DNA of 64,000 nucleotides from an uncultured Planctomycetota bacterium. GTDB lineage: Bacteria > Planctomycetota > PLA2 > JAEUHO01. Shown here piece after piece: positions 1 to 64,000 of this stretch (within the stretch, counting starts at the first letter, position 1; every line of letters starts with the position of its first letter). The translations under genes were made by a program, and so were the position numbers. Location: the NCBI GenBank assembly GCA_963752285.1, contig CAVVXN010000001.1:32001-96000 (forward strand), written 5' to 3'. The notes below the pieces were generated by a model, which searched no databases, had not been told where the DNA came from, and saw only the letters and a list, made by a program, of their open reading frames with translations.

Positions 1-458
1 CCTTCGCGGTCCCTCTCCTCGATCCGGCGGATGACGACGCCTTGGTCCGGCCGCCCCTCCGAGACCACGTAGGTCTCGGGGTGCGCGGGGTCCTTCGAGA
101 CGAGCACCACCGCGTCGGGACCCGCGGGGTCCCGCCACCAGGCCGCGATCTTGTGGGCCGAGAGCGGCAGGGACGTGGCCTGCCCCACGATCACGTCGGC
201 ATGCCTCGGTGGCTGGCGCTCCGGGAACTCGCACGGCCACCACCGGCTCACCTCCCTCACGAGGTCCGCCCACGCGACGGGGCCCGAGCGAGGCGGGGCC
301 GCGGGCGGAGGCAGGGCGCGCGCGTCGAGAGCGGCGCCGGTCTCAGGCCTTCCCCCCGCCCCGCCCGCGAGCAGGGCCCACCACGCCCACACGGCCGCGA
401 CCAGGAGCGCGCCGTTCAGGCGCCAGAGCCAGCGGCGCGCGAGGAACACGCGGAGCAC
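1..458 (-). CDS. GspC-like TM/PDZ protein, copy 1 (N-terminal part; runs off the left edge)
   Basis: Manual translation gives VLRVFLARRWLWRLNGALL...GPVAW...WWPC...WWRDPAGPDAVVLVSKDPAHPETYVVSEG, clearly homologous to 13365-14246 and 18631-19509. Confidence 0.8.
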   Translation of the reverse strand, partial: MLRVFLARRWLWRLNGALLVAAVWAWWALLAGGAGGRPETGAALDARALPPPAAPPRSGPVAWADLVREVSRWWPCEFPERQPPRHADVIVGQATSLPLSAHKIAAWWRDPAGPDAVVLVSKDPAHPETYVVSEGRPDQGVVIRRIEERDRE

Positions 459-614
459 ACGCCCACGGTAGCGCCGGCGGCTACGAAGGGGAAGGACGGC
501 TGAACGCGAGCCGAAGACGCGCGGCCCGAGGTCGGGAGGGCGCCGCTCTCGGCTCCGTTCTCCCGCACGCGGCGTCGAGGTCGAGGCGCGCCTGCGTGCG
601 CGGACCCCGGTAGA

Positions 615-1700
615 TCATCCCGCGCTCGCGGCCGAGCCAGCCCCGTACCTCTTCCTCGCGTCGTGGAGCGTCACGCTCTTCCCCGTGGCGTCCTGGAACC
701 GCCAGAAGCTCCAGCCGTTCGTCGCCATCGGCCGGCCCATGACGCGCTCCCGGACCGCACTCGCGACCTTCGAGGGATTGTCGTAGGTCCGGCCCTCCCA
801 CTCGATCATGGCGTCCGGGCGTAGCGTGGCCTCGTAGGTCGCGCCCTTGTACCTCCGGTGAAGCGAGAGCGGCGTCGCCACGAACCCGGCCTCGATCAGC
901 TGCGCCAACGTGACGCTCCTCCCGCTCGGCACGTCCGCGGTGCCTCCGGCATCCGACTTGCCGCCCGGGACGTGTTCGGCCTGGCCCCTACGCACCTTCC
1001 CGAGCGCGGCCTCGTAAGCAGGGTCGTCGAGAATGTCCCGCTTGATCACCTCTGACCGCAGGACCTGGCGGAGCTCTCGCGGCTCGACGCGGATCCCGAT
1101 CACCTTCCGTACCTCGCGCCGCAGCCCCAGGAGGACCTTGCGGTTCTGCAGCAGCAGGGCGGCGACGAGGTGGCGGCTCAACGCCTCCTGCAGATCCCGC
1201 AGTTTGACGTGCGCGCCCTTCTGGCAGCCCTCCTTGCTGAAGGCGTAGAGCCGCTCGATCTGCTGGTCGTCTTTCGGGTCGAGCGCGAGGAGGTCCAGCT
1301 CGGCCACCAGCGTCTTGTCGATCGGCTTCGCGAAGAGGACGCTGTAGAGCTGCCAGGTCACGCCGTTCGTGAGGACCAGCCACTCCACCCCCTCGTTCGA
1401 GGCGTAGCCCAGCGCCTGCTTCAGGTGCCGCTCCTTCAGCGCGAAGCCGATCGCCTTCACCTCGACGAGGTGGGTGATCTTCCCGTCGAGCTTCACGGCC
1501 AGGTCGCAAAACGTCCCCCGGATCGCGTACTCGCCCGTGAGCTCGGTGTACTTGTCGTAGCCCAGGACCTCGCTCAGGACGTCCTTCACGACCGTGACCG
1601 TATCGGCCTCGGACACGTCGCGCGACCGCTGCTGCTCGAGGATCGGACGCAGGCGCTCGAGCCCCGCATCGAACCGCTCGCGGATCTTCTTCGGAACCAT
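615..1700 (-). CDS. PD-(D/E)XK restriction-endonuclease-like protein (type I HsdR N-terminal-like) with C-terminal RAMA-like domain
   Basis: EADT...VLGYD...CDLAV...LVEVKA...QA..YA...LTNG..W nuclease signature; C-terminal L.QLIEAG...Y.A.L..D...G..Y..PS...NGWSFW pattern. Confidence 0.75.
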   Translation of the reverse strand: MVPKKIRERFDAGLERLRPILEQQRSRDVSEADTVTVVKDVLSEVLGYDKYTELTGEYAIRGTFCDLAVKLDGKITHLVEVKAIGFALKERHLKQALGYASNEGVEWLVLTNGVTWQLYSVLFAKPIDKTLVAELDLLALDPKDDQQIERLYAFSKEGCQKGAHVKLRDLQEALSRHLVAALLLQNRKVLLGLRREVRKVIGIRVEPRELRQVLRSEVIKRDILDDPAYEAALGKVRRGQAEHVPGGKSDAGGTADVPSGRSVTLAQLIEAGFVATPLSLHRRYKGATYEATLRPDAMIEWEGRTYDNPSKVASAVRERVMGRPMATNGWSFWRFQDATGKSVTLHDARKRYGAGSAASAG

Positions 1701-1910
1701 GGCCCGACCTCCCGTCGCGTAGAGTCGAGTACTACTGCGGCGCGCGTCTCCCGGTCAACCCCCTCTCCGCCTCGTGAGCCGGGCGCCCCACAAGCCGAAT
1801 CAATCACTTCTGCTTCTTAGTCAATCAGTCCAGCGCGTTCTGATGCCGTTTGATCGGTGGACGCCGCCCGGACCTTGCCACCTTGCGCCCCCGGTGCCCT
1901 ACTTCGGCGC

Positions 1911-2291
1911 GTGGCCAAGCGCCGGACCTGGACGTGGTGGGAGAAGGCCGCCGCCGAGCGGGGCCGGCGCGGCTGGTCCGTCGCCGAGCTCGCCCGCCGC
2001 GCCCACGTGGACGCGACGGCGCTCCGGCGCTGGCTTCGGGGGGAGCACGCGCCCCGGGAGGGGACGGTCGCGAAGATCGCCGCCGCCTTCGGCTGGCCGA
2101 CCGCCTACCTCGCCGACCCCGACCTCCCCTACGAGCCGACGCTCGACAAGGAGGCGGCGGCGAAGGTCGTGTCGGGCCTCTCCCCCGACGCCCTCAAGGT
2201 CGTGAACGCCCTCGCCGACCCCAAGGCCGTCGCCTTCCTCGCACGCTGCGTCGACCAGTTCTACGAGCTGCGGCGGAACCTAGGGCGATGA
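1911..2291 (+). CDS. XRE-family HTH transcriptional regulator
   Basis: GWSVAELARRAHVDATALRRWLRGEHAP...KIAAAFG; GTG start at 1911 preferred. Confidence 0.8.
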   Translation: MAKRRTWTWWEKAAAERGRRGWSVAELARRAHVDATALRRWLRGEHAPREGTVAKIAAAFGWPTAYLADPDLPYEPTLDKEAAAKVVSGLSPDALKVVNALADPKAVAFLARCVDQFYELRRNLGR

Positions 2292-2862
2292 GGGCCCACG
2301 CGACCACCGTATGGGAGCGGAGCGCGAGCACCCTTCGCCTGAGCTTCTCGGTCTTCGTGCGTCCCACGAGAGGGCCTCTCTCCCCCCCATGGCCGGGGCG
2401 GGCGCCCCGGCGGGAGAGCGGCATTCCCTCCCGGGGCATGCGGAGCGTAGCCGCGGGCGCTGCGGGAGGTCACGGCGGCAATGGGGAAGGGACGCGGCGG
2501 GAGTGTCGCACGCGTCGGAAGCGAGGTGGAACGTGACGAAGAGGTCGCATGGAATCTTCCGGCGCGGCACGGTCGCGCTCATGATCCTGGGTTTCGCCGC
2601 CGCTGCGAGCCGGCACGCTGCGGGCGGCGACGGCGCTGTCCGGCGACGGTCGGGTCGCGGTCCCGGGGCAGGGAGGGAACGTGGACAAAGCGCTGGCCCG
2701 GCTTCGCTATGGGCGGCGCGTCGCCTGGACGGGCAAGGGGCGGCGGGGCAACCCCTACCGGTACGCCGCCCTCGGTACGCTGCCGGCGGAGGGGCCGGAC
2801 ACAGCTGCCGACGGGGGGGCCAAGGCCCGCGTGTGGGCGCCGCTCCGGAGAGGGGGTGGGCG

Positions 2863-3205
2863 ATGAGGGTCTACCGCAGGAAGTACAAGGGCCCGGACGG
2901 CGCCGAGAAGCTCGGGAAGACCTACTGGGCGCTCTACTACGTCGGCGGGAAGCGCTTCCACGAGTCGCTCGGCACCCACGACAAGCGGGCGGCCGAGCTC
3001 ATCGCGAACGAACGCCTCCGCCGGGAGGAGCTCCGCCGGGCCGGCATCGAGGACCCGTTCGAACGGAGCCACGAGAAGACGCTCGACGACCACCTCGCGG
3101 ACTTCGAGAAGACGCTCCGGGCCCGCGGCGTCGTCTCACGCTACGTGGCCGACCGGCTGAAGTGCCTGCGGGACTTCTTCGCCGGGGCCGGCGCCCGGAC
3201 GGTCA
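2863..3205 (+). pseudogene. Tyrosine integrase, N-terminal (arm/core-binding) fragment truncated by an IS
   Basis: MRVYRRKY...YWALYYVGGKRFHESLGTHDKRAAE...GIEDPF...TLDDHLADFE resembles integrase N-termini; the sequence switches to antisense transposase DNA at ~3205 and no catalytic domain follows. Confidence 0.7.
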
Positions 3206-3667
3206 CGCGCACTGATCGCAGGACCGCGACGCGACAGCTCGGTCGCCAGTACCCGCGTGCTCTTGCACGTCCAGCGCAGACGGGACATTGGGTCGCCGCG
3301 CGTGCTCGGCTCGATCAGGTCCTCCAACCGGTTGGCGAGCGAGGGATCCAGGTCCCGTGCACGCTTGCGCCCGCCCCCGGGTCGTCGAATGCGGCCTTCT
3401 TCGAGCGCGACACCGTCCTCCACGTCCCGGATGCCGCGCGAGACCGTCGAGCGGGAGACCTTCGTGGCTCGCACAACCGCGGCGATCCCGCCGCGACCCA
3501 GCGCCAAGGCCTCGGCCGCAGCGAAGATGCGCTGGCTGCGCTCATCCAGCACGGCGCGCAGCATGCGGTAGCGCGCTCGAACGGCCTTGACGTCGTCGCT
3601 CGCGGTCACGCCCCATGAGATCGGATCTGCCGAGCGATTGCTTCAGTTATTTCGTAGCAGGCCCTTA
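3206..3667 (-). mobile_element. ISAzo13-family (Rhodopirellula-type DDE) transposase 5' fragment with probable left end
   Basis: ORF 3136-3609 has LDERSQRIFAAAEALALGRGG...RIRRPGGGRK...TRGDPMSRLRWTCKSTR; probable IS end near 3647-3667; C-terminal DDE part missing. Confidence 0.85.
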
Positions 3668-4025
3668 GGGCGCTGGCGTATCCGAGCGTCCCGCCGCCCA
3701 CCGCGGCGACGCGCGAGCTCGGCGCATCGCCGAGAACCGAGCACGACGATGCGTCGTCTGCGCCTGACCCCGCCTCGTTCCTTGACACCCCCGACGCGCC
3801 CCTACGGTCCGGCACCCACGTGCGCACTGCGCTCACGCGGACCGTAGCCCCGATCTCACACCGGCCGGCTGCCGAGACCTCGCGGCGGCACCGCTTTCCC
3901 GCCAGCAGGCCGCCGAGAACTCGAACGAAACGTCCCCTTCGAACTGAGAAGCAGCAGGGAAACCCGCCGCGTCGCTGTTCGAGTACTCGACAGAATTCTC
4001 CAGAAGGAATTGACACGCAACTCGG
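3668..4025 (+). mobile_element. Degenerate 3' remnant of an rve-type (IS3/IS481-like) transposase plus right-end motif
   Basis: 3668-3768 translates to ...RGDARARRIAENRARRCVVCA*, like the copies at 15477, 24660, 29336 and 29873; motif TTCGAGTACTCGACAGAATTCTCCAGAAGGAATTGACACGCA at 3978-4019. Confidence 0.6.
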
Positions 4026-4099
4026 ACACGCACCTCTGCATAGAGCCCGCGAATGGCCAGTTCAGAACGAACACGAACACAGCGCCGCTGAATGCCCCC

Positions 4100-5596
4100 T
4101 CACGGGCCGTTGGCGGTTCGGTCCAGAGCCAACCGCACTGCACGTGCAATCACTGGGTCCGGGTCCGAGACCGCCTGTTCCAACTGGCCCCTTATTCGTG
4201 AACACCTTCGCCCGTAGTTGGCGAGGGCTATGGCGGCGTCTCTTCCGAATTCGACTCCCATCGTCTTCGATCGCAACTCGTTCGCCAGCGTCTCGCAAAC
4301 CGCCGGCTCTCTATCCAAGTACCATCCCAGGTAGGAGGCAAGGTAAGCCCGCGTTCGCGGTCGGATCCTGTCCTCGTGTAGCGCTTGGCGAATGCGCGCG
4401 CTCGCGTCTTCATTCCACTCGCACACGACGAAGCGTCCTGCCGCGGACGCCGCCAATTCGTTGTCGGATAGCGCGACGTCCAGGAGGGCCGATCGAGCAA
4501 CCGACCACTGTTCCGCCAGACGCGTCAACGCGGTGAGCGCACCAGACCTGGAGTGGGCATACATGGAGCGGGCACGCTCGTCGATCATACCGCGGAGCCG
4601 GGAAACTGCGTCCTCCACGTACAGGCCTACGTGTGTGTCCGCGCGCGAGCCCTCTCTGATAAGACGAGAGAGAACCTCCTCCGGGCATGGGCGTTGTCCT
4701 GTCGGAGTGTCGAACGTACTCGCGTGGCCAACGACCCTCACGTTGGTCAGCCAAGGCGATCGGTATACGTGCTCCCCCAACCGCAACCAGCCCAGGCCCT
4801 CTCTAGTCCCAGCTTGGTGCTGAAGCGTCGACTCCCACTCCTCGCAAAGTGGAGCGACGAGTGCCACCGAGTACCCCGCCTCCCTGAGGACCCCGAGGCA
4901 ATCATCGGGTGGCCCTAGATGCCACGAGCCGACGAGTATCACGAGTTTTCGCCTCTTGGACGATCCGGAACGACAGACCTCCTCGGCTAGGAGCCTGATG
5001 CGGTCCCCATAGGTTGGCTTTGATCGCCCAGGGTAGAACCCGAACCCATGGAATGCGACGCCGTCGAGACGGGAGTCGGAGAGAAGTGACTCGTACCCCC
5101 GGCTCGGCCAACCCGTCACACTCTCCCGTAATCTTGCCAGGACTTCCCCTCCAGAAGGTCCCCCGCCCGTGCTCGTGGGGTCCCGCTGAATCATCTTTGA
5201 GAATCCCCAAGGCAGCATCTCAAGACCCACGTCCACGCCACCATCCTCATCTGCAGAAGTGGCGACCATGCCCACTACCATCGGGAGGGTCGCAGCTATG
5301 GGGGGCGCATCGTGGCGATCCGGAACGACGATGACGTCGCAACTCGCGAGATCGGCTCGAACAGCGCCTTCATCCACGACAAGCCGATCGAGGTTCTCCG
5401 TCAGTAGTCTCCTCGTGCCCTCTTGAAAAGCCGTTAGATTTTCGCAATTGGTTGAAGACCAGATCCTCATCCAATCCCAGCGATCCGGCACTTGGATCTC
5501 CTCTTGAAGAAGGAGATTCGGCGCCGGCGGCGCGGGCGCTGCCGACACGCCAGCGCCGCCGAGCACTGCGGCGAGGCAGAGCACTCTACACATCAT
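4100..5596 (-). CDS. Putative Rhs immunity protein: signal peptide, possible ChaN/EreA-like domain, C-terminal HEAT-like repeats
   Basis: Directly downstream of the Rhs; lower GC; MMCRVLCLAAVLGGAGVSA signal; DVIVVPDRH / VGLEM / LVILVGSWH motifs; SDPDPVIARAVRLAL HEAT-like end. Confidence 0.6.
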   Translation of the reverse strand: MMCRVLCLAAVLGGAGVSAAPAPPAPNLLLQEEIQVPDRWDWMRIWSSTNCENLTAFQEGTRRLLTENLDRLVVDEGAVRADLASCDVIVVPDRHDAPPIAATLPMVVGMVATSADEDGGVDVGLEMLPWGFSKMIQRDPTSTGGGPSGGEVLARLRESVTGWPSRGYESLLSDSRLDGVAFHGFGFYPGRSKPTYGDRIRLLAEEVCRSGSSKRRKLVILVGSWHLGPPDDCLGVLREAGYSVALVAPLCEEWESTLQHQAGTREGLGWLRLGEHVYRSPWLTNVRVVGHASTFDTPTGQRPCPEEVLSRLIREGSRADTHVGLYVEDAVSRLRGMIDERARSMYAHSRSGALTALTRLAEQWSVARSALLDVALSDNELAASAAGRFVVCEWNEDASARIRQALHEDRIRPRTRAYLASYLGWYLDREPAVCETLANELRSKTMGVEFGRDAAIALANYGRRCSRIRGQLEQAVSDPDPVIARAVRLALDRTANGP

Positions 5597-5709
5597 CTCC
5601 GGCGCCGAGAGCCGCAGAGCCCCAAGCGCCCCCCCCGGCAGGCGAGGCTCAGGATCGGCTTCCGCACTACCAGCGGGGGCCACGCCCCCTGCCCGCGCAT
5701 GCTCGTTCC

Positions 5710-5816
5710 CCAGGTCCGCGCTGCGAGCTTCTTCCGTGGCGTCGTCCATCAGGGAGACTCCTCACCGCGCCCATCAGGAACTCCAGGTCCGCGCTGCGAG
5801 CTTCTTCCGTGGCGTC
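5710..5816. repeat. 34-bp exact direct repeat
   Basis: CCAGGTCCGCGCTGCGAGCTTCTTCCGTGGCGTC at 5710-5743 and 5783-5816. Confidence 0.9.
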
Positions 5817-5860
5817 TGCCCCACCAAGGCCGAGGGCCTAGCCAGCCCCAAGTCACCCCG

Positions 5861-8800
5861 CTAACCATCCGGACCAGAGCCGGGCGGGGCATAAGGGGGT
5901 CGACCAGGCTTGTCCGGGTCCCAGTTCTTCCCCCTGAGCATGGGACCTTCGTATGGATTCTGTTCGCACCAATCCCACCTCCACGGAACAGGACCATCGG
6001 GGTTGGGAACCCCGATTAGGCTTCGGAGGAGTCGCTCGCCAGGGCCAAAGTGCCGCCAGAACCACCCATCCGGTAGCGGCTCTGGATACTCAGGAGATGG
6101 TGTCGGCGGCTGTCCAGGTGCGTGTGCAGCAGCTGCAGCCGCGTCCCTCTCGGCCACCTTCCCCTTCAGCTTCTCTTTCCGCTTGCGAGCCTCATGGGCA
6201 GCGACGTCTGCTTGGTTCCACTCGTCCTTCAGCTTGTCGATCTCGCCATTGAGCCTGTCGATCTCCGCGTCTCGGAATCCTTCGGGACTCAAGTTGGCCG
6301 TGGCTTCGCCCCCCGGCGGACCGAAGATGCTACCGTTCTGCCGCCTCTGACGCTCCTGGAGCTGTTCTGGATACATGGTCAGCACCTGGTGGACTTCATT
6401 CTGGAGTTCCTCGATCCGCTTTTCCGCGTCATCCCTTGTCTTGGTGGCCTCCGCTTCGTCCCGCTCGGCTTTCGCGAGCGCGTCATCGAGCTCGTCTCGG
6501 CCCGTCGGGTCACGACCCGATGCCGGCCTCGCATGTACGTACAGGTAAAGCGAAGGAACATCCCGGTACCCGATCGGGTCGCGTTGGATAAACCGACCGC
6601 AACTGGGATCGTACGTGCGCGCGCGATGGAAATAGAGCCCGTCCTCCGCGTCATACTCCCGCCCCGTGAACAGGTACGGATTCCCGACCGGGCTCTGGCC
6701 GACGACGTTCCCCTGCTGGTCGAGGATCCTGGGCTTCCCGTAGACGTCGTACGTCACCCACTCGACGACGCTCCCGCCCGGTTCCGAGAGCTCCGTCACC
6801 GACCCCAGCGCCTGCTGGTGGTAGGTGAAACGGAGCACCTCCGTCGTGTTCTGGTTCCCGTTCACGTCCGCCTGGTCGGCCCGGTCCATGACGCGTGGAT
6901 GGTCGATCCCGTCCTCGTAGACGTATCGCGCCTGCCAGACGTCGCTTCCGTCGTACTCCTCGATCACCTGCTGGCCGTCGAGCACGTACCGCGTCGTCGC
7001 GCCGCCGGACACGGCCTTCTCGACCCGCCGCCCGAGCGCGTCATAGCGGTAGGTCGCGACGACGGCCTGGGTCGCCTTCAGCTTCACCTCGACCAGCCGG
7101 TTCTCGAAGTCGTACGCGAAGAGGTAGGTCCCGTCGTCGGTCAGGTTCCCGTTGTTGTCGTGGGTCCGGGTGACGCCGCCGACCTGGGTGTACTGGTTCA
7201 CCACGTCCGAAGCGTACGTCACGGTCGAGGGCGGGGTAGGCGGCGTGGTCAGGACCTGGCTCCGGTTCCCGAGGCCGTCCATGACGTACTGGGTGTTCTT
7301 GGCGAAGGTCTGGCTCCCGGGGTTCTGCACCTCCTGGAGGGGGCTCGTCGTGTCGTAGCGGACGTCCGTCAGGCGGTACGCCCAGTCGTAGGCGTAGACG
7401 TCCCCCTTGGTGTTCCGGGCCGTTAGGAAGGTCTGGACGGCCTGGGGCAGCGTCCCGACCCACGTGGCGTCGAAGGTGTTCTGCTCCATGCGCCGGTTGT
7501 GGGCCCGATCGTAGGCGTAGGTGAACTTGTGGAGCGTCTGCCCGCTTCCGAGCTTGTGGTCGATGTCCTGGATCCGGGCGAAGCCGTCCCAGGCGTACTC
7601 GGTCGAGGTCCCGTTCTGGTTCGAGGTCGTCGCGAGCCGGCCCGCACCCTGGTACGTGAACGTCGCGATGTTCGTCCCCGCCCCCACGTCCTGGAGCGCG
7701 GTCATGCGGTAGATCGCGTCCCGCGTGTGGGCGGCCGCGAAGGCGCTCGGGTAGAGGACGCTCTGGACGCTCGAGGCGTCCGACCACGTCGTCGTGACCG
7801 ACTTCCACTTCTCCTGACCCTGGGCGTTGTAGCCCTGGCGCTCCTTCAAGAGGTTCCCCACGCTGTCCCAGGTGAGATCGTCCTGGAAGTCGTCGTCGAC
7901 GGCCGTGAGCATCCGCCCGAGGGCGTCGTACGTGAACTGCTCGAACGTGCTCCCGAGGACCCCCGTCCCACGCGTCACGCTCGCGTAGGTCTTCCGGCCG
8001 AGCGCGTCGAACGTGTTCTGGACCACCGTCCCGTTCTGATCGGTCCACTGCGACACGTTCGAGGCCGGGTCGTACTGGGTGTCGACGTACCGCGTGTCCG
8101 CGTACGTGACGCGGGTCTGGCGATCTCGCGCGTCGAACTGATACGACGTCGAATCGAAGTTGTCGTCGGTCAGGCCCGTCAATCGATCATTGCCGTCGTA
8201 CTGGAAGCTCTCCGTGATCGACTGCGTGAAGTCCTCGATCGTCTGGCCGGTCTGGAGCGCCCGCTCGTAGGTGAGGAGCCGGCTTGCGAGGTCGTATGTC
8301 CACCGGACCGGATGGGACTCGGCATCCAGCCGCCACGTCAGGTCGTTTCGGCTGTCGTAGCCGAGATTCGTCGTGAGAACGTTCTGGCCGTTCGACCGAT
8401 CGATCTCGCGCCTCTGGGTCACGCGATTGATCGCATCGTAGTCGAACTCGGTCACGAACGTCTCGCTCCCGCCCCCGGCCGGGAGGTCGGTGTGGGAGCG
8501 GGTCGTGATGTTCCCGTTCGCGTCGAGGGAGAAGTCGTCGTGGTTTCCCGTCGCGTCGAGGATCTGGACGAGCCTCGCCGCGGCGTCGAACGAGTAGCTC
8601 GTGCTGTTCGAGAGGGGATCCGTGACCTGGGTCACGAGGCCCGATGGGTCCCTCGTGACGATCGTGGTCGGCTGGCTCGGCGTCAGGTTCGGGCCGAAGC
8701 GGTCGTCAACCGTCTTCCAGAGCCGGTCCACCTCGTCGAAGTAACGCGCCGTCCGCGCGAGCAGCGCCGCCTGGCTGTCGTAGGCCTCGACCAGCGTCTG

Positions 8801-11800
8801 GTTCCCCGACTTGTCGTATTGAAACGCCCGGTACGCGCCGAGGGCGTCCGTGACGCGCGTCCGTCGATCGAAGTGGTCGTGCTCGAACGTGGTCTCGTAC
8901 GAGCGCGGGTTCTTCGAGGTCGCGAGCGAGCCGTTTAAGTCATAAGCGTATTCAAAGGTCCCTTCGACGGCACTCCCCGCGCCTGCGCGCACCTTATGGA
9001 TGAGGCGACGCTCGTCCCACTCCAGCGCAGTCACTCCGCCCTCGGGCCTCGTCACCGAGACGAGGTCGCCGCTTCCGTCGTAGGCGTATGTGGTCGTCGC
9101 GGTCGTTGTAGACGTCAGGTCCACTGTCTTTGCGAGGGGCCGTCCCACGACGTCGTAGGTGAACGACGTCTCGATCCACGGCGTCGTCGGGTCCTGTGTC
9201 CCGTGGCGGTCGACGTTCTCGACCTCGACGAGGGTCACGCGCCGGCCGGCGTCGTACGTGAGCCGGCGGCGGTAGGAGAGGGGCGACGGGGCCTGCACCT
9301 CCGTCACGTAGCCCTCCGCGTCGACGGATATGGCGGTCGTTGCCCCGCGCGCGTCCGTCACCGACACGATGTCGCCGTACTGGCTGTAGTCGAGCGTGGT
9401 CGTGAGCGCGAGCCCTGCCTGGTCCTTCGTCACCGACTGGAGGTACCCGGCGTGGGACCCTGTCGTGTAGTAGACGAAGTCGACCGTCCGGCCGGCGCCA
9501 TCGGTCGCGTTCGTGATGCGGCCCCGGCCGTCGAACGAGAACGTCTCGGTGATCGTCTGCGTGCTCGGGCTCGTCACCGTCGGCCGCTGGATCTGCGTGG
9601 TGTTGCCCTGGGCGTCGACCTGGTAGACGGTGATGTTCCCCCGCGGGTCCGTGTACTGGGACCTCTGGTTGAAGGGCCCGCCGTACTGGTAGGAGTACAC
9701 GATGTCCGTGCCGGACTGGTTCGGGGTATCCGTTTCCTTGCGCCGCACCTCGACCAGGTTCAGCGCGCTGTCGTACTGGTAGTCGGTCCGGTTTCCCGCC
9801 GGGGCGCTCACGTGCGTCACCAAACCCGTCGTCTGGTCGACCCCCATGGTGGTCACGTACGAGTTCGGCTCCCCCTGCCGAAGGCCCTTGGTGAAGACCT
9901 CCTCCTTGATCGGCACGCCGAACGTCGAGAAGGTCCACTCGGTCGTGTTCCCGGATCGGTCCACCACGGTGGTCTTCGTGTCGGACCCCATGAGGGACGC
10001 ATAGCTCATCGCGTACGAGCCGTCCCCGATCGTCTCCTTCACGACCCGATCGTAGCCGTCATAGTACAGCGTCTGGACCCCGTCGCCGAGCGGGCTCCAC
10101 ACGTGAACCAGATTGCTTGCGAGCGCGGAGTTCGTGCTGTTCCCCGTGTAGGAGAACCACACGGAGCGCCCCTGTGGGAACTGGGTAGAGGCAGGCGTCG
10201 TCACGCGCTTCAACTGCCCCATGTAGTCGTACGTGAGGGTCCAGGTCCGACCCCCGAAGTCGGTGATGCTCGAGAGCCTTCCATCCGTCCCGTACGAGAG
10301 CGTGTAGCTCCGGTTGAGAGTGTCGGTGATCGACGTCAACTGGTCGCCCGTCCACGAGTACGTGAGCGCGTTTCCGTAGCGGTCCTGGACCTGCGTCCGG
10401 TACCCGTTCTGGAAGGTGCTGGCGGTCCCAAACCGACTGGTGAGCGTCGCCGTCGTCCCTTGCACGTTGAGCGTCGAATCGTAGCGGACCGGAGGAACGA
10501 AACTTCCCCCTCCTGCCGAAGCGAAGGTGTCGGCCCGACCGTGCCCATTGAGGTAGGTCTCGTCGCCGTTCGGCTCCGTGCGAAGCCTCACGTCCTGGTC
10601 GAGCGTCCAGCCCCTTCCGTAGCGATAGTCGTAACCGATTCTCGATCGATAGGTCAGGTTCACGCCCAGGTCCATCCCCACGCCGGGGATCTTGAAGAGC
10701 GGCAGCGAGTAGACCTCCTCGGCGGTCGCGAACTCGACGCTGCAGGCAGTCGCCGGGAAGTCCTTCCGAACGTCCGGATCGGGCCAGGCGTCGATCCAGC
10801 CCCGCCCGAGGAACTCCTCGTCCATACATGCGCCGCACCCACTCGGAGTCGTCGGCTGGACCGCCGAGGAGCTCGTCTGGACGAGCCCCGTCCCCGTCCC
10901 CGTGATCGTCGGGCTCGCTCCGGGGTTCCAGAGCACGTTGTCGAGGATGGAACGCCCCGACTCGCCCGCGGCGCTCGACCCCGTGTTCGCCACGAGCACG
11001 TAGAGGTCCTCGAAGCTCCCGGCCGGGTCGATCCACGACGACCCGCCCCCGGCCGGCGGCATGTTGGGCTCGATGTTGATCCAGCCGACCTGAAGGACGT
11101 TGGCGGGGTCGGCCGCGTCGAAGTAGTAGGCGTCGGTCCCGCCGGTGAGCCCCGGACAGAAGACGGTCAGGAACTGCCCGGCCGACGTCACGTCCGAGGC
11201 CCCCACGGCCGGTCCCGTCCAGACGGGCGGCGCCGTGAACGTGAAGAAGGCCCCGGTGTAGGGGAGCTGGAGCAGATAGGCCATCCCCGTGACCGCGTCC
11301 GTCGCGGAGACGTAGGCCTCGTTGTCCAGGCTCGTGATGCCGGTGGGCACGGCCGGCGGCGGCCCCCAGGTCGGAAACGACGCGGGCGTCATGGCCGTCC
11401 GGTCGAAGAACGACACACCCACGAACCCGGGACCCGTACGGCCGAGGAGCATCAGATAGCGGGTCGCGGGGTTGCCGCTCGGCCTCACCTCGATCAGCTC
11501 GGTCGCCGTGGCGAAGGGGATGGCGGTCGCCGGAGCGAACACCCCGCCCACGAGGAACTGGTCGAGCCAGGCGCGGTTTCGGTCGTAGCCCCACGCGTAG
11601 AGCGCGCCTCCGAGCAGGTTGTCGGCCGTGATCTGGCTGTAGTTGGCCGCGGGGTTGCTGAGGGAGAGCGTCGCCACGCCGGTGGCGGGGTCGACGGTCC
11701 AGACCTGCCCGTTGTTGCAGCCGACGACGAGCTGCTGGAGCGAGACCGACCAGTCCATGTCCATGCAGGTGTTGGGCGGGATCGGGAGCGTCAGGGTCCC

Positions 11801-12085
11801 GGTCGAGAGGTTCGCCTTCGGGTCGACGACCGTCACGGTCGAGTTCCCGCTGTTCAGGACGTAGGCGGCGCTCCCGTCGGCAAGCGTCACCGTGTCCACC
11901 GGGTTCGGCCCCGTCGGAATCCCCTGGGCCAAGGCACCCGGCAGGTGCCCCACGAGGAGCACGACCAGGACGAGCCCCACGATCTCGGGCCATCTCCCCC
12001 GGATCTCGGGGAGCGTCGCGGCCAACCCCCTCTCCTCGATCCGACGCGGCCGGCGGACGTTCTCGCTCCGGCTCTTCTTCGACAC
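5861..12085 (-). CDS. rhs: Full-length Rhs/YD-repeat polymorphic toxin (2074 aa): signal peptide, YVTN-like propeller, YD repeats, Rhs core, coiled-coil/Pro-rich tip
   Basis: Many YD repeats; core end PYLFTGREYDAEDGLYFHRARTYDPSCGRFIQRDPIG...DPTG; hydrophobic N-terminus IVGLVLVVLLVGHLPGALAQ; purine-rich RBS before the GTG start. Confidence 0.95.
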   Translation of the reverse strand: MSKKSRSENVRRPRRIEERGLAATLPEIRGRWPEIVGLVLVVLLVGHLPGALAQGIPTGPNPVDTVTLADGSAAYVLNSGNSTVTVVDPKANLSTGTLTLPIPPNTCMDMDWSVSLQQLVVGCNNGQVWTVDPATGVATLSLSNPAANYSQITADNLLGGALYAWGYDRNRAWLDQFLVGGVFAPATAIPFATATELIEVRPSGNPATRYLMLLGRTGPGFVGVSFFDRTAMTPASFPTWGPPPAVPTGITSLDNEAYVSATDAVTGMAYLLQLPYTGAFFTFTAPPVWTGPAVGASDVTSAGQFLTVFCPGLTGGTDAYYFDAADPANVLQVGWINIEPNMPPAGGGSSWIDPAGSFEDLYVLVANTGSSAAGESGRSILDNVLWNPGASPTITGTGTGLVQTSSSAVQPTTPSGCGACMDEEFLGRGWIDAWPDPDVRKDFPATACSVEFATAEEVYSLPLFKIPGVGMDLGVNLTYRSRIGYDYRYGRGWTLDQDVRLRTEPNGDETYLNGHGRADTFASAGGGSFVPPVRYDSTLNVQGTTATLTSRFGTASTFQNGYRTQVQDRYGNALTYSWTGDQLTSITDTLNRSYTLSYGTDGRLSSITDFGGRTWTLTYDYMGQLKRVTTPASTQFPQGRSVWFSYTGNSTNSALASNLVHVWSPLGDGVQTLYYDGYDRVVKETIGDGSYAMSYASLMGSDTKTTVVDRSGNTTEWTFSTFGVPIKEEVFTKGLRQGEPNSYVTTMGVDQTTGLVTHVSAPAGNRTDYQYDSALNLVEVRRKETDTPNQSGTDIVYSYQYGGPFNQRSQYTDPRGNITVYQVDAQGNTTQIQRPTVTSPSTQTITETFSFDGRGRITNATDGAGRTVDFVYYTTGSHAGYLQSVTKDQAGLALTTTLDYSQYGDIVSVTDARGATTAISVDAEGYVTEVQAPSPLSYRRRLTYDAGRRVTLVEVENVDRHGTQDPTTPWIETSFTYDVVGRPLAKTVDLTSTTTATTTYAYDGSGDLVSVTRPEGGVTALEWDERRLIHKVRAGAGSAVEGTFEYAYDLNGSLATSKNPRSYETTFEHDHFDRRTRVTDALGAYRAFQYDKSGNQTLVEAYDSQAALLARTARYFDEVDRLWKTVDDRFGPNLTPSQPTTIVTRDPSGLVTQVTDPLSNSTSYSFDAAARLVQILDATGNHDDFSLDANGNITTRSHTDLPAGGGSETFVTEFDYDAINRVTQRREIDRSNGQNVLTTNLGYDSRNDLTWRLDAESHPVRWTYDLASRLLTYERALQTGQTIEDFTQSITESFQYDGNDRLTGLTDDNFDSTSYQFDARDRQTRVTYADTRYVDTQYDPASNVSQWTDQNGTVVQNTFDALGRKTYASVTRGTGVLGSTFEQFTYDALGRMLTAVDDDFQDDLTWDSVGNLLKERQGYNAQGQEKWKSVTTTWSDASSVQSVLYPSAFAAAHTRDAIYRMTALQDVGAGTNIATFTYQGAGRLATTSNQNGTSTEYAWDGFARIQDIDHKLGSGQTLHKFTYAYDRAHNRRMEQNTFDATWVGTLPQAVQTFLTARNTKGDVYAYDWAYRLTDVRYDTTSPLQEVQNPGSQTFAKNTQYVMDGLGNRSQVLTTPPTPPSTVTYASDVVNQYTQVGGVTRTHDNNGNLTDDGTYLFAYDFENRLVEVKLKATQAVVATYRYDALGRRVEKAVSGGATTRYVLDGQQVIEEYDGSDVWQARYVYEDGIDHPRVMDRADQADVNGNQNTTEVLRFTYHQQALGSVTELSEPGGSVVEWVTYDVYGKPRILDQQGNVVGQSPVGNPYLFTGREYDAEDGLYFHRARTYDPSCGRFIQRDPIGYRDVPSLYLYVHARPASGRDPTGRDELDDALAKAERDEAEATKTRDDAEKRIEELQNEVHQVLTMYPEQLQERQRRQNGSIFGPPGGEATANLSPEGFRDAEIDRLNGEIDKLKDEWNQADVAAHEARKRKEKLKGKVAERDAAAAAAHAPGQPPTPSPEYPEPLPDGWFWRHFGPGERLLRSLIGVPNPDGPVPWRWDWCEQNPYEGPMLRGKNWDPDKPGRPPYAPPGSGPDG

Positions 12086-12101
12086 GGCCTCCCCCTCTCC
12101 C

Positions 12102-13225
12102 CTACCAGGTCGCGTTCGAGATCTGGCTCACGGCCTGCGTGGCCGTGGCCGCGATCGACGGGTTCGTCGATGGCGGCATCGGCCTGACATCGTCGTGAAG
12201 CCCCGACTTGTCGTGGAGCTGGAGGAGCGCGAGCGCGGCCTCGCGACGGACCGAGAACGTGGTGGAGCCGAGGAGCGTCTTGAGGCCGGCGTCACCTGGC
12301 TCGAGATGTCCGAGGAGATCGCGCCCGTGATCTTCGCGGCGAGCCCCTGGACCCGCGGGTCGGTGTCGTCAGGAGCAGGAGCACCGCACTTCGGTTCTGG
12401 GCCGCACCTCCGAGGAGCCCCAGGCCCTGGAGCGCCGTCCAGCGGACCGTCGCGTCTGCGTCCGGAGCGCGCGCCGCGTAGGTGGAGGCGTGGGTCTTGT
12501 CGTCGGTCCGGACCATCGCCGTCAGCGCTCGGCTCCGGACCCAGGCCTGGGTGTGGCTCGCCAGTGCCGTGAGCTCGCTGAAGGCCTTGCGCCTCGCCGA
12601 GCGCGTCGATCGCGTTCTCGCGCTCCGACCGCGAGGCCTTGCTCTCCCGCGCGAGGTCGTAGACGTCCAAGAGCCCGTCGCTCGACACGACCGCGAGCGC
12701 GCGAACGGCGGCGTCCCGGACCGCACGAGGGGCCTTCTCGTCCCCGGCAACCTGTCGAAGGTCCGGGAGCGCCGTGCCCCCCGCCGCGCCGAGGCCCCGG
12801 ACGGCCACGACGCGGATCGAGGCGAGCTCCGCACCATCCTGCGCACGAGCCGCGAGCGTCGTCCGCGCGCCGCTCGCGTGTCGCGCGAGGATCCGAACCG
12901 CCGCCGCCCGCGTCACCACGTCGCTCGAAGAGGCGAGGGTCACGATCCCCGAGAGACTGTTCGTCGAGAGGCTCATTCTCCCGATGGCCTCGGCGAGGCC
13001 CGCCTTGACGATCGGCGCGGCGTCGCTCTCGAGGACGTCGAGCATGTCCGCAAGGCGCGACGGCTCCGACGCGAGCTGCTTGATCGTCGCCTCACGCGCG
13101 GTTCCGTCGGAGCTCGAGAGATCGTTCACGAACGCGGGCTCGGTCGTCACGTCGGCGAGCAGCAGCGCCCCGCCTCCCACGACGAGCACCACCGCGAGAG
13201 GACCCCACCTTCTCGAGGAACGCAT
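12102..13225 (-). pseudogene. N-terminally anchored HEAT-repeat protein with several frameshifts in the 3' half
   Basis: HEAT motifs (VTRAAAVRIL, VRDAAVRAL, VRWTALQGL, VRREAALAL) continue across different frames; natural stop at 12102-12104 just before the Rhs RBS. Confidence 0.75.
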
Positions 13226-13364
13226 GAGCGCGACCTCCCTTCTCGTACGACACCGTCTCGTCCGAGGGGGAGAGTGGCGCCGCCTACGTCACAGCGCAAG
13301 TGGCGACCGACCCGATCCATGAGGAATTCGTAGGGGTTGCCACAATCTTGCAGCGCGGCGTTCC

Positions 13365-14246
13365 CTAGCGCGACAGCGTCAGTGTTGCCTGCTGCGCGCC
13401 CGCAACACGCCGCACGCGCACGTCGCCGGTCACCTCGTTTCCAAGTGCGGCGAGGGCACGCGAAACGTCCGAGACGGCGTGGTCCCCGATGCGCTCGATC
13501 ACATCTCCCGGCTTGAGGCCGAGTTGCGCAATCTGGCTCTCTCCGCGAACGCCGGTCACGCGCACACCTGTGACGCGGCCCTCGGCTCCGTAGAACGGGA
13601 CGAGCTTCACGTCTCCCGCCGCGCTCGTTCCCGACGCAACCTCAGCGCGGCCAGCGTCTTCCACCGCTTCCGGGGCCGTCCCGCCTCGCCGCAGAGGCCC
13701 GACACCCCGCACGCGGCGATCGATCGGATGGTCGAGGGGCACGACGAACGTGAAGGTCTCCTCGCCTCGCGCGAGCGTGATCAGGCCTTCGCGGTCCCTC
13801 TCCTCGATCCGGCGGATGACGACGCCTCGATCCGCCTGCCCCTCCGAGACGACGTACGTCTCGGGGCGCGCCGGGTCTTTCGAGGCCAGAACGATCGCGT
13901 CCGGACCCGTCGGGTCACGCCACCACGCCGTCACCCGGAACGCCGCTAGGGGCAGCCTCGTCGCATTCCCCACCACGATGTTGGGGCCGGGCACGCGGTG
14001 GTCCCGGTTGGGCAGGTCGCAAGGCCACCAGGGTCCGCACTCCCGCACGATCTCGTCCCATGCGACGGGACCCGATCGCGTCGGGCCGGCGCGCGCGGGA
14101 AGGTCCTGCGGAGAGATGGTGGGGGGCGAACGGCTGTTCTCTCGGGTGACGCCAGCCAGCACTCCCCCCCATGCCACGAGGACCGCCAGCAGAAGCGCGC
14201 CGTTCAGACGCCAGAGCCAGCGGCGCACGACGAACACGCGCAGCAC
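13365..14246 (-). CDS. GspC-like protein (TM, HR-like region, PDZ), copy 2
   Basis: N-terminal TM; C-terminal KLVPFY...GVRVTGVRGESQIAQLGLKPGDVIERI resembles the T2SS GspC PDZ. Confidence 0.7.
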   Translation of the reverse strand: MLRVFVVRRWLWRLNGALLLAVLVAWGGVLAGVTRENSRSPPTISPQDLPARAGPTRSGPVAWDEIVRECGPWWPCDLPNRDHRVPGPNIVVGNATRLPLAAFRVTAWWRDPTGPDAIVLASKDPARPETYVVSEGQADRGVVIRRIEERDREGLITLARGEETFTFVVPLDHPIDRRVRGVGPLRRGGTAPEAVEDAGRAEVASGTSAAGDVKLVPFYGAEGRVTGVRVTGVRGESQIAQLGLKPGDVIERIGDHAVSDVSRALAALGNEVTGDVRVRRVAGAQQATLTLSR

Positions 14247-14520
14247 ACCTTCACGATAGCGCCAACCAGCCCAAGACGGAAGCGCGGTTGAATGCCGGGT
14301 TGACGAGAGCAAGGCGGCCTCGCCCCACGGCCGCCCGACTTCTTCTGCTTCTGCTCCGGGCCCTACGAAGTCGAGTCCGGCGTGGTCGTGCGGGGGACCG
14401 AGTACCGGACTACCGCCGAGTCGGAGGTGCCGCCCGAGTGGCGGACGCCGTGGACGGAGAGGAGGCCGACGTAGCGCGGGCGGCGGCGCCGCCCGCGACG
14501 CGCCCCATGAGCCGCGCCGC

Positions 14521-14724
14521 CTACTTCTTCTTCCGGGGCCGCGTCCCCGCCCCCACCCGCAAAGAGATCCCGTTCACCGAGGCGATCTGGCGCGTCGCGG
14601 TGACGGTCCGGCCCAACTCGGCGGCGATTCGGGGTGCGGGCGTGCCCGCCTTGACGAGCTGGCGGATGCGACGCACGTCGGCGGCGGTGACGGACTGGCG
14701 GTGGTTCTTGGGGCGCTTCGGCAT
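14521..14724 (-). CDS. Small basic HTH protein
   Basis: MPKRPK...RIRQLVKAGTPAPRIAAELGRT; GGAG RBS. Confidence 0.55.
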   Translation of the reverse strand: MPKRPKNHRQSVTAADVRRIRQLVKAGTPAPRIAAELGRTVTATRQIASVNGISLRVGAGTRPRKKK

Positions 14725-14848
14725 CGGGGCTCCTGGGTTGCGAGGAGTATGCGGGCGGGCGGCGACACTCGCTCCGGCAAACAACCATGTTCTCGGCTCG
14801 CGGCGATTGAGTGTCGCCGTCGCCGCGTGGCATGGCCTGCGAGTGCTG

Positions 14849-15065
14849 TCAGCCCGCGACCATCCGCGACACGACGGCGACATGCCACCGCTTCCCCGTC
14901 CGGGGCCGGAACCCGGCGCCGTCCAGGTCCGCTCCCACGGCCCGAAGCGACGCGCCCTCGGATCGGAGCCGCTTCGCCAGCGCGACCGCCTTGGCCTCCA
15001 GCGGCTCCGGCTCGAGCCGCCCGTCGTCGCGGACCCGCCACCCGTACGGCACGCCCCCGATCCGT
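14849..15065 (-). pseudogene. Serine recombinase C-terminal (Recombinase-domain) remnant
   Basis: GGVPYGWRV...LEP.P.EA.AV...LR.EG.SLRAV...L...G..PR.G..W..V.R; no catalytic N-terminus. Confidence 0.65.
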
Positions 15066-15231
15066 ATGTCGGACCAGATCCTGAGGCCATGCGGGAGCTT
15101 GAGGCTCGTCGGATCGCACTTCGAGACCGGGAGTCGGCAGAGCAGTACGAGGATGAGGCCATGGGGGACGAGCCCGCCTAGGTTGGGCACGCGTCGAAGC
15201 CTCGACACAGGCCACGCGACGCCCCGCGCCT

Positions 15232-15320
15232 TGTTGTGACGCCGGATGCTGACGCCCTTGGAGCACAGTTGAGACGGTCTCCTGACCTTTCGTTGCCGCT
15301 CGTTGCGCTTGGGAAGCTGC
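15232..15320 (-). repeat. Deleted att junction: type-A leader fused to a 13-bp tRNA anticodon-arm core
   Basis: 15232-15310 matches the leader at 23524-23600; GCTTGGGAAGCTG at 15307-15319. Confidence 0.75.
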
Positions 15321-15476
15321 GTGCCCCCCATCGCAAGTCACGCGTCCCGCGCAGGTTACGACGATCGCCAGAAGCCGTTGAGACCTGGGTTGAGACGAGC
15401 TGAAAGGCCCGCTTGTGACGGCCTTTGGTCCTTGGTGCGAGCGGGCCCCGGCGGGCGCACCAGCGGGTTCCGCTCG

Positions 15477-15750
15477 GAGACCGGCGACCACGTCCCAGAG
15501 TTCCTCGTGACCCGCTGCCGCGAGGCCCGTGCCGCCCGCCCGGCCGCCAACCGAGCTGCACGCTGCGGTGTGCGCAGCGCCTGACGACACCGAAGAGGGG
15601 CCACGCCACTACGAGCCCCGTGCACGACCGTCCCGGCTCCGGGTTGTCCAGCTCCGTTCTCCCCGCCGCGGCCCAGGCCGCGGCAGGAGGAACCCCCCGC
15701 CCCGCTGTTCGAGTACCCGGCAGAAATCTCCGGAAGGGACGGACCCGCAC
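15477..15750 (+). mobile_element. rve-type transposase 3' remnant plus right-end motif
   Basis: TGDHVPEFLVTRCREARAARPAANRAARCGVRSA* ends at 15584; motif at 15708-15750. Confidence 0.7.
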
Positions 15751-15886
15751 CTCCCCGCTCTCCAAGACCCGCCGGCCACGGGCCAGAACCACCCCAGCAG
15801 CGACCCAGTCGCGGCAGGAGAACCCTCGGCTCCGGTTCTCGAGTACTCGGGGGGACTCTCCAGTCCGAACGGGCCACGAAGCGCCT

Positions 15887-16552
15887 CTACTTATCGCATC
15901 TAACCTCGAAGTCAGCCTCGGCAACCCACTCGACCACGCCGACACTCCCGCGCCCGATCGGACCCGGGTTCAGGTCGTAGCGCACGTTTCTTGGGGCATC
16001 CAACTCTCGGAAGATAGTCCCGCACTCCACCGAGTCGACCCGAACATGATCGGCGAAGGGGAATGACCCCTCAGGAATCCACTCCCCCTCCCCTCCCTCG
16101 ACGGCACCGGAGAGGGTGTACTCCAGACTGGCCACGCCACTTGCATCCGTGGTTCCGATGGCCCATCCATCTCCAGCGATCTCGCCCGAGGCGCGGGACA
16201 ACTGGATAGACCTCCGGATGGCTTCAACAGCCTCTTCCCTTGCACGAGCCAAAGGGGATGCCACGACGCGGGCATCGGCCACGGGGCGTCCGCTGGCGTC
16301 GATCACGTGGATGCGTACCCGCACGAGCACCGTCCCCGAGCCGACGAATACGCGCTTGCGCCCGCCGACGTCGCGTGAACCGATGCGGAAGCCGGTGGTG
16401 AAGAGCGCCACTCCAGCGATGGCAGCGACGAGCACGACTGAGAGAGCAACCCACGCCCATCGCCCCATCAGCCAACAACTCCGTCCATATTCGCCGCCGC
16501 GCGGACGCGCATCGCTCGAGGGCGCCGGCCCGTTCCGGGTGGAACTGCTCAT
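15887..16552 (-). CDS. Putative immunity protein, family Y (TM plus beta-sandwich)
   Basis: Follows the toxin tip; homologous to 25048-25644 (VRVRI..DA..RPVA.ARV, VRVD...CGT..EL, VAEA.F.V.C); start could be 16468. Confidence 0.65.
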   Translation of the reverse strand: MSSSTRNGPAPSSDARPRGGEYGRSCWLMGRWAWVALSVVLVAAIAGVALFTTGFRIGSRDVGGRKRVFVGSGTVLVRVRIHVIDASGRPVADARVVASPLARAREEAVEAIRRSIQLSRASGEIAGDGWAIGTTDASGVASLEYTLSGAVEGGEGEWIPEGSFPFADHVRVDSVECGTIFRELDAPRNVRYDLNPGPIGRGSVGVVEWVAEADFEVRCDK

Positions 16553-16565
16553 GCTTTGGGCCCCC

Positions 16566-18431
16566 TCACCGTGCCCACCCTCGCAACGCGTTCGCCGTAT
16601 CCACGATGGACCGAGCGGCGTTCCGGTCGACGCGCTGCCACTCGCTCGACCCTTGCGGGACACCCCCTCTACCTGGATCTGCTGGATGCTCACGGAACTC
16701 AAGTGGCCCCTGCTCAGCGTGACGGACTTCATGCAATACCACACCCACCACCTTTGCTTCCCCGAGCCAGTCACCGTTATTGAATTTGTCCGCCATCTTG
16801 TCCATAAACGAGGTCTTGAAGCGCAGTTCGCCCGATTCAGGGTCGTACTCGCCCTCCGCCCTCGGATCCTGTTGCGCGAGCTCTGGCACTGTTTTAAACC
16901 TGCCATTCTCCAGGAGCGATTCGGCGTGCGCAATCCACTCTGACTTGCCGTTGCCAAACGCCACGGCGTCCAATCGAGCCAGTCGGAGGAGGTCCGCATC
17001 CGAGATCGGCCCACTCGTAGGCACCGCCCCGTGGCCGCCCATGAGCTCCCACATGTTCTGTGCTGCCGCGTGAAATTCGGCTTCGGCGGCATCCAGTGCG
17101 TCCTCAAGGGGGTCGAGAACGGCGATCGCATCATCGACCGCTTGCCACGCATCCGCTTGCTTCGCCCTCGCGTCCTTCAGGGCCGCCTTCAACTCGGCCA
17201 GCTTCTTGTTATCCTCCGCCGGGTCGTAGCACTCATCCTCCGCCTTCTTCTTGATCAGCTCCTCTAGATCGTGGATCTGCTTCTCGAGAGCGAGGGCTGC
17301 GCCCCCTGCGGCGTACGCTGCGTCCAAAGCCGCGAGGTAGGCGTTGTATGCCGCTTCCTCAGCCTTTTGAGCTTTCAGGAGCGCCTGGCCCGCATCACGA
17401 AGCCACTCGACTGGCTTGTTCTCCTTGTCCTTCGGCGCAAGCCCCGAGGGATCGGCGGACGATGCTGGGTCCGATCCGACGTACTCGTGGAGGGACAGCC
17501 CCCCGACGAATCCGGCGGGATCCCTCTGGAGGAACCGCCCGGTGGCCGGGTCGTACGCGCGCGCGCGGAACTAGTAGGTCTTCGTCTCGGCGTCGTACTC
17601 CCGCCCCGTGAAGAGGAACGGGTTCCCCACCGCGCTTTGCGAAACGACCGTCCCCTGTGAGCCGCGGATCGTCGGTTGGCCGTAGACGTCATAGGTCGTC
17701 CACTCGACGACCGCACCGCTCGGTTGCGTGATCTCCGTGACGTCGCCCCTCGCGCTCTGGGCGTAGGTGAAACGCAGGATCTCGCTCGTGTTCCCGTTGC
17801 CGTTGACGTCAGCACCGTCGGCTCGATCCATCGCTCGCGGCTGGTCGATCCCGTCCTCGTAGACATAGCGGGCTTGCCAGACGTCCTGCCCGTCGTACTC
17901 CTCGACGACCTGCTGACCGTCGAGCGCGTAGCGGGTCGTCGCGCCGCCGGAGACGGCCTTCTCGACACGCCGCCCGAGCGCGTCATAGCGGTAGGTCGCG
18001 ATCACGGCCTGCGTCGCCTTGAGCTTCACCTCGACCAGCCGGTTCTCGAAGTCGTAGGCGAAGAGGTACGTCCCGTCGTCCTTGAGGTTCCCGTTGTTGT
18101 CGTGGGTCCGGGTGACGCCGCCGACCTGGGTGTACTGGTTGACCACGTCCGAAGCGTACGTCACGGTCGAGGGCGGGGTCGGCGGGGTCGTGAGCGTCTG
18201 GCTCCGGTTCCCGAGGCCGTCCAGCACGTACTGGGTGTTCTTGGCGAAGGTCTGGCTCCCCGGGTTCTGGACCTCCTGGAGGGGGCTCGTGGTGTCGTAG
18301 CGGACGTCCGTCAGCCGGTACGCCCAGTCGTAGGCGTAGACGCCCCCCTTGGTGTTTCGGGCCGCGAGGAAGGTCTGGACGGCCTGCGGGAGCGTCCCGA
18401 CCCAGGTCGCGTCGAAGGTGTTCTGCTCCAT
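16566..18431 (-). pseudogene. Orphan Rhs core with family-Y HExxH toxin tip and an in-frame TAG
   Basis: ORFs 17571-18431 and 16566-17327 share a frame; TAG at 17571-17573 replaces an aromatic codon of the core; reading continues FRARAYDPATGRFLQRDP...DPSGL...VLHEVRHAE. Confidence 0.85.
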
Positions 18432-18630
18432 CCGCCGGTTGAGCGCGACCTCCCTTCGCGGACCGCACCACTTCTTCCGAGACCGAGGGTCGCGCTCTCC
18501 ATGTCACCGCGCAAGGGGGAAACCGAGCCGCATGTGATGGATCCGTGAAGTCGGAGTGAGAGCCTCGCGGTGCATCAATTGAGAGTGCGACTCAGTATGA
18601 CCTGCGAAGAAGTTGCATCCGAAGCGGCGA

Positions 18631-19509
18631 TCAGCGAGAAATCGTCACGCGCCGGGGCGCCGAGCGGATTCCGCGCTGCACGGAGATGGGCCCGACGGCG
18701 TCGCTCCCGAGCACGGCGAGCGCGCGAGGCACGTCGACCGCCGCGTCGTCCCCGACCCGCTCGATCACATCTCCCGCGCGGAGGCCGAGTTTCGCCCATC
18801 GGCTCTCCGCCCGGACGCCGGTCACGCGAACGCCCGCGACGCTTCCCTCTTCTCCGTAGAAGGGAACGAGCCTCACGTCGCTTGGGGCGCCACCCCCCGT
18901 CGCAACATCGGAGCCGTTCGCGACTTCTGACGCGGCGCTCGTTCGTAAGACCCCGGATCCCCCGACGCCGCGGACGCGACGGTCCACGGGCCGGTCGAGC
19001 GGGACCACGAACGTGAACGTCTCGGGGCCGCGCGCGAGGGTGATGTGCCCTTCGCGGCGGCGTTCCTCGATGCCGACGATGGAGACGTCCCGGTCGGGAC
19101 GCCCCTCGAGGACCACGTAGGTCTCGGGGTGCGCGGGGTCCTTGGACGTGAGGACCACGGCGTCGGGGCCACCCGGGTCGCGCCACCACCCCGTCACGCG
19201 AAAGGCCCCGAGCGGCGGGCGCGTGGCCGGGCCGACGACGACTGGCTCCGTGACCTCTCGCTTGCAGACCTCCCCCAGGTCGCACGGCCACCAGCCCCGG
19301 AACTCGTGGACGAGCTCGTCCCACGCGACCGGCCCCGTGCGGGTCGGGGCCTCGGCCAAAGGAAGCTCACGGATGCCCCCGTACCGCCAGGAACGCGCCG
19401 TTTCCCCGGATCGGTCCCCGAGCCAGGCTCCCCACGTCGCGAGCGCCCCCACGAGCAGCGCGCCGTTCAGGCGCCAGAGCCAGCGGCGCGTCGCCCGGAA
19501 CCGGACCAC
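18631..19509 (-). CDS. GspC-like TM/PDZ protein, copy 3
   Basis: Homologous along its full length to 13365-14246; PDZ RLVPFY...GVRVTGVRAES..AKLGLRAGDVIERV. Confidence 0.75.
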   Translation of the reverse strand: MVRFRATRRWLWRLNGALLVGALATWGAWLGDRSGETARSWRYGGIRELPLAEAPTRTGPVAWDELVHEFRGWWPCDLGEVCKREVTEPVVVGPATRPPLGAFRVTGWWRDPGGPDAVVLTSKDPAHPETYVVLEGRPDRDVSIVGIEERRREGHITLARGPETFTFVVPLDRPVDRRVRGVGGSGVLRTSAASEVANGSDVATGGGAPSDVRLVPFYGEEGSVAGVRVTGVRAESRWAKLGLRAGDVIERVGDDAAVDVPRALAVLGSDAVGPISVQRGIRSAPRRVTISR

Positions 19510-19693
19510 GGAAGACAGGGTAGCGCGAGACGCCCGCCGTGCGAGAGGGCCGTCACGGGACGAACCGGTGCAGGCTGCCGGCCGGCGAGGGGCGTCCTCC
19601 GCCTACGGTCCACCCGAACCTCCTCCACGTCGTCATCGTCTCGCGGCACGCGGGGCAGGACGGCGCGCGGCTCGCCATGGACAACCGGCGTCC

Positions 19694-19996
19694 CTACACG
19701 CTCCCCGTGGGTTCCGCGTCACCGTAGCCCGCTCGGCGCGCGCGGTCTGGATGGTAGGTGCGCATCCACTGGCGCGCGGCCTCGTGCATCGCCCGACCGT
19801 TGGCCGAGCCACCCCACCCCAACTCGTTGTAGATCCGGACGAGATCCGCCGGGCTGGACTTCGCCAGCCATGCGACGACGAGTCGTGACATGTCACCGTA
19901 GATCGTGCTCTGGTCCTGGTAGGCCTCTCCGTCGGCGGTGTGGATCTCCGCCAGCATGCGCGCGAAGACCTCGCGCTCCGTGAAGTTTCGCGACAT
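19694..19996 (-). CDS. Hypothetical protein, 100 aa
   Basis: ATG with GGAGGAG RBS; protein-like composition MSRNFTEREVFARMLAEIH... Confidence 0.6.
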   Translation of the reverse strand: MSRNFTEREVFARMLAEIHTADGEAYQDQSTIYGDMSRLVVAWLAKSSPADLVRIYNELGWGGSANGRAMHEAARQWMRTYHPDRARRAGYGDAEPTGSV

Positions 19997-20545
19997 GAGA
20001 TCGACTCCTCCGGTCGGTTCCGATGATCCTCGGGCGACGCCTACACGCGCCCCAGCCCCCGGGTGCGTCGTCCGGAAGCGCGCCACGGGCGACAGCGTAC
20101 AGCGAAGCGCCCCCCGGGAGCTTCCGAGCCAATGACCGGCCGCGCCCGGGCGCGCGGCCGCCGGCCTACCGGCCTCCCGCGATCTCCTCCACGTCGTCGT
20201 CGTCGCGCGTAGCACGCGGGGCCGGACGGCGCGCACCGGCGAGGCGGCGGCGCCGGCGGGGGCGGTAACGGCGGCCGTAAATCCGTACACGCGTCAATGC
20301 GGCCGCGGCGTCGCCGCCGCGGAAGGGTCACGCGACCGAACTCGCCGGCGCGCCGCGATTGGCAGGCGGGGCGAAACCGAGCCGCAGAAGCTGCGTGACT
20401 TGGGTCGCCACTCGAGACGGTCTCCTGACGCTTCCTCGCACTTCGCTGCACGATGTAAGCGAGCGCGGGTGGATCCGCGTTATCGAAGAGGATCGCCGCA
20501 AACGTGCGACGACGCGCGAGTTGCGGCGAGGAGGCGCAACGAAGG

Positions 20546-20595
20546 TGGAGCGCCCGATCGGGCTCGAACCGACGACATTCAGCTTGGGAAGCTGA
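20546..20595 (-). repeat. att site: 3' portion of tRNA-Gly
   Basis: 50-bp match to 32538-32587 with 1 mismatch (20563). Confidence 0.95.
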
Positions 20596-20831
20596 GTGCC
20601 CCGACTCGTAAGTCGCGCGCAGTACAGGAGTTACAGATCTTGAGAATGGCCACTGGGACGGATCCTATCGATTTCCAGAGGAACGACCTGCTACGGTGTC
20701 CTGCGAGCCGTTCCGTGCGTTTCGGATTTTGAGAATGGCCGGTGCCGGCCCGCTGGCCGCCAGGGGGCCCACGAAGCGCCGTGGGTCGGTGGCTACAATC
20801 CGGGAACGTCCCCTCGCACCCGGAGACATCC

Positions 20832-21044
20832 ATGAAGTTCCGCATCGTGATCGAACCCGACGAGGATGGGGTCTTCGTGGCGAGTTGCCCGAGTCTCCCG
20901 GGCTGCCATTCGCAGGGCCGGACCCGGGAGGAGGCGCGCGCCAACATCCAGGAGGCGGTCGAGCTCTACCTGGAGTCGCTCCGGGAGCACGGGGAGCCGA
21001 TCCCGCCCGGGATCACGGAGGACGTGGTCGAGGCATCCGGTTGA
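20832..21044 (+). CDS. hicB: HicB-family antitoxin
   Basis: MKFRIVIEPDEDGVFVASCPSLPGCHSQGRTREEA..NI.EA; TACAAT -10-like element at 20794. Confidence 0.9.
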   Translation: MKFRIVIEPDEDGVFVASCPSLPGCHSQGRTREEARANIQEAVELYLESLREHGEPIPPGITEDVVEASG

Positions 21045-21097
21045 GCCGGCTCCCGGTGGTCTCCGGCCGCGAGGCCGTTCGGGCGTTCGCGAGGATC
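21041..21097 (+). pseudogene. hicA: HicA toxin, first ~19 codons only
   Basis: TTG start overlapping the hicB stop, SRLPVVSGREAVRAFARI, then unrelated sequence. Confidence 0.7.
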
Positions 21098-21224
21098 TCC
21101 GAGCTGGTGGAGAGCATTGGCGGCCGTATCCACTATGACGACATCGACATGTCCGTGCACACTGGGACGATCTACGTCCACGGAGAACAAGACTTCGACA
21201 TCGTCCTTCCTGAGTTTCAGGCGC

Positions 21225-21590
21225 CTCCGACACCGCGAGACATGATCTGCACGACGATCCTGGTCCGGGCTTCCCGGCCCGTTCACGCATCCCCCGGCCT
21301 GATCGCGGCGGCCGCCGCGTCGCCTCGGTGCCGAGTACTCGGCGGAATCGTCCAGAAGGAACTGGCACACACCTCGGGCGGATATCGCGGCCGCTACCCG
21401 ATATCTCGGCTCCGGGAGCCCCTTCCTTTCGCGCCCATCCGCTCTAAACCACTGCCATCACGGCACTTGCACGTCGTCCAAGAGTAGCCACACCCAACTG
21501 AGAAGCAGCACCCGGTACAAGTCGAACGAAACGTTTCGTTCGAACTGAGAAGAAGCAGAGTCTCGTCGCCCTCCGTCCGCCCCTACTTGG
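21225..21590. repeat. ~365-bp non-coding repeat (second copy 30068-30433) containing the IS right-end motif and a 22-bp palindrome
   Basis: About 6 differences between copies by eye; TCGAACGAAACGTTTCGTTCGA at 21522-21543. Confidence 0.9.
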
Positions 21591-22071
21591 ATCCTTCGCG
21601 GCGCGCCAGTAGGTGCACTTTGATGACTCTGCGGGTCGCCCCTCCCGAATCCGAAGCCGACCCCTCGATTGTGCTGGCCGCACCCACATTGACCCATCCG
21701 TCCTTGTACTCCGGTTCAGGATCGCCAGAAACTCTGAATCTCCACCCGCCGAGCCGAATGGTCTTAGTGCGCGCGCGCCAATACCACTCAAGCACATAAG
21801 GACCGAGGGAAAGGAACTCGTAACCTGTCCCATCCCATCGGTCAGTCTGCCCCGGGTCCGTCAACCTCCTAATGGCGTAAAGAAGACCCTCGACGGGAAG
21901 AAACTCGACGGGAGAGGATGAGGCTGGAATCAAGGGACTGGGACTCACGGGAGGAGCGTGCTGGGGAACATCGGCGCAGGTCAGCCCATGGCCGCGGCCA
22001 ATCCAATACCCAACGCCCCCGGCCAACAGTACGGCCGTGGCAGAGATGATCCCGATCGCTCTGTGCGTCAA
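21583..22071 (-). CDS. Putative immunity protein, family X
   Basis: Overlaps the toxin stop; N-terminal TM; paralog of 30426-30914. Confidence 0.75.
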   Translation of the reverse strand: MTHRAIGIISATAVLLAGGVGYWIGRGHGLTCADVPQHAPPVSPSPLIPASSSPVEFLPVEGLLYAIRRLTDPGQTDRWDGTGYEFLSLGPYVLEWYWRARTKTIRLGGWRFRVSGDPEPEYKDGWVNVGAASTIEGSASDSGGATRRVIKVHLLARREGSK

Positions 22072-23318
22072 TCGTCCCTCCTTCGCCTCGCGCGCGCCTC
22101 GTCGTCGCTTCCAGAAGTTCCCTCACGCTCATGGCGCGCCTTCTCGTCCTTCCTACTCTCGTCTTCTCTCAATCCCGCTCTGTTGGCGTCGCCCTCAGAT
22201 CCCAGTTGATTGACGTCCTCTTCGCTCGTGCCATCCTGTACGTATTCCTCTCCCACGTCCGCCCCCATTGACTCAGCCAATTCCTCCTCGTCGACCACGT
22301 GCCCGTATTCATGATCAAGCAACTTGTCATTGCCCTCCGGATACAGGATGACCAGCCGGCGGAGGCGGGATCGCCACTGCATCTTGTGATAGCCAGGGCG
22401 ATTGCAGGGTTCGACCGACCACTCGTGCCACCAGTCTGACAACGTTCGTGCGTCAACAAGCGTGCCCTCCTCTCCATCGGGATGTTCTGTCCCGATTGGA
22501 TCGGCCGCGCTCTCCGGAATCGGCTCCTCGTCCGGGTGCTCCTCGTTGTACTCTTGGATAGCCTCCCGAGCGTTCTCACGAGACTGCTTGGGATCATTGC
22601 TTCGCTCGTAAGGAACCCTAGTCACAGGCGCCAAGCCCGAGGGGTCTACCCTAATCGTTGGCGTTGATGCCACGTATTCGAAGAGGTTGATTCCTTCCGC
22701 GCAGCCTGCGGGATCCCTCTGCAAGAGCCTACCAGTAGCCGGATCATAACTTCTGTCGCGGTAGTAGTAGAGCCCGTCCTCCGGATCGTACTCCCGCCCC
22801 GTGAAGAGGTACGGGTTCCCGTCCGGGCTCTGGGCGACGGCGGTCCCCTGCTGGCCGAGGATCGTCGGCTTCCCGTACACGTCGTACGTCACCCATTCGA
22901 CGACGCTCCCCCCGGGCTCGGAGATCTCGGTCACCGACCCCAGCGCCTGCTGGTGGTACGTGAAGCGAAGCACCTCGCTCGTGTTCTGGTTTCCGTTCAC
23001 GTCCGCCTGATCCGCCCGGTCCATGACGCGTGGGCGGTCGATCCCGTCCTCGTAGACGTAGCGCGCCTGCCAGACGTCCTGCCCGTCGTACTCTTCGACG
23101 ACCTGCTGTGCGTCGAGCACGTAGCGCGTCGTCGCGCCGCCCGACACGGCCTTCTCGACCCGCCGGCCCGGCGCATCCGTCGTGCTGCGGGTCGAGACTG
23201 TCCTGCGGGCGCGAGGCGCCGCCGTGCGTCCCGACCGCGGACCTGCCCCGAATTCGGCCATCGAGAGGATGCTATCGCCCCTCGGGTCGGTGCGCCAAGG
23301 TGACGCCGTGGAGGGCAT
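22068..23318 (-). CDS. Orphan Rhs core with family-X HExxH toxin tip
   Basis: GRRVEKAVSGG...PYLFTGREYD...DPSGL then LLDHEYGHVVDEE; ATG 23318 lies in the leader. Confidence 0.85.
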   Translation of the reverse strand: MPSTASPWRTDPRGDSILSMAEFGAGPRSGRTAAPRARRTVSTRSTTDAPGRRVEKAVSGGATTRYVLDAQQVVEEYDGQDVWQARYVYEDGIDRPRVMDRADQADVNGNQNTSEVLRFTYHQQALGSVTEISEPGGSVVEWVTYDVYGKPTILGQQGTAVAQSPDGNPYLFTGREYDPEDGLYYYRDRSYDPATGRLLQRDPAGCAEGINLFEYVASTPTIRVDPSGLAPVTRVPYERSNDPKQSRENAREAIQEYNEEHPDEEPIPESAADPIGTEHPDGEEGTLVDARTLSDWWHEWSVEPCNRPGYHKMQWRSRLRRLVILYPEGNDKLLDHEYGHVVDEEELAESMGADVGEEYVQDGTSEEDVNQLGSEGDANRAGLREDESRKDEKARHEREGTSGSDDEARARRRRDD

Positions 23319-23692
23319 GTGGATGCGACTTCGTTGCGGGCCCGCTTGGGGCGGCTGTCGTCGAGCGGGCGGCGGTCGGGTGGAAGCGGTCCGAGTCTGG
23401 CCAGCCTGGCTGCCTCCGTTGACTGCGCGATGGAGCCGCCCCGTCCCAAGTCCGCGCGCGACGCGGCATCCGAAGGTCGCCTGGGTCCTCGGCCTTCCAT
23501 CTTGCGGTCGGGTGCGTCGCGACTTGTGACGCCAGATGCTGGCGCCCTTGGAGCACAGTTGAGACGGTTTCTTGACCTTTCGTTGCCGCTCGTTGCGCTT
23601 TGTCAGGAACGGACGGCCTCGGCGCCGCGCTCGTATCGGGCGCCGCAACGTGGCAACGACGCGCAGGTTGCGGCGAGGAGGCGCAACGAGGG

Positions 23693-23745
23693 TGGAGCGC
23701 CCGATCGGGTTCGAACCGACGACATTCAGCTTGGGAAGCTGACGC
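23693..23745 (-). repeat. att site: 3' portion of tRNA-Gly
   Basis: 53-bp exact match to 32538-32590. Confidence 0.95.
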
Positions 23746-24018
23746 ACGCGAGTCGTAAGTCTAGCCCCAACCAGGGGTTACGGATCTTGAGAATGGCCAC
23801 TGTGACGTACTTTGTCGATTCCTCCAGGATCGACCTGCTACGGTGTCCTGCGGGCCATTCTGTGCGTTGGGGAAGTTGAGAGTGGCGCCCGGGGCGGGGC
23901 GTGACGCGTCCCCCCCCCTCCGACCGACCACGGGACCCGGGTGCGTGCTGCACGGCTCGCTTGCCTGACCCGCTCCGCGGGGATCGGCGCATCCTCGGAC
24001 GGTATACTCGCCAGCGCC

Positions 24019-24264
24019 GTGCCCATCCTCTCCTACACCGTCCTCTACGAGCCGCAGCCGGACGGCGGGTTCACCGTGCTCGTGCCGGCGTTGCCCGGTT
24101 GCGTCACCGAGGGCGACACGATCGAGGAGGCCCGGCGCATGGCCGCCGATGCCATCCGCGCCTACTGCGAGAGCCTCCTCCAGGATGGCGAGCCCCTGCC
24201 CCCCGACGTCCCGGAGCCCCCGCGTCACGAGCGGATCGAGGTCTCTCTCGCCGGCAGCCGCTGA
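24019..24264 (+). CDS. hicB: HicB-family antitoxin
   Basis: YTVLYEPQPDGGFTVLVPALPGCVTEGDTIEEARRMAADAI; TATACT at 24003. Confidence 0.9.
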   Translation: MPILSYTVLYEPQPDGGFTVLVPALPGCVTEGDTIEEARRMAADAIRAYCESLLQDGEPLPPDVPEPPRHERIEVSLAGSR

Positions 24265-24267
24265 TCC

Positions 24268-24495
24268 ATGGCGGCCCTGCCCGTCCTCCGGCCGCGCGCG
24301 GTCGTAGCCGCCCTGGAGCGAGCCGGGTACGTCGTCCATCACCAGACGGGTAGCCATGTCGTTCTCAAGCACCCGCGACCCCCTGCGCGGCGCGTGGTGG
24401 TGCCGATGCATGGACGCGATCTCAAGAGAGGCACGCTCCGGAGTATCCTCCGCGAGGCCCAGCTGACGGTCGAGGCGTTCATCGATCTGCTCTGA
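24268..24495 (+). CDS. hicA: HicA-family mRNA interferase toxin
   Basis: ALERAGY..HQTGSHVVLKH...VVVPMHGRDLKRGTLRSILREA. Confidence 0.92.
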   Translation: MAALPVLRPRAVVAALERAGYVVHHQTGSHVVLKHPRPPARRVVVPMHGRDLKRGTLRSILREAQLTVEAFIDLL

Positions 24496-24659
24496 TTCGT
24501 GAGCGTCCGGGAGAGCGCCCGCTTGGCGACCCAGTCGTGCTCAAACAAGTTGGCTGCGCTCCGGGAGGACGTCGTCGATCCCACACCACCCACGTTCGCG
24601 CGCTGCTCGAGAAGAAGCGTCGCGGCGAGCGCGACGTGGTCGTGAACCGCTTCCTGGCC

Positions 24660-25035
24660 CTCCCGCACTCCGCCTTTCGCGGAGAGACTCCCGACGACGT
24701 CTACTTCGGGACCGGCGACCACGTCCCGGAGCTCCTCGCCACCCGGCGCCGCGAAGCCCGTGCCGCCGGCCTCGCCGCGAACCGCGCCGCGCGATGCGGG
24801 GTGTGCAGCGCCTGACGACACCGAGGAGGAGGAACCCGACACGGCGGGTCCTATGCCCGGTCGGCCCGACTGGGGGGCGCCGCCGCCACACTTACACACG
24901 CCACGGCCGTCATCGCGGCGGGAGATCCGCGGCCCGGATGTTCGAGTCCTCGGCAGAAATCTCCAGAAGGGATTGACACGCAACACGGCTACATACCGTC
25001 CTCCCTTCCCAAGTTGACGTGGCGCACCTGACACA
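24660..25035 (+). mobile_element. rve-type transposase 3' remnant plus right-end motif
   Basis: LPHSAFRGETPDDVYFGTGDHVPELLATRRREAR..LAANRAARCGVCSA* (stop 24815); motif at 24941-24982. Confidence 0.75.
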
Positions 25036-25047
25036 CAGCAGGGCTTT

Positions 25048-25644
25048 CTATTCATTGCAATGCACGACGAACTCCGCTTCCGCCACTGGCAGACGTCCAG
25101 TTGGCGTCGTAATCCGTCGATAGTGAATGCTCCTGCCGTCGCCCAGCTCTTGCAGCACGGTCCCGCAACTGCGGGCATCGACTCGAACGTAGGCGCCAAA
25201 GACAAATGGCTTCCGTGCCGAGTCCTGCTCATCATCGAAGAGCGGATCGTCACTCTCAGTGAGTCGCGTGAATTCCAGCTCGACGGCGCCGTCTTGACCC
25301 GTTTTTCCGATCGCGCACGTCCATGCCCTCTCGCCCTGAGCAAGCCTGAATTCGATCGCCCTGCGGATACTCTCGACGTCCTCTTCGGTTCGCATCACAT
25401 CCTTCGTCGGGGCCACCATTACACGCGCGCCAGCAACGGGTCTATTCCGCGCGTCGCGCAAGAGTATTCTGACTCGCACGAGGGCCGTCACTGTAACGCA
25501 ACGCGACATCCGCCTCAGACCCCCGTCCGGCTGCGGGCGACTCCGAAGCGCCTCGCCCGCAAGGAGCAGTACAGTGACCAACCCCATTACTCCTAAGACG
25601 ACAAGTAGCCGCCTTCTCCCGCCGCCAATCGCTCTGCTAGCCAC
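25048..25644 (-). CDS. Putative immunity protein, family Y
   Basis: Homologous to 15887-16552; GTG 25644 with RBS, overlapping the upstream ORF stop. Confidence 0.7.
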   Translation of the reverse strand: MASRAIGGGRRRLLVVLGVMGLVTVLLLAGEALRSRPQPDGGLRRMSRCVTVTALVRVRILLRDARNRPVAGARVMVAPTKDVMRTEEDVESIRRAIEFRLAQGERAWTCAIGKTGQDGAVELEFTRLTESDDPLFDDEQDSARKPFVFGAYVRVDARSCGTVLQELGDGRSIHYRRITTPTGRLPVAEAEFVVHCNE

Positions 25645-26569
25645 CGTGCGACTCTCTCTCCGCCGCACATGCAGCGCAGTCGAGCCTTGCACGGAACACT
25701 CGGTGGATCTCGTTGCTTCGTGCTGCGCTCCGCGAGATCCGGGGGACATTCGGCAACATGGCTGCCGGTTTGCTGGCGGTGGCCATGACGGGTTGTAGCT
25801 GGCTGGGACAACGCCCAATCCGAGAGAACTCGTCCGTAGCGCGCTCCCAGGTGCGCTTCCTCATGCCCGGCGGCGTTCGATGCCGACCCAAAGCAGTTGC
25901 AGTCTCCGTCGAAGTCCGGATTGCCATATTCGGCACGACCCCTTCAAAGCGAATGCTCATCAGGCTCATCGCTCGGCTCCTGACGTCACCACCTGTTGTT
26001 GTGCATCCGCCCAGAGTGGGGCGCTCGCCCAAACGCCCCTGCGGAGTAAGGACGGCTATGAGGTCTTCCGCACGCCTCCCACCCGATCGTGAGCCGTCAG
26101 TCAGATCCTCGGGCATAGTAGACCTGTACTGGGCAAAGCTCTGCTGTCCATCGACAGCATGGTACACAATTTGACTTAGCCGCGCTACGGCAATGCTAGA
26201 TCCTCCGCAAACCGTTGGTGATATTGCCGACCGGAAGTTCCTCCTCTCGAAGTCGGCCCCCTTGCCTGCGTAGATGGCCATTCCTCGAGTCGGCCCCGAT
26301 GCGGACCCAGTACGCAGGTCCTTGCGCGCCGGCCTCCAGTGCAGCGTGAAAAGCGCTGTGTCTAGGCGCAGCATCTCATCAACTTCTTCGGCTTGTGACC
26401 CTGTCACCGCGGGTAGGGGGGTTCGAAATGACGGCACTACAGGACGGCGGCCCGGCGAACCGAGGCCCGCCGGCACCGGGCACATCGCCGACGCTGTGGA
26501 GAGTAGCAGGCCCCTCCCGCACGAGCGGGAGTCCGGCTTTCGTTGCGACGCAGGAAAAAGCACAGACAC
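25637..26569 (-). CDS. Hypothetical protein between toxin tip and immunity gene
   Basis: 310-codon ORF abutting both neighbours in a lower-GC stretch; no recognisable motif. Confidence 0.35.
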   Translation of the reverse strand: MSVLFPASQRKPDSRSCGRGLLLSTASAMCPVPAGLGSPGRRPVVPSFRTPLPAVTGSQAEEVDEMLRLDTALFTLHWRPARKDLRTGSASGPTRGMAIYAGKGADFERRNFRSAISPTVCGGSSIAVARLSQIVYHAVDGQQSFAQYRSTMPEDLTDGSRSGGRRAEDLIAVLTPQGRLGERPTLGGCTTTGGDVRSRAMSLMSIRFEGVVPNMAIRTSTETATALGRHRTPPGMRKRTWERATDEFSRIGRCPSQLQPVMATASKPAAMLPNVPRISRSAARSNEIHRVFRARLDCAACAAERESHGG

Positions 26570-26570
26570 A

Positions 26571-28067
26571 TCACCTTCCCCTTTGGGCCCGGTGCACTAT
26601 TTGCTCTATGCCAAGTCCGCTGGACTGGTCAGCGTCGTGCCAGCCACTCTGCCCGCCCCTGGGGGCGTCTCGCTCTGAATCCGCCGGATGCCCGCTCCGC
26701 CCGTCCTCGTGCTCCTCCGCATAGTGCCTGCCCTCATGTAACAGCGTCTCTAGGAGATCGCTCTCCCCCCAGTGCTCCCAGGTGGTCACGGCGTTATCTA
26801 CCGACGAGTACGGTATCCACATCACACCGTCAGAGTACGCTCCCATTGCGTGCTTACCTTCCACCAGAAAGACGGGGTCCGAGTCGGGCGCAAGCGTCAT
26901 TAGACCATTCTCCATAGCATCGTGAACCCATTTCGGGCCGAAGTCGAGGAGGTCCTGCCTCACCATGTCGAGAATGTCTTGTCGTGTCGGCTTGACGCCA
27001 CTTCCATTTAGATCATTTCTGGCGGCATTGAATGTCGCCAGAGCGGCATCGTACGCCGCCGCGGCTTCATCGTAGGCCGTCTGCGCCGCACTGGCGGCTC
27101 GATTGGCCGCATCACGGTCCTCTTTGGCCTTCTGCAGGGCGTCCCACAGATCGTCCAGCTCAGAGTCTCTACCACGAACAAGCGGACCCACATCGCTGCA
27201 TCTGCGCTTCTTGCATGCTGCCTTCCATGCCGAAAGGGCAATGTCATAAGCCTTCTGCGCCGCAGCCGCTTCCTCCTTCGCCTTCTCCAGCGCATCTGAT
27301 GCTCTCGTGTACGCCTTGTAGGCCGCATTGAGCTTTGCGCGCGCAGCAAGTAGCGCCTGCACTTTGGGGTCCCTTGTTTCGAGGCCGAGGGGGTCGACAG
27401 CTGTACAGGGGGCGCTCGTCGTGTACTCGTATGCAGATGGGCCGTCCACATACCCGGCTGGATCGCGCTGCTGAAAGCGCCCGGTGGAAGGATCGTAGAC
27501 TCTCGTCCGGAAGTGGAACTTCCCATCTTCGGCGTCGTACTCCCGCCCCGTGAAGAGGTACGGGTTCCCGTCCGGGCTCTGGGCGACGGCGGTCCCCTGC
27601 TGGCCGAGGATCGTGGGCTTCCCGTACACGTCGTACGTCACCCACTCGACGACGCTCCCACCGGGCTCGGAGACCTCCGTCACCGATCCCAGCGCCTGCT
27701 GGTGGTACGTGAAGCGGAGCACCTCGGTCGTGTTCTGGTTCCCGTTCACGTCCGCCTGGTCGGCCCGGTCCATGACGCGCGGGCGGTCGATCCCGTCCTC
27801 GTAGACGTAGCGCGCCTGCCAGACGTCCTGCCCGTCGTACTCTTCGACGACCTGCTGTGCGTCGAGCACGTAGCGCGTCGTCGCGCCGCCCGACACGGCC
27901 TTCTCGACCCGCCGGCCCGGCGCATCCGTCGTGCTGCGGGTCGAGACTGTCCTGCGGGCGCGAGGCGCCGCCGTGCGTCCCGACCGCGGACCTGCCCCGA
28001 ATTCGGCCATCGAGAGGATGCTATCGCCCCTCGGGTCGGTGCGCCAAGGTGACGCCGTGGAGGGCAT
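26571..28067 (-). CDS. Orphan Rhs core with family-Y (coiled-coil plus HExxH) toxin tip
   Basis: Rhs core ...DPLGL, Ala-rich coiled coil, LLHEGRHYAE...HPAD; related to the tip at 16566. Confidence 0.85.
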   Translation of the reverse strand: MPSTASPWRTDPRGDSILSMAEFGAGPRSGRTAAPRARRTVSTRSTTDAPGRRVEKAVSGGATTRYVLDAQQVVEEYDGQDVWQARYVYEDGIDRPRVMDRADQADVNGNQNTTEVLRFTYHQQALGSVTEVSEPGGSVVEWVTYDVYGKPTILGQQGTAVAQSPDGNPYLFTGREYDAEDGKFHFRTRVYDPSTGRFQQRDPAGYVDGPSAYEYTTSAPCTAVDPLGLETRDPKVQALLAARAKLNAAYKAYTRASDALEKAKEEAAAAQKAYDIALSAWKAACKKRRCSDVGPLVRGRDSELDDLWDALQKAKEDRDAANRAASAAQTAYDEAAAAYDAALATFNAARNDLNGSGVKPTRQDILDMVRQDLLDFGPKWVHDAMENGLMTLAPDSDPVFLVEGKHAMGAYSDGVMWIPYSSVDNAVTTWEHWGESDLLETLLHEGRHYAEEHEDGRSGHPADSERDAPRGGQSGWHDADQSSGLGIEQIVHRAQRGR

Positions 28068-28441
28068 GTGGATGCGACTTCGTTGCGGGCCCGCTTGGGG
28101 CGGCTGTCGTCGAGCGGGCGGCGGTCGGGTGGAAGCGGTCCGAGTCTGGCCAGCCTGGCTGCCTCCGTTGACTGCGCGATGGAGCCGCCCCGTCCCAAGT
28201 CCGCGCGCGACGCGGCATCCGAAGGTCGCCTGGGTCCTCGGCCTTCCATCTTGCGGTCGGGTGCATCGCGACTTGTGACGCCAAATGCTGACGCCCTTGG
28301 AGCACAGTTGAGACGGTCTCCTGACGCTTCCTTGCGCTTCGCTGCACGATGTAAGCGAGCGGACGCGGAGTCGCGCGATCGTAGAGCAACGCCCTAAGCG
28401 TGCAAGGACGCGCAGGTTGCGGCGAGGAGGCGCAACGGGGG

Positions 28442-28490
28442 TGGAGCGCCCGATCGGGTTCGAACCGACGACATCCAGCTTGGGAAGCTG
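28442..28490 (-). repeat. att site: 3' portion of tRNA-Gly
   Basis: 49-bp match to 32538-32586 with 1 mismatch (28475). Confidence 0.95.
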
Positions 28491-28717
28491 CCGCGAGTCG
28501 GTCGTAAGTCGCGGCCCACCAGCATCTTACGGATCTTGAGAACTGCCACTGTGACGGATTCTGTCGAAACCCCCAGGATCCACCTGCTACGGTGCCATGC
28601 GGGCCGTTCCAGGCGTTCCGGAAGTTGAGAACGGGGGCGCAGGGCCCCCCGAGCCCGAGGTGCGCCGACCTCCCTCGGGCAGGGGTCACCACCTCCCGCA
28701 GAGTAGGATCGCCACTC

Positions 28718-28945
28718 ATGGACTACCGCGACCGGATCACCATCGACCCCACGCGTCGCGCCGGAAAGCCCTGCATCCGGGACCTGCGGATCACGGTCTA
28801 CGACGTCCTCGAGTACCTCGCCTCCGGCATGACCGAGGCGGAGATCCTCGCGGACTTCCCCGACCTCGAGGCCGAGGATGTCCGGGCGTGCCTCGCGTAC
28901 GCCGCGGATCGAGAGCGCAAGTTCTCCTCCATCCCGCCGCGGTGA
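28718..28945 (+). CDS. DUF433 antitoxin
   Basis: RITIDP...GKPCIRDLRITVYDVLEYLASGMTEAEILADFPDLEAEDVRACLAYAA. Confidence 0.92.
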   Translation: MDYRDRITIDPTRRAGKPCIRDLRITVYDVLEYLASGMTEAEILADFPDLEAEDVRACLAYAADRERKFSSIPPR

Positions 28946-28949
28946 CGAC

Positions 28950-29282
28950 CTGCGCCTCCTGCTGGACCAGAACCTGTCGCCTCGCTTGGCACGGGCACTC
29001 GAAGACGTGTACCCGGGAGCCGTCCACGTGAGAGATGTCGGCTTGGCCCACGCGAGCGACACGGCAGTCTGGGACCACGCACTGGCCCGCGACCTGATCA
29101 TCGTGTCCAAGGACGCGGACTTCCACCAGCGGATCTTCCTCTCGGCTCCGCCGCCGAAGGTAATATGGATCCGCCTGGGCAACTGCACGACGAACGAGAT
29201 CGAGGCCCTCCTCCGGCAGCACGAACACGCCATTCGTGAGTTCGCCGACGATGCGACGGCCGCCTTCCTCGCCGTGGGGTAA
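28950..29282 (+). CDS. DUF5615 PIN-like toxin (expected start codon reads CTG)
   Basis: RLLLDQNLS...HVRDVGL..ASD..VW..A...IIVSKDADF...PPKVIWIRLGNC. Confidence 0.85.
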   Translation: MRLLLDQNLSPRLARALEDVYPGAVHVRDVGLAHASDTAVWDHALARDLIIVSKDADFHQRIFLSAPPPKVIWIRLGNCTTNEIEALLRQHEHAIREFADDATAAFLAVG

Positions 29283-29335
29283 CAGCGAGCGGAGCGGCGC
29301 GGTCTGCGCGGGCCGAGCGCCTCGCCACCGCCTCC

Positions 29336-29740
29336 TACGTCTCCGAGCACAACTCGAAGATCCCACACTCGGCCTTCCAGCGGCAGACCCCGGACGCAGC
29401 GTACTTCGGCACGAGCGCCCACGTCCCCGAGCTCCTCGCCGCGCATCGCCGCGAGGCTCGTGCCCCCTGGCTCGCGGCCAATCGCGCGGCACGATGCAGG
29501 GTGTGCTCCGCCTGACGACACCGAGGAGGACCTCCGCCCACCTGAGCCCCATGCACGGTCGGCGCGAACGCGGGTGCCACCGTCTCGCTCACGCCCTCCG
29601 CCGCCGGATCGCGGCAGGGGGACCCGCGGCCCCGGTGTTCGAGTACTCGGCAGATTTCTCCAGAAGGGATTGGCACGCACCTCGGCTCCATGCCGTCCTC
29701 CCTTCCCAAGTTGACGTGGCGCACTTGACACGCAACTCCG
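29336..29740 (+). mobile_element. rve-type transposase 3' remnant plus right-end motif
   Basis: YVSEHNSKIPHSAFQRQTP...CRVCSA* (stop 29515); motif at 29638-29680. Confidence 0.75.
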
Positions 29741-29872
29741 GCCTGCGCCCGACACAGGTTGACGTCCGGCGCGGGCCAACGTGCCCCTACCTGGGTTCAC
29801 GAGACGGATACCGGAAGGAACTGGCACACACCGCCGCGGATTCCGTATGCTCCGCCGATGCACCGAGCGTGC

Positions 29873-30215
29873 TACGTCTCCGAGCCCAACGCCAAGATCC
29901 CGCACTCGGCCTTCCAGGGCCAGACTCCGGACGAGGTCTACTTCGGCACCGGCGACCACGTCCCCGAGCTCCTCGCCACCCGGCGCCGCGAAGCCCGTGC
30001 CGCCCGCCTCGCCGCCAACCGCGCTGCGCGATGCGGGGTGTGCACCGCCTGACGACACCGAGGAGGACCTCCGACACCGCGAGACATCATCTGCACGACG
30101 ATCCTGGTCCGGGCTTCCCGGCCCGTTCACGCATCCCCCGGCCTGATCGCGGCGGCCGCCGCGTCGCCTCGGTGCCGAGTACTCGGCGGAATCGTCCAGA
30201 AGGAACTGGCACACA
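29873..30215 (+). mobile_element. Second tandem rve-type transposase 3' remnant plus right-end motif
   Basis: YVSEPNAKIPHSAFQGQTPDEVYFGTGDH...CGVCTA* (stop 30052); motif at 30176-30215. Confidence 0.75.
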
Positions 30216-30425
30216 CCTTGGGGGGATATCGCGGCCGCTACCCGATATCTCGGCTCCGGGAGCCCCTTCCTTTCGCGCCCATCCGCTCTAAACCACTGCC
30301 ATCACGGCACTTGCACGTCGTCCAAGAGTAGCCACACCCAACTGAGAAGCAGCACCGGTACAAGTCGAACGAAACGTTTCGTTCGAACTGAGAAGAAGCA
30401 GAGTCCCGTCGCTCTCCGTCCGCCC

Positions 30426-30914
30426 CTACTTGGGTCCTTCTCGACGCGCCAGCAGGTGCACTTTGATGACTCTGCCGGCCGCTCCTGCCGACTCCGAAGC
30501 CGACCCCTCGATCGTGCTGGTCGCACCGACATCGACCCACCCGTCCTTGTAGTCCGGTGCAGGATCGCGAGAAACCTTAAATCTCCACCCGCCGAGCCGG
30601 ATGGACTTCGTCCGCGCGCGCCAATACCAATCACCCACATGAGGCCCCAGGGAGAGGAACTCGTATCCCGTCCCATTCCATGCGCCACTATGCCCGGGAT
30701 CCGTCAGCTGCCGAATGGCGTGGAGAAGACCCTCGACTGGGAGAAACTCAACCGGAGAGGATGAGGCTGGAATCAAAGCATTGACTCTAGCAGGAGGGGC
30801 GCTCGGGGGAACTTCGACACAGGTCAGTCCGTGGCCCCGGCCAATCCAATACCCCACGCCCCCCGCCAATAGGACGGCCGTGGTAGCGAGGATCGCAAGC
30901 GCTCTCTGCATCAA
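30426..30914 (-). CDS. Putative immunity protein, family X
   Basis: 162 aa; roughly 77% identical (manual count) to 21583-22071. Confidence 0.75.
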   Translation of the reverse strand: MMQRALAILATTAVLLAGGVGYWIGRGHGLTCVEVPPSAPPARVNALIPASSSPVEFLPVEGLLHAIRQLTDPGHSGAWNGTGYEFLSLGPHVGDWYWRARTKSIRLGGWRFKVSRDPAPDYKDGWVDVGATSTIEGSASESAGAAGRVIKVHLLARREGPK

Positions 30915-32161
30915 TCGTCCCTCCTGCGCCTCTCGCGTGCCTCGTCGTCGCTTCCGGCCGTACCGACACGCTCATGGCGCCTCTTCTCGTCCTTTCTGCT
31001 CTCTTCCTTCCTCGAGTCGGCTCTGTTGGCGTCGCCGGCAGCTCCCAGTTGACTTGCGTCCTCGCCACTCGTGCCATCTTGTACGTATTCCTCGCCCACG
31101 TCCATCCCCATTGACTCAGCCAACCTTTCCTCGTCGACCACGTGCCCGTATTCGTGATCAAGCAACTTGTCGTCGCCCTCCGGATATAGGATGACAAGCC
31201 GGAGGAGCCTGGATCGCCACTGCATCTTGTGATAGCCAGGGCGATTGCAGGACTCGATCGACCACGTGTGCTCCCAGTCTGGCCACGTGAGCGCGTCGAC
31301 AAGCGCGCCCTCCTCTCCATCCGGATGTTGTGTCCCAATGGGATCGGCAGCGCTCTCAGGGATCGGCTCCTCGTCCGGGTGTTCATCGTTATAGTCATGG
31401 ATGGCCTCACGAGCATTCTCTCGATCCTGCTTAGGGTCACCGGTGCGTTCGTAAGAAATTCTCGTCACAGGTGCCAAGCCTGACGGGTCAGCCTTAACTG
31501 TTGGCGTAGAGGTCACGTATTCGATAAGATTGAAGCCTTCCGAGTATCCTGAAGGATCTCTTTGCACGAATCGGCCGGCGGAGGGGTCATATGTCCTCGC
31601 CCTATAAAAGTACAGCCCATCCTCGGCGTCGTACTCCCGCCCCGTGAACAGGTACGGGTTCCCGACCGGGCTCTGGGCGACGGCGGTCCCCTGCTGGTCG
31701 AGGACCCTCGGCTTCCCGTACACGTCGTACGTCACCCACTCGACGACGCTCCCGCCCGGCTCCGAGAGCTCCGTCACCGACCCCAGCGCCTGCTGGTGGT
31801 ACGTGAAGCGGAGCACCTCGGTCGTGTTCTGGTTCCCGTTGACGTCCGCCTGGTCGGCCCGGTCCATGACGCGCGGGCGGTCGATCCCGTCCTCGTAGAC
31901 GTAGCGGGCCTGCCAGACGTCCTGGCCGTCGTACTCCTCGACGACCTGCTGTGCGTCGAGCACATACCGGGTCGTCGCGCCGCCCGACACGGCCTTCTCG
32001 ACCCGCCGGCCCGGCGCATCCGTCGTGCTGCGGGTCGAGACTGTCCTGCGGGCGCGCGGCGCCGCCGTGCGTCCCGACCGCGGACCTGCCCCGAATTCGG
32101 CCATCGAGAGGATGCTATCGCCCCTCGGGTCGGTGCGCCAAGGTGACGCCGTGGAGGGCAT
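30911..32161 (-). CDS. Orphan Rhs core with family-X HExxH toxin tip
   Basis: Same length and architecture as 22068-23318; LLDHEYGH. Confidence 0.85.
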   Translation of the reverse strand: MPSTASPWRTDPRGDSILSMAEFGAGPRSGRTAAPRARRTVSTRSTTDAPGRRVEKAVSGGATTRYVLDAQQVVEEYDGQDVWQARYVYEDGIDRPRVMDRADQADVNGNQNTTEVLRFTYHQQALGSVTELSEPGGSVVEWVTYDVYGKPRVLDQQGTAVAQSPVGNPYLFTGREYDAEDGLYFYRARTYDPSAGRFVQRDPSGYSEGFNLIEYVTSTPTVKADPSGLAPVTRISYERTGDPKQDRENAREAIHDYNDEHPDEEPIPESAADPIGTQHPDGEEGALVDALTWPDWEHTWSIESCNRPGYHKMQWRSRLLRLVILYPEGDDKLLDHEYGHVVDEERLAESMGMDVGEEYVQDGTSGEDASQLGAAGDANRADSRKEESRKDEKRRHERVGTAGSDDEARERRRRDD

Positions 32162-32537
32162 GTGGATGCGACTTTATTGCGGGCCCGCTTGGGGCGGCTG
32201 TCGTCGAGCGGGCGGCGGTCGGGTGGAAGCGGTCCGAGTCTCTCCAGCCCCTGGCTGCCTCCGTTGACTGCGCGGTGGAGCCGCCCCGTCCCAAGTCCGC
32301 GCGCGACGCGGCATCCGAAGGTCGCCTGGGTACTCGGCCTTCCATCTTGCGGTCGGGTGCGTCGCGACTTGTGACGCCAGATGCTGACGCCCTTGGAGCA
32401 CAGTTGAGACGGTCTCCTGACCTTTCGTTGCCGCTCGTTGCGCTTTGTCAGGAACGGACGGCCTCGGCGCCGCGCTCGTATCGGGCGCCGCAACGTGGCA
32501 ACGACGCGCAGGTTGCGGCGAGGAGGCGCAACGAGGG
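32020..32537. repeat. Conserved cassette leader (copies ~23177-23692 and ~27926-28441; partial at 20414-20545 and 15232-15310)
   Basis: Near-identical ~520-bp blocks with a GAGACGGTCTC dyad and a GTTGCG-N9-CGCAAC hairpin next to att. Confidence 0.9.
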
Positions 32538-32613
<76 letters not shown>

Positions 32614-32800
32614 TCGAAATCGTCGGCCGCGGAGCCTAGACCTGCCCCCGGGTCGTGTCAAGGCGGGCCGGGCGCCTCGGCCCGATTGCACGGCGCCGAG
32701 GCGCACGGCGGGCCCGCCGGCCGCTTCCCACACGGTCGCACCTCGCGCCCGCGCCGTCGCCCGCGCACGGACGAGGCGGGCGGGCGAGTGCGTCGCGGGG

Positions 32801-33271
32801 TCAGGCGGAGCGGTCCCCGTGCACCAGGATCACCGGCAGGTTCTCCTTGCGCACCATCTCGGTCGCGACCGAGCCCATCAGGATCCGGCTGAGCCCCGTG
32901 CGACCGTGTGTCGCGAGCACGATCGTGTCGGCGCCGACGCGACGCGCGGTTTCCTCGATCGTATCGGGGACGCTCACCGCGTGGACCAGGTGGTACTCGG
33001 TCCGCACCCCGCGCGCCACCGCGGTCTCCGGCGGCAGTCGATGGAGCTGCTTCTTCACACGATCCTCGCCCGCCGCCCGCTCCTCCTCCGTCGGGACGTA
33101 GCCCTGGACGTACTGGTTGTAGAGCGGGTTCCCGACGAACGGCGGCTCGGCCACGTGCAGCAGGTGGACGGTACCCCCCGACCCGGTCAAGTGGTAGGCG
33201 ACGGGCACCGCGAGGTTGCCCACCTCCGAGAGATCCGTCGGACAGAGGACGGTGTGGAAGGGAACTCGCAT
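32801..33271 (-). CDS. Universal stress protein
   Basis: VLCPTDLS...HLLHV...ADTIVLATHGRTGL..ILMGSVA. Confidence 0.92.
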   Translation of the reverse strand: MRVPFHTVLCPTDLSEVGNLAVPVAYHLTGSGGTVHLLHVAEPPFVGNPLYNQYVQGYVPTEEERAAGEDRVKKQLHRLPPETAVARGVRTEYHLVHAVSVPDTIEETARRVGADTIVLATHGRTGLSRILMGSVATEMVRKENLPVILVHGDRSA

Positions 33272-33298
33272 CGGCGTCTCCTCGAGTCCCGGTCGAGA

Positions 33299-33835
33299 TC
33301 AGGCCCCCAGCGCGTCGAGGATCTCCATCGCGCTGATGAGACCCACATTGCGCCCGTTCTCCTGGACGAGCACGCGGTGGATCCGGTGCTCCGCCATCAC
33401 CCCAGCGATCTCCTTCAGGCCGGCGTCGGCGGAGACACTGAAGATCTGACCGGTCATCACGTCCTCGGCCGTGTCCTCCGACTCGTCGGGGACATCGAAC
33501 GAATCGAAGTCCTCCTCGAGCATCTCCTCGGAGGACAGGTGGTAGAAGCCGTGACCCCGACGCGGCCGCGAGTCCGGGTCCTCGGCGTACCGCTCGATGA
33601 GGTCGCGGACGGAGACGATACCGATGATGCGCCCTGCCTCGTCGGTCACGGGAGCGCCGCTGATGCGGTTGTCGCTCAGGATCCTCTCGACCTCGCTCAG
33701 GGGCGTCGCGTACGGGACCGTGATGACCTCGGTGCGCATGATGTCGCGCGCCGTGACCAGCCCCCAGCGCTCGACCACCGCCTTCGGGGTCGGCCAGGGC
33801 TGGGCAGCGGGCTCGTGCACGGGTTTCGGTGTCAT
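33299..33835 (-). CDS. CBS-domain protein
   Basis: ARDIM...ISGAPVTDEAGRIIGIVS...AEDVMT...IHRVLV. Confidence 0.9.
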   Translation of the reverse strand: MTPKPVHEPAAQPWPTPKAVVERWGLVTARDIMRTEVITVPYATPLSEVERILSDNRISGAPVTDEAGRIIGIVSVRDLIERYAEDPDSRPRRGHGFYHLSSEEMLEEDFDSFDVPDESEDTAEDVMTGQIFSVSADAGLKEIAGVMAEHRIHRVLVQENGRNVGLISAMEILDALGA

Positions 33836-33961
33836 GGTGGCCTCCGCGTTCACGTGGAGTATCCGCTGGAAAGGGGCCGGCGACAACGCCCGCTGCGGCG
33901 TGACGTGCGCGCAGGGGTCCCGGATGCGGGCCGGGCGTATCCTGGACCGCGCGCGCGCCGA

Positions 33962-35251
33962 TCAGCGCGCGAGGCGGATCCCCGTGAACTGCCACCGCGT
34001 TCCGGCGGGAAAGAAGTTCCGATAGGTCCGCCGGACATGCCCCCGCGGCGTGACGCACGAGCCGCCGCGCAGCACGTACTGGTCGCACATGAACTTGCCG
34101 TTGTACTCGCCGAGCGCCCCGGGCGGGACGCGGTACCCGGGATACGGGGCGTACGCGCTGCGCGTCCACTCCCACGCGTCTCCGAACATCTGAGCCGGAA
34201 GGCCGGGTGTCCCGATCGCGGCGCCGCGCGGATGGAGCACGTCGTCCTGGAGGAAGGTCCCGTCTTCGGGCACGTGCGCCGCGGCGACCTCCCACTCCGC
34301 CTCCGTCGGAAGACGCGCGCCGGCCCACGTCGCGTACGCGTCCGCCTCGAAGAGGCTCACGTGGCACACGGGCCGGTCGGGGTCGAGCGGCTCGAGGCCT
34401 CGAAGCGTGTACTCGTGCCAGCGGCCGTCCGCCTCGACCCAGTAGTCCGGCGCGACGCGCGACGCGCGGACCGTCTCGGCCCAGCCCTCCGAGAGCCAGA
34501 GGCGAGGACGCCGGTACCCGGCGTCCTCCATGAACGCGAGGTACTCACCGTTCGTGACGAGACGGTCGGCGATCTCGAATCCTTCGAGATGCACACGATG
34601 GCGGGGACCCTCGTTGTCGAACGCGAATCCCCGCGACGGATCGTGTCCGATCCAGCGCAAGCCTTCCTCGTGCGCGACCCAGGCCATGGACCGCGCGGGC
34701 GCCGATTCGGGGGCGCGCCCCGCGCGGTACGCGGGATGGATCGGGTTCTGGGCGAGCACGTGCTTGATGTCGGTGAGCACGAGTTCCTGGTGCTGCTCCT
34801 CGTGGTTCAGCCCGAGCTCCACGACGTCCCGCAGCGCGGCCGCGCGCGGCCCCCCCTCCGCGAGGAGCGCCCGCATTCGCTCGTCCACGGCGCGCCGGTA
34901 CCCGCGGACCTCATCGACGGTGGGACGCGAGAGGAGGCCGCGGCGCGGCCGCGGGAACTGCCGGCCGACCGCGTCGTAATACGAGTTGAACATGTACTCG
35001 TACGCCGGGTCGAAGGGCGCCCGGTCCGGCTCCGCGACGCGGAGTACGAAGGTCTCGAAGAACCACGTCGTGTGCGCGAGGTGCCACCGTGTGGGGCTCA
35101 CGTCGGGCATCGACTGGATCACCATGTCCTCGACGGCCAGGGGCACGACGAGGCGTTCGGTCTGGGCGCGCACCGCGTCGTAGCGGTCCGCGAGCGGCGC
35201 CGCGCGTGCGTCGGCGCGATCCGCGGCGGCGAGATGGGTCTCCCTCGTCAT
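33962..35251 (-). CDS. egtB: Ergothioneine biosynthesis sulfoxide synthase EgtB
   Basis: QSMPDVSPTRWHLAHTTWFFETF, HEEQHQE, FDNEGPRH, EYNGKFM, YRNFF..RWQFTGIRLA. Confidence 0.93.
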   Translation of the reverse strand: MTRETHLAAADRADARAAPLADRYDAVRAQTERLVVPLAVEDMVIQSMPDVSPTRWHLAHTTWFFETFVLRVAEPDRAPFDPAYEYMFNSYYDAVGRQFPRPRRGLLSRPTVDEVRGYRRAVDERMRALLAEGGPRAAALRDVVELGLNHEEQHQELVLTDIKHVLAQNPIHPAYRAGRAPESAPARSMAWVAHEEGLRWIGHDPSRGFAFDNEGPRHRVHLEGFEIADRLVTNGEYLAFMEDAGYRRPRLWLSEGWAETVRASRVAPDYWVEADGRWHEYTLRGLEPLDPDRPVCHVSLFEADAYATWAGARLPTEAEWEVAAAHVPEDGTFLQDDVLHPRGAAIGTPGLPAQMFGDAWEWTRSAYAPYPGYRVPPGALGEYNGKFMCDQYVLRGGSCVTPRGHVRRTYRNFFPAGTRWQFTGIRLAR

Positions 35252-35325
35252 GCGTCGTTCCGATCCGGACGGAGCATTGTGGACGACGGTGGAGGATCGA
35301 TCAAATCCGTCCTCCCGGCGCTCGG

Positions 35326-35682
35326 TCAGAGCGAGATCACCTTGTCCGCCTTCACCTGTGCAGCCTGGATGTCGCTCATGCCGCCGACGATCCCCACCCG
35401 GACGCGGTCCGCGAGCTGGAAGTAGTTCAGGCACGTGCTGCAGACGATGAGGTGGACACCCTTCTCCTCGAGCGTCTTCAAGAGGTCGAGGACCGGCGAG
35501 CCCTCGGCGACGAGTCGAACGCCCTGGGTGTAGAAGGCGATCGCGCCCGGGAGGTGGCCGTTCTCGAGCAGCAGGGTGAGCCAGGTCCGGAGGAGCTTGT
35601 GGGCGAGATCCGGCTCCGCGTCGCCCATGCCGTTCCGGGTGATCTGGACCAGGGTGCCGGCACCGTCGGGCATGGCCGTCAT
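35326..35682 (-). CDS. DsrE-family (YedF-like) sulfur/selenium relay protein
   Basis: GMG....L..KLL...P..I.FY..GV.L..EGS.VL..L..LE..GV....C.TCL. Confidence 0.8.
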   Translation of the reverse strand: MTAMPDGAGTLVQITRNGMGDAEPDLAHKLLRTWLTLLLENGHLPGAIAFYTQGVRLVAEGSPVLDLLKTLEEKGVHLIVCSTCLNYFQLADRVRVGIVGGMSDIQAAQVKADKVISL

Positions 35683-35815
35683 CTCGATCCCTCCGCAAAT
35701 CGTCTCGAAAGGATACGGCGGCCGCGGGCCGAGGACCCGCGGCCGGCTCGCGAGCGATCCCGGCCGGGGCCGCCGAGGCGCTCGGCCCCTCCCCCGAGGG
35801 CGATACTCCCCCCGC

Positions 35816-37507
35816 GTGGGCCTCGAGAAGTACGAGCTCCTGGAGCAGCTGCTCGTCGCGGGACCGAGCACGTTCTTCCGTGGGCGGAGCAAGGTCCTCG
35901 GGAACGATCTCCTCATCCGCCGGCTCGAGATCGACCCCACGCGCGCCGACGACGTCCACGAGACGTTCTACCGGGAGCAGCGCCACGGCGCGGGCATCTC
36001 GCATCCGCACGTGCAGCGCGCGCTCGACGTCCTCGAGGCCGACGGCTACCTGTGGTCGATCCACGAGTACCGACCGATCACCTCCACGCGCGAGGTGGTC
36101 GAGAAGGACGGGCCCCTCGGCGTGGCCCGCGCTGCGCGCCTCGGCGCGCAGGTGGCCGACGCCCTCGACGCGATGCACGCCCGGGGCTTCGTGCACGGCC
36201 GCGTCACGCCGCGGAACGTCCTCGAGGACGACCGCGGCGAGGCGATGCTCATCAACCTCGTCAAGAGCGCCGACCTCGCGGCAGGGATCTGGCCCCTGCG
36301 CCCCGCCGTGCTCGGCCTCTCTCCCTTCTCCGCGCCCGAGGAGTTCAGGCTCGAGCGCCCGACGCCCCAGGCCGACGTCTACGGCCTCGCCGCGACGGCC
36401 GTGTGGTGGCTCACGAAGCGGTGGCCGCGCGGCGGAGAGGACGAGGAGGAGGCGCACGCCCTCGCCGCGGCCGGCGCGCCGGCGATCGACATCCGCGCGC
36501 TGCGGCCCGAGGTGCCGCCGGCCCTCGCCAACGCGCTCCTGGCGGCCCTGGAGCCCGATCCGGCGGAGCGACACGGCAGCGCCGCGGCGCTCGGCTCACG
36601 GCTGGTCGAAACCTGGCAACGCCTCGCGGCCGAGATCCCTTCCGGATTCCACGCAGGCGCGACGCTCGCCCCGAGCGGCGCGGCCGGTCCCGTCCGCATC
36701 GAGGGGCGCCACGGGTCGGGCGCGTTCGGCGTCGTCCTCCGCGCGCGGAGCCACGAGAGCGCACGCCTCCTCGCGGTGAAGGCCCTGAAGCCCGAGCACC
36801 GCGGCGACCAGGACGCGCACGAGCGCTTCCTTCGCGAGGCGCGAGCGATGCAGGCCATCGACCACCCGAACGTCGTGCGGATCCGCGGCGTGGGCGAGGA
36901 GCACGGAACGCCCTACGCGGTGATGGACTTCATCCCGGGTCCCGACCTCGGCTCCCTGCTGCTGAAGGAGGGTCGCTTCCCGCCGCTGCGCGCCGCGCGC
37001 CTCGCGGCGGGGATCGCGCACGGTCTCGAGGCGATCCACCGCGAGGGGATCATCCACCGCGACCTGAAACCCCACAACGTGCTCGTCGCGCCCGGCGATC
37101 GGCCCGTGATCGCCGACTTCGGCGTGGCGCGCGAGATCGCCGCGCCCCGCCTCACCATGACCGGCGGCCTCCTCGGCACGCCCGCGTACATGGCACCCGA
37201 GCAGATCGAGAACGGCCCGTCCACGCCCGCGATGGACCTCTACGCACTGGGCGCGATGCTGTACGAGATGCTCTCGGGCTCGGTGCCGTTCCCCACGCGC
37301 GACCCCCTCGAGGCGATCCGCCTCACGCTCCACGGGACGCCTCCTCCCCTCCCGCCGGACGTCCCGCCCGCCCTCGCGGGGGCGACGCTACGCCTCCTCG
37401 AGAAGGACCCCGCCGACCGGCCCGTCTCGGCGGGAGTCGCAGCCGAGATGATCGAGCGCGCCGCCGGCCTCCTCCAGGAAGCCTCCGCACCGACCGCGTC
37501 GGCGTGA
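35816..37507 (+). CDS. Tandem Ser/Thr kinase (N-terminal pseudokinase plus active-type kinase)
   Basis: Second domain has GSGAFG, AVK, HRDLKPHN, DFG, YMAPE; first domain has HGRVTPRN and INL. Confidence 0.9.
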   Translation: MGLEKYELLEQLLVAGPSTFFRGRSKVLGNDLLIRRLEIDPTRADDVHETFYREQRHGAGISHPHVQRALDVLEADGYLWSIHEYRPITSTREVVEKDGPLGVARAARLGAQVADALDAMHARGFVHGRVTPRNVLEDDRGEAMLINLVKSADLAAGIWPLRPAVLGLSPFSAPEEFRLERPTPQADVYGLAATAVWWLTKRWPRGGEDEEEAHALAAAGAPAIDIRALRPEVPPALANALLAALEPDPAERHGSAAALGSRLVETWQRLAAEIPSGFHAGATLAPSGAAGPVRIEGRHGSGAFGVVLRARSHESARLLAVKALKPEHRGDQDAHERFLREARAMQAIDHPNVVRIRGVGEEHGTPYAVMDFIPGPDLGSLLLKEGRFPPLRAARLAAGIAHGLEAIHREGIIHRDLKPHNVLVAPGDRPVIADFGVAREIAAPRLTMTGGLLGTPAYMAPEQIENGPSTPAMDLYALGAMLYEMLSGSVPFPTRDPLEAIRLTLHGTPPPLPPDVPPALAGATLRLLEKDPADRPVSAGVAAEMIERAAGLLQEASAPTASA

Positions 37508-37617
37508 GCACCGCCCGCGCGCGTCCGGGAGCCGGTACGCCGTGACGTTGGGGGCCGCTGTTCGCGACGTCGGGCCGTCCCCACGGCGCGGTGGCGAGCC
37601 CGACCGGGACCGCGCGC

Positions 37618-38457
37618 TCAGGTGCGCCGACGGCGGACCCGGCCGAGGTCCGACCCGATCGGCTGGGGCAACGTCCAGCCGCCGTCCGCCACCCACACGC
37701 TGCCCGTGATCCACGGCGCGAGGGGGCTCGCGAGGAAGCAGACGAGCTCCGCGACCTCCTCGGCCGTGCCGAAGCGCCCCATCGGGATCTCGCTCCTCAC
37801 CCGCGCCTCGATCTCGGGCGTCGGCCAGAGCCGCTCGGCGGCGCCCCGGCTCGTGAACGGTCCCGGCGAGACCGCGTTCACGCGAATCCCGAGCGGCGCC
37901 CACTCCGCGGCCAGCGACCGCGTCATCGCCTCGACGCCCGCCTTCGCGCACGCGGAGTGCACCACGCCGGGCTTCCCGGTCGTGGCGTAGGGCGCGCTCA
38001 CGTTCACGATCGCGCCCCCGCGGTGCCGCATGAGACGACCGGCCTCGCGCGAGACGAAGAACACGCCCGAGAGCGCGATGTCCACGACGGCCTGGAAACC
38101 CTTCGGCGGGAGCTCGAGCGCCGGCGCGATGAAGTTCCCCGCCGCATTGTTGACGACGACGTCCACGCCGCCGAACCGCTTCGCCGCGGCACGCACCACC
38201 CGGCGCACGGCCGGCGCGTCCCGCACGTCGAGCGCCTGGCTGAGGACCTCGAAGCCCTCCGCCTCCGCCGCGGCGAGGAGCCCATCGTGGTGCGCGAGGT
38301 CCCGGCTCGCGCAGACGACGCTGGCGCCGAGTCGCCCGAGCCGGAGCGAGACCTCGAGGCCGAGGCCCGTGCCCCCGCCCGTGACGAACGCCGTCTTCCC
38401 CGCGAAGCACCCCGCGGGGAGGAAGGGGGCCGGGATGGGGCTCGGCGGGATCGTCAC
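37618..38457 (-). CDS. SDR oxidoreductase (2,4-dienoyl-CoA reductase-like)
   Basis: TGGGTGLG, NNAAGNF, HSACAKAGV. Confidence 0.88.
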   Translation of the reverse strand: MTIPPSPIPAPFLPAGCFAGKTAFVTGGGTGLGLEVSLRLGRLGASVVCASRDLAHHDGLLAAAEAEGFEVLSQALDVRDAPAVRRVVRAAAKRFGGVDVVVNNAAGNFIAPALELPPKGFQAVVDIALSGVFFVSREAGRLMRHRGGAIVNVSAPYATTGKPGVVHSACAKAGVEAMTRSLAAEWAPLGIRVNAVSPGPFTSRGAAERLWPTPEIEARVRSEIPMGRFGTAEEVAELVCFLASPLAPWITGSVWVADGGWTLPQPIGSDLGRVRRRRT

Positions 38458-38834
38458 GCCGGCCACGTGGTGGCGATCCGCTCGGTGTCGAGGTAGTCCG
38501 CGATGCGCGTCACGTGCTCCCCTTCGAGCCGGAACACGGAACAACCCCGGTTCTCGTAGCGTACGCCGTCCCGCGTCGTCCCGACGTTCGTCCACTCTGC
38601 GATCGCGCGGTCGTCCACCACGCCCGCCCAGCGGACCTCGAATCGGAGGCCGTGTCGAAACAGCCGCTGGTTCTGGCGGAGGAAGACGAGCACCCGTCGG
38701 CGTCCCTCGACGACGCCGCCGAAGCGGGCCCCCGGGAACTCCAGGACCACGTCGGGCGCGAGGACCGCCGCCAGGTCGTCGATCCGACCTTCGGAGAGGG
38801 CGTGGAAGAACGACCGGACGCCGTCGGGGCTCAT
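38454..38834 (-). CDS. SnoaL/NTF2-like protein
   Basis: VR.FF.AL..G..D.L...LAPDV...YENRGCSVFRL.G..V..I.DYLDT. Confidence 0.8.
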   Translation of the reverse strand: MSPDGVRSFFHALSEGRIDDLAAVLAPDVVLEFPGARFGGVVEGRRRVLVFLRQNQRLFRHGLRFEVRWAGVVDDRAIAEWTNVGTTRDGVRYENRGCSVFRLEGEHVTRIADYLDTERIATTWPA

Positions 38835-38918
38835 GGGCCGCGGAGGGTACCCCCCCCGCGCCCCGCGCCACAACCCCGACGGCGCTCCCCGGAGGCGTTC
38901 GAGGGGCGAGTTCGAGCG

Positions 38919-39842
38919 TCAGGGCAGCGGCGTCACGCGCGCGTTCGTGAGGACGAGGATCCGCACGCCCTCGTGGCGGAGGACCTGACCCCGCTGGTCG
39001 GAGACGAAGTCGACGTCGCCGCGGGCCGTCACCTGGACGTCGTCCTCGCCCTCGGGCCGGACGACCCACGTGACCTGCTCGCCCTCGAGCGTCAGCTCGC
39101 GACAGAGGAGCCGCGCGCGGCCCGTCGCGACGCGCCGGCCGGGGGTCGTGTCCGCCACGGCGTCCCCGGAGAGCAGGACCTCGTGCGCGTACGCGAGGGG
39201 GCAGTAGAAGACGACCTTCGCCGCGCGGATCCGTGTGGGGTTCTCGAGGTAGCGCGCGCGCTCGATGTCGGCGAGGGGACGGTCGGGCTTCGCGCCGGGT
39301 CGGGGCGGCGCCGCCGCGGAGCGTCGGGGGAGCAGCGCGAACGGGGCGCGGGCCCCCGAGGCGCCCCGGTCGGCGGGAGCCGCCGCGACGACGGAGGGCG
39401 GACGGGCGGGCGCCGCGCCCGCGGCCGCCGGGGAAGCCGGCCCCGGGACGGCGCCCGGGACGGCGCCCGGGACGGCGCCCGGGACGGCGCCCGGGACGGC
39501 GCCCGGGACGGCGCCCGGGACGGCGGCGGGCGCGGTCCGGAGTGTCCCTCGCGGCGCGGCGCCTCCCGACACGACTTCCGGCGGCGCCTCGGGGGAGGCC
39601 GCGCCGCGCGTGGCGGGCGGCGCGCCCGTCGGCGCCGCGCGGGGGTCCACGGCCGCGACCGGGAACACGCGCTCGTCGCCGATCGTACCGTCCGAGACCT
39701 CGCGCCAGGGACCGCCCTCGTCCACGAGGAGCCACGCGTCGTCCGTCGGGTCGCCCCTCGGCGCCGCGCCGCCCGGCGCACGGCATGCACCCAGGGCCGC
39801 GCCGAGGGCCAAGGCCGCGAGCGCGAGGAACCGGGTCGTCAT
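38919..39842 (-). CDS. Lipoprotein with AVPG repeats and an OstA/LptA-like C-terminus
   Basis: Lipobox LGAC; C-terminal beta-jellyroll-like motifs (ATGRA, VTARGDV). Confidence 0.6.
   Translation of the reverse strand: MTTRFLALAALALGAALGACRAPGGAAPRGDPTDDAWLLVDEGGPWREVSDGTIGDERVFPVAAVDPRAAPTGAPPATRGAASPEAPPEVVSGGAAPRGTLRTAPAAVPGAVPGAVPGAVPGAVPGAVPGAVPGPASPAAAGAAPARPPSVVAAAPADRGASGARAPFALLPRRSAAAPPRPGAKPDRPLADIERARYLENPTRIRAAKVVFYCPLAYAHEVLLSGDAVADTTPGRRVATGRARLLCRELTLEGEQVTWVVRPEGEDDVQVTARGDVDFVSDQRGQVLRHEGVRILVLTNARVTPLP
39442..39525. repeat. 12-bp tandem repeat x7 (encodes AVPG)
   Basis: CCCGGGACGGCG x7. Confidence 0.95.
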
Positions 39843-39846
39843 CGGC

Positions 39847-41244
39847 TCAGCGCGGCGTCGCTTCGGGGGGAGGAGGAGGCGGCGGCGGCGGCGGGACCGG
39901 AGTCGAACGCGGCGCGCCGGGCGTCGGGCGGACGACCGGCGGCCCGGACTCCGCCGGCGGGGTGGGGCAGGGGCACGGCGGCTTCGCCGGCGCGCCGTCC
40001 TCCTTCTCCTCGAGCCGCTCGAGCTCGGAGGGCGGCGTGATGATGTGGAACTCGCTCGTCTTCCTCACGATCGTCGGCGTCAGCATGAAGACGAGCTCGG
40101 TCTTGACCTTCGTCTCGTTCGTGCGGGTGAAGAGCTGGCCCAGGAGGGGGATCTCGGAGAGCAGCGGCGTCTTCGCCTTGTCCCTCACGTTGAGGTTCGT
40201 GTAGAGGCCACCGATCACGAGTGTCTCGCCGTCGCCGAGCGTCACCGTCGTCTTCGCGCTGCGCGTGGTTTGCACGGGCTGGAGCGTGCCGCCGGTGGTC
40301 GCCGAGAGGCCCTCGACCCCCTGCACCTGGGGGTTGATGTCGAGCGTGACGAACGACTCGCCGATGTGCGTCGCGGTGACCGTCAGGTGGACGCCCGTGT
40401 TCAACGTGGACGCCTTGTACGACGTGTTCGTCAGGTCGGCTCGCTCGAAGATGTTCACCTGCCGGACCTCTTGCGTCGTGACGTCGGCCGGCACGCCCTG
40501 CGTGCAGATGATCGAAGGCTTCGAGAGCACCTCCGCCTTCCCCTCGAGCTGCATCGCCTCGAGGCTCAGGTCGGCGAGGCCGTAGTGCCCGGCGGTCTTC
40601 GCCACGAACCCGAAGAGAAGGCTCGTGCCCTGGAACGGCAGTCCGCCCGGGAGCTGCGAGCCGATGTACGCGGGCGGGCTCAGGATCGCGTCGGCGCCCC
40701 GGAAGAGGGTGTCCGGACCGGCCTTGTCGCGGTTCCAGAGGTAGTCCAGACCGAACTCGAAGTTCGACTCGTACGTGATCTCGATGACCTTCGCCTCGAT
40801 GAAGACCTGCGGCTTCGACACGTCGAAGTAGGCGGCGGCCTGCACGGCCAGCTCCACGTCGTCGGGAAGCCCGTCGATCAGGAGCACGTTCTGCTGGAAG
40901 TCCTTGAGCGTCACCCCGGGCACGGGGAGGAGCTGCGTCAAGCTCGTCAACAGCTCCTTCGCCGAGACGAAGTTGGTCCGGTAGAAGAAGAGGATCTTTC
41001 CGTCCGGCTTCTGGATGACGCCGTCCTGGGGGAACGCGAGCGGCGGAGGCGACTCGGCCGGCGGCGCGGACGGGGCGGCCGGCGCGGACGCCGGAGCCGG
41101 CGGGGTGGCGGGGGGGACGGGAGGCGCGGCCGCCGGCGCGGCGGCGGGTCCGTCGGCCCGCGCGTCGGGCAGGTGCCACGTCACCGACAGGAGCGCGAGG
41201 ACGCAGGCGGTCCGGAGACCCAGGCGACGACGAAGAGGGATCAC
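39847..41244 (-). CDS. Secretin (GspD/PilQ family)
   Basis: QVFIEAKVIE, AEVLSKPSI, TGVHLTV, GETLVIGGL, KTPLLSEIPLLGQLF, TELVFMLTPTI; start uncertain (41244 or 41283). Confidence 0.9.
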   Translation of the reverse strand: MIPLRRRLGLRTACVLALLSVTWHLPDARADGPAAAPAAAPPVPPATPPAPASAPAAPSAPPAESPPPLAFPQDGVIQKPDGKILFFYRTNFVSAKELLTSLTQLLPVPGVTLKDFQQNVLLIDGLPDDVELAVQAAAYFDVSKPQVFIEAKVIEITYESNFEFGLDYLWNRDKAGPDTLFRGADAILSPPAYIGSQLPGGLPFQGTSLLFGFVAKTAGHYGLADLSLEAMQLEGKAEVLSKPSIICTQGVPADVTTQEVRQVNIFERADLTNTSYKASTLNTGVHLTVTATHIGESFVTLDINPQVQGVEGLSATTGGTLQPVQTTRSAKTTVTLGDGETLVIGGLYTNLNVRDKAKTPLLSEIPLLGQLFTRTNETKVKTELVFMLTPTIVRKTSEFHIITPPSELERLEEKEDGAPAKPPCPCPTPPAESGPPVVRPTPGAPRSTPVPPPPPPPPPPEATPR

Positions 41245-41558
41245 GGCTTCGGCCTCCGGCTCGGTTGCTCCACCGTGGACCATCGGTCGAACCGCGGGCC
41301 GCACGCAGCGCGGACGCGCCGACCTGCCGTCAAACCGCCGCCCTCCGCCGCTCGGCCCTCCCGGGCGTAATGAACCCGTCAAGGGAATCGGCCAGGTTCC
41401 GCCACCCGCCCTCGCCGCGCGGTCGCGTTGCCGCGGGCCGCGTCGTGGCTACAATCCCCGGCGCCCCGCGCCCCCGGGAGGGGGGCGCTCCGACCCGACG
41501 GGTCGCCTCGGTGGGGCGCGAGGCGTCGTCGAGGTTCGCTCTCCCGCGGGAGGATGGA

Positions 41559-42893
41559 ATGGCCGAGACCGTGGACACGGGTCTGTTGCCGCGCACCTAC
41601 TTCAAGGCGCCCCGGGTGCCCTTCGACTTCCGGGGTGTGGCCCTGGCCATCCTGGGCTACCTGGTCTTCTGGGCCGGCGGCCTGCTCCTCTCGGAGATCT
41701 TCGGCAAGCAGGACGTCCCCGGCGCCTTCCTGCTCGCCGCCCAGAGCCTCTTCGCCGGCATCCCCTTCATCGGGGACGTGATCGGCCGGTTCCTGCACGA
41801 CGTCTTCCAGGTCCACGCGACGAACCTCGACGACTACACCTTCTGGCACCAGCTCGTCGGCGGCGTGTGGTTCTTCCTCGTGTGGTCGTTCTTCGGCCAG
41901 GCGGTCCACCGGATCGTGTCGCTCCGGATCGCCCGGGACGAGGGCCTGAGCCTCGTCGAGGCGCTCAAGTTCGCCGCGAAGAACTGGCTGACGGTCCTCA
42001 TCGCGCCCGTGATCGTGGGCCTCGCGATGGCCTTCTTCTACTTCTGCAACACGGCGGGCGGCGCCGTGGTCTCGATCCCGGTCCTCGGCGAGGTCCTGGG
42101 CCTCGTGATCATCCCGCTCCAGGTGATCTCGACGCTCCTCCTCCTGCTGATCGGCCTGGGCGGCATCTTCGGCCTCCCGCTCATCGGGGCCGCCGCGGCC
42201 TGGGAGCGGAACGGAAGCCTCGATGCGATCAGCCGCGCGTTCTCGTACGTCTTCGCGCGCCCCCTCCAGTTCTTCTGGAACTACTTCCTGATCTTCCTCT
42301 TCATCGGGGTGATCCTGCTGGTGGGTAGCTGGTTCATCGGCACGCTCAGCGCGTCGTCCGATCTCGGGATCTGGAACAAGGACCTCTCGATGGCGGCCGG
42401 CCCGCCGATGACGCCCGAGCAGGAGCGCTCCCTCTCCAACGAGGACCAGCAGCACTACGCGACGCTCCGCGAGAGCACGAAGCGGGTCGTACCCCCGGCG
42501 CGGAGCTTCCAGGCGGTGCTCCACGCGCCGTGGACGCAGATCGTCAACGTCTTCATGTACTGGGTCTTCTACAACCTCATCTGGCTCGGCATCTTCGGCT
42601 ACGCCCTCTACTGGTTCCTGGGGGCGTCCACGTGCGTCTACGCCGACCTCCGCGCCGACGTGGACGGCACCGAAGAGGACGAGATCTACCTCGAGGAGGA
42701 AGAAGAGGACTTCGACGCGTTCTCCGAGGCCGTGGACCGCGCGGAGCCCGAGACCCAGACCGCCACGCCCCCGGCCGCGCCCGAAGCCCCGGCGACGGGG
42801 TCCGAGACGACGCCCCCTCCGTCCGACGGCGGGAGCGCGTCCGAGGGCGGCGAGACGCCGCCGGCCCCCGAGGGCGAGAAGAGCGACACGTAG
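41559..42893 (+). CDS. Polytopic membrane protein with acidic tail
   Basis: Multiple TM helices; RBS before ATG 41559. Confidence 0.85.
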   Translation: MAETVDTGLLPRTYFKAPRVPFDFRGVALAILGYLVFWAGGLLLSEIFGKQDVPGAFLLAAQSLFAGIPFIGDVIGRFLHDVFQVHATNLDDYTFWHQLVGGVWFFLVWSFFGQAVHRIVSLRIARDEGLSLVEALKFAAKNWLTVLIAPVIVGLAMAFFYFCNTAGGAVVSIPVLGEVLGLVIIPLQVISTLLLLLIGLGGIFGLPLIGAAAAWERNGSLDAISRAFSYVFARPLQFFWNYFLIFLFIGVILLVGSWFIGTLSASSDLGIWNKDLSMAAGPPMTPEQERSLSNEDQQHYATLRESTKRVVPPARSFQAVLHAPWTQIVNVFMYWVFYNLIWLGIFGYALYWFLGASTCVYADLRADVDGTEEDEIYLEEEEEDFDAFSEAVDRAEPETQTATPPAAPEAPATGSETTPPPSDGGSASEGGETPPAPEGEKSDT

Positions 42894-42903
42894 GACGACG
42901 CGG

Positions 42904-42936
42904 TGTGGACCGCGCGGGGGCCCCGCGCGGTCCACA
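42904..42936. terminator. Hairpin between convergent genes
   Basis: TGTGGACCGCGCGGGG/CCCCGCGCGGTCCACA inverted repeat. Confidence 0.7.
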
Positions 42937-42989
42937 TCTCACGCCCGACGGGAGGACGCCGGTCGGGTCGGCGCACGCGCCGAACGCGC

Positions 42990-43769
42990 TCAGACCGCGA
43001 AGAGCTCGGCCTTCCGCGAGCCGAGGAGCTCGCGCAGCCGCCGGATCACCTTCGAGTGGATCTGGCAGACGCGGCTCTCGGTGAGCCTCAGCATGCCCGC
43101 GATCTCGCGCATCGAGAGGCCGTCGTAGTAGTAGTGCTCGATGACGAACCGCTCCTTGTCGTTCAGGGAGCGGAACAGCACGTCGCGGACCATGCGCTTC
43201 TGCTGGGCGAAGTGCGGGTCTTCGGCGCGGCGGTCGCCGACCAGGTCGAGCATGCGCCCGCCGGTCTCGCCGTCGTCCTCGGTCGCGTCCTCGTTCAAGG
43301 AGAGCATCGAGGTGGGGTTCGCTTCGCGGCGAATCCGCTCGTACTCCTCCATCGAGACCTGCAGCGCCTCGGCCATCTCGGGGTCGGTCGGCTCGCGGCC
43401 GAGCTCGCCGTAGAGGCGGCGGAGGGTGCGATCCACGAGGTTCGTCCGCAGACGGACGAGGCGCGGCACCCAGTCGTTCGTGCGGAGGCTGTCGAGGATG
43501 GCGCCGCGGATCCGCGCGGTGCAGTACGTCTTGAACTGGATCCCGCGGCTCGTGTCGAAGCGGTCGATCGCCTCGATCAGGCCGAAGGTGCCCATGCTGA
43601 CGAGATCGTCCACCTCGACGCTCGCGGGCAGGGTCGAGACCATCCGCTCGGCCAGGTACTTGACCAGCGGAAAGTAGGCCTCGATCAGGAGGGCCTTCAC
43701 CGCGGGCGTCTTGCGCTCGCGGTAGGCGTCCCAGAGGTGCTTGTGATCGGCGTCCCGGATCTTCTTCAT
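42990..43769 (-). CDS. fliA: FliA/WhiG-family sigma-28 factor
   Basis: DDLVSMG.FGLIEAIDRFD, RIRGAILDSLR..DWVPR, LTESRVCQIHSK. Confidence 0.9.
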   Translation of the reverse strand: MKKIRDADHKHLWDAYRERKTPAVKALLIEAYFPLVKYLAERMVSTLPASVEVDDLVSMGTFGLIEAIDRFDTSRGIQFKTYCTARIRGAILDSLRTNDWVPRLVRLRTNLVDRTLRRLYGELGREPTDPEMAEALQVSMEEYERIRREANPTSMLSLNEDATEDDGETGGRMLDLVGDRRAEDPHFAQQKRMVRDVLFRSLNDKERFVIEHYYYDGLSMREIAGMLRLTESRVCQIHSKVIRRLRELLGSRKAELFAV

Positions 43770-44106
43770 CGCTCGTGCTCCGTGCTTCCACCACGTGGAC
43801 CCTGCAGCGCGGAAGGCCCACGGGGCACGGCGTCGTGCACCCGAGAGCGCGGCTTGGCAGCCCGGCCGCCTTCCCAAGGAAGGCCCGTGGCTTTGCGTCC
43901 CCCGGTCACCCGGGGTTTGCCCGTTCATCCACGCCACGATGGGAAAGACCTCAACGCCCCGAGGAGCGTCGCCGCGTTCCTTTGGGGAACTGTTCAGCGG
44001 CCGAGGAACCCTAGCCCAACGGGACGACCTGGCCAGTCGTGTCGAACGAAAAAAACGTCAAGTCCCCTCGGGACGTCGTAACCCGAGCTCGGAGAACGAG
44101 TTGTGT

Positions 44107-44988
44107 TCATCGCCCTCGCGCCGTTCGCGCTTCCGGCCCCGTCCGACCGGTCGTCGCGACCCGCCGGACCCGGAGGTCCGGGGGCGCGCCGGCGAGAAGC
44201 ACGTCGCCCGAGGGTAGGGTCTTGTCTCGGGCCGCGCCGAGATCCACCGCGACCACGATCGTCGCCTCCTGGGAGGCCGGAGCCTCCGCGAGCACCTCGC
44301 CCCGCGGCCCCGCGACGAGGCTCGCCCCCGTGAAGGCGAGGGCCGGGCGCGGCGGCCGGTGCTCGGTGCCCACCCGGTTGGCCGTCACGGTGAACACCCC
44401 GTTCTCGAGCGCGCGGACGGGCATCGCCCGCTGGCACCACGGCAGCACCAGGTTGCTCGGGTGGGCGATCACGTCGGCGCCGGCGCGCGCGAGGGCGCGG
44501 GCCACCTCCGGGTGGATCCAGTCGAAGCAGATCATCACACCGACCCGCATGCCGGCGTGCTCGACCAGAACCAGGTCGCCCGAGCCCGACGCGAACGCCT
44601 CGGGCTCGAACCCGAACAGGTGGGTCTTGCGGTACGAGGCGAGGGCCCGCCCCGCCGCCGCGACGCCGGCTGCGTTGTAGACCGCGGTGCCGTCCCGCTC
44701 GGCGAACCCGCCCACGACGACGCCACCCGTCCGCCGGCTCGCCTCGACGAGCCACCGACCGGTCGGGCCGTGAGGCCACGGCTCGGCGAGGCGCGTCATC
44801 TCGCCGGCGTCGCGAAACGCGTACCCGGTCGAGAAGAGCTCGGGGAGCACCACGAGGTCCGGGGGACGGTCCGTGGCGGCGTGCGCCTCGAGCTCGGTGA
44901 GGCGCTCCAAGGCGCGTGCGAGGTTCGTCTCGACCTCGCCGAAGACGGGCGCGGTCTGCAGGCACGCGAGGCGCTTCGTATCGGGCAT
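44107..44988 (-). CDS. Nitrilase-family carbon-nitrogen hydrolase
   Basis: VLPELF, YRKTHLF, ICFD catalytic E-K-C triad. Confidence 0.9.
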   Translation of the reverse strand: MPDTKRLACLQTAPVFGEVETNLARALERLTELEAHAATDRPPDLVVLPELFSTGYAFRDAGEMTRLAEPWPHGPTGRWLVEASRRTGGVVVGGFAERDGTAVYNAAGVAAAGRALASYRKTHLFGFEPEAFASGSGDLVLVEHAGMRVGVMICFDWIHPEVARALARAGADVIAHPSNLVLPWCQRAMPVRALENGVFTVTANRVGTEHRPPRPALAFTGASLVAGPRGEVLAEAPASQEATIVVAVDLGAARDKTLPSGDVLLAGAPPDLRVRRVATTGRTGPEARTARGR

Positions 44989-44997
44989 GCCCCGAGG

Positions 44998-46077
44998 CTA
45001 CTTCTCGCCGGAATGCTTGTCGTCGGGGTGGCCCGGCGCGCCGGGCCCGTGTCCACGGCCCGGGCCGCCGCGCGGACCGCGGCCCGGCCCCGGTCCCGGT
45101 CCCGCTCCGGGCTCGCCGGGGGGACCCGGCGGCCCCGCGAGGCCGAGCGCGCGTTCGAGCGCCTGTCCGAGGCGACGGGCCGCGTCGCGGAGCGCCGGGT
45201 CGCGGTCGAGGAACGGGCGCGCGTCGCGGAGCGCGTCGCGCAGGTGAAGCAGCCGCTCCCTCCGTTCGCGGAGGGCGTAGCCGTTCAGGGATTCCGGGTC
45301 GGCCACCGCCTTCTCGAGCTCCTCCATCGCCTCCTGGAAGGCCTCGGGCTCGGCCTCGCGGAGACGGTCGCCGATCGCACGGAGCGCGTCCTCGTCTCCG
45401 GGATCGACGGGCGCGAGTCCCTGGTGCAGGCGGATCATCTCGCGGCCGAAGACGAAGTGGGCGAGGCGTCGCCGGGCGCCCGCGTCGCCAGACGACGCGC
45501 GCTCGCGGAGCGTCGCGAGTCTGCGCTGGACGAGCGCCGGCAGGTCGCTCGGGATCTCGATCGTGCTCGGATCGGCGGTGGCGTGACGCTTCACGCACGC
45601 CTCCCAGAAGTGGTGGAAGAACACGGCCTCGAGGTCCGGTCGGCTGTCGGCCGGGAGGTTCTTCTCGATCGCGGACCGCGCCTCCTCGGGGAGCGCGGCA
45701 AGGAGCGACAGTCCGAGCGCGTGCACGAGCAGCCCCCGCTGGCGCATCGCGTCGCGCGCCGCGGGGTTGCGAAGCCCCTCCATCCCGGGGAGCCGGCCGA
45801 GCCGTTCGCGGTGACGCTCGAGCTCGCGCATCCGCGTCTCGAGCCGCGCCCGCTCCTCGGGTCCGAGCGAGCGGAGGCGGATCACGTTCTTCGCGATGTG
45901 CTCCCGCTGCTCGGCGGGGAGGGTCGCCCAGCCCGGGACGCGCTCGGTCAGCGTCTGGACCTCCGCAGGCGTCAGGCGGTCGAGCGCGCCCGGCTCGTCG
46001 GCGCGGGCCGGTCGGGCCGCGACGAGGACGACCAGGAGGAAGAGCGGCAGGAGGGGAAGGAGACGTCGCGGGAACAT
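44998..46077 (-). CDS. Exported helical hypothetical protein in the ECF operon
   Basis: Signal peptide; W..LP.EQRE motifs; coupled to the anti-sigma gene. Confidence 0.7.
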   Translation of the reverse strand: MFPRRLLPLLPLFLLVVLVAARPARADEPGALDRLTPAEVQTLTERVPGWATLPAEQREHIAKNVIRLRSLGPEERARLETRMRELERHRERLGRLPGMEGLRNPAARDAMRQRGLLVHALGLSLLAALPEEARSAIEKNLPADSRPDLEAVFFHHFWEACVKRHATADPSTIEIPSDLPALVQRRLATLRERASSGDAGARRRLAHFVFGREMIRLHQGLAPVDPGDEDALRAIGDRLREAEPEAFQEAMEELEKAVADPESLNGYALRERRERLLHLRDALRDARPFLDRDPALRDAARRLGQALERALGLAGPPGPPGEPGAGPGPGPGRGPRGGPGRGHGPGAPGHPDDKHSGEK

Positions 46078-46078
46078 G

Positions 46079-46597
46079 TCAGGGCTTTTCGAGGTCGGCG
46101 ATCAGCACGCCCTCGAACTCCTCGTCCGAGAGCGACAGGAGCACGTCCACGTCTTCGAGCAGGTCCGGCGGGACCTCGGCGAGGTCCACCGGTGCCCGCT
46201 GCGCACTCGCCTGCTCGGACACCGCGTCGTCCGTCGTCGGGCCCGACACCGTGAGCGCGTGGATCCCGAGCGCCAGACCCGCCGTCACGACCGCCGCGGC
46301 GGCGACGAGGAGCAGCGGGCGCGCGCGTCGCCGTCTCCCCAGGGCGCCGTCGAGAACGCGACGCGAGAACCCCTCGGGAACGGGCTCGTCCCCGTAGAGG
46401 TCGAGGAGGTCCCACAGCCGGCGCAGGTGCTCCACCTCGCGGAGCGCGTCGGGGTTCTGGTCGAGCCACGACGTCACGTGACGCGCGGCGTCGGGCGAGA
46501 GCTCCCCGTCGAGGTAGGCCGAGATCACCTCGAGCCGACGCTCGGAGTCGAGCAGGTCGAGGCGCGACGCCTCGGGGTCGAAGGAAGGGCCACTCAT
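46079..46597 (-). CDS. Anti-sigma factor
   Basis: ISAYLDGELS motif plus TM; follows the ECF sigma. Confidence 0.8.
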   Translation of the reverse strand: MSGPSFDPEASRLDLLDSERRLEVISAYLDGELSPDAARHVTSWLDQNPDALREVEHLRRLWDLLDLYGDEPVPEGFSRRVLDGALGRRRRARPLLLVAAAAVVTAGLALGIHALTVSGPTTDDAVSEQASAQRAPVDLAEVPPDLLEDVDVLLSLSDEEFEGVLIADLEKP

Positions 46598-47253
46598 GGT
46601 TCGCTCCTGAAACGCGCCTGGCCGTCGAGCAGCGCGTCGGCGTCGTCGCCGGACGCGTCCGCCTCGACCAGGTCCCGGAGGCTTCGCTTGAGGTTCTGGC
46701 GTGCGCGCGTCAAGAGGGACTTGACCGCGGGCACGGTGGTCGAGAGCGTCTCCGCCACGTCCTCGTACGAGCAGTGGTGGTAGCGCGCCAGGACGAGCGC
46801 GAGACGCTGCTGCTCGGGCAGGCGATCCACCGCGGCGCGCACGCGCGCGGCGGCCTCCGCCGCCTCGAGGCTGTCGTGGGCCTCTTCGCCGCTCGGTCCG
46901 GCCGGATCGGCGCGGCCCGCCCCGTCGCCGTCCCCGAAGACGGCGGTGAAGGAGACCACGCTCCGGTTCTTCCGGGAGCGGAGTCGGCGGATCTCGTTGA
47001 GGCAGGCGTTCACGGTGACGCTGTAGAGCCAGGTCTTGAACTTGGCCCGGGGCTCGTACCCGTCCCGGCCCCGGTAGACGCGGAGGAACACTTCCTGCGC
47101 GACGTCCTCGACCCCCGCCGCGCGGGAGCCGAGGTAGCGCCGCGCGAGCCCGAGGACGAGTCCCTGGTACTTGTGGATCAGGACCTCGAACGCGTGCTCG
47201 TCGCCCCCCTGGAAGCGCTGCATCAGGACCTGATCGACGTCGGGCGTGCTCAT
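46594..47253 (-). CDS. ECF sigma factor
   Basis: GDEHAFE.L, EDVAQEVFLRV, FKTWLY, LPEQQR..L.L...SYEDVA..VKSLL.RAR. Confidence 0.93.
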   Translation of the reverse strand: MSTPDVDQVLMQRFQGGDEHAFEVLIHKYQGLVLGLARRYLGSRAAGVEDVAQEVFLRVYRGRDGYEPRAKFKTWLYSVTVNACLNEIRRLRSRKNRSVVSFTAVFGDGDGAGRADPAGPSGEEAHDSLEAAEAAARVRAAVDRLPEQQRLALVLARYHHCSYEDVAETLSTTVPAVKSLLTRARQNLKRSLRDLVEADASGDDADALLDGQARFRSEP

Positions 47254-47333
47254 GCAGCCTCTCGGGGTCCCCTTGAACCCCGCCGGGGGCCTCGAGTCGT
47301 GCCCGGGGCGGGGCCCGGGGCGGGGCCCGGCGG

Positions 47334-48917
47334 CTACCGGACCGAACCTACCCGGCCCGGCGGCCAGACCCGGAAGATCACGGGCCCGATGAGCTCGGAG
47401 ATGGGGATCGGGCCGAAGTCGGTGAACCGGCTGTCGTGGCTGTCCGCGCTGTTGTCCCCCAAGACGAAGATCGAGCCCTTCGGAATCCGGAACGCGTACG
47501 AGGCCGGGTCTTCGTCCCCGTCGGAGGGGGCGACCGCGAGGTTCCCGATCTGCGTGTAGTGGAGGTCCTCGTCGAGCGACAGGGAGAAGGGCCGGGCGGC
47601 GCCGCCCGTCCGAACCTCGGGCCGTACCCAGGCCCCCGGGGGCGGCGCGTCGCCCGCCGGGAGGGCCCGCGAGAACCCCTGGCCGCCGGCGTTCGCCGTG
47701 ACGATCCCGTCCACGAGGTCCAGCTCCAGGCGGACCCGGCCGGAGGCGACGCCCGGGGTCCTCGCGATCCATCGGGCGTTTCCCCCGCGCTGGACCTCGA
47801 GGCGCGCGCCCTCGTCGCTCACCTCGAGCGAGAGGCTGGCGACCGACTCGTCCTTCCCCCGGAGGAAGTAGAGGAGGTCGAGGGACACCGTGGAGCCGGC
47901 CGGACGGTCCGCGAGGAGCGAGAGGTATACGTCGCGGAGCGGCACGTCCCGCGCCCGTGCCTGTCCTCCGGACCGCCCCCCCCACGCGAACAGGGTGGGG
48001 CCCACGTAGACGAGGGCCTTCCCCCCGTCCGCGCTCGGGTCCCCGGCCCACTCGCGAGCGTCCTCGGCTCGGTCGAATCGCCACGTCCGGTAGGGGCGGC
48101 GCAGCGCGGCCGAGAGCTCGGGCGGCTTCCGCGCTACGCGGCCGTCCACGTAGACGTCGCCGCCGACGAGGGCGATCGCCTCGCCGCCGAGGCCCGCCAC
48201 CCGCTTCACGTACGTCACGCCGTTGCGCTCGAACGTGACGATCCTCCAGCGCTCCGGCTCGTCGCCCCCGCCGGGCTTCAGGACCACGACGCGGTCGCCG
48301 ACGAGCAGCGTCTCCTCCATGCTCCCCGACGGGATCACGAAGACCTCGACCACGAACGCCTTCACGAGGAAGTAGGCCACGATCGCGCCGAGGATCCACG
48401 GCGCCTCGTGCCACACGAGCTTCTTCACGACATCGCCCGCGCCCTCGGCGAAGAGCACCGTCCGCCGCCCGCGGTCCACCCGGCGGAGCAGGGCGCGGAC
48501 CGCGCGGGGCGCGCCGAACGCGCGGCGCGCGCCCGCGTGGTCCAGGGCGGCGAGGTGCGCGCGGACGTCCGCCTGGATCCGGGCGCGCGCTTCGCGGTCG
48601 CGCACGGCCGAGGCCACGCGCCGCGCGGTCCTCGCGGCGGGACCTTCAGCCGGCGGCGGCGGGAGATCGGGCGCCGGCGCCGGCCGGCGGGGGGCCTTCG
48701 CGTAGCGCACGAGCCCGTGGCTCGAGACCCCCGCGAGCGCGACGTCGCCGGCCCGGACGAGCGCGTGGAGCAGCGGGTGGAGGAAGCCCTCGCGACCGCG
48801 GAGCAGCCATGCGACGCGCGAGCGCAACGCGTCGCGCAGCTCGATCGCGTCCTTCGGACCCGACGCCAGGGCGTCGAGGACGGCCTGCCGCATCCGTTCG
48901 TCGCCGAGCGAGATCAT
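47334..48917 (-). CDS. lepB: Signal peptidase I with an N-terminal PadR-like wHTH extension
   Basis: IPSGSMEETL.VGDRV, YVKRV.G, FVLGDN..DS.DSR; N-terminal L.AL..GP....EL...EG.L.PLL..L...G. Confidence 0.85.
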   Translation of the reverse strand: MISLGDERMRQAVLDALASGPKDAIELRDALRSRVAWLLRGREGFLHPLLHALVRAGDVALAGVSSHGLVRYAKAPRRPAPAPDLPPPPAEGPAARTARRVASAVRDREARARIQADVRAHLAALDHAGARRAFGAPRAVRALLRRVDRGRRTVLFAEGAGDVVKKLVWHEAPWILGAIVAYFLVKAFVVEVFVIPSGSMEETLLVGDRVVVLKPGGGDEPERWRIVTFERNGVTYVKRVAGLGGEAIALVGGDVYVDGRVARKPPELSAALRRPYRTWRFDRAEDAREWAGDPSADGGKALVYVGPTLFAWGGRSGGQARARDVPLRDVYLSLLADRPAGSTVSLDLLYFLRGKDESVASLSLEVSDEGARLEVQRGGNARWIARTPGVASGRVRLELDLVDGIVTANAGGQGFSRALPAGDAPPPGAWVRPEVRTGGAARPFSLSLDEDLHYTQIGNLAVAPSDGDEDPASYAFRIPKGSIFVLGDNSADSHDSRFTDFGPIPISELIGPVIFRVWPPGRVGSVR

Positions 48918-48918
48918 G

Positions 48919-49149
48919 TCAACGCAACGCCACGAACGCGAGGGCCAGGACGAGCGCCACGAGGATCAGGATGACGGCCGTGACCGGAGGCGCAGCGCGC
49001 GGCGCGCCCTCGGCGTCGAGCTCGCGCGTGACGAAGTCCTCGTACGCGTCGTCGTCGAGGTGCGTGGACGGGAGGTCGTCGAAGTCCTCGTCCTCCTCGC
49101 CGTCGGGCCCCTCGACGTCGGGTTCTTCGACGTCGAAGGGCACGCTCAC
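48919..49149 (-). CDS. Small acidic membrane protein
   Basis: Fills the gap between HNH and lepB; C-terminal TM. Confidence 0.6.
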   Translation of the reverse strand: MSVPFDVEEPDVEGPDGEEDEDFDDLPSTHLDDDAYEDFVTRELDAEGAPRAAPPVTAVILILVALVLALAFVALR

Positions 49150-49727
49150 GTCCCCACCTGTCGCTGCCACCGGGACGGGAGGAACCGGAGCCACGTCGTG
49201 CGGCCGGAGAGCACCTCGGGATCGAATCCGCCCGGCCACGTCGGTTCGCCCGGCGTGGCACGGAGCCGGAGTCCCGCCTCGCGCGCGGTGCGGTCGGCCT
49301 TCTTGGCGTTGCAGTCGAGGCACGCCGTCACGCAGTTGTCCCAGGACGACCGGCCACCTCTCGATCTTGGGATGACATGGTCGATGGTCAGGTGCTCGGA
49401 GCGCGGACGCTTTCCGCAGTACTGGCAGCGGAAGGCGTCGCGTCGGTACACGTTGCGGCGTGTGAAGGCGACGGGGATCTCGGGGACGTCGTTGTAGCCG
49501 TGGAGGACGATCACCTCGGGGATGGGGAAGTCGAACCCGACCGAGCGGACGCGCCCCCCCTCGTAGGAGCCGCGATCGACCCAGACGGCCCAGTCGGCGA
49601 CCTCGAACGTCTCGGGATGCACCGCTCCCGCGATCCCGCGCGCCATGAGCAGGACGGCCCGGCGGACCGTCGTGGTCGAGATCGGGACCCAGGAGCGGTT
49701 CAGCACGAGGGAACGCCCGTCGAGCAT
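49146..49727 (-). CDS. HNH endonuclease
   Basis: LVLN, RRNVYRRD.F.CQYCG, LTIDHVIPRSRGG..SW.NCV.AC..CN. Confidence 0.93.
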   Translation of the reverse strand: MLDGRSLVLNRSWVPISTTTVRRAVLLMARGIAGAVHPETFEVADWAVWVDRGSYEGGRVRSVGFDFPIPEVIVLHGYNDVPEIPVAFTRRNVYRRDAFRCQYCGKRPRSEHLTIDHVIPRSRGGRSSWDNCVTACLDCNAKKADRTAREAGLRLRATPGEPTWPGGFDPEVLSGRTTWLRFLPSRWQRQVGT

Positions 49728-49796
49728 GGGCAGGATGGTACCGGCGGGACGGGGCAACTCCAGCCCCCGGGTCCCGCGGAGGTGGGCGCCGGTCGG

Positions 49797-51659
49797 TCAC
49801 GAACCGTCGAGGACCTGCTCGATCATCTCCGCGTAGCGCCGCGCCACGACGTGCCGGCGCAGCTTCATGGTCTGGGTCAGGCATCCACCCTCGACGTCGA
49901 GCGCCTCGTGGAGGAGCGCCACCCGGGCCACCCGCTCGAACGGCTTCAGGTTGGTGGTGCGCCGGATCGCCTCCCGGTGCAGGAGGGCGAGGACGTCCGG
50001 GCGGGCGGCGAGGTCGTCCGGCGTCCTTCGGGGATCGAGCCCGAGCGCCCGCGCAACCGCCTCGGGCTCCGGGAGGAGGAGCGCGGCGAGCGTCTTGTGG
50101 TCCTGACCGACCACGACCGCCTGCTGGATCAGCGGCGAGACGAGGAGGGCGTCCTCGACGCGCTGCGGCTCCACGTTCTCGCCGCCCGAGAGAACGATCG
50201 TCTCCTTCGCACGTCCGACGAAGCAGAGGTCCCCGTACTCCGTCAGGTACCCGAGGTCGCCCGTGTCGAACCAGCGGTCGGCGTCGATGGCGCGCCGCGT
50301 GAGCTCGTCGTCGTGGTGGTAGCCCCGCATCACGTGCGGGCCGCGCGTGAAGACGAGTCCCGGCCGACCCGGCGGCAGAGGACGCCTCGTCTCGGGGTCG
50401 CGGATCTCGATCTCCACGTCCTCCACGGCGGTCCCGATCGTCCCGAGGACGTTTCGCCCCTCCCGGCGCACGGCCACGACGGGACTCGTCTCCGTCAGGC
50501 CGTAGCCCACGAGGATCGGCACGCCGATCGTGCGGAAGAAGCGGTCGATGTGCGCCGGCATGAGGCCCCCACCGCTGATCGCGCCGCGCATGCGCCCGCC
50601 CGTCGCCGCACGGACGGGCCGGAACACGACGCGGTGCGCGAGGCGGTCGAGGGGAAAGGCGAGCGCCGCCGCCGCGACGCCCGCGGCGCGGAGCGCGCCC
50701 TCCCGGAGGATCCCCAGCCCGCGCGGCCGCTCGACGCGCAGCACGTGTCCCCGCGCGCGGTCCCATCCCCACGCGCGGAGCGAGGCGAGCGCGAACGCGC
50801 CGCGGAACACCGACCGGCGGAGGGGCGAGCCGTCGTCGAGTCGTTTCCGCACGCCGTCGTAGACCATCTCCCACAGGCGCGGGACCGAGGCCATGAACGT
50901 CGGCCGGAAGCGGGCCATGTCGTCGCGGAGGTGTCGTCGGCTCGTGTACGCGATGCACGCGCCCGCGACGAGCGCCGCGTACTCGACCGTGCGCTCGAAG
51001 ATGTGCCAGGGGGGGAGGATCGAGAGGAAGACCTCCGAGGGCAGCATGTGGAAGAGCGGCGGAAGCACGCGCACCTGGTGCGCGAAGTTCGCCTGCGAGA
51101 GGACCACGCCCTTCGGCCGCCCCGTGGTCCCGGAGGTGTAGATGATGGTCGCGACGTCCTCGGCGCGGACCGCGCCGGCCCACGCGCCGAACTCCGGCCC
51201 CGACGCGCCTTCCCGCTCGAGGTCGTCGAGCGTCCGCCCCGACGCACGCGCGGGCTCGAGGCTCACGACCTCGCCCATCGAGGGGACGGAGGCCCGGATC
51301 GAGGCGAGGGCGTCGGCGCGCGCGGCATCGTGCGCCAGGACGAGCCCGACCTCCGCGTGGCGGAAGATCTCGCCCATCTCCTCGGGCGGCGTGTCGGTGC
51401 CGCGCGGCACCGACACCGCGCGCACGAGCTGGAGCGCCAGGTCCGCGGCGATCCAACGCCGCGAGTTGTCGGCGAACATCCCGACGCGGTCGCCGGGCCG
51501 GACGCCCATCCGCCGGAGGCCTTCGGCGATTCGCGCCGCCCGCAGGAGGAGCGCGGTGCGGGTCACCTCGCCGTCGCGATCCTGCTGCACGACCTTGTCG
51601 GGCGACGACGCGCGTCGCTCTTCGAGGAACGCGGGGACGGTCCGGGGCGAAGGGCTCAC
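49797..51659 (-). CDS. Long-chain fatty acid-CoA ligase
   Basis: YTSGTTGRPKGV, GYGLTETSP, WFDTGDLG, GENVEP. Confidence 0.93.
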   Translation of the reverse strand: MSPSPRTVPAFLEERRASSPDKVVQQDRDGEVTRTALLLRAARIAEGLRRMGVRPGDRVGMFADNSRRWIAADLALQLVRAVSVPRGTDTPPEEMGEIFRHAEVGLVLAHDAARADALASIRASVPSMGEVVSLEPARASGRTLDDLEREGASGPEFGAWAGAVRAEDVATIIYTSGTTGRPKGVVLSQANFAHQVRVLPPLFHMLPSEVFLSILPPWHIFERTVEYAALVAGACIAYTSRRHLRDDMARFRPTFMASVPRLWEMVYDGVRKRLDDGSPLRRSVFRGAFALASLRAWGWDRARGHVLRVERPRGLGILREGALRAAGVAAAALAFPLDRLAHRVVFRPVRAATGGRMRGAISGGGLMPAHIDRFFRTIGVPILVGYGLTETSPVVAVRREGRNVLGTIGTAVEDVEIEIRDPETRRPLPPGRPGLVFTRGPHVMRGYHHDDELTRRAIDADRWFDTGDLGYLTEYGDLCFVGRAKETIVLSGGENVEPQRVEDALLVSPLIQQAVVVGQDHKTLAALLLPEPEAVARALGLDPRRTPDDLAARPDVLALLHREAIRRTTNLKPFERVARVALLHEALDVEGGCLTQTMKLRRHVVARRYAEMIEQVLDGS

Positions 51660-51686
51660 AGCGAGAGCGTACCGGAGCCGGAGACG

Positions 51687-52340
51687 CTACGATCCCCCGC
51701 ACGACTCCTGGCGGGTGAAGACCACGTCGGCCGGCATGCCGCGCGGGGACTGTTCCTTCCTCAGGACCACACCCGTGATCGATTCCTCGGGGTCCACGTA
51801 GAGCGTGACGGGGCCCTGGATGAAGCGACCGTACCGTTCGAGCTGCACCTGGTAGACGAAGCGGTACCGGCCGCCGCGGCGGACCCAGAGGGGCTTGATC
51901 GAGTCGAGGACGACCGGCTCGCCCAGCGGCATGCCGAACCCGTCGAGGCCGTAGAGAAGCCAGTCCTCGCGCGCGTCGGGGTCGTCGCAGCCCTTCTCGG
52001 GGGCCGGGGAACGCATACGGCAGACCAGGTACGGGAGCGAGCGCGAGAGCGGACCGTAGAGGCCGAGGCGCTGGTGCGCGTCGTTCGGTCGGACCACGAC
52101 GCCCGGCTCGACCACCTTCACGCACGTCACGACGCCCGGCTCGGTCTCGGACTCGATCGCCACGCACTCTCCGACTTTCGCGTCGAGCATCGGGTTCACG
52201 AGGTCGAAGGGCTCCGGCTCGGGCGCCGCCTCGTGGGGCAGGACGCGGAAGTGGATCCAGGCGAGGACGGCGAGCGCGATCGTGAGGAACCCCGCGACGA
52301 CGCGCTCGGCCACGGAGGAGGGGCGGCGGTCGGCGCTCAT
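51687..52340 (-). CDS. Hypothetical membrane-anchored protein
   Basis: ATG 52340; N-terminal TM; coupled to the upstream gene. Confidence 0.65.
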   Translation of the reverse strand: MSADRRPSSVAERVVAGFLTIALAVLAWIHFRVLPHEAAPEPEPFDLVNPMLDAKVGECVAIESETEPGVVTCVKVVEPGVVVRPNDAHQRLGLYGPLSRSLPYLVCRMRSPAPEKGCDDPDAREDWLLYGLDGFGMPLGEPVVLDSIKPLWVRRGGRYRFVYQVQLERYGRFIQGPVTLYVDPEESITGVVLRKEQSPRGMPADVVFTRQESCGGS

Positions 52341-52915
52341 TGCCGCTCCTCCGGCGAGATCAGGTCCCACGTGTGCCCGCCGCGCTGGAAACGGAGCAGG
52401 CCGAATACCGGCACCGAGTCGTCGAGCCACGCGACCACGTGGTCGGCCCCCCCCTCGGACCGGAGCGCGGGGTCGATCAGGTCGAAGCGCCACGCGTCCT
52501 GCTCGCGGCCGCGGAACGTGATCTTGGCGCGGCGGATGCGCTCCCACACCCACACGCGGTCGTACCCCTCGGGGTCCATGGGGGCCATCAGGGGGAACAG
52601 ACCGTGCCGGGCGGGCAGGTGATCGTAGCGCGCGAAGCCGTTCGGGAGCGGGGCGCCGAGCCGGTCGCGGTACGTGACCGAGATCCGGATGCGCGGCTCG
52701 CGCTGGGCGGCCGCGGGGACCGCGGCGTCCACGACGTAGGTGATGGTCGTTCCGGACTCGTTCCGGTACGTCGCGGTCTCGCCCTTCTGGGCGTCGGCGA
52801 TCAGGCGCGTCGCGTCGAACGTGGGCGCCGCGCGCCCGGCCGGCGACGGCCTCAGGATGATCGAGGCGGACAGGGCGATCACGGCGACGGCGAGGAGCAG
52901 GACGAGCGCTCGCAT
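52337..52915 (-). CDS. Hypothetical exported protein
   Basis: MRALVLLLAVAVIAL signal; ATGA overlap with the next gene. Confidence 0.65.
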   Translation of the reverse strand: MRALVLLLAVAVIALSASIILRPSPAGRAAPTFDATRLIADAQKGETATYRNESGTTITYVVDAAVPAAAQREPRIRISVTYRDRLGAPLPNGFARYDHLPARHGLFPLMAPMDPEGYDRVWVWERIRRAKITFRGREQDAWRFDLIDPALRSEGGADHVVAWLDDSVPVFGLLRFQRGGHTWDLISPEERQ

Positions 52916-53107
52916 CGGCTCTCCACCCCCCGCACGGCCCAGCTCGGCGAGCCCCAGAAGCGCGCGGATTGTACGCCGGGCCGACTCCCGCTCGACCCGG
53001 AACCCGCCGGCGGCACGGGGCCGGCCAAATCTGCGCCGACCGACCCCGTTCGCTACAATCGACCGCCACTGCCCCCAGTGCGGGGCCACATCACAGGAGA
53101 GAACCTG

Positions 53108-53437
53108 ATGGCCCAGAATCTGCCCGCTTTCACCGACGACAACTTCGCCGCGGAGGTGAAGGGGAGCGAGACGCCCGTCCTCGTGGACTTCGGCGCGGAG
53201 TGGTGCGGGCCGTGCCGCGCGCTGGCGCCGATCGTCCAGGATCTGGCGTCGGAGTACGACGGGAAGCTCAAGGTCGGGACCGTGGACATCGACCACAGCC
53301 GCCAGGTGGCCGCGGAGTACGGGATCATGTCCGTGCCGACGATCATCTTCTTCAAGGGCGGGAAGGCCGTGGACAAGATCGTGGGTCTGCGGCCCAAGGC
53401 GGACCTGAAGGTCAAGATCGACGCCCTGATCGGCTGA
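53108..53437 (+). CDS. trxA: Thioredoxin
   Basis: VDFGAEWCGPC; AGGAG RBS. Confidence 0.96.
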   Translation: MAQNLPAFTDDNFAAEVKGSETPVLVDFGAEWCGPCRALAPIVQDLASEYDGKLKVGTVDIDHSRQVAAEYGIMSVPTIIFFKGGKAVDKIVGLRPKADLKVKIDALIG

Positions 53438-53477
53438 GACCGCCGACCCGGGCTTCGCGCCCGGACCCGACGTCGCC

Positions 53478-53520
53478 CCCGGGGCGCTCCCTCGCCAGGG
53501 AGCGCCCCGGGTTCGTTTCT
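53478..53520 (+). terminator. Intrinsic terminator
   Basis: CCCGGGGCGCTCCC-loop-GGGAGCGCCCCGGG followed by TTCGTTTCT. Confidence 0.75.
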
Positions 53521-53927
53521 GTAGGCGACCAGCGACGCGGGAGGGCCCAAGGACCCGGAAGACGAGCCCCGGGCGGGCCGCGCGGCGAGCGCGGGGCGGC
53601 TTCGGACGCGCGTCTCGCGGGCCCCGGGGGAGGAAGGCGATCCGGAGGCGACGGTTCCGGCGAAACCCGAGGCCCGCGAGATCCGTCCAATCCAGTGGAT
53701 CGCCCCTCGGGGCGGTCCCCGGGGGTCGAGCCGCATACCCTCCCTCCTCCCTCCCTCGGTTCCCCCCGGGCCGCCCCCGGGAGCCTCCGGGCTCCCGGGG
53801 GCGTGCGATTCTCTGGGGCGGAGCTCCCCGGAACCGATCCACCACGGCGCGCCCCGACGCACCGCCCGCGCCCCCTCACGCCCCGAGACGCCTGGAGGGG
53901 CCGGACGGTACCAACGGCGTCCCGAGG

Positions 53928-55460
53928 TCACCGCCGGAGGTAGGTCCCGCCGGTTCGCGCCGCGAGGCGACGGAGCGTCTCCTGCCAGCGCGCCGCCACG
54001 TCGTCTCCGCCGACGTCGAGCACGTCGATTCGCGCGCGACGCCACCGGTTCGCCGTGAGGACCTCCTCGAAGAGGTCCGTCCGCGTGAACCAGGCGCCCG
54101 CGGAGGGGACGCCGTCCGAGAGCACGACCACCGTGTCGAGGTCCGGGTCGTCGAGCGCGGCCGCGATGCCGTCGTAGAGCGCGGTCCGGCCATGCGGCGC
54201 ACGGCCGTCGAGCCGTTCGTGGATCCGCTTCCGGTTCGCCGCGCCGAGCTCGACCGCGTGCGGGAACAGCGCCTCGACGTCGTCGGAGAAGCAGTAGACG
54301 TTGACCCGCGCGGACCCCAGACGGGCGATCGCCTGGTCGAGGGCCTCCACCACCCGTGCCCAGCGCGGGCGGCCGTCGCTTCCGGGACGCGCCATGCTGC
54401 CCGACCCGTCGAGCACGAACCCCACGTGCCGACTCGCGAGCGGAAGGTCGAGGAAGCGGACGCCCGCCACCGTGCGCTCGTCGTCGGGGAGCGCGTGCGG
54501 CGCCCGCGAGGCGGGCGCCCCGGCCGGGTCGAAGTCCCGCCCGTCCCCCTCGAGCCAGGCGGTCCACGCGGCCGGGTCGGGGTCGAACGGGATGCTCGTG
54601 AGGCGGACGAGCGACGCGTGCGCGGCCGCGCGCACACGCAACCGCTCGTCGCCGAGGCGCGCCACCAGCGGCGCCAGTACCTGCCGGTCCCGCACCACCC
54701 CGGCGAGCTCCGCCGCTCGGAGCCGGACCGACCAGACCGCGTCGTCGAGTCCGTGCAGCACGGCGACCACCGCCGCCCGGCCGCCCCCGGTCGGGGACGC
54801 GGGAGCGACGGAGCCCTCCAGGGCGGAGAGCCGGACCCGGAAGTCCGGGTCCGCGAAGAACGCGACCGAGGGCGGGTCCGCCCCGGTCCGCGCCGCGAGG
54901 ACGTCGATCGCGACCGCGCGTACGAGCCCGTCGTGGTCCTCGAGCGCGTCCCGTATCGGGGGAACCGCGGCCGGGTCGTCGGTCTGCCCGAGCCACCGCA
55001 CCGCGGCCGCTCGGACCATCGGCATGCGGTCGCGGGCGAGGAGGAGGAGCAGATCGAGCCCCACGCGGTCCGTCCAGAGCGCGGCCGCGCGGAGACCCGC
55101 GGCCCGGGCGCGCGCCGAGGAGAGCCGCGCGAGGTCGTGTCCGAGCCGCGCGTGGGCGGGTCCGTCCGTCGCCCCGAGCACGCCCGCGACCGCGCGCCGA
55201 ACGTACGGGTGCTCGTCGTCGAGGCCCTCCACGAGGAGCCGGAGCGCGGCGACGTCGTCGCGCCCCGCCAGGCGCCGGTACGCCGCGGCGCGGGTGCGCG
55301 GCAGCGGGTCGCGGGCGAGGCGCCGGACCGCGCCGAGGTCGTCGGTGCCCGCGCGCGCGGGGAGCGCGAGGGCGAGGAGGAGGAGGAGGGTCCGGGGCCG
55401 GGTCGGGCCCGCTCGCGGAACGTGGGCGCCTCGGGGCCGCGGAACGGGATCGGGGGACAT
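53928..55460 (-). CDS. HEAT-repeat plus vWA domain protein
   Basis: HEAT motifs; FVLDGSGSM, T.LYD, LSDG. Confidence 0.85.
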   Translation of the reverse strand: MSPDPVPRPRGAHVPRAGPTRPRTLLLLLALALPARAGTDDLGAVRRLARDPLPRTRAAAYRRLAGRDDVAALRLLVEGLDDEHPYVRRAVAGVLGATDGPAHARLGHDLARLSSARARAAGLRAAALWTDRVGLDLLLLLARDRMPMVRAAAVRWLGQTDDPAAVPPIRDALEDHDGLVRAVAIDVLAARTGADPPSVAFFADPDFRVRLSALEGSVAPASPTGGGRAAVVAVLHGLDDAVWSVRLRAAELAGVVRDRQVLAPLVARLGDERLRVRAAAHASLVRLTSIPFDPDPAAWTAWLEGDGRDFDPAGAPASRAPHALPDDERTVAGVRFLDLPLASRHVGFVLDGSGSMARPGSDGRPRWARVVEALDQAIARLGSARVNVYCFSDDVEALFPHAVELGAANRKRIHERLDGRAPHGRTALYDGIAAALDDPDLDTVVVLSDGVPSAGAWFTRTDLFEEVLTANRWRRARIDVLDVGGDDVAARWQETLRRLAARTGGTYLRR

Positions 55461-55790
55461 GGCGCACTCCGGGTCGTCGGAAGCGTCATCGCGCCGTCAC
55501 CCCGACCGGTCACATCCGGTGCCAAAGGGCTCGGAACGCGGTCTCCGGGGCCGTTTCGGGCACCTTGGCCCCGAAAGCACCGCCCCGCCGCGACCGATCC
55601 AGCCGGGACATGGGAGGTTCGGCGGGACCAGGACGGAGGCGCTTCGACGAAGGTCGAGGGGGGTCCCTCGGTGTCGGAGCCCCCGCCTAGGATCCCGTCG
55701 CGGGTCGCGGGCAAGTCGCTCAGCTGACGCCGGGGCGTCGGGCGTGCCGGGTCGTTGGACGGGAACGGGTCTGCTCGCGGAGGAGGGTCC

Positions 55791-56291
55791 ATGCTTCCCG
55801 CGAACTTGACGCCTCTCGAGGTGCTCGACCTCGGGATCCAGGGCGAGGTGCTCGCCTATCGCATGTACGACGCGCTCGCGCGGCGCGTCCAGGTGCCGAC
55901 GCTCCAGACGCGGCTCCACCAGCTCCGCAAGGACGAGAAGGAGCACCGCAAGACGCTGAAGGCACACCGCCGCTCCATGTTCCCGGGCGCCGACACGGCG
56001 GTCAGCGAGCACGAGGCGAGCGAGGTGTTCGGCCCCGTGACGGCCGAGTCGATCCGCGACAAGGAGTCACTGATCCAGGCCCTCTACGGGGCCATACGGT
56101 TCGAGGAGTACTGCGCGTACTTCTACGAGAAGATGCAGTACAAGCTGCCGAACCGCGAGGCGCAGATCTTCGTGGAGGTCCTCGCCGACGAGGGCCGGAC
56201 CCACGCCGAGATCCTGAAGCAGCAGATCGAGACCCTCCGCGGCCTGAACGTCGAGGTGGACGACAAGGGCCGCGCGGTCGAGGTGTTCTGA
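55791..56291 (+). CDS. Ferritin-like/rubrerythrin-family protein
   Basis: Two E...Y...DE..H diiron motifs. Confidence 0.85.
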   Translation: MLPANLTPLEVLDLGIQGEVLAYRMYDALARRVQVPTLQTRLHQLRKDEKEHRKTLKAHRRSMFPGADTAVSEHEASEVFGPVTAESIRDKESLIQALYGAIRFEEYCAYFYEKMQYKLPNREAQIFVEVLADEGRTHAEILKQQIETLRGLNVEVDDKGRAVEVF

Positions 56292-56390
56292 GGCGGGTCC
56301 CCGATCGGCGGCCCGGACCCTGCGGCACCCGCCGGCCGGCCCGGTTCGATGTCGCCGAACCTCCGGCGGCGGGTAGGCTCCGCTCCCGCC

Positions 56391-56924
56391 ATGGGTATCG
56401 GCGACGTGATCAACCGACGGCGCTTCCGCTGGGCCGTCGCCGTGGGCTTCGCGCTCACCCTCTTCTTCACGCTGTGGCTTCTGGCCCTCGCGCTGGGGCT
56501 CCTCCAGCACGGCCTCCGCGACCTCGCCGCGCCGATGCCCCTCGCCTACGTCGTCGTGGGCGGCGCGTCGCTCGTCGCGTCGATCGTGGTCCTCTTCTCA
56601 CTCCTCTTCGGCTACGTGTTCCACGGGGCCGACCTCGCCGCGCCGACACCGCGGTACCTGCTCTTCGGCTGGACCTGCACGGGTTGCCTCTTCTTCCTGT
56701 CCCAGAGCGTCGCGCTCGCCAAGTTCGGGGCGAGGTCCTTCCCGCACGTGCCCTCGTGGCTCTCCGAGCTGTACTGGTACTTCGTGCCCGCCGGCGCGGT
56801 GGTCTTCGCGCTCCTCCTCTGGGTGAACGCGGAAGGACACCACCACCTGGTGGACTGGGACGACCCGGCGTACGACGACGCAACCGACGCGATCGAGGAC
56901 TACGACGAACCCGACGGCGCCTGA
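56391..56924 (+). CDS. Four-TM membrane protein
   Basis: Hydrophobic segments. Confidence 0.7.
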   Translation: MGIGDVINRRRFRWAVAVGFALTLFFTLWLLALALGLLQHGLRDLAAPMPLAYVVVGGASLVASIVVLFSLLFGYVFHGADLAAPTPRYLLFGWTCTGCLFFLSQSVALAKFGARSFPHVPSWLSELYWYFVPAGAVVFALLLWVNAEGHHHLVDWDDPAYDDATDAIEDYDEPDGA

Positions 56925-56933
56925 GGGAGACGG

Positions 56934-58295
56934 TCACGAGTGCCCGACGATCTCCTCGAGCTCCTCGGGCTCCTTCGGCGCGCCGGCGGTCAGGACCTCG
57001 CAGCCGTCCTCGGTGACGAGGACGTCGTCCTCGATCCGAACGCCGATCCCGCGGTACCGCTCGGGCAGGTTCGGCTCGTCGGGGTGGAAGTAGAGCCCCG
57101 GCTCCACGGTGAAGACCATGCCGGGGACGAGCGGGCGTCCGGGCTCGCCGTCCCGCGCGTACGCACCGACGTCGTGCACGTCGATCCCGAGCCAGTGCCC
57201 GGTTCCGTGCATGTAGACGTGTCGGTAGGTCTTGTCCTCGATCGCCTTCTCCACGGGACCCTCGACCACGCCGAGGTCCACGAGCCCCGTCGCCAGCACC
57301 CGCACGGCGGTCTCGTGCAGGTGGTGCCACTCGAGCCCGGGCCGGACGGAGCGGATCACCTCCATCTGCGCGCGGAGCACGAGGTCGTAGATCTCGCGCT
57401 GCTCGCCCGTGAACTTCCCCGACACCGGCCACGTGCGCGTGAGGTCACCGGTGTAGTAGCCCACCTCGGCGCCGGCGTCGACCAAGACGAGCTCGCCCGC
57501 GCGCATCGTCCGCCGGTTCGCGATGTAGTGCAGCACACACGCGTTCGGACCGCTGCCGACGATGGTGGCGTACCCGGGCGCGACGGCGCCCGCGCGCCGG
57601 AACACGTACTCGATCTCAGCCTGGATCTCGAACTCCCGGAGCCCCGGGCGCGTCAGGCGCATCGCCTGCCGGTGGCCCTCGGCCGACACCTCCGTCGCGC
57701 GGCGCAGGGCCGCGATCTCGCCGGGCGACTTCACGAGCCGCATCTCGTGGAGGACGCTCATGGGGTCCTCGATCACGCGCGGCGCCTTCTTGCCGCGCCG
57801 CGCGAGGTACTGGGCCTTTCGAACCGTTCGGACGACGGTGCGGTCCAGGTCCTCGTCGAGACCGAGCGCGTAGACGAGTCGGGATCGCCCGACGAGCAGC
57901 TTCTCGAGCTGCGGGGCGAGCTCTTCGATCCCGAAAGCCGCGTCGCACCCGACCGCCGCCTTGGCCCCCTCGACACCCACGCGCTCGCCGTCCCAGACCT
58001 CGCGCTCGCGGTCTCGGCGCCGCAGGAACAGCACGAACGGGTGCTCGGGGTGGCCCGGCAGGAACAGCGCCGCGGCCTCGGGCTCCTCGAAACCCGTCAG
58101 GTACCAGAGGTCGCTGTTCGGGCGGTACTCGTACATCGTGTCGTTGCTGCGGACACGCGGGGGCGTGGCGCAGACGAGGGCCGCCGAGTCGTCGCCGAGG
58201 CGGCTCAGGAAGCGCTCGCGGCGGCTCGCGAAGAGGTCTCGGCCGGCGCCCACGGTGGGCGCGATCGGCGTGGGCAATGCGGAGGGCTCGGGCAT
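56934..58295 (-). CDS. pepP: Xaa-Pro aminopeptidase
   Basis: YLTGF.EP, LHY, LVDAG, D.TRT, HGTGHWLGIDVHD, TVEPGLY, GVRIEDD. Confidence 0.95.
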   Translation of the reverse strand: MPEPSALPTPIAPTVGAGRDLFASRRERFLSRLGDDSAALVCATPPRVRSNDTMYEYRPNSDLWYLTGFEEPEAAALFLPGHPEHPFVLFLRRRDREREVWDGERVGVEGAKAAVGCDAAFGIEELAPQLEKLLVGRSRLVYALGLDEDLDRTVVRTVRKAQYLARRGKKAPRVIEDPMSVLHEMRLVKSPGEIAALRRATEVSAEGHRQAMRLTRPGLREFEIQAEIEYVFRRAGAVAPGYATIVGSGPNACVLHYIANRRTMRAGELVLVDAGAEVGYYTGDLTRTWPVSGKFTGEQREIYDLVLRAQMEVIRSVRPGLEWHHLHETAVRVLATGLVDLGVVEGPVEKAIEDKTYRHVYMHGTGHWLGIDVHDVGAYARDGEPGRPLVPGMVFTVEPGLYFHPDEPNLPERYRGIGVRIEDDVLVTEDGCEVLTAGAPKEPEELEEIVGHS

Positions 58296-58403
58296 GGGAT
58301 CTCGCGGGGTGGGGAGGCGGGGGCGGTCCCGCCGCCCCCGGCGTATGCGGGGGAGAAGGCTTCGTCAGGAGCGCGGGGGGGGGCCCCGACGTCCAACGGC
58401 TCC

Positions 58404-60503
58404 TCAGTCTACGAAGGCGTCCTTGAGCGTCTGGAGAACCTCGTACTCGAGGTTCGCGGGACCGAGCCAGGCGGCCTGCCGGACGGGCACGTCGTGCTTC
58501 TCGCCGATGCGCCGGACCTCCTCGCAGAGCTCCGGGCCCACCGCGTGGTGAACGAGCACCACGTCCGCCTCCTCCGCCTGGCCCGCGATCTCGCGGAGCG
58601 TCTTGTACGGCGGGCGCACGCCCGTGGCGATCCAGCAGCCTTCGAACCGATAGGCGCGCGCGAGGCTCTCGAACGCCGCGCGGTCCTTCGGGTTCTCGGC
58701 GTCGCTCCCTACGACGAGGAGGCGGACCGGGTCCTCCTCCTCCTCGAGCAGCGACTTCGTCTCCTCCTTGTCCACGTCGGGCTCGAGCGCGCCCGCCGCC
58801 TCGGCGCGCCCGCGCGCCTCGGCCATCGCGTCGGCGAAGACGTCCGGCTCGAGGGCCGCGAGCTCGGTGAGCATCGCGAGCCCGCGACGGATGCGCGCGG
58901 CGTCACCCGACTCGAGGTGGGCCTGGGCCGCGCGGCGTCCGGCCTCCTTCCACACCTCGCGCCGCTCGGGCGCGGTCTGGAGCAGATCGAAGAGCTGCTC
59001 GTCGCGCGCGGTCGCGTCGAGCAGGCGTGACACGGGGCCGTCGGACTCGCCGAGGAAAGCCTCGAGCGTCTCGATGGAGCCGCGCTGGCACAGCTTCGCG
59101 CGGAAGCGTTCGTACGTGCGGAGCGCCTCGCCCGCCTCCCCGAGCGCCAGGAGCGCCTCGAGGCGCGTGCGGTACGCGCCGAACCAGGTGTCGAAGTCGG
59201 GCCGGCTCTTGAACGCGCGGTCCACGAGGTCGAGCGCGGCGTGGGCGTCGCCCTCCTGGAGGCGCTGGCGGGCGAGGTCGAGGTGATGGCCCGCCCCGGC
59301 GCGGCCCGCCGAGGGCGCCGTGGCCCGCGCGGTGGGCCGTCCGGGAATCCGGACGTCGGGCACCCGGAGCACGAGCGCGTCGAACACGGGGCCCTTCACC
59401 TCGGGCTCCAGCGAGACCGCGCCCGCGTTGCGGAGCACGAGGCGCGACGCGTGATCGAGCTCGTCGCCCTCCGCGCCCTTCTCGAGCAGGCAGCGACCGA
59501 GGAAGAATCGCGACCGGGCGTGCACGATCCGCGCCTTCGCACGGTTCTCGCGCATCAGGGCGTCGGCCTCCTCGAGGTGGCGCGCCGCGGTGTCCCAGTC
59601 GCCCTCTTCGTAGCTCAGCATGCCGAGTGTGTAGATGGCGTTGTAGGAACGCCCCTCGCCCCCCTGACCGCTCTCGAGGAGCGCCCGGGCACGGGCGCGG
59701 CCCTCGCGATCGGGCGTGGGGAGCAGGTCGAGCGTGCCGCGCACGCCGAGCGTGGCGAGGGCGAGGTCGCCGACGAGCACGCTCCGATACGGGTCCTCGG
59801 CCGGCAACCGCTCGAGCGCGCGCTCGTAGCGCGCCACGGCCTCGTCCCAGTTGCCCTCGAGCTGGTGGATGCGGCCGGCCTTGCGGTCGATCTTGCTCTG
59901 CGCCCGGGCGTCGAGGCCGCACTCGCGGGCGAACTCGGACGCGCGTTCGAGTCGCGCGAGGGTCGCCTCGAGCGGCTGGTCGTCGCGGTCGGCGCGGCGG
60001 AGCGACTCCTCGAGCAGGAACTCGGCGTCGCGCCGGCTGCCCTCGTCGTTGACGTGCGTGAGGTGCCGGCGGTAGAGGTCGAACGCGCGGTCGCCTTCGC
60101 CGTCACGCAGGAGCATGCGCCCCACCGCGCGCAGCGCGATCCGCCCTTCGGGGTGTTCGAGCCCGCTCTCGAAGGCGGGGTCGTCCATGAGCGCGCGGAT
60201 GCGCGCGCGGTCGCCGCCGCGCGAGGCGGCGTCGAGCTGTCCGAGGTGACGCCAGCGGTTGGCGGCGTCGCCGTCGGCCGCGGGGAGGCCCTCGAGCCAG
60301 GCCGCGGCGTCTTCGGGTCGAGTCGCGCCGACGATCTCCTCGAGGGCGCCGGCATGGAAGTGGTTCGCGTCGCGGCCCGGCGCGAGTACGGCCAGGTCGG
60401 CGACGGTGCGGACGGCGCGCTGGACGCTCTCTTGGTCTTCGCCTGCGCCAGCGTCCAGCACGACGTGGTGGACGAGGCGGTCGATCTCTGTCTTCCAGGG
60501 CAT
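58404..60503 (-). CDS. TPR-repeat protein
   Basis: TPR-like helices (AGRIHQLEGNWDEAVARYERAL); start uncertain. Confidence 0.75.
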   Translation of the reverse strand: MPWKTEIDRLVHHVVLDAGAGEDQESVQRAVRTVADLAVLAPGRDANHFHAGALEEIVGATRPEDAAAWLEGLPAADGDAANRWRHLGQLDAASRGGDRARIRALMDDPAFESGLEHPEGRIALRAVGRMLLRDGEGDRAFDLYRRHLTHVNDEGSRRDAEFLLEESLRRADRDDQPLEATLARLERASEFARECGLDARAQSKIDRKAGRIHQLEGNWDEAVARYERALERLPAEDPYRSVLVGDLALATLGVRGTLDLLPTPDREGRARARALLESGQGGEGRSYNAIYTLGMLSYEEGDWDTAARHLEEADALMRENRAKARIVHARSRFFLGRCLLEKGAEGDELDHASRLVLRNAGAVSLEPEVKGPVFDALVLRVPDVRIPGRPTARATAPSAGRAGAGHHLDLARQRLQEGDAHAALDLVDRAFKSRPDFDTWFGAYRTRLEALLALGEAGEALRTYERFRAKLCQRGSIETLEAFLGESDGPVSRLLDATARDEQLFDLLQTAPERREVWKEAGRRAAQAHLESGDAARIRRGLAMLTELAALEPDVFADAMAEARGRAEAAGALEPDVDKEETKSLLEEEEDPVRLLVVGSDAENPKDRAAFESLARAYRFEGCWIATGVRPPYKTLREIAGQAEEADVVLVHHAVGPELCEEVRRIGEKHDVPVRQAAWLGPANLEYEVLQTLKDAFVD

Positions 60504-60871
60504 GGAACTCCATCTCCGACGTACGGGTCCCGGGTTCGGCATGGGCGTGAACGGTTTCATCGCCGGCCGTGGGACCCCCGCGGCCATCCTACCGAAGCGG
60601 GACCATCGAGGGAGGGGGGTCGTTCCCGCTCGGGGGGACGGGACCTCGGCCGCCAGCCGCGTCGGATCCCCGCTCGAGGCGCCCTCCCCCGGACGGCGTC
60701 CCCGCGGGACGTGCGCGCGCCGAGGACCGCGCCGGCGCGGGCAGGGTGGGCCCGCACGGCCGACGGGTCGCGCGACGGTCTCGACGCAAGGTGCCCTCGC
60801 GCCGGGACTTGAGGCGGACCGGCACGCCCCCTCCCGTCACGGGGCGTCCGGCGCGATCGCGGCCGCGCGAC

Positions 60872-61366
60872 TCACGGGTGCGACGGGGCCGCGTGGGCGA
60901 GGTCCCCGACGACGCGGATCGCGTGGTGGCCCGTGAGGCGCTCGACGGGGCTCCAGTCGATCCGGTCCGCGGCCCCGCGGGTCTCGCGGACCTCCAGGAC
61001 GCGACCGGGTGCCAACGGGAACGGCTCGGTGTGCCACACCCCCGCGTCGATCGACACGCCCTCCCCGGGGGCGGTCCTCAGCGCCGCGGCGCGCGGTCCA
61101 TCGGGCGTGACGACCAGCAACACGACGAGGAGCGGCGCGGGGCCGAGCGCGACGACCACGCGCTCGGTCGAGACGTGGCGCTCGAGCCTCTCGAAGCGAG
61201 GCGGCGCGGCCTCGAGGTTCGCGATGGACACCGTGACGCCGGCGGTCGCATCGAGGCGCAGGTGCCGGCCCGGGGCGAGCAGGCGCCCGTAGGGCCGGAG
61301 CGCCTCCGCGCTCGCGGGCACCACCTCGAGCCTCAGGTCGCCGAGAGCGCCCCGCGCGGCCACCAT
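60872..61366 (-). CDS. Ureidoglycolate lyase-like cupin
   Basis: EAL.PYG, LERH, PGEGV.I.AGVWH. Confidence 0.65.
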   Translation of the reverse strand: MVAARGALGDLRLEVVPASAEALRPYGRLLAPGRHLRLDATAGVTVSIANLEAAPPRFERLERHVSTERVVVALGPAPLLVVLLVVTPDGPRAAALRTAPGEGVSIDAGVWHTEPFPLAPGRVLEVRETRGAADRIDWSPVERLTGHHAIRVVGDLAHAAPSHP

Positions 61367-61372
61367 CGCCGG

Positions 61373-63787
61373 TCACATGTCTACGGCGAGACTCGCGAAG
61401 AACGACAGGCCGGGCGCGGGCAGGCGGCTCGCCGGCGGCACGTAGCTCGCGTCGAAGAGGTTCGTCACGCCGAAGTTCAGGAACGCGTCGTGGTAGTCGC
61501 CGAAGTCGAGCCCGGTGCCCAAGAGCACTTCGCCCGTGACGTAGCTGTCGCCGCCCGTGTACCCGTGCTCCGCGTTCGACGCGCCGTAGACCGCCGCGTC
61601 GGCGAACCAGCGGCGAACTCGGTAGCCGCGCGGCTGCGGGACGGAGTACCGCGTACCGAGGCGCCAGAGGAGGGGCACGTTCGCGACGACCGAGGTGTCG
61701 GTGGACCGCGTCGTGCCGAACGACCCGTAGAGCTCGGCGCCCTCGAGCGTCCGCCAGGGCCGCCACGCGCCGGTCAGCTCGAGCCCGTAGAGCGTTACGT
61801 CGCCGACGTTGTCGAGCTCCGCCGTGGGGCCGAGGATCGGCGCGATCTCCCGCTCGCCGATGAAGTCGTGGACGTAGTGGCCGAAGCCCGCGACCTGGAA
61901 GGAGCCGCAGTCCCCGACCGAAGCCTTGAGGCCGGCCTCGCCGTTCACGTTGAGCTCGGGGTCGAGGTCCGGGTTGCCGAACACGAGGCGGCCGTTCACC
62001 ACCGTGGTCGCGTTGCGCTCGTCGAGCGTGGGTCGCCGCCACCCGCCGGAGGCGTTGGCGTACGCGGTGAGCCACGGACGCAGGTGCCGTGCGACGCCGC
62101 CGGCGCCGCCCACCAGGACCTTCGTGATGCTCTGGTCCACGCGGTTGTCGGAGTTGTGGTAGACGTCGACGCGGATCCCCGCGTGCGTGTCCCAGCACTC
62201 GGAGTGCGACTGGTCCTCCACGAGGAGGCTCGCAAACCACTCCTCGGCCGTGTAGCGCCGCGTGAGCTGGGTGCCGAAGCCGATCGTCTGGAACGTGCGT
62301 CCGTCGAGGAGCTGCGCCGCCAGGATCGAGCTCGAGTCGTCCGCGAGGACGCCGTCGCCGATCTTCGGGGCCGTCGTCGGCTGGCAGCACTGCGCCGTGT
62401 CGCCGATGATCGTCTCCTGGCGCTTCAGCCGCGCATAGCCGACGGTCAGCTCGGCCCACGTGTCGTGGCAGGGGAAGAGGTACAGGTTGCCCTGCAGGTT
62501 GAACTGGTAGCGCTTCGCGTCGTCCTGGCCCCCGATGCCGGTCGAGTAGCCGTAGAACGAGTCGTCGGTTTTGGCGAGGAACGAGTCGAGCGCGATCGAC
62601 GCCTTCGTGCCCGTGAACACGCCGCCGAGGTCGAACGAGGTGAACGAGAGCGCGAGGAAGAACCGGTCGTAGTCGGGGACGGGGCCGCCGGGTCCGATCG
62701 CCGTCGGGCTGTGTACGTCGTAGCCCTTCACGTACTGCGCCGTCACGCCGATCCGGCTGCGGTTGTCGATGAAGTAGTCGAGCGCGAGGTCCGCGGCCCA
62801 CGACCGGTACGAGGACTCGTCGAGGATCGAGCCGTCCCCCAGGAGACGGTCGCCGCGGCGTGTCCACGTCCCGCCGACGAGGGCGGCGATGCGGTCGCGA
62901 CCGACGTCGGCCTCGGCGCGGCCTCGAATGCCGCGCGTCGCGGAGTCGTAGCCCACCGCGCCGCCGACGTCGGCCGAGAGGCAACCGTGCCGGCGCGGGC
63001 GCCGCGGGACGATGTTGATCATGCCCCCCGGGCTGTCGAGCCCCTTCAGGTACACGCCCGGACCGTGGTACAGCTCGACCCGCTCCGTGGACTCGACGTC
63101 CCAGAGCGTGAGCGAGGAGCCGAGGAGGCCGAGCACGTCGCTCGTCGGCCACACGCCGTCGGTCAGCACCTTCACCCGCGTCCCGCCGAGGCCGCGGATC
63201 ACGGGGAGCTCTAGGAACGGGTTCCCGTTGTCGGCCACGATCACGTTGGGGAGGCGGCGGGCGATGTCGCCGATGTCCATGGGCCGCCACTCGGTGAGGT
63301 CGTGGCGTTCGATCACGTCCACCCACTGCGGGACGCGCTTCACGGGCTTCACCCGGGCGTCCATCGACACCTCGCGGATGTCGTGGCGATAGAGGATCGG
63401 CCGCGGCGTGAACGGGTCGGGGGGCGGCAGGGGCGGGCCGAGGCCCACGCCGCGGCTGCGGAAGTCCTTGTCCCAGTCCCCGGGCGGCGGGGGCGGCTCG
63501 GGGGGCCGCTCGCGCACGTCCGGCCCGGGCCCGCCGGTCGGGGGCACGGGCGGGAGCGCATCTTCGGGACCGCCCGGCTCGGGCGGACGCTCGCGGGTGT
63601 CGGGCGAGGGGCCCTCGTCGGCCGGCCCCGCGTCCGGAGCCGGCGGCGGAGGCGGCGGCGCGGGCACGGCGGCGGCGGGCGGCGTTTTGGCCGGGGCGTC
63701 GTCGGCGCGCGCGACGCCCGGATGGACGAACGCCGCTCCCATGCCGACCATCACGATCCACCACCACCGCGGACGCGGGAACCTCAT
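61373..63787 (-). CDS. TonB-dependent receptor
   Basis: Plug IRGLGG.RV..L.DG, RVE...GP, GG.IN; barrel GNPDL.PE, NLFD..Y. Confidence 0.9.
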   Translation of the reverse strand: MRFPRPRWWWIVMVGMGAAFVHPGVARADDAPAKTPPAAAVPAPPPPPPAPDAGPADEGPSPDTRERPPEPGGPEDALPPVPPTGGPGPDVRERPPEPPPPPGDWDKDFRSRGVGLGPPLPPPDPFTPRPILYRHDIREVSMDARVKPVKRVPQWVDVIERHDLTEWRPMDIGDIARRLPNVIVADNGNPFLELPVIRGLGGTRVKVLTDGVWPTSDVLGLLGSSLTLWDVESTERVELYHGPGVYLKGLDSPGGMINIVPRRPRRHGCLSADVGGAVGYDSATRGIRGRAEADVGRDRIAALVGGTWTRRGDRLLGDGSILDESSYRSWAADLALDYFIDNRSRIGVTAQYVKGYDVHSPTAIGPGGPVPDYDRFFLALSFTSFDLGGVFTGTKASIALDSFLAKTDDSFYGYSTGIGGQDDAKRYQFNLQGNLYLFPCHDTWAELTVGYARLKRQETIIGDTAQCCQPTTAPKIGDGVLADDSSSILAAQLLDGRTFQTIGFGTQLTRRYTAEEWFASLLVEDQSHSECWDTHAGIRVDVYHNSDNRVDQSITKVLVGGAGGVARHLRPWLTAYANASGGWRRPTLDERNATTVVNGRLVFGNPDLDPELNVNGEAGLKASVGDCGSFQVAGFGHYVHDFIGEREIAPILGPTAELDNVGDVTLYGLELTGAWRPWRTLEGAELYGSFGTTRSTDTSVVANVPLLWRLGTRYSVPQPRGYRVRRWFADAAVYGASNAEHGYTGGDSYVTGEVLLGTGLDFGDYHDAFLNFGVTNLFDASYVPPASRLPAPGLSFFASLAVDM

Positions 63788-64000
63788 CGGTCCGTGGTCC
63801 TCCCTCGGCCCTCGCCCGGACCGCCTGGGGTCGAGCGTATCGGGCCCCGGCCCGCCCCGCAACGCGCGCTGTGGCGTGCACGGGGGCAACGGGGGTCCCA
63901 CCCACGGCGGGAATGTCCCCGAGCGGTCACGGACGCCCCGGCGGGGCGGTCCGGGGGAGGCCGGGGCGGGTTCGCTCAGCGCCGGCGGCGGGCGGGCTTG

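Follow-up and report, generated by a model that had tools for sequence, protein, structure and literature searches.

Exchange of C-terminal tip and immunity units by recombination within the rhs core is established (PMC10539506; PMC3967940), and the intergenic blocks of esaG arrays are described as more alike than the immunity genes that adjoin them (PMC9484751). Accretion of complete toxin/immunity modules by an integrase has been suggested by analogy, and is reported as unsupported in Vibrio arrays (PMC5361080). For tips with an HExxH motif, the Tox-MPTase type provides a comparison class (PMC3482391). Here we describe an array of orphan Rhs modules from an uncultured Planctomycetota bacterium, found in a 64,000-nt stretch of DNA (the window, to which all positions without a contig prefix refer; contig CAVVXN010000001.1, positions 32,001 to 96,000, assembly GCA_963752285.1). 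Literature searches, which left subscription journals largely uncovered, returned no study of Rhs arrays in this lineage and none of att-bounded Rhs orphan units.

A flank/cargo mosaic in two orphan Rhs units

Two units of the array, u1 (21225-23745) and u3 (30069-32590), align at 89.6% identity over 2524 nt (21224-23745 against 30068-32590 in a window self-BLAST). They differ at 15 of 872 flank sites (1.7%) versus 173 of 1056 cargo sites (16.4%; Fisher p 2e-31), and 50 of the 145 four-fold sites in the cargo differ. The segmentation of identity favored by BIC has five segments, at 99.1% (21225-21562), 84.3% (21563-22577), 69.7% (22578-22785), 93.0% (22786-23127), and 98.4% (23128-23745), with sharp flank/cargo breakpoints at 21562/3 and 23127/8. 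Near-identity reaches the edges of homology: counting inward from the non-homologous junction at 21225, the first difference is met at 19 nt, and from 23573 onward the two units agree at every site until the tRNA repeat ends.

A preliminary description of this DNA had proposed conserved non-coding flanks around diverged cargo, and its counts held up. The downstream block, said to have about six differences, has 5 mismatches and 1 gap in 358 nt (21225-21582), and the leaders, said to be shared, differ by 10 mismatches and 2 gap columns in 515-517 nt (23178-23692). The partner proteins differ, exactly as claimed, at 38 of 162 residues (82 of 486 nt) with the synonymous changes noted (dS 0.38, dN/dS 0.34), and the tips have diverged similarly, at 34 of 190 residues and 91 of 570 nt (dS 0.50, dN/dS 0.21). 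Identity is far from uniform, as the five segments and the flank/cargo contrast make plain, and the sharpness of that contrast rules out a simple duplication followed by uniform drift. Different histories for flanks and cargo are supported, and they require recombination, by replacement or by conversion. Judged from the substitution ratios, both cargo alleles, A in u1 and B in u3, are under purifying selection.

The core, tip, and partner genes of u1 and u3 lie on the minus strand. In u1, an orphan Rhs core fragment ending at DPxG (22641..23177) leads into the 190-residue tip of allele A, which carries the HExxH motif HEYGH (22068..22640), and then into an open reading frame for a 162-residue partner, putatively the immunity protein, with an N-terminal hydrophobic stretch (21583..22071). 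In u3, the core with an in-frame ATG extension (31484..32104) is followed by the tip of allele B (30911..31483; nucleotide identity 97.5% to a third copy, u4, and 84% to u1) and its partner gene (30426..30914; 96% to u4 and 83% to u1). Tip and partner genes overlap by 4 nt in u1, u3, and u4. The 5' 405 nt of the u1 core is 93% identical to u3 and 96% to u2, and its last 44 codons are 67% identical to u3. At the amino acid level, the orphan core is 79-81% identical to the cores of two full-length rhs genes in the locus (5861-12085 and G000:C1:23997-30302), with cores 89-91% alike in nucleotides; the core of the gene in the window matches PF05593.

The labels "toxin" and "immunity" in the preliminary description rest on gene position, and neither protein has a Pfam match; the tip may be a toxin blocked by its partner. 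HEYGH is present in all three tip copies (u1, u3, and u4) and in P0005, the one real distant tip relative among six profile hits (37% identity, motif kept). A tip profile found a homolog in one of 39 other genomes of the order (G041, about 30% identity, with HEYGH and HENGH), followed by a gene of like build, with an N-terminal hydrophobic stretch and without a significant sequence match to the partner. Homolog searches with tip and partner, the tip query covering longer proteins only, returned only this organism's copies, and a search of 5.8 billion proteins (334-2000 aa) yielded no close relative of the tip; nor did JGI metagenome contigs, in which the sole match (L013) was low-complexity and unrelated on inspection. 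The ESM Atlas yielded no hit that could be used. AlphaFold models of the two proteins were weak (pLDDT 42 and 61.5, the latter for the tip, with its HExxH motif below 50 and no PDB match at E<=0.001 with Foldseek), and a complex prediction for tip plus partner scored 0.01, which is uninformative in either direction.

Independent movement of cargo and leader, and the make-up of the flanks

The third cargo copy, u4, lies 18 kb outside the window (partner gene at G000:C1:14325-14813) and has neither flank. Its cargo is 97.7% identical to that of u3 over 1008 nt (23 differences), making the u3/u4 pair the reverse of u1/u3, with near-identical cargo and unrelated flanks. Across this tract, private sites number 161 in u1, 5 in u3, and 15 in u4; in the last 50 nt of the partner gene they number 0, 4, and 6, respectively. 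The u3/u4 cargo split and the u1/u3 flank split are not distinguishable in age (Fisher p 0.42). In u4 the B tip is attached directly behind the unit's own DPLGL motif, and the junction segment that carries it is unrelated to that of u3 (55%), which makes u4 a recipient of B and not its donor; as an in-genome donor of the u3 cargo, u4 was rejected, since it lacks the 44-codon junction and the 3' end of u3. Unit u2 differs from u1 at 14 positions in 635 nt of distal leader and 5' core, and its cargo (25048..28010, minus strand) comprises an unrelated partner gene and an orphan Rhs core with a different HExxH tip (26571-28010), without similarity to the u1/u3 cargo beyond the core in the window self-BLAST. 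Thus, with cargo free of the flanks in u4 and a leader on unrelated cargo in u2, flanks and cargo travel separately, a behavior seen across the rest of the Rhs patchwork as well. The assembly holds no second copy of allele A; the genome is 89% complete, so a resident donor of A may be missing from it.

Near-identical tracts of 200-1300 nt occur across the array, many inside Rhs coding DNA (89 entries at >=96%, with pairs inside the region entered from both sides), and the two full-length rhs paralogs swing between 74% and 100% identity along their length. The mosaic noticed in the preliminary description is real, but the evidence does not support its being special, as such tracts are array-wide and u3/u4 shows the opposite pattern. 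The idea of cargo between fixed arms is supported in part: there is a recurrent 3' IS-end spacer, but its copies are mostly 72-92% alike.

The downstream block of u1 (21225..21562, 99.1% to u3) contains an IS right-end motif (21307-21377) and a 22-nt palindrome near 21522-21543; that of u3 (30069..30405) is matched with 0 differences by short-read contig X1#5. An IS-end remnant lies 1.0-2.7 kb downstream of the Rhs core at 16 of 18 distinct sites, and among the pairs compared near-identity is seen in u1/u3 only. In u2 it is the 3' end of an IS transposase (24661..25037, plus strand), and in u3 there are two tandem 3'-end remnants of an rve/DDE IS transposase (29335..30221, plus strand), the second continuous with the downstream block. 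The u3 remnant extends past the junction, whereas in u1 the remnant breaks off at that point and a HicA-like stub adjoins it, so that u1 appears to be the derived position.

The flanks had been described as non-coding. In the u1 leader this holds for 23262..23692 (minus strand; 9 mismatches and 2 gaps relative to u3), whereas the 84 nt at 23178..23261 (minus strand) form an ATG and 28-codon extension in frame with the core, probably coding and probably the orphan's own start. Five orphan modules have this extension (u1, u2, u3, C1:827k, and C3:13k), and a sixth has the same ATG context. The tRNA-proximal ~140 nt of the u1 leader is a P'-like arm of a type otherwise found only beside the intact tRNA, where the u3 leader (32105..32537, minus strand) supplies the attL-side P'-like arm in the att alignment. 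The u2 leader with its tRNA-Gly fragment at 28442-28494 (28011..28494, minus strand) is 98% identical to u1 in its distal part and has a proximal arm of another type. The flanks are not purpose-built arms: their components are an arm of a tRNA-Gly attachment site, a start that is probably coding, and a remnant of an IS end of the kind found behind most Rhs modules of the genome. A genome of the same genus (G001) has Rhs arrays, and the stretches fetched from it lack the leader, the downstream block, and the IS-end motif.

An intact tRNA-Gly(CCC) gene anchors the array (32538..32613, minus strand; ARAGORN; Rfam RF00005, 71 bits), and displaced fragments of it stand at unit ends (20546, 23693, 28442, C1:22084, C1:509, and C3:15138). 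The fragment at 23693..23745 (minus strand) is 100% identical to the 3' 53 nt of the gene; that at the far end of u1 (20546..20595, minus strand), an att-like core with a weak Rfam tRNA hit, is 98% identical to the 3' 50 nt. P-like arms follow at the far ends of u1 (20596..20739, minus strand, 5' of the att core), u2 (23746..23886, minus strand), and u3 (28495-28634). All three pairs tested are 74-77% alike in global identity, u2 included, with u1/u3 at 74%. Beyond the arm, u1 has a HicB-like antitoxin gene (20832..21044, plus strand; PF15919), then an apparent truncated HicA start, recognized by eye and without a Pfam match, and ~125 nt with no second copy in the genome. In u2 there is a HicB-HicA toxin-antitoxin pair (23941..24495, plus strand; PF15919, PF07927), and in u3 the arm together with a DUF433-DUF5615 (PIN-like) pair spans 28495..29282 (plus strand; PF04255, PF18480). 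Genome G016 has a HicB 89% identical to that of u1, with HicA, beside a tRNA-Gly fragment. No integrase gene is present in u1-u3, and elsewhere in the array and assembly only fragments of the family were found, with no intact copy. Orphans in integrase-less units bounded by att-like repeats are the one unusual feature of the locus.

Origin of the mosaic

We consider it likely, and more so than any other account, that a unit was recently copied and that the cargo of u1 was then replaced by a diverged allele through homologous recombination. The recent copy would have taken in everything between the tRNA repeat and the IS end, given flanks 1.7% apart; the cargo of one copy, probably u1, would then have been replaced by a diverged allele from outside (cargo dS 0.4-0.5), with one crossover inside the conserved Rhs core (22786-23127) and the other at the partner gene's 3' end (21563-21632). 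Judged from one genome, import or replacement fits somewhat better than gene conversion because near-identity runs up to both homology edges, as expected of a copy and less so of conversion tracts. Counting against replacement, no donor of allele A was found, and the P-like arms of u1 and u3 appear about as old as the cargo, which fits old paralogs with converted flanks. The u1 5' core is closer to u2 than to u3, and this, with the private sites at the end of the partner gene, calls for more than one event and blurs the breakpoints.

It is unlikely, though worth weighing seriously, that u1 and u3 are instead such old paralogs (dS ~0.45), with leader and downstream block homogenized recently and separately by gene conversion and the cargo spared, possibly since loss of one specificity was selected against. 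The 74% likeness of the arms would match the four-fold divergence of the cargo, the leader sits between two high-identity anchors (tRNA repeat and Rhs core), the u2 leader is itself chimeric, and conversion-like tracts are common in the array. However, this would require two tracts of like age between one pair, one of them reaching the non-homologous junction, and the age of the arms is not specific to the pair, as they are similarly diverged in u2, where the cargo is unrelated.

That u1 arrived whole is improbable. On this account, a conspecific with allele A in its tRNA-proximal cassette would have supplied an att-bearing circle, to be inserted by a tyrosine integrase acting in trans, and the flank difference would be strain divergence. 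Each unit does have a tRNA-Gly 3' repeat at its boundaries, with arms that are P- and P'-like, and u1 has the P' arm type otherwise seen only by the intact tRNA; a fragment of a PF00589 integrase is oriented toward a further repeat of the array, its homologs in G012 and G001 also adjoin tRNA-Gly 3' fragments, and in G020 a tRNA-Gly gene and a displaced fragment enclose an orphan Rhs unit that contains nothing matching the PF00589 integrase. Against this, the integrase family is represented in the assembly by fragments only, the different TA ends of u1 and u3 mean that copying of a whole circle cannot be the only step, and no att-to-att joint appeared in contigs of four low-depth short-read runs, a weak test. 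One other joint was listed, from 20468 to 24402 with a 22-nt side, and it carried too little weight to count as evidence.

We give very little credence to an assembly artifact, whether two strain haplotypes joined in tandem or flanks homogenized by polishing. The region is hard to assemble: the ends of contigs C1, C2, and C3 overlap in the array at 99.2-99.7%, several genes look frameshifted, and no short-read contig was seen linking u1 to u3 or bridging the u3 flank well into the u3 cargo. These contigs came from small shares of four soil DNA runs of one study, which may include the source sample; no RNA runs containing the sequence were listed. Yet they match u1 (5 listed) and u3 (5 listed) with 0 differences over 1-45 discriminating sites each, contig X2#11 joins u1-specific flank sites to u1 cargo, X1#5 has the u3 base at all 6 of the u3-specific sites within its span, and the three units have three different TA ends. 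That an old duplication was followed by strong selection holding the flanks near-identical, as a structured RNA or a regulatory element, is an idea to which a leader that is part att arm and probably part coding lends something. It is largely refuted by the drift of homologous copies, since the related att arms and IS ends at other places in the array are down to 72-92%; an Rfam scan found no family except tRNA and chance-level hits, and promoter and terminator scans were at background level.

Significance and comparison with known systems

The flank/cargo pattern itself is not new, and payload swap by ordinary recombination, most likely its cause here, is a known way in which such arrays diversify. 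The locus offers a clean, dated snapshot of that diversification in a polymorphic-toxin array: a single genome holds three copies of a tip/partner family that is otherwise unknown, with two alleles ~18-24% apart in protein, and the A/B pair is a ready-made test of how far divergence alters immunity specificity. Going by known Rhs biology, the likely pay-off would be a larger stock of tip/partner specificities, recombinable onto full-length rhs via the shared core. A more ambitious reading, which we find doubtful, is that the array is an integrase-fed cassette system in which integrase-less circles were inserted serially at tRNA-Gly. Each circle would comprise an att site, a self-starting orphan Rhs tip, a partner gene, an IS-end spacer, and a TA pair as stabilizer, with core and IS-end remnant as standing 5' and 3' arms that swap tip/partner alleles across the genome's Rhs loci and between strains. 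Were the att-like units to prove mobile cassettes, the importance of the locus would be greater.

As in rAID-1 (bioRxiv 10.1101/471110), conflict genes with lower G+C form an array in which intergenic motifs recur (here the IS-derived IS-end motif) and a tyrosine recombinase is part of the locus. In rAID-1 the XerD-like gene at the 5' end is intact and all the conflict genes are immunity genes; here no intact recombinase heads the array, the integrase is broken, the repeats are tRNA- and IS-derived, and the units keep both core and tip under purifying selection. As in tandem tRNA islands (Islander, PMC4383910), a displaced 3' tRNA fragment marks each unit end and tyrosine integrase remnants lie nearby, but tandem Islander members each carry an integrase and u1-u3 (3-5 kb) carry none. 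As in the esaG/tipC tandem immunity arrays of the firmicute T7SS (PMC9484751), homology blocks that span intergenic DNA and are more alike than the genes between them serve as crossover sites; in those arrays a single immunity family is repeated and toxin tips are lacking, whereas an unrelated unit lies between the u1/u3 twins and their 3' block comes from an IS end.

Vibrio cholerae T6SS effector-immunity arrays (PMC5361080) are likewise mosaic through homologous replacement and homology-facilitated illegitimate joins, the latter resembled by the u4 tip joined after its own DPLGL; the report finds no evidence there for integrase-facilitated insertion, whereas att-like sites punctuate the array here. 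Orphan rhs-CT/rhsI modules (PMC3150448; PMC3967940; PMC10539506) share with u1-u3 a DPxG-ending core, a variable tip followed by a small gene that overlaps it, the presence of full-length rhs genes at the locus, and tips exchanged at the core within homologous surroundings. They differ in that here, on the copy-and-replacement reading that we prefer, a related allele would replace a related allele and not an unrelated tip, and in that u1-u3 precede the full-length genes along the coding strand and have, in each case, a probable start of their own, a TA pair, and tRNA-derived att-like boundaries.

Sequence divergence between the twin units

The orphan Rhs units u1 (21225-23745) and u3 (30069-32590) align at 89.6% identity, and segmentation divides the alignment into five blocks of 99.1%, 84.3%, 69.7%, 93.0% and 98.4% identity, with the outermost breaks at 21562/3 and 23127/8. 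The leader has 10 mismatches and 2 gaps over 515 nt and the downstream block 5 mismatches and 1 gap over 358 nt, giving 15 differences at 872 flank sites (1.7%, CI 1.0-2.8), whereas in the cargo, an Rhs C-terminal tip and a partner gene, 173 of 1056 sites are changed (p 2e-31). Changed residues number 38 of 162 in the partner protein (dS 0.38, dN/dS 0.34) and 34 of 190 in the tip (dS 0.50, dN/dS 0.21), and 50 of 145 four-fold sites differ; the counts for the partner and the downstream block in the preliminary description were correct. Allele A (the u1 cargo) and allele B (the u3 cargo) are both old, and purifying selection acts on both.

'Toxin' and 'immunity' are positional labels for tip and partner, for which searches gave no match to a family or fold; the partner protein begins with a hydrophobic stretch in its N-terminal part. 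The tip motif HEYGH is retained in a related full-length Rhs protein (P0005, 37% identity) and in G041, the one genome with it among 39 others searched within the order. A table in PMC3482391 lists HExxH tips on Rhs proteins as Tox-MPTase types, several planctomycete and most without a named immunity protein. A second HExxH tip/partner family, of the type carried by the intervening unit u2, has several diverged genomic members (27-37% amino-acid identity), at 15887-17327 and 25048-27400 in the window and at 828-830 kb of contig C1, 3-4.5 kb of C3 and 324-326 kb of C5.

Make-up and setting of the array

Along the minus strand, a unit consists of a tRNA-Gly 3' repeat, an att-type P'-like arm, leader, orphan core, tip, partner, IS-end remnant, a TA pair on the opposite strand, a P-like arm and the next tRNA-Gly 3' repeat. 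The repeats lie at 20546, 23693, 28442 and three more places, with conserved arms on either side. A PF00589 integrase fragment is oriented toward the repeat at C1:22084; its homologues also adjoin tRNA-Gly fragments in the related genomes G012 and G001, and no intact copy of this integrase was found in the source genome. An apparent N-terminal integrase piece at 2863-3609 (no Pfam match), interrupted by an ISAzo13-type transposase fragment, has two genes beside it, one HTH and one HSDR_N/RAMA.

The leader's 84 nt nearest the core, with an ATG at 23261 in u1, extend the core's reading frame in five orphan modules and are probably coding, which would leave only the rest of the leader non-coding; in Salmonella, expression of orphan Rhs tips can begin at starts of their own (PMC7043789, in part). 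Over its first ~150 nt the downstream block is an rve/DDE IS transposase end; full-length copies of this IS were seen in relatives only, none being found in the source assembly. In one relative, G009, the IS-end motif lies behind a full-length copy, and a full-length copy sits convergently within an Rhs core (locus L004). A profile from 8 copies gave 20 matches, or 18 once 2 contig-overlap duplicates were removed; at 16 of these 18 distinct sites the match stands convergent to an Rhs core end, 1.0-2.7 kb downstream of it, in 13 modules that are clustered and not independent. In the window, right-end remnants of this kind, which typically stand behind Rhs tip/partner modules, are at 3953, 15682, 21307, 24916, 29612 and 30151. 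Rfam and promoter/terminator scans of the flanks found nothing further.

The window's left half belongs to the array, which has its end at the minus-strand tRNA-Gly(CCC) gene 32538-32613 and extends to the start of C1 and then into C2 and C3 of the assembly (5 contigs, 89% complete) through overlapping contig ends. These overlaps (C1:1-7607/C2:8489-16111, 99.2%; C2:1-4052/C3:1-4052, 99.7%) are either strain variants or an unresolved repeat. The genome has 23 Rhs core matches, and the array holds full-length rhs genes at 5861-12085 and C1:23997-30302 besides many orphan core fragments. In front of each full-length gene, itself with a long N-terminal extension, stand a HEAT-repeat gene and a gene of 290-315 aa, the window copy of which gives a weak PDZ match; the two may form a set dedicated to export or chaperoning. 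Another locus with Rhs pieces, C5:301716-329633, contains a 480-1220 nt segment in five copies at 92-99% identity.

Separate movement of flanks and cargo

Within 2.5 kb the closest pair shifts, from u1 and u3 in the downstream block to u3 and u4 in the cargo, u1 and u2 in the 5' core and distal leader, and u1 and u3 again in the P' arm. The third cargo copy, u4 (C1:14325-15382), has neither flank of u1/u3. Over 1008 nt it differs from u1 at 179 sites but from u3 at only 23 (97.7% identity), and its divergence from u3 is indistinguishable from that of the u1/u3 flanks (p 0.42). It is a recipient of its tip, because the tip follows a DPLGL that belongs to u4 itself, the motif ending the core, and the junction and partner 3' end also differ from u3. 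The 44-codon junction is 55% like u3's (67% for u1/u3), and at its 3' end the partner agrees with a fifth fragment, located at C1:11.1-11.3 kb. At C1:15340-15400 (locus L014) the tip stands directly behind the recipient's DPLGL, whose end is duplicated, in what appears to be a visible non-homologous capture junction. Units u2 and u1 have leader and 5' core in common (14 differences over 635 nt), and u2 carries cargo unrelated to u1's and a P' arm of another type. Near-identical tracts are the rule in this array: C1:1-66000 yields 89 rows of tracts of at least 96% identity and 200-1300 nt, pairs within the region being counted from both sides. The two full-length rhs genes vary lengthwise from 74% to 100% identity: ~1.3 kb at the 5' end match at 100%, and the remainder at 74-99%.

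We favor, with some reserve, a history in which the segment between tRNA repeat and IS end would have been copied recently, after which a double crossover would have exchanged u1's cargo for an allele of outside origin; we infer the order of events, donor and direction. Consistent with this, near-identity extends to both edges of homology, the IS remnant of u1 breaks off at 21225 against a HicA-like stub where u3's runs on, and allele B was in two copies already at about the time of the flank split, allele A being single. Against it, no donor of allele A was found, additional events are evident in the core and at the 3' end of the partner, and the P-like arms of u1 and u3 are 74% alike, as old as the cargo. 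Alternatively, u1 and u3 could be old paralogues with flanks homogenised by gene conversion, which is possible though unlikely. Import of u1 as a whole unit, via an att site from a conspecific strain, is decidedly improbable.

An artefact is less probable again, given exact short-read matches to both alleles and flank variants. The contigs used, assembled from short reads, come from a single study with four soil runs, possibly including the source sample itself, and were compared with 19800-33600 (32 of 152 records listed). Among the matches listed, at least five records match u1 with 0 differences and at least five u3, each covering 1-45 discriminating sites; one joins u1-specific flank sites to u1 cargo, three have u3-specific rather than u4-specific bases, and one with 3 differences, covering exactly 3 u3/u4 sites, is probably u4. 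These exact matches to u1 and u3 show that both the alleles and the flank variants are genuine base for base; among the matches listed, none links u1 to u3, a linkage based on the assembly. That selection kept the flanks alike is barely credible.

Relatives and known systems

Three related genomes were chosen for showing repeated tRNA-Gly fragments, so no frequency can be read from them. In G020, of another genus, a tRNA-Gly gene and a displaced fragment stand 4.7 kb apart and enclose an orphan Rhs core with its tip and a partner-like gene, with no match to the array's integrase inside. In G016, hicBA adjoins a tRNA-Gly fragment in the same layout, and in G009 such fragments are repeated without Rhs cores within the 20 kb examined. 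At G009:C4:445900-459900 (locus L018), tandem tRNA-Gly(CCC) 3' fragments, some repeated at ~210-nt spacing, lie close to a DUF433/DUF5615-like pair, and the locus lacks an Rhs core.

Tandem tRNA islands (PMC4383910) carry an integrase in each member and rAID-1 (bioRxiv 10.1101/471110) has an intact recombinase gene; u1-u3 have no integrase, and only fragments were found elsewhere in the array. The more novel reading, that Rhs modules form a cassette array fed by an integrase, is quite unlikely. Units u1 and u3 behave like orphan rhs-CT/rhsI modules, which exchange by recombination in the core (PMC3150448, PMC10539506 and PMC3967940, in part), and show all three of their sequence hallmarks, and at esaG conserved intergenic blocks surround variable immunity genes (PMC9484751, in part). 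We conclude that the u1/u3 pattern is real and accounted for by known processes.
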